64,000 bases of DNA from Antedon mediterranea. Taxonomy: Eukaryota > Animalia > Echinodermata. Position numbers and translations under genes: made by a program. The notes under the pieces were generated by a model. It made no database searches and was not told where the DNA came from. It saw only the letters and a program-made list of their open reading frames with translations. Shown here one piece after another: positions 1 through 64,000 of this stretch. Within the stretch, counting starts at the first letter, position 1. Every line of letters begins with the position of its first letter. The stretch is from contig NC_092677.1 in assembly GCF_964355755.1 (NCBI RefSeq), positions 6,160,101-6,224,100 on the forward strand, in the 5' to 3' direction.

Positions 1-105
1 AGTAAATACATCTACTGTATAATTAATATTTTTAAACAGTGTTTTTCTAATACAATATATTATTCCATTATTATTAGTACACAATGTTTTTATTTGCTTA
101 TTTAG

Positions 106-3100
106 GTCATCAATTTCACTATGCCAAACACATTAAAGCATTATGTACATAGGGTTGGCAGGACAGCAAGAGCAGGGCGATCTGGAAGGTATACACAAAT
201 ATGTTCTTCATACCACCATTAATGCCACCTTTTTAACAAATTTGTGTCCGTTATTGTCCACTCTAGTGGATTGTTTTGGCATCATTAAATGCATCTTCTA
301 TACTGTAGTTCAAATAAAGTAAGATTATTCTATAGGTAATGAAAATATCCCTCCTATTTAATAAATTATTAGATAATATGGAAGGAATTTTGCTAAAGTT
401 TTACTTTCTAAATTGTACAAATTTATCAGGTTATGAAACATATTTGTATTGTTTTTTTTTTAGATCTGTGACACTTGTTGGTGAAAAAGAAAGAAGGCTG
501 TTGAAAGAAATAGTTAAACGTGCCAAGCAACCAGTAAAGAGTAGGGTTGTACCACTGGGTAAGTTGATATGCTACTGTTACAACAATTAAACTTTTTATC
601 TATATTTCTAGACAAAAAAGAGAAAACCATAACAAGTCTTGACCTGTGAAACTTGCACAAAACATATTTACTTTCTATCTAATAAATTTGTTGCAAATCT
701 ATGAATGTGAAACCTATACACAATTGCAGGGTTTCAAAATTCAGTATAGTTTATATGGGGTATAAAGCACGGCGCACACTAGAGCTTTCGGCTGAGCCAA
801 CTGGCACGAGTAACACTTAGCTCACTAAAACATTTGCCGCAAATTGTGATCGCGTTCTATCGGACGCACACTAAACGCCTTCAGTACGCGATTTGCTGAT
901 TGGATAGTTACTTAATACGCTATACGGCACGCGCTGACAAATTATAATAAATTAGAACATGTCATGCGCAGTGGAATTTTTTAGTGAGCTATCTGCTTAC
1001 GTTCGGCGCACACTTGAGGAAAATGGCACGCGTATATAAATATTAAACATGATAGATATTTTCCTCAGCGGCACGCGTGGCCGATTCCTGACAAATTCCC
1101 CGGCGCACACTGTGAGCAAAGTGTTACTCGTGCCAGTTGGCTCAGCCGGAAGCTCTAGTGTGCGCCGGGCTTAAGGGAAGCGATCTCTTGTGTTTAATCT
1201 GTGCTGTGCATATCCATATGTCCTGTCTACACTGTCAAACATTATGTGACTAAAATGTGAAAATATTTGAGCATATCACTACCATATTTGGTACTAGTTA
1301 TTGTAGACAGAGCTTTAGAAAAAATCTTCCTGCTAGTAGTAAAAAATATATTTTATGCAATACCTAACTTTTGAACATTAAAAAGAATGAATACATTGCT
1401 CATAAAGATGTGGTGCAGATATCCAAATTAATAAACACTCAAATTCGATTGTACAGTACATACAAATAGAACTGATCAAATGCAAAATTTCATATTTAGA
1501 TGTGATAAAGAAATATTCAGACAAAATTGAGGGTATGGAAGATGATGTGGAGAGGGTAGAAACTATGGAACTGGAAGAGAAAGAACTCCGAACATCTGAG
1601 AACCAATTGAACAGAGCCAAGGCACTGCTAGATAATGACAGAAATGAAGACAAGCAGAAGAGAGTTTGGTTTCAGAATCATAAACAAAGAATGCAATCTA
1701 AAGGTGCTAGATACAATATTATAAATACTGAAGTTGTCTTTAAATGCAATTAAATAATTTATTTACTATTTATATAATGTACAGTAATTTATTTCATAGA
1801 GTTAATAGACAAATAGTAGAGGATGAGATCTGAAATCTTTAAATAAAGAATTTATTTTTTCTATTTTGTTAGTCAATCAAGTGCTAGACAAGGCTGCGTT
1901 AGAACGGAAAACGAAAAAGAAGAAAGGACAAAAATTTAACAAGGAAAAAGAAACTGTAGGTTATTTTTAGTTTACAAGTGTATCGTTTAACTTTCTATAC
2001 CTTGTTTAATGCCATTATATAGTATTACTACTTTGAATAAATAACATTTTATTTAAATAGTTCAGTAAATAAATTAACAATATTTTATTTATTACCATCT
2101 TTTGTTTGTTATTTAGTCGGAAGGAAGGGTGATGGTGGAAATAGAAAAATCTCAATTATTTGCTGCTAGAGCAGCTAAGCGGGATAGAAAGGGTAAACGT
2201 CTACGTGCCTATGATGAAACAGATGCACAATCAAACCATTCAGGTATGATTCTGTGTCTTGTTTTTAGAACCCTTTTTTACATTAGAAAGGGTAAACGTC
2301 TACGTGCCTATGATGAAACAGATGCACAAACTAACCATTCAGGTATGATTCTGTGTCTTGTTTTTAGAACCCTTTTTTACATTAGAAAGGGTAAACGTCT
2401 ACGTGCCTATGATGAAACAGATGCACAATCAAACCATTCAGGTATGATTCTGTGTCTTGTTTTTAGAACCCTTTTTTACATTAGAAAGGGTAAACGTCTA
2501 CGTGCCTATGATGAAACAGATGCACAATCAAACCATTCAGGTATGATTCTGTGTCTTGTTTTTAGAACCCTTTTTTACATTAGAAAGGGTAAACGTCTAC
2601 GTGCCTATGATGAAACAGATGCACAATCAAACCATTCAGGTATGATTCTGTGTCTTGTTTTTAGAACCCTTTTTTACATTAGAAAGGGTAAACGTCTACG
2701 TGCCTATGATGAAACAGATGCACAATCTAACCATTCAGGTATGATTCTGTGTCTTGTTTTTAGAACCCTTTTTTACATTAGAAAGGGTAAACGTCTACGT
2801 GCCTATGATGAAACAGATGCACAATCAAACCATTCAGGTATGATTCTGTGTCTTGTTTTTAGAACCCTTTTTTACATTAGAAAAGGTAAACGTCTACGTG
2901 CCTATGATGAAACAGATGCACAATCTAATCATTCAGGTATGATTCTGTGTCTTGTTTTTAGAACCCTTTTTTACATTAGAAAAGGTAAACGTCTACGTGC
3001 CTATGATGAAACAGATGCACAATCTAATCATTCAGGTATGATTCTGTGTCTTGTTTTTAGAACCCTTTTTTACATTAGAAAGGGTAAACGTCTACGTGCC

Positions 3101-6035
3101 TATGATGAAACAGATGCACAATCTAACCATTCAGGTATGATTCTGTGTCTTGTTTTTAGAACCCTTTTTTACATTAGAAAGGGTAAACGTCTACGTGCCT
3201 ATGATGAAACAGATGCACAATCAAACCATTCAGGTATGATTCTGTGTCTTGTTTTTAGAACCCTTTTTTACATTAGAAAAGGTAAACGTCTACGTGCCTA
3301 TGATGAAACAGATGCACAATCTAATCATTCAGGTATGATTCTGTGTCTTGTTTTTAGAACCCTTTTTTACATTAGAAAAGGTAAACGTCTACGTGCCTAT
3401 GATGAAACAGATGCACAATCTAATCATTCAGGTATGATTCTGTGTCTTGTTTTTAGAACCCTTTTTTACATTAGAAAGGGTAAACGTCTACGTGCCTATG
3501 ATGAAACAGATGCACAATCTAACCATTCAGGTATGATTCTGTGTCTTGTTTTTAGAACCCTTTTTTACATTAGAAAGGGTAAACGTCTACGTGCCTATGA
3601 TGAAACAGATGCACAATCAAACCATTCAGGTATGATTCTGTGTCTTGTTTTTAGAACCCTTTTTTACATTAGAAAAGGTAAACGTCTACGTGCCTATGAT
3701 GAAACAGATGCACAATCAAACCATTCAGGTATGATTCTGTGTCTTGTTTTTAGAACCCTTTTTTACATTAGAAAAGGTAAACGTCTACGTGCCTATGATG
3801 AAACAGATGCACAATCAAACCATTCAGGTATGATTCTGTGTCTTGTTTTTAGAACCCTTTTTTACATTAGAAAAGGTAAACGTCTACGTGCCTATGATGA
3901 AACAGATGCACAATCTAACCATTCAGGTATGATTCTGTGTCTTGTTTTTAGAACCCTTTTTTACATTAGAAAGGGTAAACGTCTACGTGCCTATGATGAA
4001 ACAGATGCACAATCTAACCATTCAGGTATGATTCTGTGTCTTGTTTTTAGAACCCTTTTTTACATTAGAAAGGGTAAACGTCTACGTGCCTATGATGAAA
4101 CAGATGCACAATCAAACCATTCAGGTATGATTCTGTGTCTTGTTTTTAGAACCCTTTTTTACATTAGAAAGGGTAAACGTCTACGTGCCTATGATGAAAC
4201 AGATGCACAATCAAACCATTCAGGTATGATTCTGTGTCTTGTTTTTAGAACCCTTTTTTACATTAGAAAGGGTAAACGTCTACGTGCCTATGATGAAACA
4301 GATGCACAATCAAACCATTCAGGTATGATTCTGTGTCTTGTTTTTAGAACCCTTTTTTACATTAGAAAGGGTAAACGTCTACGTGCCTATGATGAAACAG
4401 ATGCACAATCAAACCATTCAGGTATGATTCTGTGTCTTGTTTTTAGAACCCTTTTTTACATTAGAAAGGGTAAACGTCTACGTGCCTATGATGAAACAGA
4501 TGCACAATCTAATCATTCAGGTATGATTCTGTGTCTTGTTTTTAGAACCCTTTTTTACATTAGAAAGGGTAAACGTCTACGTGCCTATGATGAAACAGAT
4601 GCACAAACTAATCATTCAGGTATGATTCTGTGTCTTGTTTTTAGAACCCTTTTTTACATTAGAAAAGGTAAACGTCTACGTGCCTATGATGAAACAGATG
4701 CACAAACTAATCATTCAGGTATGATTCTGTGTCTTGTTTTTAGAACCCTTTTTTACATTAGAAAGGGTAAACGTCTACGTGCCTATGATGAAACAGATGC
4801 ACAATCTAATCATTCAGGTATGATTCTGTGTCTTGTTTTTAGAACCCTTTTTTACATTTATATATACTGTAATCTTGTAATTATATGCTAAGAATGTCTT
4901 AAAATTGAGAGATTTTTTAAACATTAATACAGTAATTATATTGATCGTCGTGAGGTGGTTTCCCGAATGATCGTAAAATCAAAACGGTACTGGGTATGAC
5001 CAACTAGCGTTATTGTCATCGTGAGGTGGTTTCCCGAATGATCGTAAAATCAAAACGGTACTGGGTATGACTAACTAGCGTTATTGTCACCGGCTAGTCA
5101 TCCATTCATAGAAGTACTAATGTAGTAGCCTACCTGTAACCATAGAATGTGACCCGAGGCATGGCTAACTACGACTTTTAGATGATAGAAAGTTGATTTT
5201 GATTTTACGATCTTTCGGGAAACCACCTCACGATGTAATTATATTGATTTGTCATTCGTTTTTAAAAGAATGGATGAATTCCTATATTTTTTGTATGCAA
5301 GATAAATTATTTACTTTTGAGATATTGTTGCAGATGAAATACTTGCCCATATTATTTATAACAATGATTAACAATTAATTTAATTTACACAGGTGCAAAG
5401 AAAAAGAAGATAAATAAGAAGACGTCATTTGATAATGAGCTAACAGCAACAAGCAAAAACGCTGTCAAACGATTTAGAAGCAAGTGAGTATGAGGTTCGG
5501 TTGTAAATAATAGAAGAGAAAGAATTTACAAATGTAGGCCTACAAAATGCAGTACATGATATATAAAATAGCAGGCTTCATAGACCTTTTTTAAAAACCT
5601 CTTCAATGGTACATGACGGTAACTATTAATATGACATCGTTTAGATGTTTTGCTGCATATTTTTTTTATAATTTTATTTCAAATCTCCATCTTCCAACAG
5701 AGACTTTTATTATCTACTTTATTTAACTAACAAGCAGACCTGTCAAGTCAAGTAGAATGAACATTGATTAAGTATTTTTCTTCCACAGAGCCAATGCCAA
5801 TATTGCAGAGAAATCAAGACAGGAAAAGAAATCCGGCAAGAAATCATCACAATCAAACAAAAGGTTAGGACCATTTTAGGCTTAAATACCAATAACAGTG
5901 TACAAAAGGCTTATTATATTTATATGGAGTTGACCTTGGTGTGTGACCTAAAAAGTTTATTTACCTTGAGTAATAGTAATATCAGAATTAATATTAAATT
6001 GTTTCTTTTACTTTTTCAGATACAACCGGAGGTAA
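106..6035 (+). CDS. DDX27: DEAD-box RNA helicase DDX27/DRS1, 3' part (5' end outside window)
   Basis: Exons 106-188, 464-558, 1500-1703, 1873-1955, 2117-2243, 5393-5483, 5789-5863, 6020-6035 join in frame with GT-AG introns. They give helicase motif VI ([19 protein letters not shown]), the DDX27-like KRVWFQ and SFDNELT segments, and a basic end RYNRR*. Confidence 0.92.
766..1171. mobile_element. PIF/Harbinger-type MITE in DDX27 intron
   Basis: About 60-bp near-perfect TIRs (agc(a/c)cggcgcacactagagctt...), TAA duplicated at 763-765 and 1172-1174, no ORF. Confidence 0.85.
1224..1316. mobile_element. Short MITE-like repeat (related copy at about 42973-43069)
   Basis: Inverted ends ctgtctacac...gtagacag. 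The core catatcactaccatatttgg recurs reverse-complemented in a TMPPE intron. Confidence 0.5.
2185..4857 (+). repeat. Tandem array, 27 x 99 bp, spanning a DDX27 exon 3' end and intron 5' end
   Basis: Unit tagaaagggtaaacgtctacg...cattcag|gtatgattc...ttttacat starts at 2185, 2284, ... 4759. It reads open as 33-aa repeats. Confidence 0.98.
4946..5235. mobile_element. Small TIR element with duplicated left end
   Basis: TIR c(g/a)tcgtgaggtggtttcccgaa-gatcgtaaaatcaaaa with its reverse complement at about 5197-5235. The first 71 bp are tandemly duplicated. Both flanks carry taattatattgat. Confidence 0.8.
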
Positions 6036-6521
6036 CCTTACAGAATTTCCAAAGGATGGCTATATTATATTTATCAAATACCTTACTTACTGTATTAATG
6101 CCCTATTTCCAAAAATAATTTTACATTTCTTTAATTTAGGATAAGAATGAAAGAAAAAGTAAAAGACAGAATAAAATATCCAGGAGGGAAAACATTTGCA
6201 CCACAACTACCGTCATATTTGTGGTTAGAACATGGTTAACATGTCTCTGTCAGAACAATGATAAAGTTAAAATTTATTCTGCCCTGCCATCAGAATAATT
6301 TAAAAAAAATACAGTAGTCGCATTGCTCTAATGCAAATACCAACTCATAAAATCATGTGATGATAATATGTGAATCAAGTTTCTAATTGGAGGATTTTCC
6401 ATGCATGATTACATGGGTTCAGGTTCAAGAGTACGATATTTCATATGTGCCAAACCACATGGCTATGGAAACCATGGAAACAAACGTGTGATCTGATTAA
6501 CGTAAACTATACTGTACATAA

Positions 6522-6661
6522 AGCTTGGTTCCCACTATGACGAAAACGCAAGGACGTAACGCAACGCAAAGTGATTTTACCAATCACAAGCGATAGATTA
6601 TTCGAACAGTCGCGTGTGATTGGTCAACTCGCTTGCGTTGCGTCCTAGTGGGAACCAAGCT
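6522..6661. mobile_element. Palindromic Harbinger-like MITE
   Basis: agcttggttcccacta...tagtgggaaccaagct with TAA on both sides. Related copies at about 35710-35902 and 37877-38027. Confidence 0.8.
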
Positions 6662-7424
6662 TAATGTATTAGGCCTACATTAAAAAAAAAGAAACCAAAC
6701 AAGAAGGGATATTGTGTACACAACTGGAAAAGAGAAATACGTGGCAGTATACATGTTTAAAATATAATTAAATGCCGCACAAAATCTTTCCAATTTAAAA
6801 CGTTAAAAACTGGCAGTGTTTACAATTAAAACTAAAATATTTTTGTCAACACATGAATTAAAGTAAATGCGTTGTATCTATAACCATTATTGTTTAGTAT
6901 CTTTTTAATGCATTGCTCAGATTGAAAGACGAATTGATAAATAGTGCATGATAAGTAAATGATATTTAGTAAATTAGCAGTCTTTAGCCACGTTCACCTA
7001 AGATTGTATCGTGATTAACTATCGGTCAAGGATCCTCTTTTCCCCTATTCACTTTAGTCCAGCAACTACTGTACGTTGTTGCAAGGGGGTCCGTCGTGAC
7101 TACCTGCAATATTTTGTAATAATTGTCTATGTCACGAGATTTAGTTGTTCGACCTCGAAATTGTGTTCTAGTATTTTGATATCTGTTTGGGCCATTTAGT
7201 AGCAGGCCTACAATGGTTTAAATATTGCTATTAATTCCAAAGAACAAAGACTAAATTACATTTGCATTTTGTTATTTACTTTGCATATGTTGGCTGGTTG
7301 ACTAATTCATAATAATAATATAAATCAAACGTTAGGTTAATGTAATTTGCGGGTATGGCTAATAAAAGCTCTTACTCTCAACTTTATGAGTCCACAATAA
7401 CCGTCGTTAAGCGAGTGCTACACG

Positions 7425-9376
7425 ATGTCTGAAGGATATATTCTTACGTCCTATCACGGTTACACCACCGACGATAAAACGTCCGGTGAAGACACTTCTA
7501 TCTCAAATAGCCATGTTTATTATGACAGTATTTCGGAAGTAAGTTTGTGGAGATCGGTATTCGCCGAGTTCTTGGGATTGACACTCCTGGTATTAATCTC
7601 AGCTGGAGCATCTGCTCCGTGGGATGAGCCGAACGCTCCAACAGTTTTCCAGATAGCTATCGCAAGTGGTTTGACGATAGCGACGTTGATCCACAACTTT
7701 ATGGCCGTCAGTGGAGCGCATGTAAACCCTGCCGTCACTATAGCTTTTATTGTAAGTCGAAAGATCAGTTTTCTGCGAGGTTTATTATACGTATTGTTTC
7801 AGTGTGCAGGGGCTTGTCTTGGCGCGGAAATCTTGAAAGCAGTTACACCGGACGAGATCTACGACAAAGCAAATGGCACGTTTGGATGCACTTTGCTGGC
7901 TGATGAAGTGTCTCTTGGACAAGGATTTCTTCTAGAGTTTATGATAACCTTCCAGTTGCTTTTGACAATCTTTGCAGCAAGTGATGAGGGTCGTACTGAC
8001 ATGAAAGGATCCATGCCGCTTACTGTTGGGTTGTCAGTTATATGTGGAGTAATCTTTGGAGTAAGTATCATCCGTAGTTTCCATCGCAATACACTTAAAT
8101 GGCCAGTATAGTCGAAACCCACATAGTCTCGGTGAAAGTTCCTCGTTTGCCTAGATTTGGGAATTTGTAAATCTTTATCGATGGCCTTTCTCCCCGCTAA
8201 AGTTTCTTTTCGGATTATTAATGTATGAGGGAATGTGTTTATAATGTAGAGTAACATATGCAGAATAACATATACATAACTGGCCAATAATAGCATCATC
8301 CAAATCAATCTACTTTAAAATCAATGCATCTTTCAAATTGTCGTGTATCGTCGTACCCGTTTTTTTTAGACAAATTAATAACATACGCTGAGATGAGTAT
8401 AATAACAATGAATGTGTTTAATGAAACCAACTAGTACTATTGATGAACAAGTATAGAACGTTCGTAGGCTAACCTATCGCCAGAGCATATGCGCAGTACG
8501 CATATATATGTGCGCGTGCATATACTACACAAATAGGTGTAAAATCAGTTATTGAAGTGTCACCACCCTTTACCAGATCAGTCAATTAATTATTAAAATA
8601 TTTGGCCTTTTAACTTGTAAATTATGAAGCTGATCAACAATAAAATAATATTTGTCATAATGTATGCGGTATTTGTTTCTTAAGAAACCAGTGCACCGGG
8701 GAATGAGTTTCTCAAACTATTCCTCCGGGATAATAATATTTCTAAACTATTATATTAGGCCTAATACCGTTCTCGGACACTGTCTTTTAACGTTGACTTT
8801 TATTGATTTTACAGCTTTCATACACGGGAGGGAGTATGAATCCTGCACGTTCCTTTGGTACAGCAGTAATCGCAGGTTGTTGGAAAGACCATTGGGTAAG
8901 TTTACGTTAAAACAAGTGTATACTGTTTAATTAATGCTTCCGTAATAGGGTGGGTGTGGTCGGCTGAGTGTAAAGAAGCAAACGTGGATGGATCTTATTA
9001 GAAACCGTCAAAGAAGAATGTTTATCATACAAATAATTAGGCCTATTAATAAAGAATATTTGTGGTGGCTATGGAATTAGGCCTACAATTTAACAACATA
9101 TGTTACCCAATAACTGATATTGACTTTATGTAATGATAAATAAATTATTCAAAAAGTTATGATATTCCGCTAATGAAATGATGTTTACTTGCGGGTATAG
9201 TTATGTTTAACTGCGGAGGTTAAAATAAATGTTTAGTCTAATTAATTAATTGATCAAATTGTTTCTTTTAGATATACTGGTTGGCACCTATCCTAGGCGG
9301 AATTGTAGGTGGTGTTATGTATGAATGCGGATTTTCACAAGCAAGATTAAGCACACGGCGTTCTTGTATGGCTTAA
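7425..9376 (+). CDS. Aquaporin (MIP family, AQP4/AQP1-like), about 273 aa
   Basis: Exons 7425-8060, 8815-8895, 9272-9376. Motifs [22 protein letters not shown] and [12 protein letters not shown]. Confidence 0.93.
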
Positions 9377-10255
9377 TAAAAAAAAAAAATACAGCTATTG
9401 TACAACTCTTGTTGTTCAGCACGCGCTCGACGTGCTTTAAAAAAAATATAATAATATGCGCAAGTTGTTATGCAGGGAGTAGATTTTTTTCCAATAATTT
9501 CTTTATACAAAACACACTAGTTTCAAAACTTTGTACAGTATATCCTAATTAAAGAAGGGTATACAACGTCACTCACAGGGGAAAGCTGGTGATACGTAAT
9601 TTTATTCTCTCAAAATAATGTAATAATGTTAAAACAGTTTCTTCCAAAATAGGGTAGGCCGAATGTAGATAATTTATCATACTGTACTATATTGAGTGTA
9701 CAGATAAAACGTTCCCTACCTCTAAAGTGATAATAAAAATGTTTTCCGATTTGTTACAATAATCAATGAGTTTGTACTGTAATCCACTGAAATTCTACTA
9801 GATCTTCCCTCATTTAACTATCAGGAAAAAAAGAGAAGTAGCAATAGCAATTAAGATTTATAAATTTTTATTAAAAATCGTATTTAATTGTGTAAGCCTA
9901 TAATACACTACAGATTTATTGTAAGACCCTATAAAATGGCCCTGCATATCATGTAAAATATATACAGTATCATGGTTTTTGTGCGCATATCCGTTGACAC
10001 AACATTTCCAAATATACAAAATATTTTTTAAATATCAAATGGAAATGGTAGCCTACACAAGAACATAACACAGTAGGGGCGTGTATGTGTGTAATCTCAT
10101 GTCCTATCGACAAAATTAAGTGCAGTATCGTCACTTCAATCAGGTTTTAGTTCAAACACGTTTACGTTGAGCAAGCACATCGTTTTAACGGTTACAACGA
10201 CACACAGACAGGCCTACCAACCAACTCGCTAGCAGTAGATGTATAACTATGTGTT

Positions 10256-11352
10256 CAGGCCCGTAGCCAGGGGGGTGGGGGGGTTATGGTTCGGGCGAAT
10301 CCCCCCCCCCCCATCCTTTACAGCGAACCCCCCTTAACCGACTGCGAACCCCCATCCCCGACATGCCCAATACCTCACCCTCATCTCCAAAAATCCTCCA
10401 AATACGTGCCCCACAGTACAAAAAGTTGTTTGTAAATTGAAAAATTCGTAAACTTGTTTGTGAACCTTCTTCTCTGTATGAGCGTCAACTAGCGATACGT
10501 GTCTGTAAATTTCTAAAAGCTGCAAATGAATTGCCGATTTTAACCTGAAAAGTAAATGTTTGGTCCCTGCATGTAACATGATATTGACGCGTCTCATAGC
10601 GAACTGGGGCACGAACGATTCGTACAAAGGACACCGCCAGACAACTGCGTACCTATAATTGTTTAGATCACTGGCAGTCAGGCAGCATGCATAAAGTATA
10701 TAGCCTTCCGACGTACATCAGTATTTATGTGTGACTATGAAGTATAATGTATCATAGAGGATTATAGTGAATATTAACATTTTACACTATAATATCTATG
10801 GTATCAAGTACTGTAGTTCACATTATGGCATCCGATTATTTTTGTCTAGACCACCAGCCGATACGTACTAAAATGTATCAATATCACCTATTTAAATATT
10901 TATATTCCTCAACAAATTGCTGTAAATAAATATTATAGATAGAGCTAGCAAATAGCATTTGCCTTCAACCAGTGTGCTTTTTTCGGGGCTGCTCCTAGAT
11001 GTACGTTCGCATTGAACTTGAACGCAAAACAAAATACGGAGTAAATGATCAAACAATCGGCGGTTCCGCACAGAGCACGCGCATCTAACATACGGCAACA
11101 AATAGTTATTGTCCTTTAAATTATCGACGTGTTTGAGAAGGAGGAAAAAAGTACGATCTTTTTGCTCATTGGTAGCATGCTGCACGAGAGTGTCTTTTCC
11201 GGCCATCTAGGGGTGTCATTTAACAAAATTCGCTTCGCATCAGGCCCCACCCCCAGGAGGGGGGGGGGGGGGGGGGGGGGGGGGTTGACCCAAATATTTA
11301 GTGTCCGATTTTTAAAGACCTAATAGGACCAGCTTTATGTAGCTTACAGGCC
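10256..11352. mobile_element. Degenerate hAT-like non-autonomous element
   Basis: Starts caggcccgtagccaggggg with G/C-run subtermini. A degenerate inverted end (gcttacaggccta) lies near 11350. No TSD found. Confidence 0.4.
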
Positions 11353-11580
11353 TACTTAATTATATGCACCTGAAAGCAGTGCCAAAATAAATGAAATGAT
11401 GGTTTGTATCAACTATTCAATATCTGATAGGGTGATCCATCCAGCACTTGCTGATCATTTTGGACCCTCAGGCAAGGCAATGAGAGTAAAGCATCTAGCC
11501 TAATGATGCAATTAGTATGGTACAGATAACCTTGAATCACATGCTAGTCCGATATTATCATTACACCATCACTCTCCGGT

Positions 11581-11664
11581 ATATACAGCACCCGCCGCTA
11601 TTTCTAGACGGTCTCCCATCCAGAACGCGACTGGGCCCAACGTTGCTTAACTTCGGTGATCTGA
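11581..11664 (-). pseudogene. 5S rRNA-derived fragment (3' part)
   Basis: Minus strand reads tcagatcaccgaagttaagcaacgttgggcccag...ggatgggagaccg...gggtgctgta, matching the animal 5S internal control region and 3' part with substitutions. Confidence 0.75.
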
Positions 11665-12090
11665 AATGTTAACATGTTATCACCACCATGATTGCATGAT
11701 GTGAACCAATTGACATACACAACAGTGTAAACCTCTGTTGCCAATAAGATTTATTGACACGTAAAATAAATAATACATTTTTTCAAAATATAATTTTGGT
11801 TTCATAAATTAGCAATCTAAATCTAATGTATAGTTTGATTGTATATCGTACATTTACATGTTGGTATAATTGCATCATATGATTGCACATAGTGAGTGAA
11901 TGATTGGAGTATGCAATGTATGATAGGTGATAGTATTTTACATTTTTTTTGTTGCTTATTATTTTCAATTATTCATAGTGTGACACCACATGCTTCCACT
12001 CCTGTTGGACACTCACTTCTTACACATGGGCACTATACTAATAACCTGTAACAAATTAATATTTTTTGCACTACATTAATTGTACCGAGT

Positions 12091-15000
12091 TCAGCTTTGT
12101 GTCAAAACTTGTGCCTTAAGCCTTTCTATTTCCAATATTTGTTTCTCAATTATAGAATCCTTGTCCTGAATCTCTCTCTTTAAGCATTTTATCAACTGGC
12201 AGAAAAAGAAAGAAAAAAGTAAATCATGAAATTCCTGAGTCGATGTAAATTAGCAGTTGAGTGTTACAAATGTATCCATTCTGGTACTAAACTAAAGCAC
12301 AATTGTAATAAAAAATTTTGACAATACAGCACTTCTACCATTCTATGATATCCATAACTATTTCTATTCTCCTAGGCCTTCAAAGAGAACCAAATCTTAT
12401 CTGAATCATAAGACTTGTTTTGAAGACTTTGTTAAAATGAACAGACTATATCTTGTTTATTTTGTGAATGGATTGTCTCCTATTTGAGACAGTGATTAGG
12501 CTTCCTTATTTACCTCATCTTTTGACATAAACAGCTTTCCTTTCTTCAAATCATCAGCACTGGGGCGCATTTCTGGATTCAGGGATGTTAACTCTTCAAT
12601 CATTTTAGACTGAAAATACATCGATGACTAATTATAGTACTTTCTTTAAAATGTATAAAATATCATCTTTGGTGTTATCAAAGAATTGTGTGTGTGAGTT
12701 ATTCTAAATAGAATTTCATTTAGTCTGTATGTAATATCACTTTTACATCACACCATAAAAAATGCAAGGTACAGTCAGTCAAAAAGTAGTTCAAAAAATG
12801 GTTGTAAGGCTTTAAAGTTAATAGCAATTTGCAAAAAAAAGTATTTAGTCCATCAGAAATCATATTAGCCAGTCGATCGAAGTAGTCGGGTCAGTCAGAT
12901 AGCATAGTTGGGTGGCATGCAGGCTGGTGGGATGTTAGAAAGTAAAGCAGGGGCGGATCCAGGAAGTATGGCCATGTGCTTGCCTATTTCTACAGATCTA
13001 TATTGACAGACAACTGTATTAATCAGTAGATTGACTCTCTGACATGAGTGTTAATTTACCTCATCAGGCCATCTTCTCCTGAGCTCAGTGTGAATTGTTC
13101 CCTCATCCCTAAGAGTTTTTAAACATTTAGCTTTCTCCATCTGGCTCTTGAAAGGGTGGTGCAACTCAAAACAAATCACTCCAAAACTATACATATCAGA
13201 CTAAAAAAATAAATAAATTCAATGTTATAACAATGGAACAAGGTGGTTACATACAGTAAACATTAAAAAGATACACTTACCTTATGGTCATAGGTTCTTC
13301 CACATAGTTGTTCTGGTGACGCATAAGTGCAAGTACCAATGTCAGTTGTGAGCTTACTTGTAGAAATTACAACTTCACCTAAGATATAACAAAACACTCT
13401 TGAATTTTCTCTTAATTGTACCTGTTAAATTTTCTTTTCGGTAGTCTGATATTTATTTATCACGTTGAAAATCCGGTTCTTGTCAGATCACCGAAGTTAA
13501 TTAAGCAACGTTGGGCCTGGTTAGAGCTTGGATAGGAGACCATCTGGGAATATTGGGTGCTGTATATGGGTCCCATTTATGGCAGCCGCTGTATATAGTA
13601 TCTGCCTTGGACATATTGGCCCATGCCATGCCCACATTTGGTTTATACTTGAGCAGTTTTTTGTATGCCAAATAAGAAATTGAGCCCTGATTTCATTTCT
13701 CGTAGAGAATGCACAAATCTTCATGAACTTACTAAGTTGGTTACGTAGTTCCCCTATAGGTGTAACAGGGTCTTGATGCTTCTCAGCTATGAATTCACGT
13801 GCTAATCCAAAGTCACCAATACAAACATGAAATTCTATTTCATTACCATCAAGAAATATGTTTTTTGGCTACAAAATTAATAATAAAAATGTAATACATA
13901 CTGTTATCAATAACATTACCTGTAATTATAAATACTTCATAGTAAGAGGAAATAGTTTCACATTACTGTATACCTACAGTATGTCTATGGTATACCATAC
14001 AGATCAGTACCAATTTCACAATTATTGCTAAAGTTCATGTTTCATCTAATTTCCTCTCAAATATATACCATATATTAGATACTTACAGTCAGATCCCTGT
14101 GCAACAAATTCTTGTTATGTATGTAGCAAATACCTTCTACCATTTGATTGAATATATTTTGCACAACAAAATCATCCACAATGGAGAAAACATCTGGAAA
14201 AAAAAACAGTAAGAAAAATATTGATAATAATGACATGAACTTTAGGATATGAAAGTTTTTCAGTGTGTTCGCACATATGCGTAATACATTTCTTGTTAAT
14301 CCAGACTTCAGCTGTAAGCTCAATCATCAAATGTTTTATATTAAGCTAAGAATAGCCAATTCAACAAGGTTATAAAGTGGTAAATCACAAACCAATTACT
14401 CAGTAATAATTCTGCTCTTTCAGTATTGATTTTGTAATTGAATTACACTTAAATCAAATATTAAATGTTTTATACCACATCCTTCCATTGGTTCCCGATC
14501 ATTTCTTTCTTCTAACCATTCACCTAATGTTTTACTGCAGAGTTCCATCTGAATGTACAAAATTACCCTGGATTTCTGTAAAGCAATCAATTTGTAAAAA
14601 TGTTTAGAAATATTTAGTAAGACAGTGTCTAAACTGACAGATGGGGTCATGTTAAGCTAAAGGTGCACTCATATTAATAATGTATGGATTACTTTTATTT
14701 TTATGTGAAGCGCATAGAGGCTTTGTCCATTATGCGCTTAAAAGTCCAAATTTATTTTTGATTATTATTATAATGTACTACTATACTTAGATCAGAATTT
14801 TTGTTTTGGTTCTGTGTGGGAAGTGTTCAAACAATACAGTACCTGAAATTCTGAAGTGTGATGATGACCTTGTCTCGAGCTGCTCTTTTCTTCCTTCCTC
14901 GCACCCATGCAAGCTGTGCTACTAATGCTACAATGGTCAAGGGACTTGAAACATTTGTCTTGGTGTCTACATTCCTCAAACCTTACTGTCTTTGATTTTT

Positions 15001-18000
15001 CAAAATTAAACTCTTGCTCAGATTTTAATACATTAAATGAACCAAAGTTGCCACACAACTTTAGTCCATTTGTTTCCTCAGATGAGGACATAATTTCAGT
15101 TTTATTAACAACAGACGAAGTAGTATGTTTTGAAACATACGAGTGAATGTTTTCTCCAGAGTACTCTTCAATGAAATCTACAGAAAATTCCTCCTCTTTG
15201 TAAGTTGAACTTTCCGTAATTAAAACAGAGTTTGATTGCTTTGATGAAGTGGCATGGGGATATGCACATGTCTCAATATCAGATAATCTATTGCCATATG
15301 TAATCTGAACATCTCCCTCGTCAATGTCTTCCTCAATATTAGGAGTGTAGTTGATTTCACAATCATCTTCCATTATTTCATTTGTAACATCTTTGATAAT
15401 GCAGCTTCTTGTCTCTGTTCTAGTCACATTGGAAATTGTTTCAGTTTCAAAATCATCGCTGGAAGAACTTTCTTGCCTATTAAATCTGAAAAGGGGAAAA
15501 TTCCATTTAAATATATTAATGTAAATTATAGACCTAAAAAAATAACAATAGAGACAATATGTTCAATAGAACTTGAACCCAGTCAGCCATTTTGTGCAAT
15601 CATGACAATGGATAAACTATGTTATATCTTATGTCTCTCTTGCAGTTGACTGGGTAATTAGGAGATTTAAAATAAGTCTTTAGATGGATGTCCACGCCCA
15701 ACTTACACAGTGTTGACAGGATACTCTATAGCAGGTAATTTACTTCTTTGATTGGTCTCAGACGATTGGTGGTCAATCCAAGCTGTGTTATACCTCACTA
15801 TATTTTGATGCTGCAAACGGGCTAACAAGTGTACTTCCCGGATAACCTACAAGAGAACAATTTTAATACACAATAAAGTTAAACGCTTGAAATATCTGTT
15901 GTAAATTAACTGTATTAACAAAAAACCGGTTGTAATTTTCTAAAGGATTGATTTAATTGAAATAACTTTTATAGTTCATTCATGTTGTAGAACTTTTATA
16001 AAGTTGACTCCTGTTAGACAGACAATTGTGGTTTATATTCAAACAAAATAGTACCTGTCAGCTTTACCTTTTCATAAAATTCCTTGTCCGTATCTTTAAG
16101 CTTAATTTTCTTTATTGCATATTCTTGATTGTCTAGAATACTTCTCACCTGGAAATGAAATTAAAGTTATGAAGTTTGAACAGAGGAATTTTGCTTAGAG
16201 AAGGTACTGGGTTAGCGCTTGAGAGCGATAGTATTGTTAAAAATAGAACTATTATGATTATAATTTATTGAATAAATGTGAAAATATGATTTGAAAATGA
16301 CTAACTGTATGATGAATGATACAGTAGTATAAATGTCATACAGTACTGCTTTCCCCTACCTTGTAAACACTGCCAAAACCACCACTACCAATACGTTCCA
16401 ACTCCTCAAAATCTTTCTTGTACCTTGAAATCAGTGGTGGCATTTGCATATGAACGTTATTGGTAAAAAGTGGATAATGCATAGGGCTAGGGTTGGCAAG
16501 AATGGCCTTTCTTATCTGATCTTGGACTCCAGATGAAGGCAGTGATAGATACCTCTCCTAATAAAATTTAACAAAGAAATTTATAATAAAATTAATAAAC
16601 ACTCAAAATAACAAGGCCATATACATGGATGCAGTCGCATGTTAAAATTTAAGTTGGTGTTTACCAACCAACCGACATAGTGAGCTGTAAGAAGGCAAGG
16701 GGATGTTATAATCATCTTGTTGCATGGGGAGAAATGTGGTTCATTATAATTAGCATATAATGTAGTCTACTGTAGGCTAATGTGTTAATCATCAGTAGGT
16801 CTACAATATGGCATATCTGTACCTGGATTTTAGGAATCTTTTTATTTTATTGGGGTTACAGTATATGGAAGTATATTAAGTGGTTTTATGAGGGTTCCAT
16901 GCAAATTCTTGGAAATGTGACATACAAACTTTACCTCTGAATTTGCTTGAGATGCAATCAGTGCGGTGTTCATGAACTTTTTAATTGCCAGTCTATAATT
17001 TAATCTAACTTGTTTGAACTCGTCATGAGTTGTCGTTTCAGGAATCATCTAATTTAAAAAGCAATATTGAAAACAATATTAATTCACAAAACCACATTTA
17101 ACTCTCGCCACATTGTTGCTTGTATCCTTAGGCAAGATACTTTACTTACATTTTCCAGGCCTCCCAGGTGTATAAATGGGAACCCGGTTAGATCAAGACA
17201 CAACTTTGCGCTGATTACTAGCTGCATTATGGGAGTATGTTTCCATTACATAAAGTTCAAAGATCAAAAAGTAAATTAACAAACTCAGGAATCAGGATTA
17301 GATTTAAAACAGGGAGAGGTGGCAGGCCCTAAAACTTGTGAAAATACTAAGTGCTGAACTTAATTCGATGTCCTATCTTTTACATTATACTTGAAAATGA
17401 ATTAACCCCCCATACCTTGACGGTTGACAAATACCCGCTAAACACTTTGAATAGACGTTTTTGCTGATTCTCATCTTTAGAATAGCAGGAACACAACTCC
17501 TCCAACAGGGACACCAGCAACATTTCATTTGGAATCCTGCGCAATAAGGCCTGTGTTTCTGGTGTTTCACTGGAGGAAGAACTCTCAGTATCTAAACAAA
17601 TGAAAACAGTGGTTTTGAGTCAATTGATATTGTCTATCAAGCTATCAAACTAATCGCATGTGGAAAGTACCGATTATCCTGTGAAAGATTGTTACAACTT
17701 CTACATCATCATCAGCACATTATTTAATATGTTCTTATCACTTTGTTGTGCCTCTTGATCAATACCATCAGCAAGGTTAAATTTGGGGGTGCTGGTCAAC
17801 CCGTACCCAAACCAACCCGTACCCATGCCAACTCGTACCCAACTTGGCTAACCCGTACCCAAATAATTGGTCAACTCGTACCCACTTTGGCTAACCCGTA
17901 CCCAAACCAACCCGTACCCATGCCAACTCGTACCTAAATATTTGGCTTACTCGTACCCAAGTATTTGGCTTACTCGTACCCATTTTTTGGCTTACCCGTA

Positions 18001-20579
18001 CCCATTTTTGGCTTACTCGTACCCATCATTATTTGGCCTACTCGTACCCAATTTGAATAATTACTTGTAATGATTTGATCGGCGCAAAACTAGTGGTATG
18101 CTTTTGCCGTATGAATATTTTTATATTTAAATGGTTTTTTATTTTACAGGTCTCGGTGAAATGTGTGCTAATAAAAATGACCATTGATTTGATTGTAGAC
18201 TTCGTTTAATTAGGCATATATTTGTTAACATTTATTTAAATCTAGTATTATAGTTTTATAAACGTATGTTTGATGTGTCTTTTTTATTTACGTAAGAGAA
18301 CATTAATTAATAAAAAAAATATTTTAACTGTTGTATAGTTAGTATTACAATTCAATTAAGCCCAGGTAAAGTACCAACAACGTATAATTATTATACTTAT
18401 CAATTTTTATTCTTTTATTATATTCTAATTATCTTCCCTGATTACATTCGATCAAGTAATTATTTCTATTGTATTTGGTATATTTAAAATTGGTTGAATT
18501 AACAACACCCTGTTTTAAGCAAAAAGCCTGCCGGGCTATGGGGTCGAATTACTCGTAGATTTCGTGTTTCTGACCGGGATTAACCTTTTATTATAAAAAA
18601 CACGCATTTATAGGGCCGGCGTCAAAGAGACGACTTAGTAATGACGTATGATCATTTTCCATATATTTTATTTATTAATAATTCAGTGAAATGATCATAT
18701 ACACGTACTGTCGTACTGTAGCCTAAGGCAATTAAACATTTTGGCAGATTTTCTTCTATAACAGCTACGTGTTTTTGCTGAATGGGGATTCCTCTTTATT
18801 ATTAAAAAAAAACGCATTTGTACGGGTCCATTTGTAGTGTGTCCAAAAATAGGCAACGCAATGTGGCGTATGATCGTTTTCTATTTATTTTTTTTCTTAA
18901 ATAATTCAGTAAAATTATCTGTTTGTTTACGGTAATTAAACATTTTTGGTAGATGTTTCCTCAATAACTTACATCTACGTGTTTTTGCTGACGAGGGATT
19001 CCCTTTAAAAAAAAAATACGCATTCTATAATGTGTCAAATAAGACAAATGAAATGAACTACGATCGTTTTTCCATGGCAACGGATGTCGTCTTATTTACT
19101 AAAATAATATAAACGTTCTGAAGGCCTACCTACACGTGTCTGAGTACTTACGTATCTGTCAGCGATAAGATGATTTTTTAAAGTTTTAGTAGTATTTATT
19201 TCGGTTTTTAGTCATAATAATACAGTAAAAATCATTATAAAATGAAAACGTAATAACAGCAAATGTCGTCGTTTGTAATTAAATGTTAAATTATTGGAGG
19301 TTAGTACAGTAGTTACCTTTTATTATTACTCTCACATCGTCATTGTATACTAGATAAACGGCAATAATCTAATCTACTACTAAATGCTCATAGCAGCAAT
19401 GAGGCTGGTATCCACTTAAATAGTTTCGTGATTTTAAAATACGAGTGACTATTTAAAAATGTATTAAATATTTTCGAAATGTTAAAACAGTTTAATATTT
19501 TCCAAAACTTGCAAAACAAAACAACAAAAACCATTCGTTTTAAAACGATTTTCAAAAAGCACATTACTTCATTATCTGTAAAATAAAATGAAAATACAAA
19601 TTATGTATAAAAGATATTCATGTTTACTTTTAATAATTCAAGTTTTCATCATCACAGACTAGTGGGTATTTCAATGTCCATGTACTACTATTCGTAGAAA
19701 ATAATAGATTAATAACTCATAAATGAAAAAAAAATAGAATGCAGCACAGCCGACCACTGACATCTTCCACAGAGCCATATAAAACAGCGCCCTCAAGTAT
19801 TAACTTTACCAAATACGACGTACGCAAATACGATGAAAGCTGTGCTTTTTTCGTACGAGTCTGTACATATTATTATACATTTTAGGTCAATAGTTTTTGC
19901 CATTATAATATCGAACATATGATTGGTATCTAAAAATTTAATAAAACTGGGTTTAAATGTAATATAAATATACTTTAAATAGCATTAAACTTGGGTACGG
20001 GCCAGCCAATGATGGGTACGGGTCAGCCAATGATGGGTACGGGTCAGCCAAAATGTTGGGTACGAGTAAGCCAAAATTTGGGTACGAGTTGGTGGGTACG
20101 AGTTGGCATGGGTACGGGTTGACCTGTATTCTAAATTTGGTACCAAGAATGGTACACATGAAAACACTCCAGGCCAGCCTAACTAAATATGTATACTGTT
20201 TAGTCTGCAAATAATGTTAGGGAGACTTATTAAATACAGTAGGCATAGGCAATAGCTACTTACCACCAGTATTAACCTTTTCCATTGCAATAATTTGTTA
20301 AAATTCACAGGTAATTAGAATCTGTCGGTTTATAATACTGAAACCTTTTTAGCAATTTGGAATTTCCCAGCATTTTATACTTTATTTCAGCAATCAAAAA
20401 CAGTATTACATTGTATTTATGCTATTTACTTAATACATGTTACAAGTTCAAGGTTGTTCAATGCATAGTAACAATAACATGTCAAATAAGTTTAGAAGTT
20501 TATTTGTAGACTAACCATCAAAATTTGAAATTGTAACTGGTGGGGATAATAATTTACTGTTTTTTCTTGATGGGTCCAT
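12091..20579 (-). CDS. EIF2AK1: eIF2-alpha kinase, HRI-like, about 732 aa
   Basis: Exons 20579-20516, 17591-17416, 17048-16935, 16557-16360, 16148-16068, 15846-15707, 15485-14843, 14575-14476, 14193-14087, 13868-13733, 13378-13281, 13200-13060, 12609-12514, 12195-12091. Motifs: HRI-type NEMLLVSLLEEL, SRYKKDFEELERIGSGGFG, YAIKKI, RYNTAWID, long kinase insert, LYIQMELC, HRDLTPKN, DFG, GTCTYASPEQ, C-terminal coiled coil. Confidence 0.92.
13458..13565 (+). pseudogene. 5S rRNA-derived pseudogene or SINE3-like head in HRI intron
   Basis: atcacgttgaaaatccggttcttgtcagatcaccgaagttaa(ttaa)gcaacgttgggcctggttagagcttggataggagaccatctgggaatattgggtgctgta is near full-length 5S with a 4-bp insertion and no oligo-T terminator. 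Confidence 0.8.
17100..17245 (+). mobile_element. SINE core fragment
   Basis: gtatccttaggcaagatactttac...cccaggtgtataaatgggaacccgg resembles conserved invertebrate SINE cores. Its tail tgcattatgggagtatgttt recurs at about 60358, followed by a gcgctataaat...attatta end. Confidence 0.5.
17787..20131. mobile_element. Foldback/MULE-type non-autonomous element in HRI intron
   Basis: Inverted arrays of (c/t)cgtaccca subterminal repeats at about 17794-18050 and 19990-20124. 9-bp TSD taaatttgg at 17778-17786 and 20132-20140. G...C termini. Internal degenerate repeats of about 200 bp at about 18550-19080. Confidence 0.85.
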
Positions 20580-21229
20580 ATTGTATTATCTAGAAAAAAA
20601 TGTTCATATCCAAATTATTTGATAATGTAGATGGTACAAAATTCAACAAATATACTATGGATGATGCTATATTATTGATATATTATATTGTTAATCTTTT
20701 TTTCATGTTTCAAAATTAGAGTAAATAATATATACTATACATTCTATGAATTTTAACAATATCTTTTCTCTGTGATAATTATTTTCATTTTATCCATCCT
20801 GTAATAAAGGTTGAGAAAGAACATACTGTCTAATCATGGAGTACGGTCTAATACAGTAATTATAATATAGTAAAAAGGCTTTTGTTGTGGCCTATAATTA
20901 TTGATTTCAATCATAGATACATTATCCATAATCTAGTATAATAATAGAGGTAGGCCGTATGCCTACTATTTTTATAGTAGGCCTCTACTAAACTGATGAT
21001 GGGACATCCCTACTTAACTACTAACCAATCAACTATAAATACTAGCCTAGGGCTAGGCCTATTAGGCTACTCAGTAGGCCTAACTAACTAGCCTCATACT
21101 ATACCTATGCCTACCATTTGATTAAGTGTAAAGTATTGGACCGGTTAAAAAATGATGAAATTTCACACTTTCCGCGACCGCGATGCAGATCTTGTTCAGT
21201 CAGGCCCTTCTTCCATGGAGCAGCATGCT

Positions 21230-21621
21230 GCTGTTGTTGTTTTTCTTCTCTCTCCCCGTGTGTCTCTCGCCTGAGCTGGATATAAATAATAATGTTTATT
21301 ATCTACTACATACCGATGAAGAATGAATGTAGTTTTTATTCTATAAAGAACGGTTCAAAAGATAAATGTTAGGCTACTGTACACCATTACATAGTATTAA
21401 CCGTAGGGGCTATTTTGGCCCTAAATAAATAGAAAACAGGCACTATCCAGGCGCAAACAACAACACAACAGTCAAAAGCATGGATGTCACTCTCTGTCAC
21501 ACTTGGCTGGTTGCCAAACTACTGCTGCAAGAAGCGTGACACACACACGTCACGTGACCTATATAAAATTATTTTTTTCGTTCTGGCCGTTTGAGGGCGG
21601 GCGCCACATTATTGATGGAAA
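21230..21621. promoter_or_regulatory. Probable bidirectional promoter EIF2AK1/MED10
   Basis: Head-to-head genes. Palindromic E-box GTCACGTGAC at 21549-21558, TATA-like tatataaa at about 21560, GC box gggcgggcg at about 21595. Confidence 0.55.
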
Positions 21622-23238
21622 ATGGCCGAAAAATTTGATGTTTTGTCCGAAAGTCTCGAAAGATTTATCGAGAATACACGTCAACTTGGAATAATAGTGG
21701 CAGATTTTCCACCACAAGGTCAAAATACACTGAGTCAAAAACTGTATGTTTATTAGATATGTAAATTTAGCGTTACATGTAACGAAGTAGAGGCTAGCCA
21801 AGCTAGGCCTAGCTAGTACTAGTAGGCTAGTGTAGCCTAACTTAACTAGCTAGGCCTACTAGGCTATGAGGAGTAGCCTACTAGGCCTAGGTAGGGCGGC
21901 TACTATATGCCGGCGTCGTGTGTGAAAACTTGAGGCCTGGCCCCAACTTGAGGAGGAAGTACTAGGCGATAGGCTAGGCCCAGTTATTAATGGTTTATTA
22001 CTGTAACTGTCTGTAGGCCTAGAGTGTATACAGACTAACTTGTCTTATTACTAGGCCTAGCTAGGCCCTAACTAGTTAGGCTAAGTGTATGAATAATGAT
22101 AATTAATAAATAGGCCTAGAGATATTATAAAAAATAGTTGTAATTTAATATAAAATAAATATATAGGTAAAGGTAGGGCCTAGGCCCTAGGCCTATACTA
22201 TGCTAGATCTAGTTACTACGTCTTAGACTTAGTTAGGCCTACTATTCTAGCTACATTCATATGTACCTATTCTATGGTATGCTGTATGAATGTAGGCTAG
22301 TCAATCTGTACTCTTAATAATTTGTTGGTGTTCTGTACAAATTCTGCTGCAGCTGCTGTACAATTAATTAAAATAATAGTTGGTATTTAATTTATTAAAT
22401 TAATTAATAGTAAAATAAATCTTTTTCTTTCTGTTTAGCCATGTAATGGTAACAGGTTTACAAGAACTTGACAAGTTTAAAGCACAAGTACAAGATGTCC
22501 AGGTGCCCATGGAAGTGTTTGAGTAAGTAATTAGTATTATTTTATTTTTAATTTCGCTTGTATTAATAATAATTGAGATGCAGGGCCAACCTTGCCGATA
22601 TAACACAAGGAATTATTAGCCAATACATTTAAGTATGTTTTTATTGTGTAGATATATAGATCAAGGAAAGAACCCACAGTTGTACACTAAAGATTGTATG
22701 GAAAAAGCAATGGTAAAAAATGAACAAGTAAAAGGAAAGATCGATACAATGAGGGTAAGTGTACTTAAGCAGTACTGTAGGCATACTAAACTTGTGCATA
22801 CTTAAGCAGTAGGCATACTGGACTTAGGCATACTTTAACATAGCCATACTGAACTTTGTGTACTTGAACAGTAGTCATACTAGACTTAGTAAATTTAGAT
22901 AGCGTATTAGAACAGTATGCATACTTGAACAGTAGGCATACTTAAACAGTAGGCATACTTAAACAGTAGGCATACTGGACTTGAACAGTATCCATACTGA
23001 ACTTGATGAACAGTCGCCATACTGGACTTAGACGTACTTGAATAGTACTGTAGGCATTTTCTACATGAACAGGCGTTGTATACGTAAACAGTAGGCATAC
23101 TGGACTTATGAATACTTGAACAGTTTAGAAAATTGTTTTCTCTTTCAGAAGTTCAAATCGGTTTTGATGACAGAACTAAGCAAGATGTTTCCAGAAGAAA
23201 TTGACAAATACAAGGAAATCCGTGGGTCTGCAGATTGA
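21622..23238 (+). CDS. MED10: Mediator subunit 10, 132 aa
   Basis: Exons 21622-21743, 22439-22522, 22652-22754, 23149-23238 give MAEKFDVLSESLERFIENTRQLGIIVADF...VPMEVFEYIDQGKNPQLYTKDC...KNEQVKGKIDTMRKFKS... Confidence 0.96.
22758..23125. repeat. Degenerate minisatellite in MED10 intron 3
   Basis: Repeated aggcatact(ggactt)gaacagt-type units. Confidence 0.75.
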
Positions 23239-23604
23239 AGGTCAGAATTGAGACTGCTAAATAGATGTTCTGGAAAGCATGTATTTGTATAACAGATAAT
23301 TGTGCCTTTTGAGCTTAGAACAAGCTGAAGACAGCCTTCAATACAGCCTGCTATTAAAATCATTGAGGCTCCTAAGTGGAATTATGGTGTATACATTAAC
23401 AATTTTACATTGACATGTTTTGATACATAATTTCTCTCCAATCACTTCTAAAATGTCATGATACATTTACAGTAGTCAGTCAATGCATGCAGAATGTTTC
23501 AATGTGTGAACAATTTTGTTGCTAACACAAATTTCCACTAAATAGTGTTCTCACAGTAAACCACAAGTGATCAAGTAATGAGTGTGGTTGTAAGAGAGAA
23601 TATA

Positions 23605-23695
23605 TGCCTCACATAATATGTAATGGTACACGCCTCACATAATATGTAATGGTACACGCCTCACATAATATGTAATGGTGCACGCCTAACATAGT
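23605..23695. repeat. 24-bp tandem repeat, about 3.5 copies
   Basis: gcctcacataatatgtaatggtac repeated. Confidence 0.85.
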
Positions 23696-23748
23696 AATAT
23701 ACTACATTGTATGCTGCCTCACATGGTGTATATACTCAATATACGGAA

Positions 23749-23852
23749 TTTTAGTTCCGTGCAACGCGACTCTACAGCTCACTATGTCGGTCGGTTGGTC
23801 GGTAAGCACTAACTTGAGCACGCGACTGCAGCCATGTATATGGCGCATTGTT
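23749..23852 (+). mobile_element. Helentron/HINE (DINE-1-like) short element
   Basis: T-run start, acgcgact sub-TIR-like motif present twice, (gtcg)n microsatellite, 3' hairpin gccatgtatatggc, then ttgtt. Confidence 0.5.
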
Positions 23853-24241
23853 AAATATATAATAAAGATAGTAAGATAAAGCTGAGAGGGAATGATGGTG
23901 ATTGATCCAGATTTTCAATGCATAAAGATGAAGGCAGCACCAATTATCACGCACCTCATCAAATTTGGAAATACGTTCCGCAACCGTCTTTTCCGTGAGC
24001 AATGATACAATAACTTCTGAAGTTCTACCGAGTAGAGGAAAACCTTGTAATGGTATTAAACGCCACTGTTGTTCCTAACCAATATAGAATGAAATTCACT
24101 AAACACTACTACTAAAAATAATGGAAATTTAAAAACGTGTCTGTATCTGTATTTTATATATTTTTTCCATTGTAAGATTTAAACGTATGACATACAATAT
24201 AAATACCTTTTTTTAATAATATATATAGAAAAATTACGTAA

Positions 24242-25506
24242 GGCCAAATAAAAAAACATACTTGTTAAGCGTCACCGCCCGCTCCTGATTATCCAGCCGC
24301 CTCTCTTTTTATTTATTTTTTTTTTTTTACCGATATACAACGGAAAGTTCAGCGGCCCGGCCCAGCTCCAGAGTAGGGCTCGAAATTCACGCTAGCAAAC
24401 TAGCATTTTGCTAGTAGATTCTTCATAATTGCTATTTGAAAATTTCAAAACTAGCAAATGTTTGTTAGGCTAGTGTAATTTTTGAAAAATACGTACTTTT
24501 TAGCTTAGACAACGCTAGCCGCCGATCGCTCTATGTCGACAACGGCAATTTGGTGAAAACAATTGTTTCATTTACACGCCGCCGATTTACGTCAAGGAAA
24601 CGCGAATAGCACCGTGAATCATGTAATGTGGTAAACAGCATGCTTTTTCCCCAACACATTAAATCATGTGCATTTAGTACGTCGCTGAGAATTACATCAT
24701 CAGTCACGTGATTACAGAATACGCGATTATCAATTTAGGGATTTAACGAAATAAATATTTTGCCTACACAGTGGTCGAAGCGCGTTTTTTTATAGGTTCG
24801 TAAATAGGAAACACCCCATACATAATGGACTCTACCAATTTTGTTTACGATGATCTCGCGCTCGAGATCGGCACACCACGAGGTCCTGTTGGGCGATGGG
24901 TTTCCTTATGCCTGGTTTACCTGTGGAATAATTACATACACTTTTTGCATCACAACTTTAAATACTGATTTACACAGCAATTGGCAAAGGATTCATCAAA
25001 GAAGAATGAATACTTTGAACAAAAATTCACTTAAGAAATGCCGTAAGCTGTTTTCAAACTATAAATCAGCCCACTATTTAGTATTATTGAGACCAAATCA
25101 TGCTTCTCGCGATAGGGAATTTCCTGGATAGATGAGTCGAGTGAGAGACGGCGGATTAGATGGCCGATGAGTGAGGTGGGGGTAGCAGCTTGGACGGATT
25201 AGTTAGCCTAGGCTGGGCCTACAATTTCGCTTGGTGGCAATTAAATTTAATGTTTTAATTACGTCTGGATATAAACAATACAAAACTCAATTTTGTCATA
25301 AGGAATAATATTTCATACATAGTCAATTTTGTTCTGTTTCGCATTTTAAAAGTTTGACGTTTCGTTCTAAAAAAAGTGGGCCAAAACGTCCACCGCGCAA
25401 AAATATACCTCTATAAAAAGTAAAAAAAAAAAAAAAAAAACCGTCCCCCCGCCCCTGAAAATTTATGAAGGTGTGACGCTTAACAAGTATATTTTTTTAT
25501 TTGGCC
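24242..25506. mobile_element. Non-autonomous TIR element with TAA TSD (Zator- or Harbinger-like)
   Basis: TIR ggccaaataaaaaaa(c/t)atacttgttaagcgtcac at both ends, TAA at 24239-24241 and 25507-25509. A possible hAT-like end (tagggctcgaaatt) is nested at 24374. Confidence 0.8.
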
Positions 25507-25895
25507 TAATCATTTTCTTTTTTCCAACGTTCGTATCACTTGACTCACCCGACCTATAAATAAGGTTTTCAATTCAAAGGTACATGCTGTCAAACCTCTG
25601 CAACTTTACATAATAAACTTTTATTAATCGTATATATTTAGCCATTCATTTGAAATAGGCCAAGTAAACAGAAAAATAACTTAAATAGTTTGTAATTAAC
25701 AAAAGGTGTTCGTCTTACTGAATATTTTAAATAATTATTTTCAGCTTGAAAATACTGTTAGGCGTGTATGGCCGTAATACAAATCCTGTATTAAGATAAT
25801 ACTATCATAGTAGCCTCTACGGGACAACCAGCACAAATTGCACCAGATAAAGGGAAGATTGACTGATACTAAATTATTATTTAAAAAAACATATA

Positions 25896-27996
25896 CCGTA
25901 GTTCCTCGGGTATAATCCCACCTCGGGTATAATCCCACCCCCGACTTTACGATTACCTTCGCAAGCTAGCATATCCCCGGGCAAAGTCCCAGTGTATAAT
26001 TTAACATTAGGCCAGAGGTGGGCCTAGGCCTACTGTAGCTAGCTAGGCCGACGTCAATTTCTCACCAAAAAAATAGAGTAATTTCTCTGAATTTGGCTGA
26101 CTTAAAACTCATCAAACATTGTTAAGTTGAATACAACCATGGATTAAAGAATAGAAGGATATGCATCGACGGTGACATCAAACGATTTTACAACGCGCTT
26201 GCCTATACTAAAGCACTGCTGCCAATCAAACAAACACGTTCATTGAACTCCGTGTCTCTAACCGCGGCCCTCTGTAAAACGCTGCGAATCAACTGTTACA
26301 TTTTTTGAGACCAAAACGTAACCATGTAGAAATCGTATGCGCAGTCTGAATGTTCTATTGACATGTCTGCGTCGATGATTAATTGATAACAAACATATAT
26401 TGCTGAATAATTCTGTTTTAGTTTCATCACAATCGGACTACGAAAAGTTCACTTTCTTACGACTGGTAATTTTAGGTAGTTGGTAATATTAATAAAATAT
26501 GCCATTTTTATATTTGAATTATCATTATTTGCCTGCCATCTTCTGTCATTAAAAATTGCGTTAATCTATAGAATATTAAATTATGCATTTGACCATGTAT
26601 GTTGTTAGCGTGGCCGGTGTTCAGACATACAACAATCGTGTTTTTTAATATATGGCTAAGCAGTGGTTTCTTCATAAATCTCCTTAATTATCGATGTGAT
26701 TATATTTAAACTGTAGTGCCTGGTGATTGGCTAGTGGTTATGTCATCCACATCACATCCAATCACCGGGCCTAATTGAATGAAAACAGCGATCCCTGATC
26801 CGGGATTGGCTGGCTATGTATAGTTGCGATTCGTTACCTAGCGGTCGTTTTGAAAAGTACACGCAGGGCAAACTTGATCACGAACAAACGAAGTAGGCCT
26901 ACCTATTATTATTATTCACACAAGAAGTAAGACAACGGTGAGTATTTAAGATTAGCCTAGGCCTACCTAGGCAGTATCAATGTCGGCAAATCATAGGGTT
27001 TACTAGCCCAGTTTAGCCTAGTTAGTACAAGGCCTGGGCCTAGCTAGGCTAGCATTCTTGCTGATTTTGTAATTTTACAACAAATGAGACAACTAATAGT
27101 TATTGTCTCAGATGTAGGGCTACTACAGGTCATAAAATGCTACTTTAATCATCATAAAAAAATCATTAGCGTAGATCAATCGCGGCAGAAACCAACATAG
27201 TCAATAGTTGACCATCTACAAACATCATGCCACCAAAGAACGCGCGAAAGAAGCGTAGTAGCCAACAAGGTTAAATGTCGTTGCACATGTGCAGTAAACA
27301 ATATATTAGGCACGCGACCGTTTCGTTGTTACCATGCGGTTAATTAAACTGTAACATTGTGGGCGGTCCGCGGTCTGTCGGCGAGAGTCAAGGAACCCTT
27401 GATCTCACGTCGATGCATATCCTTCTATTCTTTAATCCATGATACAACTAAGGCTAGCATGCCCTGATCGTCACGTTCTGTTCATCCTTTCGCCATCGTG
27501 TACATATTCTTTCTTGTTGTTTACACTAACTGTGCATGCTTGATTACCGTAAAAAAAACACCGCCCTCTATACCGACCGGCTTGTGCAGCAGTAGAGTTT
27601 GTGTCACATGCAACAACATGCGATTTACACAGAGAGCTCGAGCGGCGTGTGGGTGAACATGGAGAACTTGTATGATCGAGTTCATGTCGATTTAGGAAGC
27701 TAGGCCTAGGCCTAGATCACATTTTAGGGTATTTTTTAAGTAGAAATCTCGGGAAAAATCTATACGGTAGGCATAGCACAGTTAAGACCAATTAGGCCGC
27801 CTAGGCCTAGATGGCCTGGCCGTATAATTGCTAGGCCTACATCGGAATATAGCTTTTAGATAGCCTAAATCGTAGCTAGAAGAAATATCGTCATTTTCAG
27901 TTCATGCAGCGGGAAATCCCTGGGTATAGTCCCACCTCCCAAATTCGGGCAAATTTCACGTACAAGGGGGGTGGGATTATAACCGGGGAACTACGG
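25896..27996. mobile_element. Tc1/mariner-type non-autonomous element
   Basis: TIR ccgtagttcc(t/c)cgg(g/t)tataatcccacc with TA duplication at both ends. A related remnant lies at about 58546-58770. Confidence 0.85.
26138..27441. mobile_element. Non-autonomous P-superfamily element nested in the Tc1/mariner element
   Basis: Perfect 34-bp TIR catggattaaagaatagaaggatatgcatcgacg, CAT...ATG termini, 7-bp TSD atacaac at 26131-26137 and 27442-27448. Confidence 0.85.
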
Positions 27997-28107
27997 TAAT
28001 TAAAATATCTATTTATAATTGACCGTTTTAAATACACAGTGCACAAAGACATTTTAATATTTTACAAAATATTGAAATATATTGAATATATATTGAAATA
28101 TAGTATA

Positions 28108-29489
28108 CTAGCAATTATACCCGCCCCAGGGCGGGTTTCAAAATTAGTTTACAGCCTTCTCAGTACATAACACCCGACGCCATGAGTATCTGTCTATACT
28201 CGCCAACCTCCACCCCTCTTCAATAACACCTCATACTCTTTCTTAAAAACAAATTCTTCCCAGTGATGGACAAATTCAATTCAACCTAAGCTTCGAATTG
28301 AGAGGAGTATGCATAGCTACGATGGGTCTAATAATGGTTAAATGGTACGGTGTAAATTGTGTAAATGAATAGGTGTCATATTGGCTGATAATTAAAATAT
28401 GTAATTTAGATACTGCGGTCCCCCAGCCTTCTTTCTCCTTTCACCACCCAGCCACCAACAAACCTTGACTCCTCCCCTGGACAGTTCAAATTTAGTAACT
28501 TTCCTTAGTACAATCCAATCATATAGGCTACTTCATTAAGCTAGTATTTTCGCTCCTCCTCCCCCTACTACACTACACCCCAGTACAAATTATGGTATTA
28601 TCACTCCCAACCCATAATCCCTCAGTGGCAGTTTTCAAATACAGTTTCGGTCATGGTGATACGCCTACATCCCCACCCCAACCTCCCATCCGCTTCCCAG
28701 GGATGATTAAATACTTTAACATTTTCCAACCACAATTCTGGTGTAAGCAAAATCCCCACTATCCCCTGAACCCAAACCCTATCTCCCAACCCCACTCTCC
28801 CACAATGGGCGTTTTTCCCTTGGAGGATTGGTGGTGTAGTTGAACACAGTAACAGTAAACAACGTTTGTATGTTCACACAGGAATGGATGTTTGTACTGA
28901 GACAATCCAAGAGACGATACATAGCTGGATATGGTTAAAGTACTTTGCTAAATGTGTAAATGAATAGGTGTCATATTGGTTGATTAATAAAATATGTAAA
29001 TCTATATACGCCTTGCTGAGGATAATTAAAATACTGTAAAACTTTTGTAGTATAATTTTACAATTCAATAGCCTACAACCCCGAGCCCTAGCAAAAAATG
29101 ACATCACAAAGCACCACACCACCCCCGCCCACCCCTCCCACCCCTCCCACAAAAACCCCAGGAGTCAGGGGAATTTTTTAAAATGTAGTTTAAAACCTTC
29201 CGGGTACAATTGCCATCATTTTAATACCCCATACGTATGGTTACGCGCAGAAACAGACATTTTTATAACGAACAAACATCGAAAGTGGGGGGTTTGACCA
29301 CATTTTGGTCCCTAACTTGGATCCTAGGTGGCGGATGATGTTGAAATATAGCTTAGAACATTCCCGGTACAATTGCGGTCATTTTGATACCCCATATGTA
29401 AGATTATGTGCAGTAACAAAATTTTGTATAACGAACAAACAAACAAACAGACAGACAAACTCTCTCACTTATAATATAGATAATATAGA
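28108..29489 (-). mobile_element. Non-autonomous Helitron
   Basis: On the minus strand it starts TC followed by a (tgtc/tgtt)n tract, and ends with hairpin cccgccc-tgg-ggcggg plus CTAG. Inserted between A and T. Contains internal duplications. Confidence 0.75.
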
Positions 29490-30754
29490 TATACAAGAGT
29501 ATATATATTTGCATATTTGATAATGTACTGCTTATAATGGCAATAATATATGCCTTCAAAGTGTGGCTATTTAAAAGAATGCTAACTACGTCACACAGTG
29601 GCAATGCAATGAAGAAATACTGATCAGACGGAGTGGATGAAACGAAAACATAGGCAAGGGTAGAAAATGCCGATTTTAGGTGGGCACGTTTGAGCGTATC
29701 AACTACTTAAAAACTCAAAGTATGCATGAGAGGTACAGTTGAAGAAAATAGGTGAAGGCAAGGGAAAGCAAACATATCTAGACTAATAAACAGACCAACA
29801 AGAAGATCACCAAAAGTAGTGAAATAAAAGACAATTATGGCATCAGAGTTCTTGGTATAAATATCATACTCGTATAAGGCAGTATAACAACATCAAATAC
29901 AGTACTGTAATAACAAAATCGCAATTAAATAGATACAAAAATTGAATAATATTATATAGTGTTTTATACTAAAGTACTAGATAAATATTTTTGAACATAT
30001 TGCGTTTCATACGTATACTACTTGAGTTTGAATTTTCAGACAAAAATCGAAATAAAAAAGACAATGAATACAGACTTGGGGCAACTACATGCGGTTTAAG
30101 TGATTAAATATTTCTCTTAATCAATTTCGGAGTCTATTTCAAGCCTATAAAAATCAACTTGAATTGGAAAATTATTTCCATAAAGAAGGCATTTGTTGTT
30201 TAATGTAGTAATAATTATGTTGGCAAGACTATTTTTTATGACAAATACCCTTTTGTCATGTTTATTATATATTATTTTCCAGCATAACAACACCAGCATG
30301 CGGTTGTTCACTTCATTATAAACAAGTAGGCCTAACCATTATAAATCGACCGTCATCATCATTATTGATTAAATCCGTTATACAGTATCTGTTTGAAAAC
30401 AGACTCTTAGAATAGGAGCGTCATTCAACACACAATATATTAGAATACTGCAGAAATTGCCTTGAATTGAATATATACAATATATAAATCGTGGTTACAA
30501 TAAATATTGCGTTCAACAAAGAGTAAGGTGCAGTATTCTAAATACTAATTGTATTGTAATTGTAATCATATATACTGTAACGTATTCGAAACATTCAAAC
30601 TTCTCCGTTATGACTGTTTTCGTTTGTTCGCGAAATTAGATCAATTGGGATAGTTTACACGTTCAATTAGATTGTTGGGAAATTGTTTTCATGTAATTAA
30701 GAAGAAGTAGTAATACCGGTAGTTGTATTGATTGCTCCATTAGTATATGTCTAT

Positions 30755-33700
30755 TTAGATAGCCGTCTGTAAACCGACGGAGTAACTTGAATCCGTCTGA
30801 TTTAGTTGAATGTAAATTGCGTTCTTGGCTGTAATCGTTTTTTCTTGACGTTTCTGCGCAAGCTCACGTTTATATTTTATCCAGACGTAAAAAGGTAAAA
30901 AATGACCAAGTAAGGTTGCTAGGAGAATAATGATATGCACCTATAGAAATTGGAGAAAAAAAAATCAATTATTATAATTAATTGATGTTTTCATTTGTTG
31001 TTGTTGCCAACTGCGTATTGAATTTTGTTGATTGTGAATAATATGTTTTAGTATTCTTGAAGTCTGTAATATATTCTGGTAAATGATGGTACGGTATAAA
31101 TACCCTATAAGGACACAACACACTCCAACTTAGGGCCTATTGTATTTTTTAATTCGTTGTATCTTACGAAAGAATAATTGATTCATCATAAAAACCCTAA
31201 TCAACGAGCTATCGATTGTGTATATTTATTTGAGGTAAAACTTACAAATTTCGGGTTTCCACTCGGTGAACTTTGTGAAAGACGAAGTAGAGGAGCCTGT
31301 AGAAATGTTGACACACCTGAACTTAGGTAAACCAACCCGTAGAACTTTCCAAAATGTCGCTTGGGAAAACTGCAAAGAGCATGAGCGTCATCAAAGTTTC
31401 ATCAACATGATAATGATTAACATTTATTGTGATGTCATCAACAATTGATAACTGATCATTACCGTACATCATCATACTGATGATGGCATATCATATCAGA
31501 ATGATAAGTTATGTTTTAGATTTGTGACAATCAATTTGATTAAAAAGGCCTACTTATGACTATATCATCGGGTTTATATATGACAAAGGCAATATGATGA
31601 TGAGCTCCGGATATCAAATGGTTTATCTGTGGCTGCGAAATGATCAGTCAGATCAACCTCCTAAACTTTTTGACTGATTTTCGATTAGCCAATTAGTTTC
31701 CTCAAATGATTGGTTAACAGACATCGCGCTGCGGAGAATATGTTCATAGTATTACTGTTAAACCCCCAAATCAGTTTTTTGTGTATCAAAGGTCAGGTAG
31801 GATTAGGCATCTTAAGGGTCATAATCGGCACAGAAACTCCCTACTTCCTAGTAAATGCAATCAATGAGTTCAACTGTAGATTTTAAGATAATGTTTAAGT
31901 TTAGTATTTATTTATGTTGTAGTGTGGTGAGTTCTTGCAGCAAGCAAGAAGAATTTTAACTGTCACATGTTTGGCCTTTGACAATAAAGTTTTCTTGTAT
32001 TCTTGTATTTATTGCAGTTAGACATAAGGTCAAAGGACCGTTAAAGTTCCTATTTTGGCAAGGCAGAGCTCATCATACATCAAAGCATTGGTTAGGCCCG
32101 CATCATTACTATTAAAATGATTGTATAGTATACTTTTTCCTGACCAGCATTATCTTTGGGGTGCCTCTGTCTTGGTTGTTGTCTCTGAGCACCCGGTCGT
32201 CTGTGGCAAGGCAAATGTGTATCCTGTTCCTTTGTTTGGTCACCTAGGTAGGGGTCCGGGGACCGCGACAGAACGAGAACGGATGGGGACCCTCCAAAGA
32301 AATTGCATTTTATTTGTCGGGCATTTGTATGATTTGTTTTATTTTTTTGAATGCGCCTTGAGCATGCAGTCTTGAGTGGTATGTGCGCTATAAAAATCCT
32401 GTTATTATTATTATTATTATTATGTTTTATTATGTTGGGAGGTTCATTCTTGTTTGATAAACTTACACGATAGCAATGAATGATGCTATAACAGCATGAG
32501 CAAAACCTCTGTTAACTGTCACCAGCACAAACGTAATTAGCTGAAAGAAAATAAATTATGGATATTTCGTCATTTCTTTAATTCGGATAGTACCGTACTG
32601 TACATCCATATAACAAAACTGGATATACTGTAGTTTTAATTTCGGAATGCCTTTGTATAGACCTACCACGTGCTCGAAAATTGCGTGTAAAATTTAAAAA
32701 ATCATATTTTTGATTATTTCATAATGCATGAAGAAAAGTAAGGAATTTGTTATGTTTTTACTTTAAAATATATAGATGCAATGGACGTTGAAGGAGAGTG
32801 CTTAATTGCTAGAGAATGTTGCGTGATCTGACTGATTACATCACACATGACGTCAGAATATAAAAAACAAATTACCACTGTATATCTAGTTTAACATACT
32901 GAAACCATTAAATATGGATGCTTGTTCCGTGGAATAGCCTCAATGATGCCTAGAACAGAGTAATTATCATTGAACGAACAGAAAGATCAAAATAATATTA
33001 TAATAAATGCTCCATTACGAATGAGTATGTAATTCTGAAACACGCTGCTGACGTCAATCAGCATCACCTGATAGCATCACCCGATAGGCCTCATAATAAA
33101 GCAATAACAAGAACACACTATCGGAGTTTGTAAATTGATTTCATAGTAATATGTACTTAAAGCCGGTAGATATACACGCACAATTCTCAATAGCCAAGTT
33201 GAAACATTCAGCTCTTTTATAAAGCTGATTTTCTGATAAATATTTCAGATAAACAGTTCATTCCTCCTTCGTCGAGATCATCCATTTAGGCTAATTTATT
33301 TTGGCAAACGCCTTTCTGCGCGAACCTTTTTACTACTAAAAGCACGTTTGGACATTAGTATACATATATCCTTATAACAATTACTTGACTGTTTTTAAGG
33401 CTAATTAAACATTCAATAATTTAACTAAATACATACTCAGGCCAGCAACGAGGGTTTGTTATATATATAGGCCTACTCTGAGATCCTTGTTCCTCCTAAA
33501 ATGTAATTATAATTCTGACATTTTCGTATCATGAGTTCCGTGACCAAGGTGTCCCTTATAATCTAATCCTCATATCCGAGGATCCATTTTCAACAATCTT
33601 TAATGTTCTTAATATGATAAGGTCTTACCTGTGCATTAAGTATTGGTATGAGAACTGTAATGGAGTATAACACACATGATGATGTCGTAATCATAAGAGC

Positions 33701-36700
33701 AATGATGGATCTGAACAAGGGCGATCCGGTTCCGCCATCTAGTACCACTCCAACGAGCGGCGAAACAAGCACAATCCCGAATGAAATGTAACCAAATAAT
33801 GTCGTGTAATAATTCACTGAAATTAAAGAGATTTATTAATTTGACGACCGTAGCCTATACTAGTGTTGATCAACATTTGTTCACGTCACAACATGTAGAT
33901 GAAAATATGAATACACATGCGCATTAGTCAACGCTTTCGATTTTGTGTAGAATCTTTCATTGAAAAAAAACTGTTCTTTATTTCCCCTATTAAAATTCCT
34001 ATATAAAATATGCGTATTACAAAACCACATGCTGTGGTCAAAGACTGATTTTAGGTGGTTATCTCAATACTTACCTGTTTCTTCGTTTCTGTCAGTTAGA
34101 AATCCAAGAAAAGGGTTCAGAGTTCCTAGGAAATAGTATTCGCGGAAGACCACGACAGTGGCCCAGATAAGAGTGAACAAAAACATAAGCGATCTAAAAT
34201 GTGTCCAAAAGCTTTCATCCTTTTGATTCAAATCAGATTGGGATAATTTCTTGTAGTCATCTAGACAATCAATAACAGCTGAAAATATGAAAAGATAATA
34301 ATTATAAGTCCGCCTAGATACATTAAGAAATTGAATGAGATAGGTATTATTCAATCCACATTCTTGTCTGATTTTCAATAGCCGTAATAATTGTACATGT
34401 GCAAAGCTTATGACATTATACACACGTTGTTTTCACGTCTTGGAAGCATGCACTCAAATGCATTCCATTATAAATGCATTGTAAATTAATAAAATACAGT
34501 ATAAGAGCCTGATTTCGCTTCTTGGAAGCACGCACTGTATTCACAGGCATTCGATTATAAATTTAAATTGTAAATTAATAATATCGATTACATCACATAT
34601 TACCAATCTAAACACAGTAAAACTGTATTCCCTATTGCATTATCTGGATTGTTTATAAAACGTGCAGAAGTGATGTACTTCTGTGGTGTACTACAAACTA
34701 CATTAGGATGAATTATGTTTGCGCAATAATGTATGTGACTACTGATACCTAATACGTGTACAAATATTATAGTATTTAATATTTACAGTTAAGAAATCCA
34801 CACACACAAAACACGCAATCAGTAAGTATTAATGCTTGACGGATTCAAGACTCGTTGATTGAATATTCAAAACTATAGCATTAAATGAGGATAATAGTGG
34901 TATTTTTAAATTGATTTTGAAAACAATGTTTAGACCACCAATTAGTTTAGAGGAAAACGCAACCTGAAGACTTACATTCTCTGCTAAGGTAATGTTCGTG
35001 TAACCGATAACCAATTCGTGGACTAACGGCTGCCGCTGGGTAAAGGACACTCTTATGTTCTTCAGATGAATCATCCTCTTCTTCGATTTCGATTCTTTCC
35101 GATGGTACAATAAAGAAAGTGTTTCCCAGTGTAAGAACTGTATAAATACCGAGTAACGCGAACATCTGGTGTTGGAATAATATTCCTGCTTCGGCAAGTT
35201 TCTGAAAGAAAGGTTAAAGTGGGGTTTTTTTTCGGTTACATTCTGTCGGTAATTTCACAACATTATTCGTATGTAGCCTAAAGTCTTTTGCAACAGGGTT
35301 TCCAAACCGAGAAATGCAAATCGTAACATGAAAGTTGGTAAGCCTATGTTCTGTGTTACATGGAGCAACACCTCCTACAAGCTGGAACTGTTATTTGTTT
35401 ATGATACAAACAGTATACAGTATGTACCTACAGAGCATAAAATGAGGACCAACTAGAAGTAAACTTGTCTCAGTTGGCCCTTTAACATGGTTACAAACAA
35501 ATAATAAGTACAAGTGAGATATATGATGCATCAGTAATAAGGATATAATACAAATAGTTGATGTCTTCTATATCAATAGGAATTGGTTGTTCCATGATGG
35601 GTGGGGCCTTGTGATTATGATACTCATTGGGCCTTTATACCCAACATTATGCCATCATAATTTTTTCATCACCATATCATCAGCAACAATCCATAATAAT
35701 GTTTGCTAAAGCTTGGTCCCCACTAGGACGCAACGCAAGGACGTAAACGCAACGCAAGTGTGTTGACCAATGACAAGCGACAGTTCGAATAATTCATCCC
35801 TTGTGATTGGTCCTTACGTCCTTACGTTGCGTCGCTAGTGGGAACCACGCTTTACGTTGCGTTACGTCCTTGTGTAGCGTCTCTAGTGGGAACAATCAAG
35901 CTTTATTCTAATGCGCAAAACTAATACCATTTCACCAAACAAACCTACGAGATATTGTGCCAGTTATAGCATCGTACCATAATTCTGAATTATGGAACGC
36001 CGATTGTTTCAATGAATAACGTGCAATTCTAAATAACACGAACATGTTTCGTTTTATTTAATTCCTTATTGTTTTTTTAATGTAGATTCAGCCGAAAGTT
36101 AGGGGAACTAAAGTACGTCAACAGGTAGTACTAATAACAATATCATTTCCGTTATTGATAAAGGACATCTGACAATAACAGGAAAGGTATTTTAAATCGA
36201 TATACCAGAGCCAAACATATGAGCCAAATGTACGCATTTTGTGTGTAAGGTGTAGGCCTAAATATGTCGTCTCGAGAGAATGACAAGAAGCTTATTATCT
36301 GTTCCTGGTGATGCTCTCGACATTAACGCTTCGAAGTCTTTCTTTAATGCTGTACCGGTAACTCAATCAAATGCTATTGTTTGAAATTGAAACAATTTCA
36401 GAAAAGTACAACGGTCGTTGACTTTCAGCTTTAGGGATTTATCATAGCCATCAGTTTAGCAGTAATTACATTTTGATCTTGAACGAACAGGTTTTTTGGG
36501 TTACTTCCTCTAGTCTCAAAGGCTTAGCTTTTGTTTTGCATATTTGTTGACATGTTGGAAATGTGAGTGCAAACGGATACTACGTTAAAACAATGTAAAG
36601 CAACAAAATAACCAACGCCATAATTAATTGTATACGTGTTTTTTTTTCATCAAGAACTTTGAGGCATAATTCCTATAATAAGCGAATTAATAATTGTTTA

Positions 36701-38847
36701 CAGTATTTCTCTTCCATTTGATTAACAGATTATGAAATCGTACCAATGCTCCAGAGTCGAATGTTATTCATTTTGCTTAAACAGAACAAGTTTAACCCTC
36801 GATTTTTTCTCGAAAATACACGGTTATCCCGCGTGTTCATAGAAAAAACAAGAAGACTATTAGTAGGCCTAGTTAATTGTATTCTCACCTGAACTATAAG
36901 ATACACAACTGTAGACATCATACAGGCACCGTTCAATAAAGATATGATTGTATGACGTAAGTTAGGGAATAAATTAGCTACCTGTGAAAAAAGAAATCAA
37001 CAGGGAATTAATAGCAGATACTAATTAACATAAATATTGTGTGCTGAATAATAACGCACAATTTGTACTACAGTGGGGTTCGCGTCATTTCACAATTCCC
37101 AAATTAATTGCTTTCTTTCTCTTTCAATAAACATGTCATTAGGCCTACTAAATATTGATATTCGTTTTCATTGAATAAACAATATGCCTACCTCAAATAA
37201 ACTAACTAGAACAGGAGCTCCTATGAAACCTTGAATAGCGGTGGCGGGAAATATCCAAAACGGTGTCTCTGAAAAAAAAAAGAATAAATTAATATGAACC
37301 CCAAAGTTATAAGTAATTTAAATCTTGTTCATCTGTCTGGTATCTATATAAATATGTTTTTTAAATATCTAGTTGCATATCTTTAAATCTAAGTACATTG
37401 TGTATACTGGATGGAGTGTGGGTCTATTGCTCATAACCTATTGTTAATCTTGACAATGTGCTTTTTTTCGTTTTTCTTTGGTGAACCTGACATTTAAGAA
37501 AAGGGAAACAAGTTTGCCTTTTGATATTTTGTGATTTGCCTCCATTTGTTGAAAAGTAAGGTGTATCTCATTCTTAACACATTACATCAAGACAATTAGG
37601 CTAGAATTCAAGAATTTGATCCTACCTTTACTAGAAAAGCCATACATTAAAAACGTGGTCGCAAACAAAACACTGAAAAAGAAAAATACCATTTTAGGAA
37701 AAACCATCGAAGAGCAGTGCAAGCTCTGTGTGTTCAAACGTTAGATGTATGCACAGCATTTAACATTTCAAATTAAGGCCTTTAACAGCTTTATAATAAA
37801 TAATTAGGATTTGCTAAGTTAAAATTGAAAAGGATTGCATCAACCTTCTGTAAAGTTACTGCTGATAATTTCACAGTAAGGACGTACGCGGAACGCAAGT
37901 GATTTGACCAATCACACGCGCGATGGATAATGCGAACTCACTTGTGATTGGTCAACTTCCTTACGTTGCCACTATATGTCGTGTACGTCTTTGCGCTGCG
38001 TTTCTATAGTTGTTGGAGAACCACGCTTATGACATTTTGTAGGAGGTACCATAATACGTCCGATGGCTTTTGTTAAACTTCAATTTTGTAAATCGCAATG
38101 CATTTTTGTCTTACCTCGTATCGTATAGTTCATCTTATCATTTTCTAAAACAATTCATGTCACGGCGACTGCAGTTAATTGTATTTAATTAACAGTATTT
38201 AGATAATTGCATATGCCAATTAAACACTCTACGAATTGTGACAATCTTAATTAAAAACATCCCTTTTAAGAGAAACAATAATAACACCGGTCATTCACCT
38301 TTTTAAATTGAGAGTGAAATGTCACTGTGAATGTCGAAAACCGTGTTAATTGGTGGTTGTTCGACAATGAATGACCATTACTGAACAGGCCTATAAATTT
38401 ACAAGTTAGGCCTTTAATGATAATACAAACATTTGAATCTCACCACGAAATAAGCCTGATTTTTCTAGGTCCGAGCAAATCATACATGACCCCTGTTGGC
38501 AGACATCCTATAAGTAGCACACACGAAGCCAGTGTAAACACCAGATTGAGTCTTTGATCTTGTGCAGGACAAGATACGTAAGTCCTTTCAAAACTACCAC
38601 TAACACCGCTACTTTTGGCAAGAATAGATGCATCACCAATAGGTACACCCACAGTTACGTTAGAATATGAATCGTCACATAATTCGTTGTAATAACCCTC
38701 TTTCTTTAGAACCGTCACCAACCATGGCCATCCGTAAACAAGAGTCGTAAAAAATCCTTCGAAAATTGCTGGTATAATAATCAGTGGACTTCGCTTTCTT
38801 CCCCCTCGAGACCTCATCTGTATTTTCGGTGGGGTTTTTTCTAACAT
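30755..38847 (-). CDS. SLC43A3: SLC43-family MFS transporter (SLC43A3-like), about 540 aa
   Basis: Exons 38847-38444, 37672-37626, 37268-37192, 36981-36889, 35201-34976, 34278-34075, 33816-33629, 32540-32467, 31369-31246, 30940-30755 join in frame. Motifs YGWPWLVTVLKKEGYYNELC, CPAQDQRLNLVFTLA, ANLFPNLRHTIISLLNGA, FPKRHFGKFYGL. The exact paralogue is uncertain. Confidence 0.85.
32130..32430 (+). mobile_element. Probable LINE/SINE 3' tail (L2/CR1-like)
   Basis: GC-richer segment ending gcgccttgagc...gtgcgctataaaaatcctg(tta)n. Confidence 0.45.
35710..35902. mobile_element. Copy of the 6522-6661 MITE family with duplicated right end
   Basis: agcttggtccccactaggacgcaacgcaagg...ctagtgggaac, right end present twice. 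Confidence 0.75.
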
Positions 38848-39560
38848 CGGTGTTAATTTAAACCACCTAACAATCGATCAGTGCAGCTTTATTGAAATGC
38901 CTCAATCGTTGTTTTACAAATATTTTGAGTTGATTAGCTTCGCCATATTCCGTCTCTGTTACTTTTAGACATCTACAAAAAAATTACAACTTTAGGTTTA
39001 GGTTAAGCCAAGAAACGGTCGTGTACTAAATGTCTCAATACCCATTGACCCTACTTAAACCGTGTTTTCCTTTTGAAATCAATACAACCATTATGTCACT
39101 TATACACAATAGGAAGCAGTGACAATGGAACGTTTGACAACCACAAGGCCGTGGCAACAAAAGGTGGACAAACATACTGTGTAGGTCTATGAATAAACAT
39201 AATATTGTAAAAGCTAGTTTATGAGGCCCATTATTCTATGACGGTGTTCTAAAATGTTAGGTACATCCACCCCCCCCCCCCCCCCACCCTACGTATAACT
39301 GAGTGCACCCCTATTGAATTACAACAGTAATACTATAAATATATAATACGTTGCATGCTCCGCCTAGACATTAACATTCTCCGATGCGATTGTTTGCTTT
39401 CTTAACGTTAACAAAATAATACTTCTTTCAGTAAATATACAAATAATTTAAAAAGTGAATGGACACAATTTGAAAGGGTGCCTCAAAGTACACCTTAGAG
39501 TTTAATATAAATTCAGGCCTAATCGATTTTAGGCCCTACTCAATGAAAAATGTAATTTAA

Positions 39561-40116
39561 AGATGTATTGTCTCCCAAAAACATGAAAAATGAAGATTAA
39601 TTAAATCAGACTTTGAATAGGTTATTTTGTAGTTTTAATAAAGTTAATCACTTCCATAGAAAAAAAAATACGAACACAAAAAAATGTTTTCACTTATAAA
39701 ATGACAAAATAAATGGTTAAATTTAACCAAAAATCCATTGGCTGGCAGCCAATTTGACTATTTTTTGCTTTAAATTACAGTTTTTTCAGGTAAATACATT
39801 TGTTTTCGATCTAATTTTTGGTCAAAGTGGATAACTATTATGTGACATTAAAATGGTATATTTTAAAAAAAAATTTTTAATAATTATTTTTCAGGGGGAC
39901 AATACATCTTTAAAGCAAAAAAAAATTGGCTGCCAGCCAATGGATTTTTGGTTGAATTTAACCCTTTATTTTGTCATTTTACAAGTGAAAACATTTTTTT
40001 GTGTTCGTATTTTTTTTCTATGGAAGTGATTAACTTTATTAAAACTACAAAATAAAGTATTCAAAGTCTGATTTAATTAATCTTCATTTTTCATGTTTTT
40101 GGGGGACAATGCATCT
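39561..40116. mobile_element. Kolobok-like MITE (39561-39909) plus inverted partial copy (39914-40116)
   Basis: Termini agatgtattgtc...gacaatacatct with TTAA TSD. A third copy lies at 55216-55547. Confidence 0.85.
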
Positions 40117-40289
40117 TTAATCATTTTGTAACATCGACAAATCAATGCCAATTATAACCACAGTTCGAAAGTGATTATGGATTATAGCATACAGAAACCG
40201 TGTCGTACCAGCAGTAATTTATATTGACCAGCGATTAATGATAATAACAATACCTACTAAACAAGGTCTTGATGGCGAAGTTAATATTC

Positions 40290-40400
40290 AGAGAGCCAGT
40301 TACAGGACTCAATTAAACAGGACTCGGCTAAATGTCACAGCGTAGAGAGCCAGTTACAGGACTCAATTAAAAATGACTCGACGGCTAAATGTCACAGCTT
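40290..40400. repeat. Direct duplication of about 54 bp
   Basis: agagagccagttacaggactcaattaaa...ggctaaatgtcacagc occurs twice. Confidence 0.8.
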
Positions 40401-42610
40401 AGGCCTTCAAAACAATTTCAAATAAACCTTTGGTGTACATTTTAAGCCTACCGACCATTCTCTGCTAATCACAATTTTTATGAAAAGATGTTGCAGTGTG
40501 TAGGCTAGTATTTTATTGCTTATTGATGAGGAATTGATAAACTTTTTTACTGTTTTACAATAGATTTCTGTCAATACACTTTACGAGGCTGCCCTAAAAA
40601 TGTAATTTGTTGTTAGGCCGCTATGATTTTATTTTATGAGTTATTGTTTAGAGGTCAGATGGACTTATTCATATGAGTGGATTTAACTCTTTCATTCAAG
40701 TGTAACAGTTGATATACAAGTGTCCTAGTTAGGACCTGAGACAATAATATTAATAATAATAATATGAAAGTGAACTTGAAGATCCGTAACTTGCACCTAC
40801 ATCACAGTGGGCATGTGCGCATATTTGAAATTGATAGGTCTCATCAGTCACTGACTCTCTACCGTAGGTTACCTTTTGTAATCACATCATCATGGATCAT
40901 ATTTATTCGGAATGACAGACGGTCTTAATTAAAGCACGACCGTCATGCATGACAATTTTGGGGGGAAAATATCACTGAAAGTCATTAATTTAAACTATTT
41001 AGGTCTATTTGGACACGAAATAGCGGAATTAAATAATTAGCCAGCTGAATAATGTAGCAACTATTAATATTATTGCGTAGTTACCATCGATCGCGTTTTT
41101 TTCAGTCGAGTTAAATCGGTGCAATATGAATTCATGAAACCCATTATTATTGAACCCGGGTTAAAATACACGGACATCGTACCTACCTTATGTCAAATTC
41201 TTGGATTATTGGTATACGATTTCTTGCATGCTGAACCACTGTCCTCGGTCCTGTACAACACAGTATGTTATGATTAGATACAGTTATGATAATACCGTAA
41301 AATAGATGTTGATGACGTCACATCACGTCATACAGATATTGTCTGTTACGAGGGCGCAGTTTGACCAAGGCCTTGGTTTGACGTACAGTAGGCCTACAGT
41401 ATTTGATTTTTACTACACGACCAATAGGCCTATTATAATTAGAGGTTATATTTTGCGTAACTTTATCGATTTATAAAGTGAAGGTCGCCTTACATTGTTT
41501 CCGGTGGGCTACTGATCGACACATTGGATTGCTTGGACATGGATTAATTTCCTAGTAGCCGCTACTGTCGAAATAGACGATAATAAAGTTGTTTTACAGA
41601 ATATTTATACCTTTATTCTGCATAACGTAACGTAACGTTCAAAGACGTCGCTACTGGTACTTTCTACTCTACAGCCCTTTCTAGAATGTAGGCCTACATA
41701 TCGAAACATTTTGGCTTTTCGGGCAACAATTATTAACAATAAAAAACACATTTTTCATGTCTTTTTTCTTTATTTTTTAACTTTTATTTTTAACTCGAAA
41801 GCTAAATCATTGTAAAAATGAATTACATAATAATTTCTATAATTAATTTTTTTAATTATTTTAATTGATTTTAAATTACAGTTCCTTGTTTAAAAAATAC
41901 TACTTTATCAATTATCTCTAGACATAGTGAAATAGTGTAAAAAGAAACTTAGATATAACTAACCCCTCCCTGCCAGATCCCAAAATTATAAACTGGCCAG
42001 ATGTACCACGTTGATAGCTTTCCTCTGGCCACAACCACCCTCTCTACAAGTTCAACATAACCAGCTAGCAGTTTAAAAGTTAAAATTAAGTTAAAATTTA
42101 AATAAAATTTGTTCAAATTAAAGTTTTCGAAATGAAATTCCATAAAATCATGGTCCCTGAGGTGCTTCTTTATTTAGAGACAAATCTGTATATAAATTAT
42201 AAAAAGTTATTACATCACATACTAAACATTCCCCTATTACACACAATTATAATTTTATTACATTACTGGTGTACATTATTTTAATAAATAATATATATTA
42301 TTCCAGACCTGTATACCTATCCATATTTTATTGCCCTCTTTACAGTACTTGAAGAACATCAGTTTAATAGTACTAATTACTTTAAGACCATATTATTATT
42401 ATTATTTTTTTTTTTACCATATTTAATGAGGGTGAATCGATCCAACAATTGCTGATCATTAGGGACCCTCAGAGGTTCACAAGACAAACATATACACAAG
42501 ATGCTCTACATAAACAAAGTCTGTAATTGTGATTGTGTTTTTTCATTTTGTAGAGAGTTTAAACTTACATAAACCTAATGAGATGCAATTATAATCTATG
42601 GCTTCAGCTT

Positions 42611-45426
42611 CTATGCAGAATGCAATGTAATGAGCGTAACTTCTGGTGTTGAAAACATTCGCATTGGTATGCCCCAATAAAACGTGCCGGAAGAAACATA
42701 AACGTAACTCGTTGCACTGTATTGATATAAACCGATAAAATATGGATTTAAAAAGTATACCCATACAATTGCTGGAAACAACTGACCACCATGTGTGTGT
42801 CCTAGAAAGGTACAATATAAAATAGATAGATAATATCAGCGTGATAAGAAACATTACATAATCAGGGGAAGAATTGTCAGCTAAAATGCATTATGTTGTA
42901 TAAGTATAAACTACTTTTGATATCTATTTTTATATTTTATGTTAGGGCTTCCCCGTTAAAAAAAACTGGATCAAATATGGTAGTGGTATGCCCAAATATG
43001 GTAGTGATATGACATCATCATGTCCATTTGGGGACATCACATAAAGTTTGATAGAGTAGACAAGGCTTTAGAATATCAAGACAACATATTATCATCTTGT
43101 GAATTGACAAACCATAAAAGAACTCATGACTCAGATATCACATACCTGAAAGCACTAACTTGATGCCTTTGTCTGCAGAGAGTGCAGAGTATGCAGCACT
43201 TGGTCTGTGAGCCAGAAGAATGATGGCATGTTTTTGGTCTGTGCCTTCAAGAGCCTTATCCAACTTGAAACCATGATCACCGTACCTGCATCAACAAAAT
43301 GCAAGTAGTAGTGATATTAATGTTATTATTGTGACTGTTGTAAAGAAACAACTTCAACTAGACTGGAAGACACATTTGAACAATTATATGGAATATTTTA
43401 AATCTTGAATTTAATTTATAAAAGGGCATAATCAGACATATTCTAATGTTTGATATTTTTTATTGTACCTTTATCTTTTTTATCACAATGTATATACAGT
43501 ATAGGACTTTAACTGTATATTTTTATATTTGTATGTTCAGAATTACAGACTCTACCTTGGCCTTTTTCATGTTTGTTAATATGCAGGTCAAATTTGGGGG
43601 TGGGGGTGGTACAATGGTGCACATAAAATATATAATGGTTTATCCCATTGCAACAACTTATTACTTAAATGTTTCTCCTTGTACATCATCTGTGCCAACT
43701 AAATAGAAGAAATCTTTATCTTGAACTTGATGGCGAATTTTAATGTTTTCGTTATGCAGGCATTTCACACCAAGAGTTTTCAAGTAGACAATCCATGCAT
43801 CTACATCTCCAGTGTAATATTCATGGTTGCCTACAAATACAATAAGATTAATCTCACAATTCTTGCACCTCATTTTCACTGGCATAGATCCTGGGTTAAG
43901 GTAATTCAAGATCCCGGGAGAGGAGATGTAGACCCTGTGAGAGAGAATAAAACACTGGGAGAGGGGATATAGACCCTGGGAGAGGGGATATAGACCGTGG
44001 GAGAAGGGATATATACCATATGGGAGAGGGGATATAGACCCTGGGAGAGGGGATATAGACCCTGGGAGAGGGGATATAGACCCTGGGAGAGGGGATATAG
44101 ACCCTGGGAGAGGAAATATAGACCATGGGAGAGGGGATATAGACCGTGGGAGAAGGGATATATACCATATGGGAGAGGGGATAAAGACCCTTGGAGAGGG
44201 GATAAACACCCTTGGAGAGGGGATAAACACCCTGGGAGAGGGGATAGAGACCCAGGGGAGGGGATCCGATATAGACCGTGGGGAGGGGATATATTTTATA
44301 TGTCCCATTTGCATTTTCTTGTTTGCTTCTAAATGCCCAGTGTCCTAAATACCCAGTGTCCTCCATCTCCACTACTTAAAATGAATCAGGACCTGGCTCA
44401 CTTTGTTACTACGAAGACAACCTGTTTTTTTTAATCTTACCCGTGACAAAATAAGTGCCATATTGTGGATTAAGTTGATTCAAAGGCAATACAGCTTCAG
44501 ATAAGTATGAAACAGGAGCGTCTACTAAATCCCCAGTGATGGACACAAGATCTGTATAAACAAAACAAATACAGTCAGATACTTTTGTTTTTAAACTGTT
44601 ATCTTATGTTAAATTAGGAATTATTGTTGGTGATGATTTATAAATTGAAATACTGTATATATTATTATTTACCTGGATTTAAACTGTTTGTTAGTTCTAC
44701 TGCCCTTTGAAGCTGTGATTTACCTACAGTTGGTCCAAGATGTATATCAGATATTTGCACGATTCTCATACTATCAAAAACTTTTGGGAGATTAGAGATC
44801 GGAATGTTTACTTTTTTAATAATTGGCCCATGGAATGCCCTAGAAACAGCAGTAAATGCAAATATCCCAGACACAAAAACTACCACACACACTTTAAATA
44901 AAGTCATCCATTCGCGATCAGAATTCTTTTTTGGACAGAATATTTTTCGACAAATTGCACTGATTAAAAACCATAGTGCGATGTTTGTGGAAAGTAAAAG
45001 ATGGATTCCCATACAAATATAGGAAAACAAAACTATTTTATATGGTTCGGCAGAAATTAATGTAGCACCTAAAGGGTAACATAACTGAGCGCTTAGTAGG
45101 ACTGTAAATAATACACATTTCCATATAACCTGGAAACGACCTTTATATAAGCTAGGCCGTCTGATTGGCAATATTCCTCTCCTCGCGGCAGATTGCTTCC
45201 CTGTCGCATCGTGATGGCCTGCCTGCTGGGCTGGGTATAATTGCGACAGATTACGCCAAATAAAAAGTGATCCTAACGATAGAAGGGATTCAATAAATAT
45301 GACGATTTGGAATCGTAAAACCAAGGATCGAGTTTTTCGGTCAGAATTTCGAACAGCAAAAGAACTTAGCAAAAGAAAGAGCACTAAAGAACAGAACAAC
45401 ACCGACAACTTTTTAACGCCAGGCAT
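42611..45426 (-). CDS. TMPPE: Transmembrane protein with metallophosphoesterase domain, about 453 aa
   Basis: Exons 45426-44673, 44551-44441, 43830-43665, 43285-43146, 42801-42611. N-terminal TM helices, then calcineurin-like motifs SDIHLG, TGDLVD, GNHEYY, LAH, SGHTHGGQ. Confidence 0.93.
43914..44295. repeat. 21-bp G-rich minisatellite in TMPPE intron 2
   Basis: Units ccctgggagaggggatataga and variants. Confidence 0.92.
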
Positions 45427-46140
45427 GATAATGATGATAAAAATAACAACTGTTGGTAACTTAGTTAAGTTCAGATAGATTACAAAACGCGATCGTTCCC
45501 TACCGCAATAACCCCATGTTTTATCAGAATCAATAATGAAGCATATTGCCGACGTATTTTTTCTTTTTCCCGCGCGAAGTCTCAATGTATAATTTATCAA
45601 GTAATGCTAATATAACCATATCCTCCATGTGCTAACTTTATAAGAAAAGCAAAAAATCTCAGCCAGGTCTACTCATATGAGTTACGTAGGGTCCAAAACT
45701 TGAAACCATTTATTAATGTATTAATTACCTCTGTAGTGTATGTTCTAACTAATAAAAATATGAACAACTAGAATTTGCAGTTACATTTTTTTTTAATAAC
45801 AATTTTTCAGAAACTTTCTATTATTAATATTACAGTTTCACAGATTTTTTTTTACAATTTTTGTTCAAAGGAATCAATATTTGTGAATGGGCATTATAAC
45901 CAAAAACAAATTATTTTAAAACAAGAAATAACGCCGTAAAATAAGCTTACAATTTATTTTAAGTAAGATTTTGCTGTGTATTGACGATTTTTAATGATTT
46001 TGCAATATATTTTAATTTATTTTGTTATAGTATTATATGCATTTTTATATGTTTATACTGAGACAACAATCAAAGAGATTGGAAACGCTAGCGATTTCCC
46101 TTTGTGTGGCACTTGCCGCCAGGTTCAGTGTAGTATACCT

Positions 46141-46155
46141 CTTTGTTATGCAAAT
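46141..46155 (+). promoter_or_regulatory. Sox-POU composite motif in left subterminal region
   Basis: CTTTGTTATGCAAAT, followed by CCAAT at about 46171 and a splice donor (cg|gtaaga) at 46290. Confidence 0.5.
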
Positions 46156-46783
46156 TAGCTAAGTCACCGGCCAATCAGCGAATTCGCGCAAGCGCAGATT
46201 AACTGTTTATCAAAATCAGTGATCCATGAAAAAAGTTTTTGGAGGGGTTTTTAAATCTCACGAGCAGGAGATAAACAACGAAATATACGGTAAGACTATA
46301 GGTGTTTATAAACATTATTTATGTTGTTTAAAAATGTTAAATTAGGTATTAATTTTTTTCTGTAAAAATGATTATTAACACCAGAGTACAACACTACAAG
46401 AATTAATTGGAAAAAAAAAAAGATTTCTTTGGGATAATTATCAAATATTAGCCTACATATAATAGGCCTACAGCAGTAGCCTAGTAGGCCTATTCATTTA
46501 GCCAGCCCAGCATATTTATTATTAATTATTTTATTAGGCCCCTATTATAGGCCTAGGCTAATTATTAATAAATACTAGGCCAAGGCCCTAGCCTATAGGT
46601 GTAGTAGTATAGTAGGCCTAGAGGTTAGGTTCAATAAGGCATTCATTCATTCTTAAGTGTATGCCTATAATTATTAGGCTATGTCACATAATGTTAATAA
46701 TTTTAAATCAGGGTAAATTAAAGAGCAATATACGATATAAATAAATGAGAAAGCTCGTCAATTAGGTTTTTTTTTTTTCAGTT

Positions 46784-47755
46784 ATGGCAACAAAATCAAC
46801 AGCCTGTAGGCCTAGTCCTTTACCACTTACCACTGCCAAGGAAATTAATGAAGATTTGCCACACATGGTGACAGATGCACTGAACATATTAGTAACCGAT
46901 GACATTCACCATGCATCATGGTCCAAGTGTGGTTCAGGTGTGATCTCAATTGCAAAATCAATATTAGAGAATCAATCTGAAATAAATATGTTTTTATCGG
47001 AAGAGATTATGGATAGTCTGCTGCAGCCCACAGCTGCAGATATCCTAAAAGCTGTTTTCCAGCTGAGGATAAACAGAAAGTTTATTCATGATTTTTTGAA
47101 TAAGATAATTACTAATATTAATAATACAGAAACTGAAAAGGAGGCTTTTGTTCAAAGATTTTTGACCTGCATAACTACATCATTTTTTAAACGACAAAAT
47201 GAAAAAATTGAAGTAAGATATAATATGGAAATAGAGTTAGTAACTACAGCAGACAAGCAAATCATCCATCATATTACAGGTTCTATTATAAGAAAATTGA
47301 AAAAAAGGTACATGAACAAGCCAGTTGAAAGAGAGATGCTTAGCAATCTGACCACTGATAATGGTGTAGACAGTAGATGTTCATGGACACAAAGTTTGGA
47401 CAGAGGCGGTTTGATTTACCCCTCAACAAAATTTCTTAATTTAATTATTTTAATTGAGCGTTGGATTAGGGAGTTAATAAACAGTGAAAGTTTACAACAT
47501 GATTCTTTAATTAACATAAAGTCTACAATACTAAAGTATAAACTGGTAACACATATATGGAGTAACCTTATAACCTCACCAAATACACAGAAATGGATAG
47601 TGTTGGACAATGTTGTTGAGTTATTTTTAAAAATTAGAGGGTTTGCTTTAACTGAACAACTTAAAAGCAAAATGCAAAAAAAACAAAAGCAACAAAAACT
47701 TGCTGCCGGAACTAAAAAAGCATTAAGAAAAGAACTAAAAGAATTAAACAAGTAA
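46784..47755 (+). CDS. Transposon second protein, 323 aa; C-terminal half resembles the P/THAP9 transposase C-terminal domain
   Basis: Intact ORF with an acceptor (ttttttcag) just before the ATG. Motifs HITGSIIRKL, DRGGLIYPSTKF, IERWIR, VELFLKIRG. Basic tail. Confidence 0.8.
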   Translation: MATKSTACRPSPLPLTTAKEINEDLPHMVTDALNILVTDDIHHASWSKCGSGVISIAKSILENQSEINMFLSEEIMDSLLQPTAADILKAVFQLRINRKFIHDFLNKIITNINNTETEKEAFVQRFLTCITTSFFKRQNEKIEVRYNMEIELVTTADKQIIHHITGSIIRKLKKRYMNKPVEREMLSNLTTDNGVDSRCSWTQSLDRGGLIYPSTKFLNLIILIERWIRELINSESLQHDSLINIKSTILKYKLVTHIWSNLITSPNTQKWIVLDNVVELFLKIRGFALTEQLKSKMQKKQKQQKLAAGTKKALRKELKELNK

Positions 47756-47854
47756 AATGAAAAATAAGCTATATGCTGTAATTTATTAACTGGAGTACTG
47801 TAAATGTTTTGTGCAAAATAAAAAAAAAGTCAAATTTACTATTATAAAATGCTA

Positions 47855-50492
47855 TTAAGACTTTTTTACTCTGCGTTTAAGTGGAATGTTTAAATTTTCT
47901 TTGTCCAATTCAGACATAATTCGCTTAGTGTTGCCTCTTATGGGTGCAACTGCTGCTGACCCAACAACCCTAAGTGTATTTAATGTATGTCGAACATTAT
48001 CAATTGTTGGATTGTCACCTGCTCCCTGTTTGTGTCTATAATGTCCAAAGTGCTGTTCGAGTACATCTTGATTAAACACACACGTATTTACAAATTTGGC
48101 TCCTTTTCCCAACAAATAACGAACACATGCTACAATAGAATTAATGGTGATATGAAAGCCATGTATGGTTTGCTGACTTAGTAACATACGCTTTCTTTCT
48201 GCATCAGCAAATTTTCCTACTCGTTCTTTTACATCATTTTCCCATTGCTCAAGGTATCCTAAAAACTCTGTCTCTAAATATGAAAGTCTTGGATCATGGA
48301 TGTCTTTGTATGGATTTAAGTCTGTGTTTCTGGATAACTTACCAGCGTTATTGTTTCTTGTATTTAAGCAATCAAAAAAGCGATTCATGTGAGTTATGAA
48401 GGTGATTGTTTCTCTTGCACTGTCACCATATACTTCTTTCATGTGCTGTGCAACTCTGTTACTGAAAACTTGAGCAGCTAAATTGACTTTCATCACACTG
48501 AAAGGGGTGAGGTCAATATGTGCTCTTGTTAGTTTTGTTTTTTTATACAATTTTCCTTCTGTGTGTTCTTCAAACAGTTGAACTAAACTCATCCATGAAA
48601 TGTTCTGTCCACCTTTCCACAGATTTCTTGATTTTTTGTGACTACCAGAATTTGAAAAACAATTTCTAGCTGTTTTTAGCAGATGAGGGACATCTGAAAT
48701 AAAATATAGATTCCGATTTGGAGCAAAAGGATTTGTACAACTAAACTTGTTTTTAAGCCCATGAGAATCAAAAAATGATCTATTCTGGCTAGCACCATCA
48801 CATGTAAGATACAAAACTTTCAGTCCAACATCTATTTCAAGTAGTTCAATGGCTCTCCATAAAATTGTGTGGAGATCTTCAGAACGTAGTCCATTTGTTG
48901 CAAAAACTGCCAATGGAAATTTTAAGTTACTTGTTGCCCCTCGTACCATAATAACTAATGCACTTTTTGCCATCTCATTGGTGATTTCATTTTTCTTATT
49001 TTCAATTTTGTGAATCTCATTGCTTATGTTATCTAAATTTGTAAATCCAATCAATTCATTAGTGGAGGCAGAATATACCAAGTCTTCTTTTATTTTAATT
49101 TCATCCTGTAAAATTCCAACATATGATCGCCATTCTTCAGTAAAGAGTCCTTTTCTTTTAGCCTCCTCGTGTAGCATTTCTAAAACTTCTTTCTGGTAAC
49201 CTAATTTACTATCAATGACGTGGCTATAATCATATAATGTTCTTTCACTTGGTAAACTTATAAAACCAGTTTCTCTCAGTGCTTGATATGCAGTTGAAGA
49301 TTTAGATTTCAAGTACAAAGCCCATTTCACAATAATAGGATGCCACCTCATCTGTCTTTTCTCTTTTAACTTGTTGAATTTTAATTGTTCTTCCCAAAAT
49401 ATTCTTTGAAATGAATCAGGATCTCGAAACAAATTGTTGAAAGCATTTTCTCCTTCTTGAATAATAGTTTCTAGGTCACCATTAGAATCATCTGTCAGTT
49501 CATTGTTCTTATATTTTTGATTAATTTCCTGATTAATTAATATTTGCTTTTTTTTTCTTTCAACACTTTGACATTGTTTTTTTAGCATCTTACTTTTAAT
49601 TAATAAATCATTTTTAGTCAAACTGGTATTAGGCCTTTTAGATGACAATAATACTTCAAATGACTGATTGTGTTTCATAGATTTTCGCAATGATCGTCTG
49701 TATGTTGCACAATGGGGGCACCTGTTTGTTAAAGTAGTTAAAAGGAAGCAGCGATCAGTTCGGATTGTTTGTGTGTATTCTGCTCCACAGTCATGTTCCA
49801 CATACTTGTTTTCCTGCAATGCAGTTAAGTCAGGATTTCCTATGCACACAGTATATTTATCAAACAAGAATTTTAAAAACATGAATAAATGATTAAACAC
49901 ATGCACCTTCCGTATACTTTCAAATATTGTATGATTATCAGGTAAGCGCTTGTTATGAACGATTACGGTTATATTCAAGTTTTTGTCAATAGTAACTGCC
50001 ATCTTAACAGAAAAAAAACGTTTCTCATAGAACTGAATGAGTGTCAGATCACTAGTTGCCTTAATGACTTCAAAACCAATGTTATTCAGCTTTTCTTGTT
50101 TCCTTGTGCAATCAAATCGCAACTGCTGGTATGTCACATAATTGATGTTATCTTCTGTCTCAAGTTTTGTCAATGAAGATCCAAGTACTAAATAACTCTC
50201 AATTGGTTCCTTATGTTCCTGCAATACACACAGAAACACTCATTTATAACCACACTATAATGATTAAATACTTTATACAATCTTTTTACACAACCTATGT
50301 ACTTACTTCAAGCAGTGGTTCATTGTGTACACTATGAACAACACAATCACAATTTGCAAAATTTCCAGTGAAGTCACAATGCTTAACTTGCTCAATTGGC
50401 TGACGAGTGAGTGGTTTTCGTTGAGATGGAAGACCATTAACACAATATTTGTATCGTCTACCAATTAATGCTTTTCTTTTTTTTCTTGTCAT
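47855..50492 (-). CDS. P-element/THAP9-family transposase, about 849 aa, two coding exons
   Basis: Exons 50492-50307 and 50218-47855 (phase 0, GT-AG). Motifs LPSERTL, QDEIKIKEDLVY, TCDGASQN, DVPHLLKTARN, MKVNLAAQVFS, FFDCLN, QDVLEQHFG. No stops or frameshifts. Confidence 0.92.
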
Positions 50493-51531
50493 GATCTGTT
50501 ATAAATAAAAGAAAACATTGATCATTGGTTTGCACTGGTTTCTGTACATGCATTTCAGGCACTTACTTCTAGGCAAGAAACACTAAAGCCCCACTAAGCA
50601 ATATAATAATCCCCCTCACCCTCACCCCCCTCACCCTCACTTCCCCAACCAATTTTGTTTGACCCCACCCAACTACCATTCCATACTACTGCACACCAAA
50701 TAGAGCAGTAAAAACAAGTTTGGAAATAGGATCAATTTGATTTGACAAGGTAAAAGCTAGCCTAGCCTAGACTTAATTTAGGCGAAATTACGCTAATGAA
50801 TGCATATGAATCCCTGTGACTAGCCCTGGCTAAATAAGGCCATGCGATGACATTGGGCCTACTCTAAGGAAAATATATTGAATAAATACAAATTTCAAAT
50901 GATTAAAAAATACACGCATACCAACATTTATATATTTAACTATCATTAAAAGGTAAGTAAGTGATACAATATCATAAATAAGATAAAGATTTTTTTGTTC
51001 CAAATGTGACACAATTACGATTGTGTATTTAGCGTATTTAGCGAAAACTTTAAAAAACCAGTAAAATCATCATACTTAATTACATATTAAACATTACTTT
51101 TTCCTAATAAATTGTACATCATACCACAGAAAAATAGTTATTCTATCATAATAAAACTCATTAATTACACAAGAGTGTCTTTTAGTAAAATTGCAATGCT
51201 CTCAAAAACTGGTGTTTTAAGTAGCCGTTCCGACAACGACACACTAACCCAGTCTAGATGGGGTAGTCCATCTACGGTTGTCTACGAGTCTAGAACTACC
51301 CTACTTTGCAGACCAAGTTCTACTAAAACAAGATTAATTTTTCTTTTAAAAAACAGTTAAATACCAAACATTATTTAAAACTCTTACCTTTTAATATCCT
51401 AAAAATATAATTTGAAGTTCAAATTAAGCGTAATTTGCTGAAGGAAATCTGGTAAACTGTTACTGTCTCGTATATTGCGAAGCGATCGCGTGCGATCTCC
51501 GTCGAGTGGATTTTTCTCGAGCGCACACTTA

Positions 51532-51546
51532 ATTTACATAACAATG
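51532..51546 (-). promoter_or_regulatory. Sox-POU composite motif in right subterminal region
   Basis: Minus strand CATTGTTATGTAAAT, upstream of a minus-strand donor (aag|gtaaga) at 51387. Confidence 0.45.
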
Positions 51547-51859
51547 AAACTACTAAGACGAAATAAGTAGATCAAAGGGAACCGACAAGCGTTTCCAATC
51601 TCTTTGATTGTTGTCTCAGGTTTATACAAATTTTATTCTAAATGTTTTTTATACAATCAGTGACCTAGGCCTACTACCCTAGGCCTAGATAGTGATTAAG
51701 TTCGCTTTTTAGGAATCCTGTCTCTGCCTGGTTTTGTGTGATGTTTTCTTGTTATTTGTCCATGTTTTTTTTATTGTATAAATTTATGAGAGAAAATAAA
51801 TGAAATGAAATGAAAAAAAGCCACAGTTAACACCGGTCTCCAACTTCACAGACATCACA

Positions 51860-52302
51860 CCGCGCCGCTCCGCGCCGGTATAAAAAGCAGGTCGAGAGGG
51901 CGACAAACAACATTAACGTGTCATTTTTTTATGATGAGATGAGATGATCTGATCATCATTGGATCTCTCTGATCCTCTCTGATCACCACGCGTTCGTCGT
52001 GTGTCTCTCTTTCCATCCAACAGGCCTAGGGATACGGTACCACCACACCTTTCTCGGCATCGTAGGTTATTTCTTCTACCCATCATCCCCATCCATGCAA
52101 AATGTGAGTCGATTGGAAGGAAGGAGAAGAAAGGCTACTGTCTGTCGTTTATTGTTTTAATGTTGGTCACTGATTACTTTTAATTTGGATTTTTGTATCG
52201 TGTAGCAGCAGCACACAGTCACAGACAGTCAGTAGGCTACTACTACTACTAGCCTAGTAGTGCTAGCTGGCCTGCTGAGAGACTCGGACTGAGTTGAGGA
52301 GG
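51860..52302 (+). promoter_or_regulatory. Probable OSGIN promoter and non-coding first exon
   Basis: CpG-rich patch, then TATAAAAAG at 51879, donor gagg|gtaaga at 52303, and acceptor cag at about 54252 ahead of the ATG. Confidence 0.5.
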
Positions 52303-53909
52303 GTAAGATTTTACTTTTCGTCAACGCATAGCTAGGCCTACCACCGACTCTAGTAGTAGGCCTAGGCTTAGTAGTAGTAGTAGGCTAGCTAGGACTAGTA
52401 CTCTAGGCCTAGCTAGGCCTAGCCTAGTAGTAGTAGGCTAGGTCTGTATGTATGTATGTAAAACATCACAGAGGGATTTTGTTACCTCTCTCTAGCTAGG
52501 TAGGCCCATGATGGCCTAACTAAATAAACCTGAAGGAATTCATTCATCTGAATGAGTCCGTCACTTCAATCCATCAATAATCATAATGCCAATATGGTAG
52601 GCCTATATTGTACCTAGGCCCGCCTTTCTATTATAATAGCCTAATTATTGAGAGTGAGACGTATAATAATAAAAATAACTAAAATCATAATCATGACCGC
52701 CGGCGTTGATTAAAATCTAAATATATGGCAAAAATGTATCCGATGTCAAACGCAACTGAGGATATGATAAACCGATGTAGGCCGTAGTGGCGCCTTATTA
52801 TTATACAATTAAAATATACTGGATGTTGATTTTATTGCGACCAATTTCAACTTTCACCGAATTACTGCATTGCACTCCAATGAACCACAGTGAACCCATT
52901 GCTTTATTTACCATCGTCTTTTCTCACTAATTTCCTAGAGCGACACATTTCCACTTTTAATAATTTACTGTAGTGTACAGGGAAAAATTTCATTTAAAAA
53001 TTTTGTTTAGCAAAATTGCTAATCAAACTGATTGTTGAGTCGAGAAAGAGAAAGAGTTTTGTATTGCATTTTTTGCTACACAATTTGCGAAATGTGTAGC
53101 AATAAGGTTGTTTTGTATAGCTTTTTGCTATGCTACACTGGCGAAATTATTCCCTGGTGTATTAACTGTACAGTCCAACCCAATGAACCGAACTGCAATG
53201 AACCACACTTTGTAGTAGGCCTTTGATATTAAAATCTACAATTCTCTAGTGTGAAATAAATAATCATAATACTATAGATATACAATGTACATTTAATCAC
53301 TTTTTTATACATTATGATTTGTTATAATAATTCTCAAAAGAAAATCTCAGAATTTATAATGTACAGTATTAATTTGAAAAATGAAAAAAATAATGTTTAT
53401 TTGAATTTAAGTGTAAAAATCGTATTTTAATTGTTTGTATGCTCCAGGGAAGAACAACCATATATTTTGATCTGGGTCTCTGTGGTTAAATAAAGTTAAA
53501 TTGAATTGGTTCTCAAAAAAATTTCTTTGTTTTTTACGAAATTTTATATTATAGTTTCAGTTTTCCATTGTTTTGTATAGTATATTTTAAGTTTTTTTTT
53601 ACATTTTTGTAATTGTATGGACGCACCACCATTTATGCATTGTGTGTTACTGTTATTTGTGAAAAAAGTTGATCACCCATGATAATTTATATAGATTCAA
53701 ATCCACCCTCAAATTTTTACAATTGAGATTGCACAACACACTTGTAAAAATACATAAATTGAGTAGTATCCTCAATAACCAACTGTACTTTTAATAGAAT
53801 TTGTTCTAGAAATTCTTTTTAATATATTTATTCTAGAAAAATGTAATTGATATACTGTGTGCTTGATTTTTATAGTGTATGTTTGTTAATATTTTGATTG
53901 AATATAAAA

Positions 53910-53920
53910 TGCTGAGTCAT
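53910..53920 (-). promoter_or_regulatory. Antioxidant response element (NRF2/CNC-sMaf site)
   Basis: TGCTGAGTCAT (minus strand ATGACTCAGCA), about 350 bp upstream of the OSGIN ATG. Confidence 0.55.
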
Positions 53921-54271
53921 TTTCAGCAAACCAATCAATACACACTTCTGCTTAATCAGACTATGAATATTCATTATTACCAGCTTGCCAGCCAATGAAT
54001 TAGTTCAATCTAGTTGATTATGAATTATTTAGAATTCTTTGTTTATCAACAGCCAATAAGGTGGCAGGGATTTAATCTGTCATGAATATTCATCATTGGT
54101 TTATGACATGTTTTTTGGTATCTGGACATATGAGGCTTAAGTGGGTAGTTAGACCTACAGTACCTAGTCCAGAGTGCTGAACATCACACTTCTTTTTGTC
54201 TGATCAATCAGTCATCTATTGGACCATACATTAATACCTTTATCATCGACAGGCCTAGAAGCTGTCGAGGA

Positions 54272-57200
54272 ATGGCTAATAATGTAGCCAGTAGTGATTG
54301 TGAAATTCGTTGCTGCTGTGAGATTGACCACTGTTATACACAAGTTGTTGTTATAGGTAAGTTAATGATTGATCACGAATGTAAATATTATGTGTGTTTT
54401 TGCTTGTGTTTTTCTGCCAAGAAAACAATTATCATTATAAATATACTATGTATGAATGACTTAATAAATCGAATCTGACCTGACTTTAATGGTCTATATA
54501 ATTTTGTGGCCTGTTGCCTGTTAGTATGTTAAAATACTGTAGATAAGTTTTTAGTTGAAGGAAGATCGTGTAAAGTATAGATGTACAATATTTTTCATTA
54601 GATAGCAGATACCCAAAACATACAAAACACATCCTGAGTAATTAATATCAATCATTTGACAGTTACTACTGTGATAATGATAATGTAATGATAATCAATT
54701 CATTATAAAGTCCATGTAAAAATGAAAAAACAAATGTGATAGGGAAGATAGTATAAAAATAGCCCACTTCCATATCTTACTAAGTCTGCTAAATTCTTAA
54801 TTGTTTTGTCTCCCATCTTTAGATTTTCACCTCCGACACTCATTGCGAACGTTTTCAATTTGCTGCTAAATTTTTTAATTTTTTGTTTGTATGAAATTGT
54901 TTGATGGTTTTAATTAAAGGCCTTTTGTAAAAAAATCCTCAATCCAGCTTTTTGGCTGCTACAGATTTTTATTTGCCTTAGTGAATTATTTTTGATGTTC
55001 TTTTTTAAATGGAAATAAAGATACCGATATATATATATTGTTCCATAGTCATTAGCAGTAGTTTGTCAACCCATTGAGGCTGTAGGACTGTACAGTACCA
55101 ACTGGCAACTAAATGAAAAATGGAATCAAATTTAATTTGTCTTTTGTTGTAAAAATTCACTGAAATTACTCAGCTGTTAAATTATGAAAATTTGTATTGA
55201 ACTTTATTAAATTAAAGATGTATTGTCCCCCAAAACACGAAAAATGAAGATTAATTAAATCAGACTTTGAATATGTTATTTTGTAGTTTTAATATTTAAA
55301 GTTAATCACTTCCATAGAAAAAAAAAATTGTTTCACTTATAAATTGATAAAATAAATGGTTAAATTCAACCAAAAACCGACTTGCTGGCAGCCAATTTTT
55401 TTTGCTTTAAATTACAGATTTTTGTCAGGTAAATGCATTTTTTTTCTATCCAATTTTTGGTCAAAGTGGATAACTATTATTTTACATTAAAATGGCATAT
55501 TCAACAAAAATTTTAATTTTTTTCAGGGGGACAATACATTATGATCTTTAAATATTAATTATAAAGTAGACGATTTATTTATTAAAATTAATAAGTTTAT
55601 ATATATAAATAAATAAATAAATAAAATTCAGTTTGTAATTAGCATGCAATGTTCAAGAAAATGACACAAAAAAATGTTTAAATTAAGCAAATTTTATCTT
55701 TGTTACATTTGGTTAATAAATTCTTGTAAATGAGGTGTTTTTTTCAGGGTTTTTAACCATTGTGTGAAATGCACATCAATGTAGGTAACACATTAGAAGT
55801 TTCATGCTTCACCTCCTATTATTTATTGTTTGTTCTGTTCATTTTCATATTTGTAGGAAACGGTCCATCAGGGATATGCCTATCATATTTTCTGTCTGGC
55901 AATTGGCCATATTACAACGGAAAGCCACATCAACTTGAGTTCTTGCAAGAAAGGCTCAATGAGAACCAAACACTATCAATTTTAAAACAGGTAATTTAGC
56001 ACCTGCTGTGTGTACATCATTAACATTACAATAATATTAATTTAATATAGCACCTTTCTATGTAGAGTATTATTTGCGATGGCGCTCAGAAAAATATCGT
56101 TTTAAGGTCATTATAAATGTAACTATTAACTGGGTACTATTCTGATTGAATTACAATTGTGAACATTTTTACTTGGAATGTTGTATTAACAATAGCTAAT
56201 AATAAATCTGAAGTAAATAGGATTTATGATTTAATGAATGTGTGGTAAATTATGTAGCATTATGTATTGGGATCATACCCAATATTTATCATGTACAGTA
56301 GGCACTGAATTGAATATGCCTGTCAGTCCCAACCTTTGTGACAGGTGAGCTGTCATTAAGCCAAATTGTGTTAATAAATGACTTGAGCATTGCAATTATA
56401 GATCAGTTTGACAATCAACCATCACTTTTTTTTTTAAATGCTTTTTATTTGACAGGATTTAGAGTACCTTAGTAACGGTCTAGAGGGTAGATCATCCAAT
56501 CCTGTGTCTCTCTTATTTGACAATCTACATCATCCCAATGCTGACTTAGGACTTGAGGAGGAGTCCTGCTTACAATGGATTTATGATAAAAACAAACAAA
56601 TACCTCATATTGTTCTTGGAAGTGGAATACCAGGAGGAGCTTGGCAGGTAAGATTTTGACTAAGTCTCTCTCTAATTACAAACTATTACACAAGGTACTG
56701 CACTGTACAGTAGCACTGCGACTGGCTCTCTCTAATTAAAGAAATGGCAACTGTATCACTGCCAAGCCATATTCAAGTATAAACAGTTCTATACTACTGT
56801 ATATTGTATTAAATCTCATTTTGATACAAAAAAAATGATACACACACAATTGTGTGTCTCATACCTATAACAATAATACTAAATGTATTGCAGTAATATT
56901 ATAATAGCAATAGCAGAGTACAGATACAGATACAGATTCATTTACGGTATTGTCCAAAAGATTAATGGAAATTACAGTGCTCATAAACCTTGGCTTGCCT
57001 TCCTAAAATAAATATAAATAAAAAGGGGGACTATCTAACAAATGTTTTGTTAAAATGCCTTATCCCAGCTGGGTAGAACGTGATGTATGCATCAAATTCA
57101 CTGCCTGCCAATGTAAATTGCATTTTCGGTTTCATTTTAATTCAAGTGTGTTTACCTATCAATATTCAATAGTTACGAAATTTGATATTGTTGATTTGAT

Positions 57201-60200
57201 TTTGTTAACATTGAACTAATCCGGAATGAGCTAGCTATTCTTCAGTCCATTTGGACTAAACTCAAAGTGGTGAATACAGCAACACAATATGCACTTTTGG
57301 ACTAAACTCAAAGTGGTGAATACAGCAACACAATATGCACCATTGTATGCATGTGATTTTTAAAACAATTTCTCAACACTTTACCCAAAAAGAAGATTAC
57401 AGGAGAGGTCAAATATGTATATAAACCAGGATATAATCTTTGTTATCGAGGTCACTGTTAGATAACATGCGTCTATGCCCATTCTCTTTACTGTATTCTT
57501 TAAAATAAAATCTTATGACTACTATTATTAGTAGTAAAAAAATGATAATTTTATTAATAATTGAATGTATACTGTACACTGTACTAGATTGTACTGTAGT
57601 AACACTTTCTAGTCTTACTACTGTAGTTGGTAGGACAAAAACAGTCCCATACAAGAAAACAGAAAATATACGCAATATTTATTTCAGAATGATAATTTTT
57701 TCTCGTTGGGTTACACTTTTATTTTGAAAAGGAAGCATATAATTCAACAAAATACACAGAGAGACTCAAATTTTTAGTAGTACTTCCCTTCTTTGAGGTT
57801 GAGTGAGTTGAATTCTAAAAAATAAATGCCTATAAAAACTGAAAAAGTTCAAGTACAACCATGCTGTGGCCACGTCCTTTAGGTTTAGTGGGTTATTACT
57901 TCTTATAATTTCCTTTGGGTTTTTTTTCATATAAATATATGGGTTAAATGTACCATTTAAAATAAATGAATGATACTTCTGTTCCAACTACAAACAAGCA
58001 ACGTGATAATAAACTCACATGTACAGTATTGTATATTGTTTTTATTGGTATAGTATCCAGTACTGTATGGAAAGTTTCAGATTTTATTGTGGCATATTTA
58101 TTCAATCTTTATTTATTTTATAAAATTTAAATATGCAGATCATGAATGGTTTTAAAAACTAAACTTTCAATCAATTGATTAGAATGAGGCTTGTGCCTTT
58201 AACCATTAGCATTAAACAGATGGGTAAATCTATCAAAACTATCACCAATACCGTACAATAATAATAGTATGATATTCTGTAGTTTACTGGTAATTGTACT
58301 GTAATTCACACCAGCATTGCAGTTAAAAATCAATACGGCATGGCATACAGTCTATACTCACAAATAATTCTACTGTGTAATATTCTGATGTTTTGTTTTG
58401 ACATTCCATTATTTAATCATCATTTCAATTTTACCATTGAAGCATAAGACACTGCACACACAAGAGATTTACCATAAATGGTTGGCAATGTGAAAAGTTC
58501 AGGTTTTCACTTATTTACACTGTATACCACCACCATATATCCTCTGGTATAATCCCACCCCACTATACCCTGGTTCAGGAAAAACAACGATTGATAAGCA
58601 TTTCTTGTAAAAACTCATCTGAACTGGCTAAAGAGAGGCCTACAGTACATCCAGACCAAAAGTCAATACTGGGGATACAGTATGCCTGAAATAAGACATA
58701 AAGTAGGAGGTGGGGTTTAAACCGAAGTGGGATTAGACCTGATGTGGGATTATAGTTACTGCGGATACTGTTTATATGGTGAACAAACATTTTCAATTTG
58801 GAAACATTTATTGTGTGTATTAAACTATGTTATTAAACTATTGTTAAACTTTTCTCATGATTGTATTCACATACACTTACATAATTTTGCACGTCCTTTT
58901 TTTACATACCTTCCTCTTCCAATTCTTTCCATATGGTATGTAACATTGATTATCTACTGGGGCTGTATTGCCACCAGCAGGTGTATACATTTTGCAATCA
59001 AATTTGCATTTGTGGGAAAAACTCTGTGATTAAGCTGGATGTAGAATTTTGTTTTCATACAATATTTCAAGTACACCGAATCAACTCTTCCAAACCAAAT
59101 GGCTAAATTCTTTCTTACAATACACCTCCTTTGGGACACCTATTCAGTGGACACATTCCCATGAAACAAACAAGGAAAATATATTTGGGGGATACTTTAT
59201 TGGGTTCCGACAGGGTTCCCTTTAATTCTGCATAGTATTGAAACTGTTTGACATTCTTGGCCTAGCTTAAGGTACAGTTTTAGAGAGTTTAAATAAGTAT
59301 CTATTGTTTACTGAAAAGTGTTAAATAATGAACGTGCCTTTTTATGTAACCGCAGGCACTGAAGCTTTATTATGTACAGTACTTTGTTTACTTTGCAAAA
59401 TGCTCAAAACAGCCACCCCTTAATGTCTTGTTTGCTATGGACTAAGAGCATATATCTACAGTACAACCACACAAATACAAATTTGTCATGTTATCATAGT
59501 TGTGTTTGATCTGTCATTACTGATCAAGTGTTTGTTGTCACGAGCCTCTTCTACTCTGGACGGCTTATCTACGTGATGAGCTATTAATATCTTCTCTAAA
59601 AACTGCAAATCATAACCTACTGCACTCAACATGCAGTACATTATCACAGAGTGATATCACTATCACAGTGATCACTTTTATCATAGTGATATGACTATCA
59701 CAGTGTTGTCAATGACGTTTTAATAATATTTTGCAATACTGAACTTTGAAACATATTTTTATGTAATTTCTCTTAATTTGTTATGTTTTATGTTTGTAAT
59801 ATTCATGTAATCTTTGTAAGTGCTGTATTTGCTTTTTTTACTGATAACTACAGTTAGTAATAATGATTGCAATATTGTCTGCCAATTGTAGTGTGATGTT
59901 GCAGGTACCATATACATACATATACTGTACAGTGAACTTTTACTACCCTGGACTCTATTATTAAAGCTACATTGTTTTTGGTTTTATAAGTTTTATAATA
60001 AGAGTAAGGGTGATATTGCATATATTTTTTTTATAGAAAATGGACGATACCTTACTAACGTTGAGTCTAAGTAATTGGATGGAACTTCCGGGTATGGAAT
60101 TTAAGAAATGGCTGCAAGAAACACGGTTAGTAATAGTACTGTACTACACTAATATACTACAGTATTAAGATGTCTTGATTCCTATTAATAATGCACAAAT

Positions 60201-61529
60201 CAAAGCTTAAAAAACAGTTCATAGGCTTAAAGTTCACCTAAATTATGCTACAGTACATTCACCCAGAGGGCAATTTCTTAAATTATTTTTTAGAATTTAG
60301 TTCAATTAACTCCCATGCTTAAATTCCATTACCTATACACATGAACCATGTTTCTAATGCATTATGGGAGTATGTTTTCATACGTGTTTGACTTGAATGG
60401 GGTAATAATGTTCAGCGCTGAGAGGTTTCACAACATTAGGCGCTATAAATCCAGGATCTTATTATTATAGTATTTTGCATCTTTAATCTTGTCTATCAAC
60501 AGATTAGGACAGGGAGATAATTCAGGCCAAACTGATAATGGAAACCGTGCAAAGGTGACAGAGGTCGCCCAGTACTATAAAGATTATGTGCAACATATGG
60601 GTCTTGGTGAGAACTTTTACTCAAACGTGACAGTGACATCAGTAAAAAAGCTGACAGGAATGCGTGTAATTAACTCGGAGAATGGAGAACCTGAAATCGC
60701 ATGCCAACGCTGTCGTCGACTTGAAGGAGAAAACATGTTTGAGGTGAAAGGACTTGCGCGACATAATGACATGGGTACTGAAGAACCTTTTTGTATTTTT
60801 ACACCAAATGTTGTGATTGCTACCGGAACTAGTGATTACCCAAACAGACTCAATGTACCAGGAGAGAATTTAAATTATGTTTCTCATAATTTAAAGAAAT
60901 TGGAAGAAACTATAATGAGCGAAGAAATATGTGCAAGTTCGGATCCGGTGTTAATAGTCGGAGCCGGACTTAGTGCAGCTGACGCAATAATATTTGCACA
61001 GAATAACAATATTCCAGTTACGCATGCATTCAGGCGCAAGTCGAATAACAAAGGTCAACCATTACGAAATCTACCAAAACTTTTGTATCCGGAGTACAAT
61101 AAAATCTACACTATGATGAATAGTGGGCCAGAATCTAATACTAATTATCTGAATCTACCACAACATACTATAGTGGAATTCAGACCAGATCGAACTGTAG
61201 TATTACAAGATTCAAATGGGAATCAAACTTCTGTAAAAGTATCTCATGCATGTGTTCTTATTGGTTCAAAACCAAAGTTAGACTTTTTACCAAATTATGG
61301 CAAGTCGTATAGTTTACATAAGAATATGCTAGTTAGTTGTAAGAATAATCCGTTGGACGTTGATCCGTACACAATGGAAAGCAATGTGGAACCAAGTCTT
61401 TATGCAATTGGTCCATTAGTTGGAGACAACTTCGTTCGATTTCTTCAAGGAGGTGCGCTGGCTGTAGCATCAAATTTAATCCAGAAGAAAATTCCAACAC
61501 CACCGCCTTCTCCATTCAGAGGGCAATAA
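54272..61529 (+). CDS. OSGIN: Oxidative stress-induced growth inhibitor (OSGIN1/2 family flavoprotein), about 508 aa
   Basis: Exons 54272-54356, 55857-55990, 56456-56647, 60037-60125, 60503-61529. Motifs VVIGNGPSGICLSY, DLEYLSNGLEGRSSNPVSLLFD, GGAWQ, WMELPG, VGAGLSAAD, GPLVGDNFVRF. Confidence 0.93.
55216..55547. mobile_element. Kolobok-like MITE copy in OSGIN intron
   Basis: Near-identical to 39561-39909, with TTAA flanks. Confidence 0.85.
57251..57339. repeat. Direct duplication of about 46 bp
   Basis: ttggactaaactcaaagtggtgaatacagcaacacaatatgcac occurs twice. Confidence 0.85.
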
Positions 61530-64000
61530 GGCAATGACAATTTCTGTGAATGAAGTTATATGGAAGGTTGTATAATTACAACAACAAAAACAGTAAGCAT
61601 ACAGTCTCTGGTCACTCAGGACTTTTGCAGCTCTGCATTTTTCATAATATAGCCTATAATTTGGCCTTGGGGGTGGGCATATAGCAAATAACCAAAGTGT
61701 GTGGTTACAGTAACTCAAAACCATTGGGATGGGATCTCAAATGAAGCTTTATACCCAAATGAAATATTTTATTAAGTTGTAATTGTAAAAGATTTCTACT
61801 TAATTTTTATTGGTTTCTGTTGATAATTTAAACAAAATTTTGTTTTAAATCTAAATTTTTATTAGCATCTTTTCAAGAGCCATTAGTGCCTTATTCTGTT
61901 ATAGTATACTGTATAATAATAAAATAATAATTATTATTTGATAGCCATTGAAAAATAACTGAAACCTTGGAAACAGAACAACTCTATAAATAACAACCAG
62001 ATATTACTTTACAAAAACAGCATAAAAGACTCCGCATACAATATGCCAGGAGTGCTGTAAAGACTATTGATTCTCTTAAAAAAAAAAATTATTGTTCAAT
62101 TTTAAAGCTCTCTACAAAAGAGTAGGGAAAATCATTTTGGAAATTTAATTTCAGATCTTCATTTAAACATGTATTATGTTCACAAAATATTTGTTCGTGT
62201 TTGGTGTCACTGATATACATCTTTTTTCTTGTATGTAATATTCATGCTATGTGCAAATAAAGAAATATAAATATATTTTTATCTGGCTCTAAATTGAATG
62301 TGTAACTATTGGATAATGAAATTATATATTAAACCATGTAATGGGAACTATTTTATTTAATTGTTGTAAATGTGATATTCATATGAAAAATCTGGAATTC
62401 TTAAAATAAATGACATTGTGGCTTCTTGGGAGTATTAGTAAATGTTGAACTACTGAGGGTAAAAATCAATGATCCTAAACAACTCATTCATTCAAGTTTA
62501 GGCCTAGATAAAGTAGAGCCACTACTGAAATCTAAAATCAAGCTATATTTTAATAACTAAAGTTTTAAATTTGTGTAATATTATAATTTGTTTACATTTG
62601 TTATGTTTAAAACAGTAATATTTACTAAACTTTGTGTTAAATCTACAGTATGTATCTAAAATAGTTAAATATGAAAAAAACGAGCCTTGTGCGTACGCTA
62701 ACCTGACTTAGGGTCAAAGTTCACTAGCACCGATATCTATTCCTATTTTAAGTATTATATTACTTTGTTTATTAATACTTTGTTTTACATAGATTTGATT
62801 GTATAATTATTTCATATTTTCAATTACTTGATTTTATATATTGTCAATAGAAGGAATTTAATTTATATGTTATGTGTGTGAAATAATTGCGACTGCTTTT
62901 CAATATTTAAAGTAATCATGAGATGTTGGTTCCATACAATATAATTAAAATTGCATTTATAATAAGCGTACTCCATGCTAGTATCTTTATGAATTATTTA
63001 AAGATTATATGTATAAAACTTCTTTATCTATTATGAATATAGTAGTAGGCCAATAATTAGATCATTTATGGAACTGAATACTGAAATGCCCCGTCGATTC
63101 TAAAACGTATGTGCTCAAAAGTACTTTTTGACATAGAATAGAAATGTTAATTAACGTTCACCAAATCCAGAAACTCTATGGAGACCTAACAAATACACCA
63201 AATATTAATTCACATGCAAATTAAACATGTTCGCAAGTATGTGAATTTAAAGGCTAAGCAATGAGTTTATAATGTTGTAGTAAGATGCCTATTTTTTTAA
63301 TAGTACATCAGCCCAAAACTTTCTATTGCGAGATTGTACTTTTTTTTCCAAACTGTGGACTAGGCAAGTATTATGGTTTAGGAGGACTGAATCTTTTAAT
63401 ATAATAATTACCTCACAAATGTCAGAATGTTTTTTACTTGTTGCAGGCAAAATAACAATATTTGTATTTTCATGTTTCATAACCGTAAAAATAAATATGT
63501 GAATTAAATTTTATATTTTGTGTAATACATTAAAGTACCAACAAAATGTTATTCTTCATATTTCCAGACAGCATCTTGTGAGTCGACTCTTCCATACTAA
63601 ACTCTGAAAACCGGAAACTTTCCCAATACCAAACTCTACTTTGTATAAATTAGTTTTATTTATAGGTCCATGGTATGACAAACATAAGCAAGTATAGCAT
63701 ATTTTTGTGTACATGAATACACAAGTGTCGCTTCCTATCCAGAATGAAATATTATTATTCAATGTTTGGCATGGATGAAGTCCATGGTATCGGTAGCGTA
63801 ACAGCTGTGAGCGCTCCCTGGCTAAACCCAGAAGTTTAAGGGGCCCAGAGCATGAGGAGCTCATTGGACGGACCCTTAGAAGTGTCCACTGCATAGTATA
63901 ATTATAGAATAGGTCCACGATCTGAAAAGCAGTTGTCAACATTATTGGTATTGGTTCAAACAGAACAAACATACCCAGCCCTGCAATGAATAGTTCAGCA

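Follow-up and report, generated by a model that had tools for sequence, protein, structure and literature searches.

A 27-copy, in-frame repeat of an exon-intron boundary in the DDX27 gene of the crinoid Antedon mediterranea

The ribosome-biogenesis gene DDX27 of Antedon mediterranea carries at the end of one coding exon a head-to-tail array of 27 units of 99 bp (forward strand, positions 2185 to 4857 of the window, the 64,000-nt stretch of DNA analysed here), each of which repeats an exon-intron boundary together with its 5′ splice site, or donor. On balance, we favour the reading that this repeat is young, is present at full length on one chromosome only and is spliced mainly through its first donor. 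The remaining 26 copies would then leave with the intron, and translation would yield the usual protein of 747 residues. Most likely, the array represents a further case of a known type of repeat in a new animal group.

The identity of the gene follows from the final 256 residues of the model spliced at donor 1, which are identical to the end of an A. mediterranea protein (P0001) that bears the Pfam domains PF00270 and PF00271 and the name probable ATP-dependent RNA helicase DDX27. The 5′ part of the gene precedes the window, within which four forward-strand exons (106–188, 464–558, 1500–1703 and 1873–1955) lead to the coding exon with the repeated 3′ end (2117–2243), which encodes residues 646–688 of P0001 (tblastn, 100% over 43 aa). 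Downstream follow the exons 5393–5483, 5789–5863 and 6020–6035, the last one with the stop codon. The six other introns of the gene in the window measure 156–941 nt, the one upstream of the repeated exon having 161 nt. Pfam searches with single exons and with a two-unit peptide returned nothing useful, and a match to AMT4_dom_C on the 924-aa open frame was discarded, as it had 0 passing stretches and a score summed over the repeats.

Analysis with TRF gave a period of 99, 27.0 copies, 98% matches and 0% indels (2185–4858). Each unit joins the last 59 nt of the 127-nt exon to the first 40 nt of the following intron, and the donor CAG|GTATGA is present in all 27, with its GT at 2244+99k. The earlier note had described such in-frame, stop-free boundary copies with a donor in every one, and had reckoned that donor n adds (n−1) x 33 residues in frame; both the layout and the arithmetic hold. 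From 2117 onwards, the DDX27 frame meets no stop until the TAA at 4889–4891 (924 aa), and starting from donor 1 (2241–2249, type A unit), use of donor 2 (2340–2348, type B) would add 33 residues and use of donor 27 (4815–4823, type G), the closest to the acceptor with an intron of 575 nt, would add 858. Four variable columns define nine unit types, in the order ABAAACADDCADDCAEEFCAAAAGHIG, with T replacing S in units 2, 25 and 26. No 15-mer of the unit was found outside the array within the 64,000-nt window, and the remainder of the array-bearing intron holds a high-copy element with inverted ends of 37–39 nt (4948–5235, strand unassigned).

Neither the frame nor the pattern of substitutions was retained as proof of function. 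Simulated duplications yielded an in-frame, stop-free unit in 3337 of 34932 cases (about one in ten), and one allele of a close relative (organism B) seems to lack 17–19 letters within 4811–4862, according to arithmetic on depth bins; the in-frame unit was thus rejected as proof of selection. In a similar way, the changes in three of the four variable columns leave the protein unaltered (P about 0.04), a synonymous bias that was rejected as proof of translation since column 52 is common to single-copy alleles and residue 685 can be S, T or, in the second named DDX27 protein (P0002), A.

Twelve sequencing runs were found, all as contigs and none recorded as RNA, and five of them were aligned to the locus: X1, X2, X5 and X6 upstream of the array, and X1, X5, X6 and X8 downstream. 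Coverage blanks (X5 at 2246–2283, X1 at 4858–4914) carry no meaning; one X6 alignment had no cover at 2236–2283, and its allele contigs are seen in another. X1 and X2, two DNA runs from one sample, each contain a collapsed head-to-tail contig of 129 letters that goes through the unit and then back to the unit start. As this may be the window's own sample, we take it as a check on the assembly rather than as a second animal. The earlier note had allowed for an assembly artefact behind a single real unit, which these read-derived junctions contradict. An artefact with one or a few real units is extremely improbable: the junction occurs in both aligned runs of the sample at 10–31 times the flank depth, and nine patterned unit types are unlike a collapsed or inflated repeat, even if the read-based copy number comes from depth and the roughly 21–25 units that depth implies over both chromosomes lie slightly below the 28 expected.

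Depth also bears on zygosity. The collapsed unit reaches 383.3 in X1 and 208.4 in X2, and X1 has a pair of allele contigs next to each other, with depths of 24.8 and 22.7. Measured against all 12 flank contigs used, the unit is 9.9–30.6 times deeper, where 27+1 copies should give 20.2 and 27+27 copies 39.0, bearing in mind that contig depth is not copy number. The full 27 copies are therefore likely to be on one chromosome only, which fits depth better than both; since flank depths differ threefold, the other chromosome might also bear an array, though a shorter one. In both organism B samples, one unit is present in all four alleles seen: two allele contigs of X6 cross the unit once, with depths of 24.9 and 23.1 that add up to 48.0 against 47.8 upstream, and so do two of X8 (74.2 and 105.7). 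For this reason, the array looks young.

A microhomology of 1 nt may have been the site of the strand slippage or unequal exchange that started the repeat, a process probably aided by a stem-loop joining both breakpoints. Such a structure is predicted for unit 1 (2186–2278, forward strand) with −27.3 kcal/mol as RNA (1 of 200 shuffles as good) and −13.1 as DNA (1 of 300), and its outer stem (2186–2194 with 2270–2278) would bring the duplication breakpoints together. The fold reaches significance in unit 1 only; for unit 27, 26 of 200 shuffles are as good. Turnover of the units through unequal exchange or conversion shows in four of the six column pairs, each with all four letter pairs, and in the repetition of the four-unit block ADDC. 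Growth and shuffling by these processes would have involved, in part, single-copy alleles, and both letters of column 52 are found among those of organism B.

Splicing of the array is likely to proceed mainly through the first donor. Spliced RNA comes from X5 only, which shows the joints 1703 to 1873 and 1955 to 2117, GT..AG joints further downstream and, in a 2034-nt contig, the repeated exon once (127 letters) joined to 5393 by GT..AG; together with P0001, this contig confirms the exon-intron boundary. X5 is an individual other than the source of the array, with a different allele that departs from copy 1 at three letters, and its contig has no joints inside or between units. The two named DDX27 proteins among 17 candidates of 119–2000 aa, P0001 and P0002, have the motif once each, as proteins that may come from non-carriers. 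Exon definition starting at the 2117 acceptor would select donor 1 with a degree of leakage to donor 2, although with an upstream intron of only 161 nt intron definition could also apply. An isoform with 33 additional residues through donor 2 is, from folding models, a fair possibility. Donor 1 belongs to the type predicted to be most buried and the sole RNA derives from another allele, which both speak against the donor-1 reading; the preference for downstream donors in vitro (PMC3413131), the synonymous bias of the variable columns and the confinement of the significant stem-loop to unit 1 also weigh against the overall favoured reading.

A rather unlikely alternative is that RNA structure governs the choice, the hairpin hiding donor 1 so that a substantial fraction of the transcripts goes through donor 2 and the protein gains in its C-terminal tail a 33-residue insert, made of a hydrophobic 14-mer and of a basic 19-mer that thereby occurs twice. 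The predicted inner stem (2216–2237 with 2243–2268) covers donor 1, whose opening would cost 10.9 kcal/mol, against 4.7 for the far more open donor 2 and 2.8–5.3 for the six other donors of the gene, and the gap between donors 1 and 2 is 6.1–8.3 kcal/mol in nine of 12 temperature and window settings. The copy-1 letters at 2186 and 2233, absent from the other alleles compared, both strengthen the predicted fold, and the exon ending at donor 2 would have 226 nt, an ordinary size. Moreover, loss of donor 1 in F7 activates donor 2 (PMC1557585), and ABCA7 (PMC5954066), CBS and 6-16 (PMC1557585) show some use of the next units. On the other hand, all this energetic evidence is predicted and the gap shrinks to 1.3–2.3 kcal/mol in the three settings with the widest window, partial burial is tolerated in the X5 allele, whose spliced donor has a predicted opening energy of 6.5 kcal/mol, and no protein with the 33 residues is on record in the P0001 cluster, which has one member. 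Far less probable would be exonisation by proximity, in which the open donors 25–27 (4.4–6.5 kcal/mol by prediction) are used and the array is mostly translated, adding up to 858 residues, or a multi-donor ladder is produced. The frame open across all 27 units, the 575-nt intron given back by donor 27 and the synonymous bias suit it, and so does the in vitro finding that, of duplicated strong donors at least 45 nt apart, the downstream site takes nearly all splicing (PMC3413131). However, it requires a 2.7-kb internal exon crowded with acceptors and donors, the F7 data (PMC1557585) show skipping instead of distant-donor use, a stop-free unit arises by chance at the rate given above, and a synonymous bias is also expected if the letters entered from functional alleles. 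Furthermore, 26 hydrophobic inserts would hit the tail that DDX27 uses for nucleolar targeting (PMC12395886), and the 17 candidates, up to 2000 aa, include no such protein, a weak argument. A ladder of 27 isoforms is unsupported and contrary to natural precedents, in which use is limited to the first one to three donors (PMC1557585, PMC3087553 and PMC5954066).

Cryptic exons lead to a further alternative. The earlier note had pointed to an AG at each junction, which defines 26 possible 56-nt exons (the first at 2287–2342, forward strand) and 43-nt introns, and had overlooked a second AG 25 nt past each donor, which defines 26 of 74 nt (the first at 2269–2342). This second AG has 14 pyrimidines in 20 positions, versus 10–16 in authentic acceptors, and in 14 of the 27 units it is preceded at 33 nt by a CTAAY (for example the branch-point-like CTAAC of unit 2, at 2331–2335, ahead of the next such AG), whereas none of the 27 units has a branch-point-like motif before the junction AG. 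Inclusion of one 56-nt exon shifts the frame to an end in ...VQRKRR*, just as the note had worked out, and a single cryptic exon puts the stop 70 nt ahead of the next junction and 145 nt ahead of the last one. Since all ten paths examined (1, 2, 3, 6 or 26 exons of either size) lose the normal C-terminus to a premature stop, the proposed resemblance to intron and exon birth fails at the protein level, and 43 nt is far below the 156–941 nt of the other introns. As a main route, 43-nt introns were discarded for the missing branch motif and the rarity of short introns in human, where those of 65 nt or less are rare even if one of 43 nt exists (PMC4463651). It is nevertheless conceivable, if decidedly unlikely, that the array acts as a leaky poison allele, donor 1 being joined to a cryptic acceptor of a later unit or the 127-nt exon being skipped, with degradation of the early-stopped products, a lower DDX27 output and compensation by the second allele. 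The quality of the second AG and its branch-like motif, the early stop in every path tested and the depth typical of a heterozygote are consistent with it, as is the ABCA7 repeat, whose length shifts splicing of a neighbouring exon (PMC5954066). Nonetheless, the branch-like motif is 9 nt before the donor, where U1 binding would presumably compete, pairing is predicted for the pyrimidine tracts of many units, and lancelet mirages with AG/GT signals left splicing undisturbed (PMC3087553).

As a test bed, this natural allele would set first-donor scanning (PMC1557585) against downstream-donor preference (PMC3413131). Since the array seems heterozygous, a single animal allows comparison of the two alleles, and since use of a later donor keeps the frame, the resulting products would persist and could be counted, which most human cases do not offer. 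The unit types predict open donors in units 2, 25 and 26 and closed ones in type A. We think it unlikely that a segregating allele lets unit differences of 1–3 letters set, via the hairpin, which of the 27 identical donors opens, lengthening DDX27 by 33 residues or, from the open last donors, by up to 858. Were such gating true, nature would at this locus have pitted RNA structure against position in the choice of a 5′ splice site, and a coding repeat would have been caught as it arose.

The DDX27 array is of the donor-spanning minisatellite or mirage type, with head-to-tail units of which the first lies on the authentic boundary. Several relatives have been described. In human boundary minisatellites, likewise made of head-to-tail units with an authentic donor each, only the first donor is used in F7 IVS7 (37 bp, 5–9 copies), PDGF intron 4 (81 bp, 16–18 copies) and LMNB2 (10–15 copies of a 100-bp unit, near the size found here), whereas two more donors are used in CBS IVS13 (15–20 copies) and 6-16 (25 pseudo-sites) (PMC1557585). 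Those minisatellites vary between alleles, while organism B, a close relative of the crinoid, is single-copy in four of four alleles seen; moreover, the DDX27 unit has no stop and a length divisible by three, so that later donors escape nonsense decay, and its variants are predicted to alter donor accessibility, whereas the F7 authors found no structural explanation (PMC1557585). The ABCA7 intron 18 VNTR (25 bp) also starts at a donor and some transcripts keep one unit, but that unit is intronic and frameshifting (PMC5954066), while the DDX27 unit copies 59 nt of exon and is in frame if retained. In potato RdRp, a tandem duplication across an intron-exon boundary similarly made new pairs of splice signals and a new intron was demonstrated (PMC4974935), whereas in DDX27 a frameshift results from every candidate intron (25 or 43 nt plus multiples of 99). 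Finally, the amphioxus mirages of Adh3 and the globins BflGb6 and BflGb9 (units of 150–160 bp) likewise repeat an exon-intron boundary in tandem within the genome of a marine deuterostome, differ between haplotypes and were proposed as raw material for intron gain (PMC3087553); in comparison, DDX27 has 27 near-identical copies versus 3–6 in BflGb6, belongs to the essential housekeeping genes and shifts frame in every cryptic-exon route.

A gene for a DEAD-box helicase is represented in the window by its 3′ portion, for which a single-exon query matched two of 17 candidate proteins, both named DDX27 and both from feather stars (P0001, 747 aa, Antedon mediterranea; P0002, 753 aa, Anneissia japonica). 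An eight-exon product spliced at the donor at 2243 ends in 256 aa that are 100% identical to the end of P0001, which places the source animal among the feather stars, in Antedon or close to it. The 27-unit repeat of an exon-intron boundary described in the earlier note was borne out by Tandem Repeats Finder, which gave 27.0 copies of a 99-bp period with 98% matches and zero indels. Each of the units, which span 2185-4857, comprises the final 59 nt of the 127-nt exon (2117-2243) and 40 nt of intron, carries the donor CAG|GTATGA and keeps the DDX27 frame without a stop, and the arithmetic by which use of donor n would add 33(n-1) aa also holds. This donor matches seven of the nine places of the consensus, and none of the gene's seven donors in the window does better. 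Because simulated duplications over these seven donors were in frame and stop-free in 3337 of 34932 cases, the open frame of the array is only a weak hint.

The repeat was followed in public sequencing runs by aligning their contigs to stretches containing one unit. Runs X1 and X2, from one sample judged to be DNA from its intron cover, are possibly from the window's own sample and thus bear on the assembly rather than on a second animal. In each, a 129-letter contig reads 2185-2283 and then returns to 2185-2214, a head-to-tail junction (depth 383.3 in X1 and 208.4 in X2) that rules out an assembly artefact. The words of this contig have a mean multiplicity of 19.5 in the assembled array, so that its expected depth is 20.2 times that of a single allele with 27+1 copies and 39.0 times with 27+27. 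Two allele contigs run in parallel over 5441-5790 in X1 (depths 24.8 and 22.7); the alleles differ strongly there, 116 letters (5505-5620) being exchanged for 30 in the second. Junction depth amounts to 15.5-17.9 times the single-allele depths (21.4-24.8), or 21-25 units on both chromosomes together, and to 9.9-30.6 times each of 12 flank contigs, never reaching 39; since contig depth, by the tool's own warning, is no copy number, heterozygosity of the array is only likely and a shorter array on the second chromosome possible. In the close relative that carries the separate label organism B, two allele contigs in each of two samples (X6 and X8) pass the unit once and continue into the intron (4766-4913). 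Their depths total 48.0 in X6, against 47.8 immediately upstream, and 179.9 in X8, against 213-224 downstream, so that all four alleles seen are single-copy and the array is likely young; neither run contains a collapsed high-depth unit contig.

Spliced sequence came from X5, a different sample, of organism A, which the tool labelled 'RNA?' yet which holds five GT..AG joints. Its single 2034-nt contig includes the 127-nt exon once, spliced to 5393. Three letters differ from copy 1, namely a listed C at 2186 and Ts at 2233 and 2236, the latter two deduced from the agreement of X5 with unit 27 at positions 4807 and 4810; judged by these letters, the contig reports another allele and therefore gives no donor choice for a carrier of the array. 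By analogy, the first donor is probably dominant in the array allele, since human F7, with 5-9 identical donors, splices only at the one farthest upstream, and LMNB2 (100-bp unit) and PDGF likewise use the first alone, although CBS and 6-16 use two further donors as well (PMC1557585). Studies of other systems describe undisturbed splicing in lancelet mirages (PMC3087553) and retention of one repeat unit in ABCA7 (PMC5954066). Against first-donor dominance stands work on model substrates, where strong donors duplicated at least 45 nt apart were spliced nearly always at the downstream site (PMC3413131). Use of the last donors, or of the full ladder envisaged in the earlier note, is very unlikely. 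Substantial use of donor 2 is unlikely. Its predicted opening is far cheaper: the 9-nt donor would cost 10.9 kcal/mol to open in type A units, copy 1 included, compared with 4.7 in unit 2; the figure is 4.4 for units 25-26 and 2.8-5.3 for the other six DDX27 donors. Nine of 12 settings put the predicted gap between donors 1 and 2 at 6.1-8.3, and the three with the widest folding span put it at 1.3-2.3; the single-copy alleles gave 6.5 (X5 letters, an allele that does splice) and 8.9.

A further possibility is that the units act as cryptic exons. In each, the donor is followed by one AG at +25 and a second at +43, and either AG has 14 pyrimidines in 20 (10-16 at authentic DDX27 acceptors); CTAAY lies 33 nt upstream of the +25 AG in 14 of the 27 units, and in none within 18-40 nt upstream of the +43 AG. 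Splicing between adjacent units implies introns of 25 or 43 nt, against 156-941 nt in the gene's six others. Size would make joining of donor 1 to an acceptor at least one unit further on (at least 124 nt) feasible. The path with one cryptic exon places a stop 70 and 145 nt upstream of the two later junctions, which under the 50-55-nt rule would expose the transcript to nonsense-mediated decay. None of the ten cryptic-exon paths computed keeps the normal C-terminus, and neither does a transcript that skips the 127-nt exon; a leaky poison allele is thus conceivable, if quite improbable, whereas the suggested birth of an intron or exon fails at the protein level, since the array, in contrast to the potato case (PMC4974935), offers no way to gain an intron that preserves the frame. 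In humans, introns no longer than 65 nt are rare (PMC4463651). The tail affected here serves nucleolar targeting in human DDX27 (PMC12395886).

The duplication breakpoints of the array have 1 nt in common, and unit 1 is predicted to form a long stem-loop whose outer stem pairs both unit ends; its DNA fold (-13.1 kcal/mol) was equalled by one of 300 shuffles and none of 265 nearby sliding 99-mers, and its RNA fold (-27.3 kcal/mol) by one of 200 shuffles; unit 27 was not exceptional (26 of 200 shuffles as good). Hairpin-assisted slippage, which would require type A to be the founder, is a fair but unproven origin. Four variable columns define nine unit types, in the order ABAAACADDCADDCAEEFCAAAAGHIG, and all four letter combinations occur in four of the six column pairs, so that exchange between units is needed. 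Part of the variation may have entered from the other chromosome, as both letters of column 52 occur among the single-copy alleles of organism B and column 49 is T in every other allele compared. Such input would explain why all four columns fall within the exonic portion of the unit (P 0.13) and why three are synonymous (P 0.04), making translation of the array unnecessary.

Other elements lie in and around the gene. Inside the array's intron, a high-copy non-coding element (4938-5235) looks like a MITE; its inverted ends measure 37-39 nt and its left end, of 71 bp, is duplicated. Contigs of this element reach depths between the thousands and the hundreds of thousands in each of the four runs compared. 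A 408-bp palindromic, MITE-like element (765-1172; 61-nt inverted ends, 95%) occupies the 941-nt DDX27 intron, and an aquaporin first exon (7401-8111, +; Pfam MIP, E 2.6e-44) follows about 1.3 kb past the DDX27 stop. Farther on are a possible non-autonomous DNA transposon of about 2.3 kb, bordered on either side by arrays of a 16-23-bp motif in inverted orientation (17794-20124), a purine-rich 21-bp minisatellite (43908-44293) whose roughly 17 copies leave frames open on both strands, a 794-aa frame for a P-element-like transposase (47855-50239, -) in which Pfam domains of the TNP-like RNase H and GTP-binding insertion types were recognised, and a 352-aa frame (60471-61529, +) that contains a domain of the pyridine nucleotide-disulphide oxidoreductase type. 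The frames at 14792-15562 (-, 256 aa), 44665-45606 (-, 313 aa) and 46766-47755 (+, 329 aa) had no Pfam match at E 0.001.

Altogether, the initial observation is confirmed and its interpretation partly supported. The DDX27 array belongs, on the features testable here, to the class of donor-spanning minisatellites or mirages. It stands slightly apart in that its unit is in frame, the array is likely heterozygous and the unit types are predicted to differ in donor accessibility.

Follow-up and report, generated by a model that had tools for sequence, protein, structure and literature searches.

A widespread two-gene lineage of P-superfamily transposons in which a homologue of the transposase C-terminal domain is encoded by a separate gene

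Here we show that an element of 5,562 bp, located at positions 46058-51619 of the 64-kb stretch of DNA that we analysed (the window), belongs to a widespread P lineage in which the transposase architecture is split between two genes. The element contains two open, convergent ORFs: a minus-strand gene encoding the catalytic transposase, which lacks a C-terminal domain (CTD), and a plus-strand gene, ORF2, encoding a separate protein that bears a P-type CTD. Judged by the sequence of its catalytic core, its terminal inverted repeats (TIRs) and its target site duplication (TSD), the element is a member of the P superfamily.

The element and its insertion site

The first-pass annotation of this DNA described perfect TIRs and a 7-bp TSD, and both are indeed present. 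The left TIR (46058..46089, plus strand) and the right TIR (51588..51619, minus strand) are complementary at 32/32 positions and, over 47 bp, at 89%, and the sequence GTTTATA flanks the element on both sides (46051..46057 and 51620..51626). Contigs of the public runs X1 and X9 contain an empty-site form in which both flanks are joined with a single GTTTATA, indicating that the duplication arose on insertion. The insertion site is a multicopy host repeat, and these empty-site contigs may be paralogous repeat copies rather than the locus itself. No second copy of the element was found within the 64-kb window. The element family is multicopy, because the TIR is joined to several different flanks in public runs: in run X1, which may come from the source of the window itself, it abuts at least four flanks unlike the right flank in the window, and additional TIR-flank junctions are present in runs X5, X6 and X7. 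Altogether, the element is real and intact, and it was probably mobile in recent times.

The two genes were also said to be intact and arranged tail to tail. This is the case: both ORFs are open and convergent, and their stop codons are 99 nt apart (47756..47854). Poly(A)-like hexamers at 47817 (plus strand) and 47787 (minus strand) would, as far as the sequence tells, give overlapping 3' ends.

The transposase gene

The minus-strand ORF (47855-50239) is open over 794 aa. Its main exon of 787 aa (47855..50218) encodes an N-terminal region, an HTH, an RNase H core with a GTP-binding insertion, and a tail of 66 aa, and no CTD. Splice signals predict a first coding exon of 62 aa (50307..50492, minus strand) and an 88-nt GT-AG intron in phase 0 (50219-50306), which would bring the total to 849 aa; contigs of run X5, whose RNA origin is a guess, extend into this predicted intron. 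The catalytic region (48056..49105, minus strand) includes the catalytic Asp (49103-49105), the second catalytic Asp (48797-48799), the DxxH motif (48683-48694) and the catalytic Glu (48056-48058), and these positions are invariant in 33/33 aligned sequences. In Pfam the region corresponds to PF21787 and PF21788, which exceed the cut-off, and to PF21789, which falls below it; the match to PF21788 (E 6.5e-18) supports the presence of the GTP-binding insertion domain. With phmmer, the protein matched the Drosophila P transposase core (6p5a_A) with an E-value of 1.5e-14. All motifs listed earlier for this gene (QDEIK, CDGA, DVPH, MKVNLAAQVFS, FDCLN and QDVLEQHF) were found, and the reported tail of about 60 aa past the catalytic Glu measures 66 aa.

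Short tails are characteristic of the whole clade. Among the best 120 of 234 homologues, the catalytic Glu is kept in 109, and all of these stop 43-85 aa beyond it; of the remaining 11, ten are fragmentary at this position and one has a Lys. Since all 109 Glu-bearing homologues are equally short, the length of the tail is typical of the clade and not due to a local lesion. The tail is itself conserved (R494, G506 and N507 at 91-96%), as are its final motif and its stop, and short-tailed homologues have been named in molluscs, echinoderms, hemichordates, thrips, a sponge and jellyfish. A CTD in cis was found in 0 of these best 120 transposases (best E 0.88), and PF12596 had no match in the 54 transposases scanned. 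We also checked whether the transposase might continue into a further C-terminal exon. The longest downstream minus-strand frames within the element are 47, 137 and 65 aa, which, together with the equally short tails of the 109 homologues, argues that there is no such exon. One long homologue, P0283 (1,430 aa), was considered as a fused form and rejected: its excess length is N-terminal and its tail has 72 aa.

At the other end of the protein, the region that takes the place of the THAP domain (49508..50161, minus strand) has four invariant cysteines and is predicted to consist of an RWD/E2-like alpha-beta domain and a long coiled-coil-like helix. None of 54 transposases matched THAP (PF05485) at E<=0.01, in a scan of the sequence beyond the predicted first exon. 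The structural model of the N-terminal region (pLDDT 89) has an alpha-beta domain followed by a long helix; a fold search with it returned weak RWD/E2-like matches (best Z 7.9), a THAP structure being absent among the matches listed, all of which are weak, and Foldseek found nothing at E<=0.001.

The second gene, ORF2

ORF2 (46784..47755, plus strand) encodes an all-helical protein of 323 aa, counted from its ATG. Splice signals predict an additional first exon of 21 codons plus 1 nt (46226..46289) and an in-frame GT-AG intron (46290-46781), for a predicted total of 345 aa. The CTD motifs reported for this protein (HITGSIIRKL, DRGGLIYPS and LFLKIRG) are present, and the three CTD consensus blocks of a 2026 preprint match them (10.64898/2026.08.31.747927).

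Two lines of evidence indicate that the second half of ORF2 derives from the same ancestor as the CTD. Firstly, a profile of 148 members of the ORF2 family had 6p5a_B as its top PDB match (E 9.4e-7; next 0.21), and 36/148 members matched PF12596 (Tnp_P_element_C) at E<=0.1, the best at 1.8e-5. Neither the ORF2 of the window used as a single query nor a 5-sequence profile gave a match in Pfam or PDB; the latter profile recovered 2,742 clusters at E<=0.001, and the best 150 of these relatives are 113-480 aa long and none has a transposase core. Secondly, in the AlphaFold model of ORF2 (pLDDT 91.4), residues 151-300 (47234..47683, plus strand) superimpose on residues 617-734 of 6p5a_B, the CTD of the Drosophila P transposase, with Z 11.1 and an rmsd of 2.4 A over 116/118 residues. 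Among 48,161 chains, 6p5a_B was the only one with Z>=8 (next 6.6). For a helical protein, Z 11 does not reach the caution level of the structure tool, about 13, and the CTD reading leans on the independent profile match. Foldseek alone returned nothing at E<=0.001 with the ORF2 model, and 6p5a_B was not among its matches. With profile and structure in agreement, the proposed homology is borne out: going by profiles and the predicted fold, ORF2 residues 151-300 are homologous to the CTD of P transposases.

A basic C-terminal helix follows this region. The tail past residue 285, that is the last 38 residues, is basic in 141/141 scorable members of the family (net charge +3 to +12); its counterpart is the helix, likewise basic, with which the canonical CTD binds the target (PMC7776569). 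The N-terminal helical domain (residues 18-150; 46835..47233, plus strand) is conserved in the family and has no clear match among solved structures (best Z 6.6). An N-terminal C2H2 finger is present in 13/150 ORF2 relatives and absent from the element in the window. In named genomes, ORF2 relatives are separate proteins of 418-492 aa annotated as uncharacterized or C2H2-type. None of the longer proteins (768-2190 aa) matched the ORF2 profile at E<=0.01, which is weak evidence. The idea that ORF2 is a duplicate of part of its own transposase was rejected (hhalign probability 0.7%).

Two-gene layout across related loci

The same convergent pair was sought in other DNA, among the best 80 of 416 transposase loci from one metagenome scan. 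In 27/80 loci, which form 21 groups at 90% DNA identity, an ORF2 homologue is found downstream of the transposase gene and convergent with it; in one further locus (L001), around which no TIRs were found, it lies upstream and head to head. ORF2 is absent from the other 52/80, the majority of which are too short. When loci whose transposase reaches its end are considered, a convergent ORF2 is present in 12/12 with at least 4 kb downstream, 20/23 with at least 2 kb, and 23/28 with at least 1.5 kb. In the five loci of the last class that lack it (L002, L008, L027, L056 and L069), no ORF2 was found by a search that included frameshift-tolerant matching; L069 is TIR-bounded and frameshifted. In 5/9 TIR-bounded loci examined, both genes lie within TIRs and a perfect 7-bp TSD, three of these five being one family and two requiring the trimming of 1-2 outer bases; the other 4/9 have no TSD. 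The TSD is 7 bp long and its sequence varies across loci. No relatives were found in viral contigs and plasmids.

ORF2 and the transposase have diverged together. In a set made up of the window and 21 loci, from which 7 near-duplicates or fragments had been excluded, the ORF2 distances correlate with the transposase distances (Mantel Spearman rho 0.64; 0/5,000 permutations), and the nearest neighbour is the same for both proteins in 11/22 cases. Of the ORF2 splits drawn, 14/16 were found again in a transposase tree built by a quick search, with two unresolved there and none conflicting. The dN/dS ratio of ORF2, a check proposed in the first-pass annotation, is about 0.09-0.13 in 5/6 pairs with more than 50% identity, with dS near saturation; in the close copies L077/L080 it is about 0.9, which is what decay after insertion would give. 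The sequence comparisons thus indicate that the two proteins diverge in step and that purifying selection acts on ORF2. Identity to the nearest loci is about 20% for ORF2 vs about 50% for the transposase.

Discussion

The reading that we favour, and consider reasonably probable, is that the CTD and the catalytic transposase are carried by two convergent genes, and that ORF2 acts in trans, docking on the transpososome as a further subunit that helps or directs integration. The split of the CTD proposed in the first-pass annotation is supported on the three of its four named points that we examined: ORF2 is homologous to the CTD, relatives of the element have ORF2, and no extra exon completes the transposase. 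According to this reading, the transposase would cut and join DNA like that of Drosophila P, the CTD of ORF2 would occupy the canonical CTD site, between the RNase H and GTP-binding domains, and the basic last helix of ORF2 would contact the target DNA. The N-terminal domain of ORF2, plus the C2H2 finger in some relatives, may replace the covalent linker via the conserved short tail of the transposase or, alternatively, may add DNA or chromatin targeting. The role of ORF2 would be to provide higher efficiency or steered integration, not catalysis. That a CTD-type domain can be supplied in trans is plausible.

Results obtained with canonical transposases count against a role of ORF2 as a subunit. 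Deletion of the CTD left excision and integration by Drosophila P unchanged in HEK293 cells and raised integration by THAP9 by about 60% (preprint 10.64898/2026.08.31.747927), suggesting that the CTD may be auxiliary or inhibitory. On this basis ORF2 might be a regulator with its own expression, which would bind the transposase or the DNA of the element, most likely to inhibit it or to limit copy number, and would be dispensable for transposition, the split allowing the levels of enzyme and brake to be set independently. Separate promoters, and 3' ends that may overlap, would fit a regulatory role, and ORF2 is absent from some loci. We regard a regulator as the main rival reading, but as less likely than a subunit. 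That ORF2 is retained in 12/12 loci with sufficient flank, has a tree congruent with that of the transposase at about 20% identity and evolves under purifying selection is more readily explained if it aids the spread of its own element; a brake acting in trans should, we infer, often be lost; and the basic DNA-contacting helix is retained.

It is also conceivable, and in our view quite improbable, that ORF2 is a captured passenger, or what is left of another P element nested here, and that its role has nothing to do with the transposase. Its much faster divergence (about 20% vs 50% identity to the nearest loci) and an N-terminal half without counterpart in P transposases would fit such an origin. 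They stand against an exact complementarity, in which the domain missing from one gene sits on the other, and against the fixed position of ORF2, the congruence of the two trees and the purifying selection on ORF2; moreover, no internal TIR pair surrounds it. Finally, both gene models are predictions, and the split might be merely apparent if trans-splicing or a missed exon produced a single polypeptide or transcript, but this is highly improbable given that the genes lie on opposite strands (head to head in L001), that ORF2 starts at an ATG of its own and bears an N-terminal domain of 150 aa, with a zinc finger at the N-terminus in relatives, that named genomes annotate its relatives as separate proteins of 418-492 aa, and that the final motif and the stop of the transposase tail are conserved.

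It is useful to compare the element with known systems. Canonical P and THAP9 transposases make 17-nt staggered cuts and carry out GTP-dependent strand transfer. With Drosophila P (PDB 6P5A/6PE2) and THAP9, the element shares the RNase H DDE core, the DxxH motif, the GTP-binding insertion, and the CTD fold with its three motifs, here on ORF2; TIRs of about 31-32 bp are shared with Drosophila P. In contrast to these, the CTD is encoded here by a separate, opposite-strand gene with an added N-terminal domain, the transposases have no THAP in 54/54 scanned and four invariant cysteines instead, and the TSD is 7 bp, not 8 bp as in Drosophila P. A 7-bp TSD has been described for 1360/Hoppel and Galileo (PMC3698922), which likewise have a P-type transposase. 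These elements are set apart by their description, since the accessible text of that source gives them one transposase gene without introns and mentions no second gene.

The layout of the element had been likened to that of ProtoRAG. This analogy holds for the layout, and not in the sense of a split-off domain. The transposase of ProtoRAG/RAGL is of the Transib type, and to our knowledge RAG2L is an unrelated accessory fold and not a detached transposase domain. By contrast, Pfam and PDB matches in our element are to P-type proteins only, and ORF2 is all-helical and P-CTD-like. Common to both is a pair of convergent genes flanked by TIRs and TSDs and an occurrence in marine invertebrates (PMC7204232).

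Unlike ORF2, the second proteins of Kolobok, MuDR and Harbinger are not homologous to a transposase domain of one-gene relatives. MuDR (mudrA/mudrB) and PIF/Harbinger have two-gene layouts, with MURB and Myb/SANT proteins, respectively, as the second product, and Kolobok has TTAA as its target. The elements studied here differ from Kolobok in having variable 7-bp TSDs and an ORF2 that is a P-CTD homologue. In Kolobok (Kol0 with KolX; KolobokP) a DDE transposase is accompanied by a second protein, which in KolobokP is encoded downstream on the complementary strand; the folds given for these second proteins in the text available from PMC9587614 are a cytoplasmic-ballast fold and a His-Me nuclease.

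A full-text literature search, which included the accessible part of PMC10824691, found no description of a two-gene P element or of a stand-alone P CTD. Repbase, Dfam and subscription papers were outside its scope, and prior cataloguing is possible. The preprint on the CTD discusses neither a stand-alone CTD nor a two-gene P element (10.64898/2026.08.31.747927).

A more far-reaching view, which we offer tentatively as possible rather than probable, is that the element represents a very large, ancient and hitherto undescribed P lineage, whose short-tailed transposases occur in the animal groups named above and which comprises the 2,742 ORF2-like clusters, and that this lineage has an obligate two-protein transposase. 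Its detachable CTD subunit, with an N-terminal domain of its own and often a C2H2 finger, would activate or target integration, and the one-chain transposases of Drosophila P and THAP9 may derive from such a two-protein enzyme by fusion and THAP capture.

The P element is the textbook one-gene transposon, and the role of its CTD is unsettled: it contacts DNA in the cryo-EM structure, whereas the 2026 preprint finds it dispensable or inhibitory. A natural lineage with a separate CTD protein makes this role testable by adding or omitting one gene. The lineage would be the second widespread two-component DDE transposase of animals besides RAG1L/RAG2L, and if ORF2 does steer or gate integration, it would offer a two-key transposon tool. 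It would also explain many 'uncharacterized' invertebrate proteins of 300-480 aa as transposon genes.

Host sequences around the element

The element (46058-51619) sits within a host repeat of high copy number, parts of which flank it on either side (45939-46057 and 51620-51771). Contigs cover this repeat deeply, their loose ends are numerous, and joints corresponding to the empty site are present in both of the organisms whose contigs match the element (A and B). The host repeat is possibly a MITE. About 450 bp to the left of the element lies an exon of a host gene on the minus strand (44665-45606) encoding a membrane metallophosphoesterase-like protein; it gave no Pfam match, and we take it to resemble TMPPE. 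Other host genes in the window encode, on the plus strand, an aquaporin (7401-8111; PF00230) and a pyridine nucleotide-disulphide oxidoreductase (60471-61529; PF13738). A 99-bp tandem repeat with 27 copies and 98% matches was also observed (2185-4858). One of its frames is open over 924 amino acids, and the array probably represents a satellite or repeated exon-intron units.

Copies and variants of the element

Organism B also has the element, with about 97-99% identity, and there the TIR is joined to flanks other than those in the window. Organism B may be a close relative, or the element may have been transferred horizontally. The copy from sequencing run X6 (organism B) has several indels in the transposase gene. 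In contigs of runs X1, X5 and X9, 28-30 other nucleotides replace positions 47381-47870; this is an internally deleted variant, common to organisms A and B, that lacks the end of ORF2.

Relatives of the two genes

Among the best 80 of 416 metagenome loci of related transposases, L069 is a counter-example to the presence of ORF2: perfect TIRs of 51 bp bound an element with a frameshifted transposase (338-5657), in which neither ORF2 nor a TSD was detectable. It is probably a deletion derivative. An N-terminal C2H2 zinc finger, often preceded by an acidic, Trp-containing motif, is present in 13 of the best 150 ORF2 relatives (e.g., P0135, P0137 and P0139) and at six loci (L004, L020, L024, L032, L037 and L058); the window's element has none.

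For the transposase/ORF2 protein records P0005/P0126, P0007/P0125, P0096/P0135 and P0017/P0276, all close homologues of the window's proteins, the two contigs of each pair are equally long, which suggests that the two genes are paired in more genomes, including those of Ptychodera flava and Haliotis cracherodii. At locus L001 (4371-8617), around which no TIRs were found, the two genes are arranged head to head, with the ORF2 homologue on the upstream side of the transposase, and yet in trees both cluster with the window's genes and the convergent loci. The order of the genes can change.
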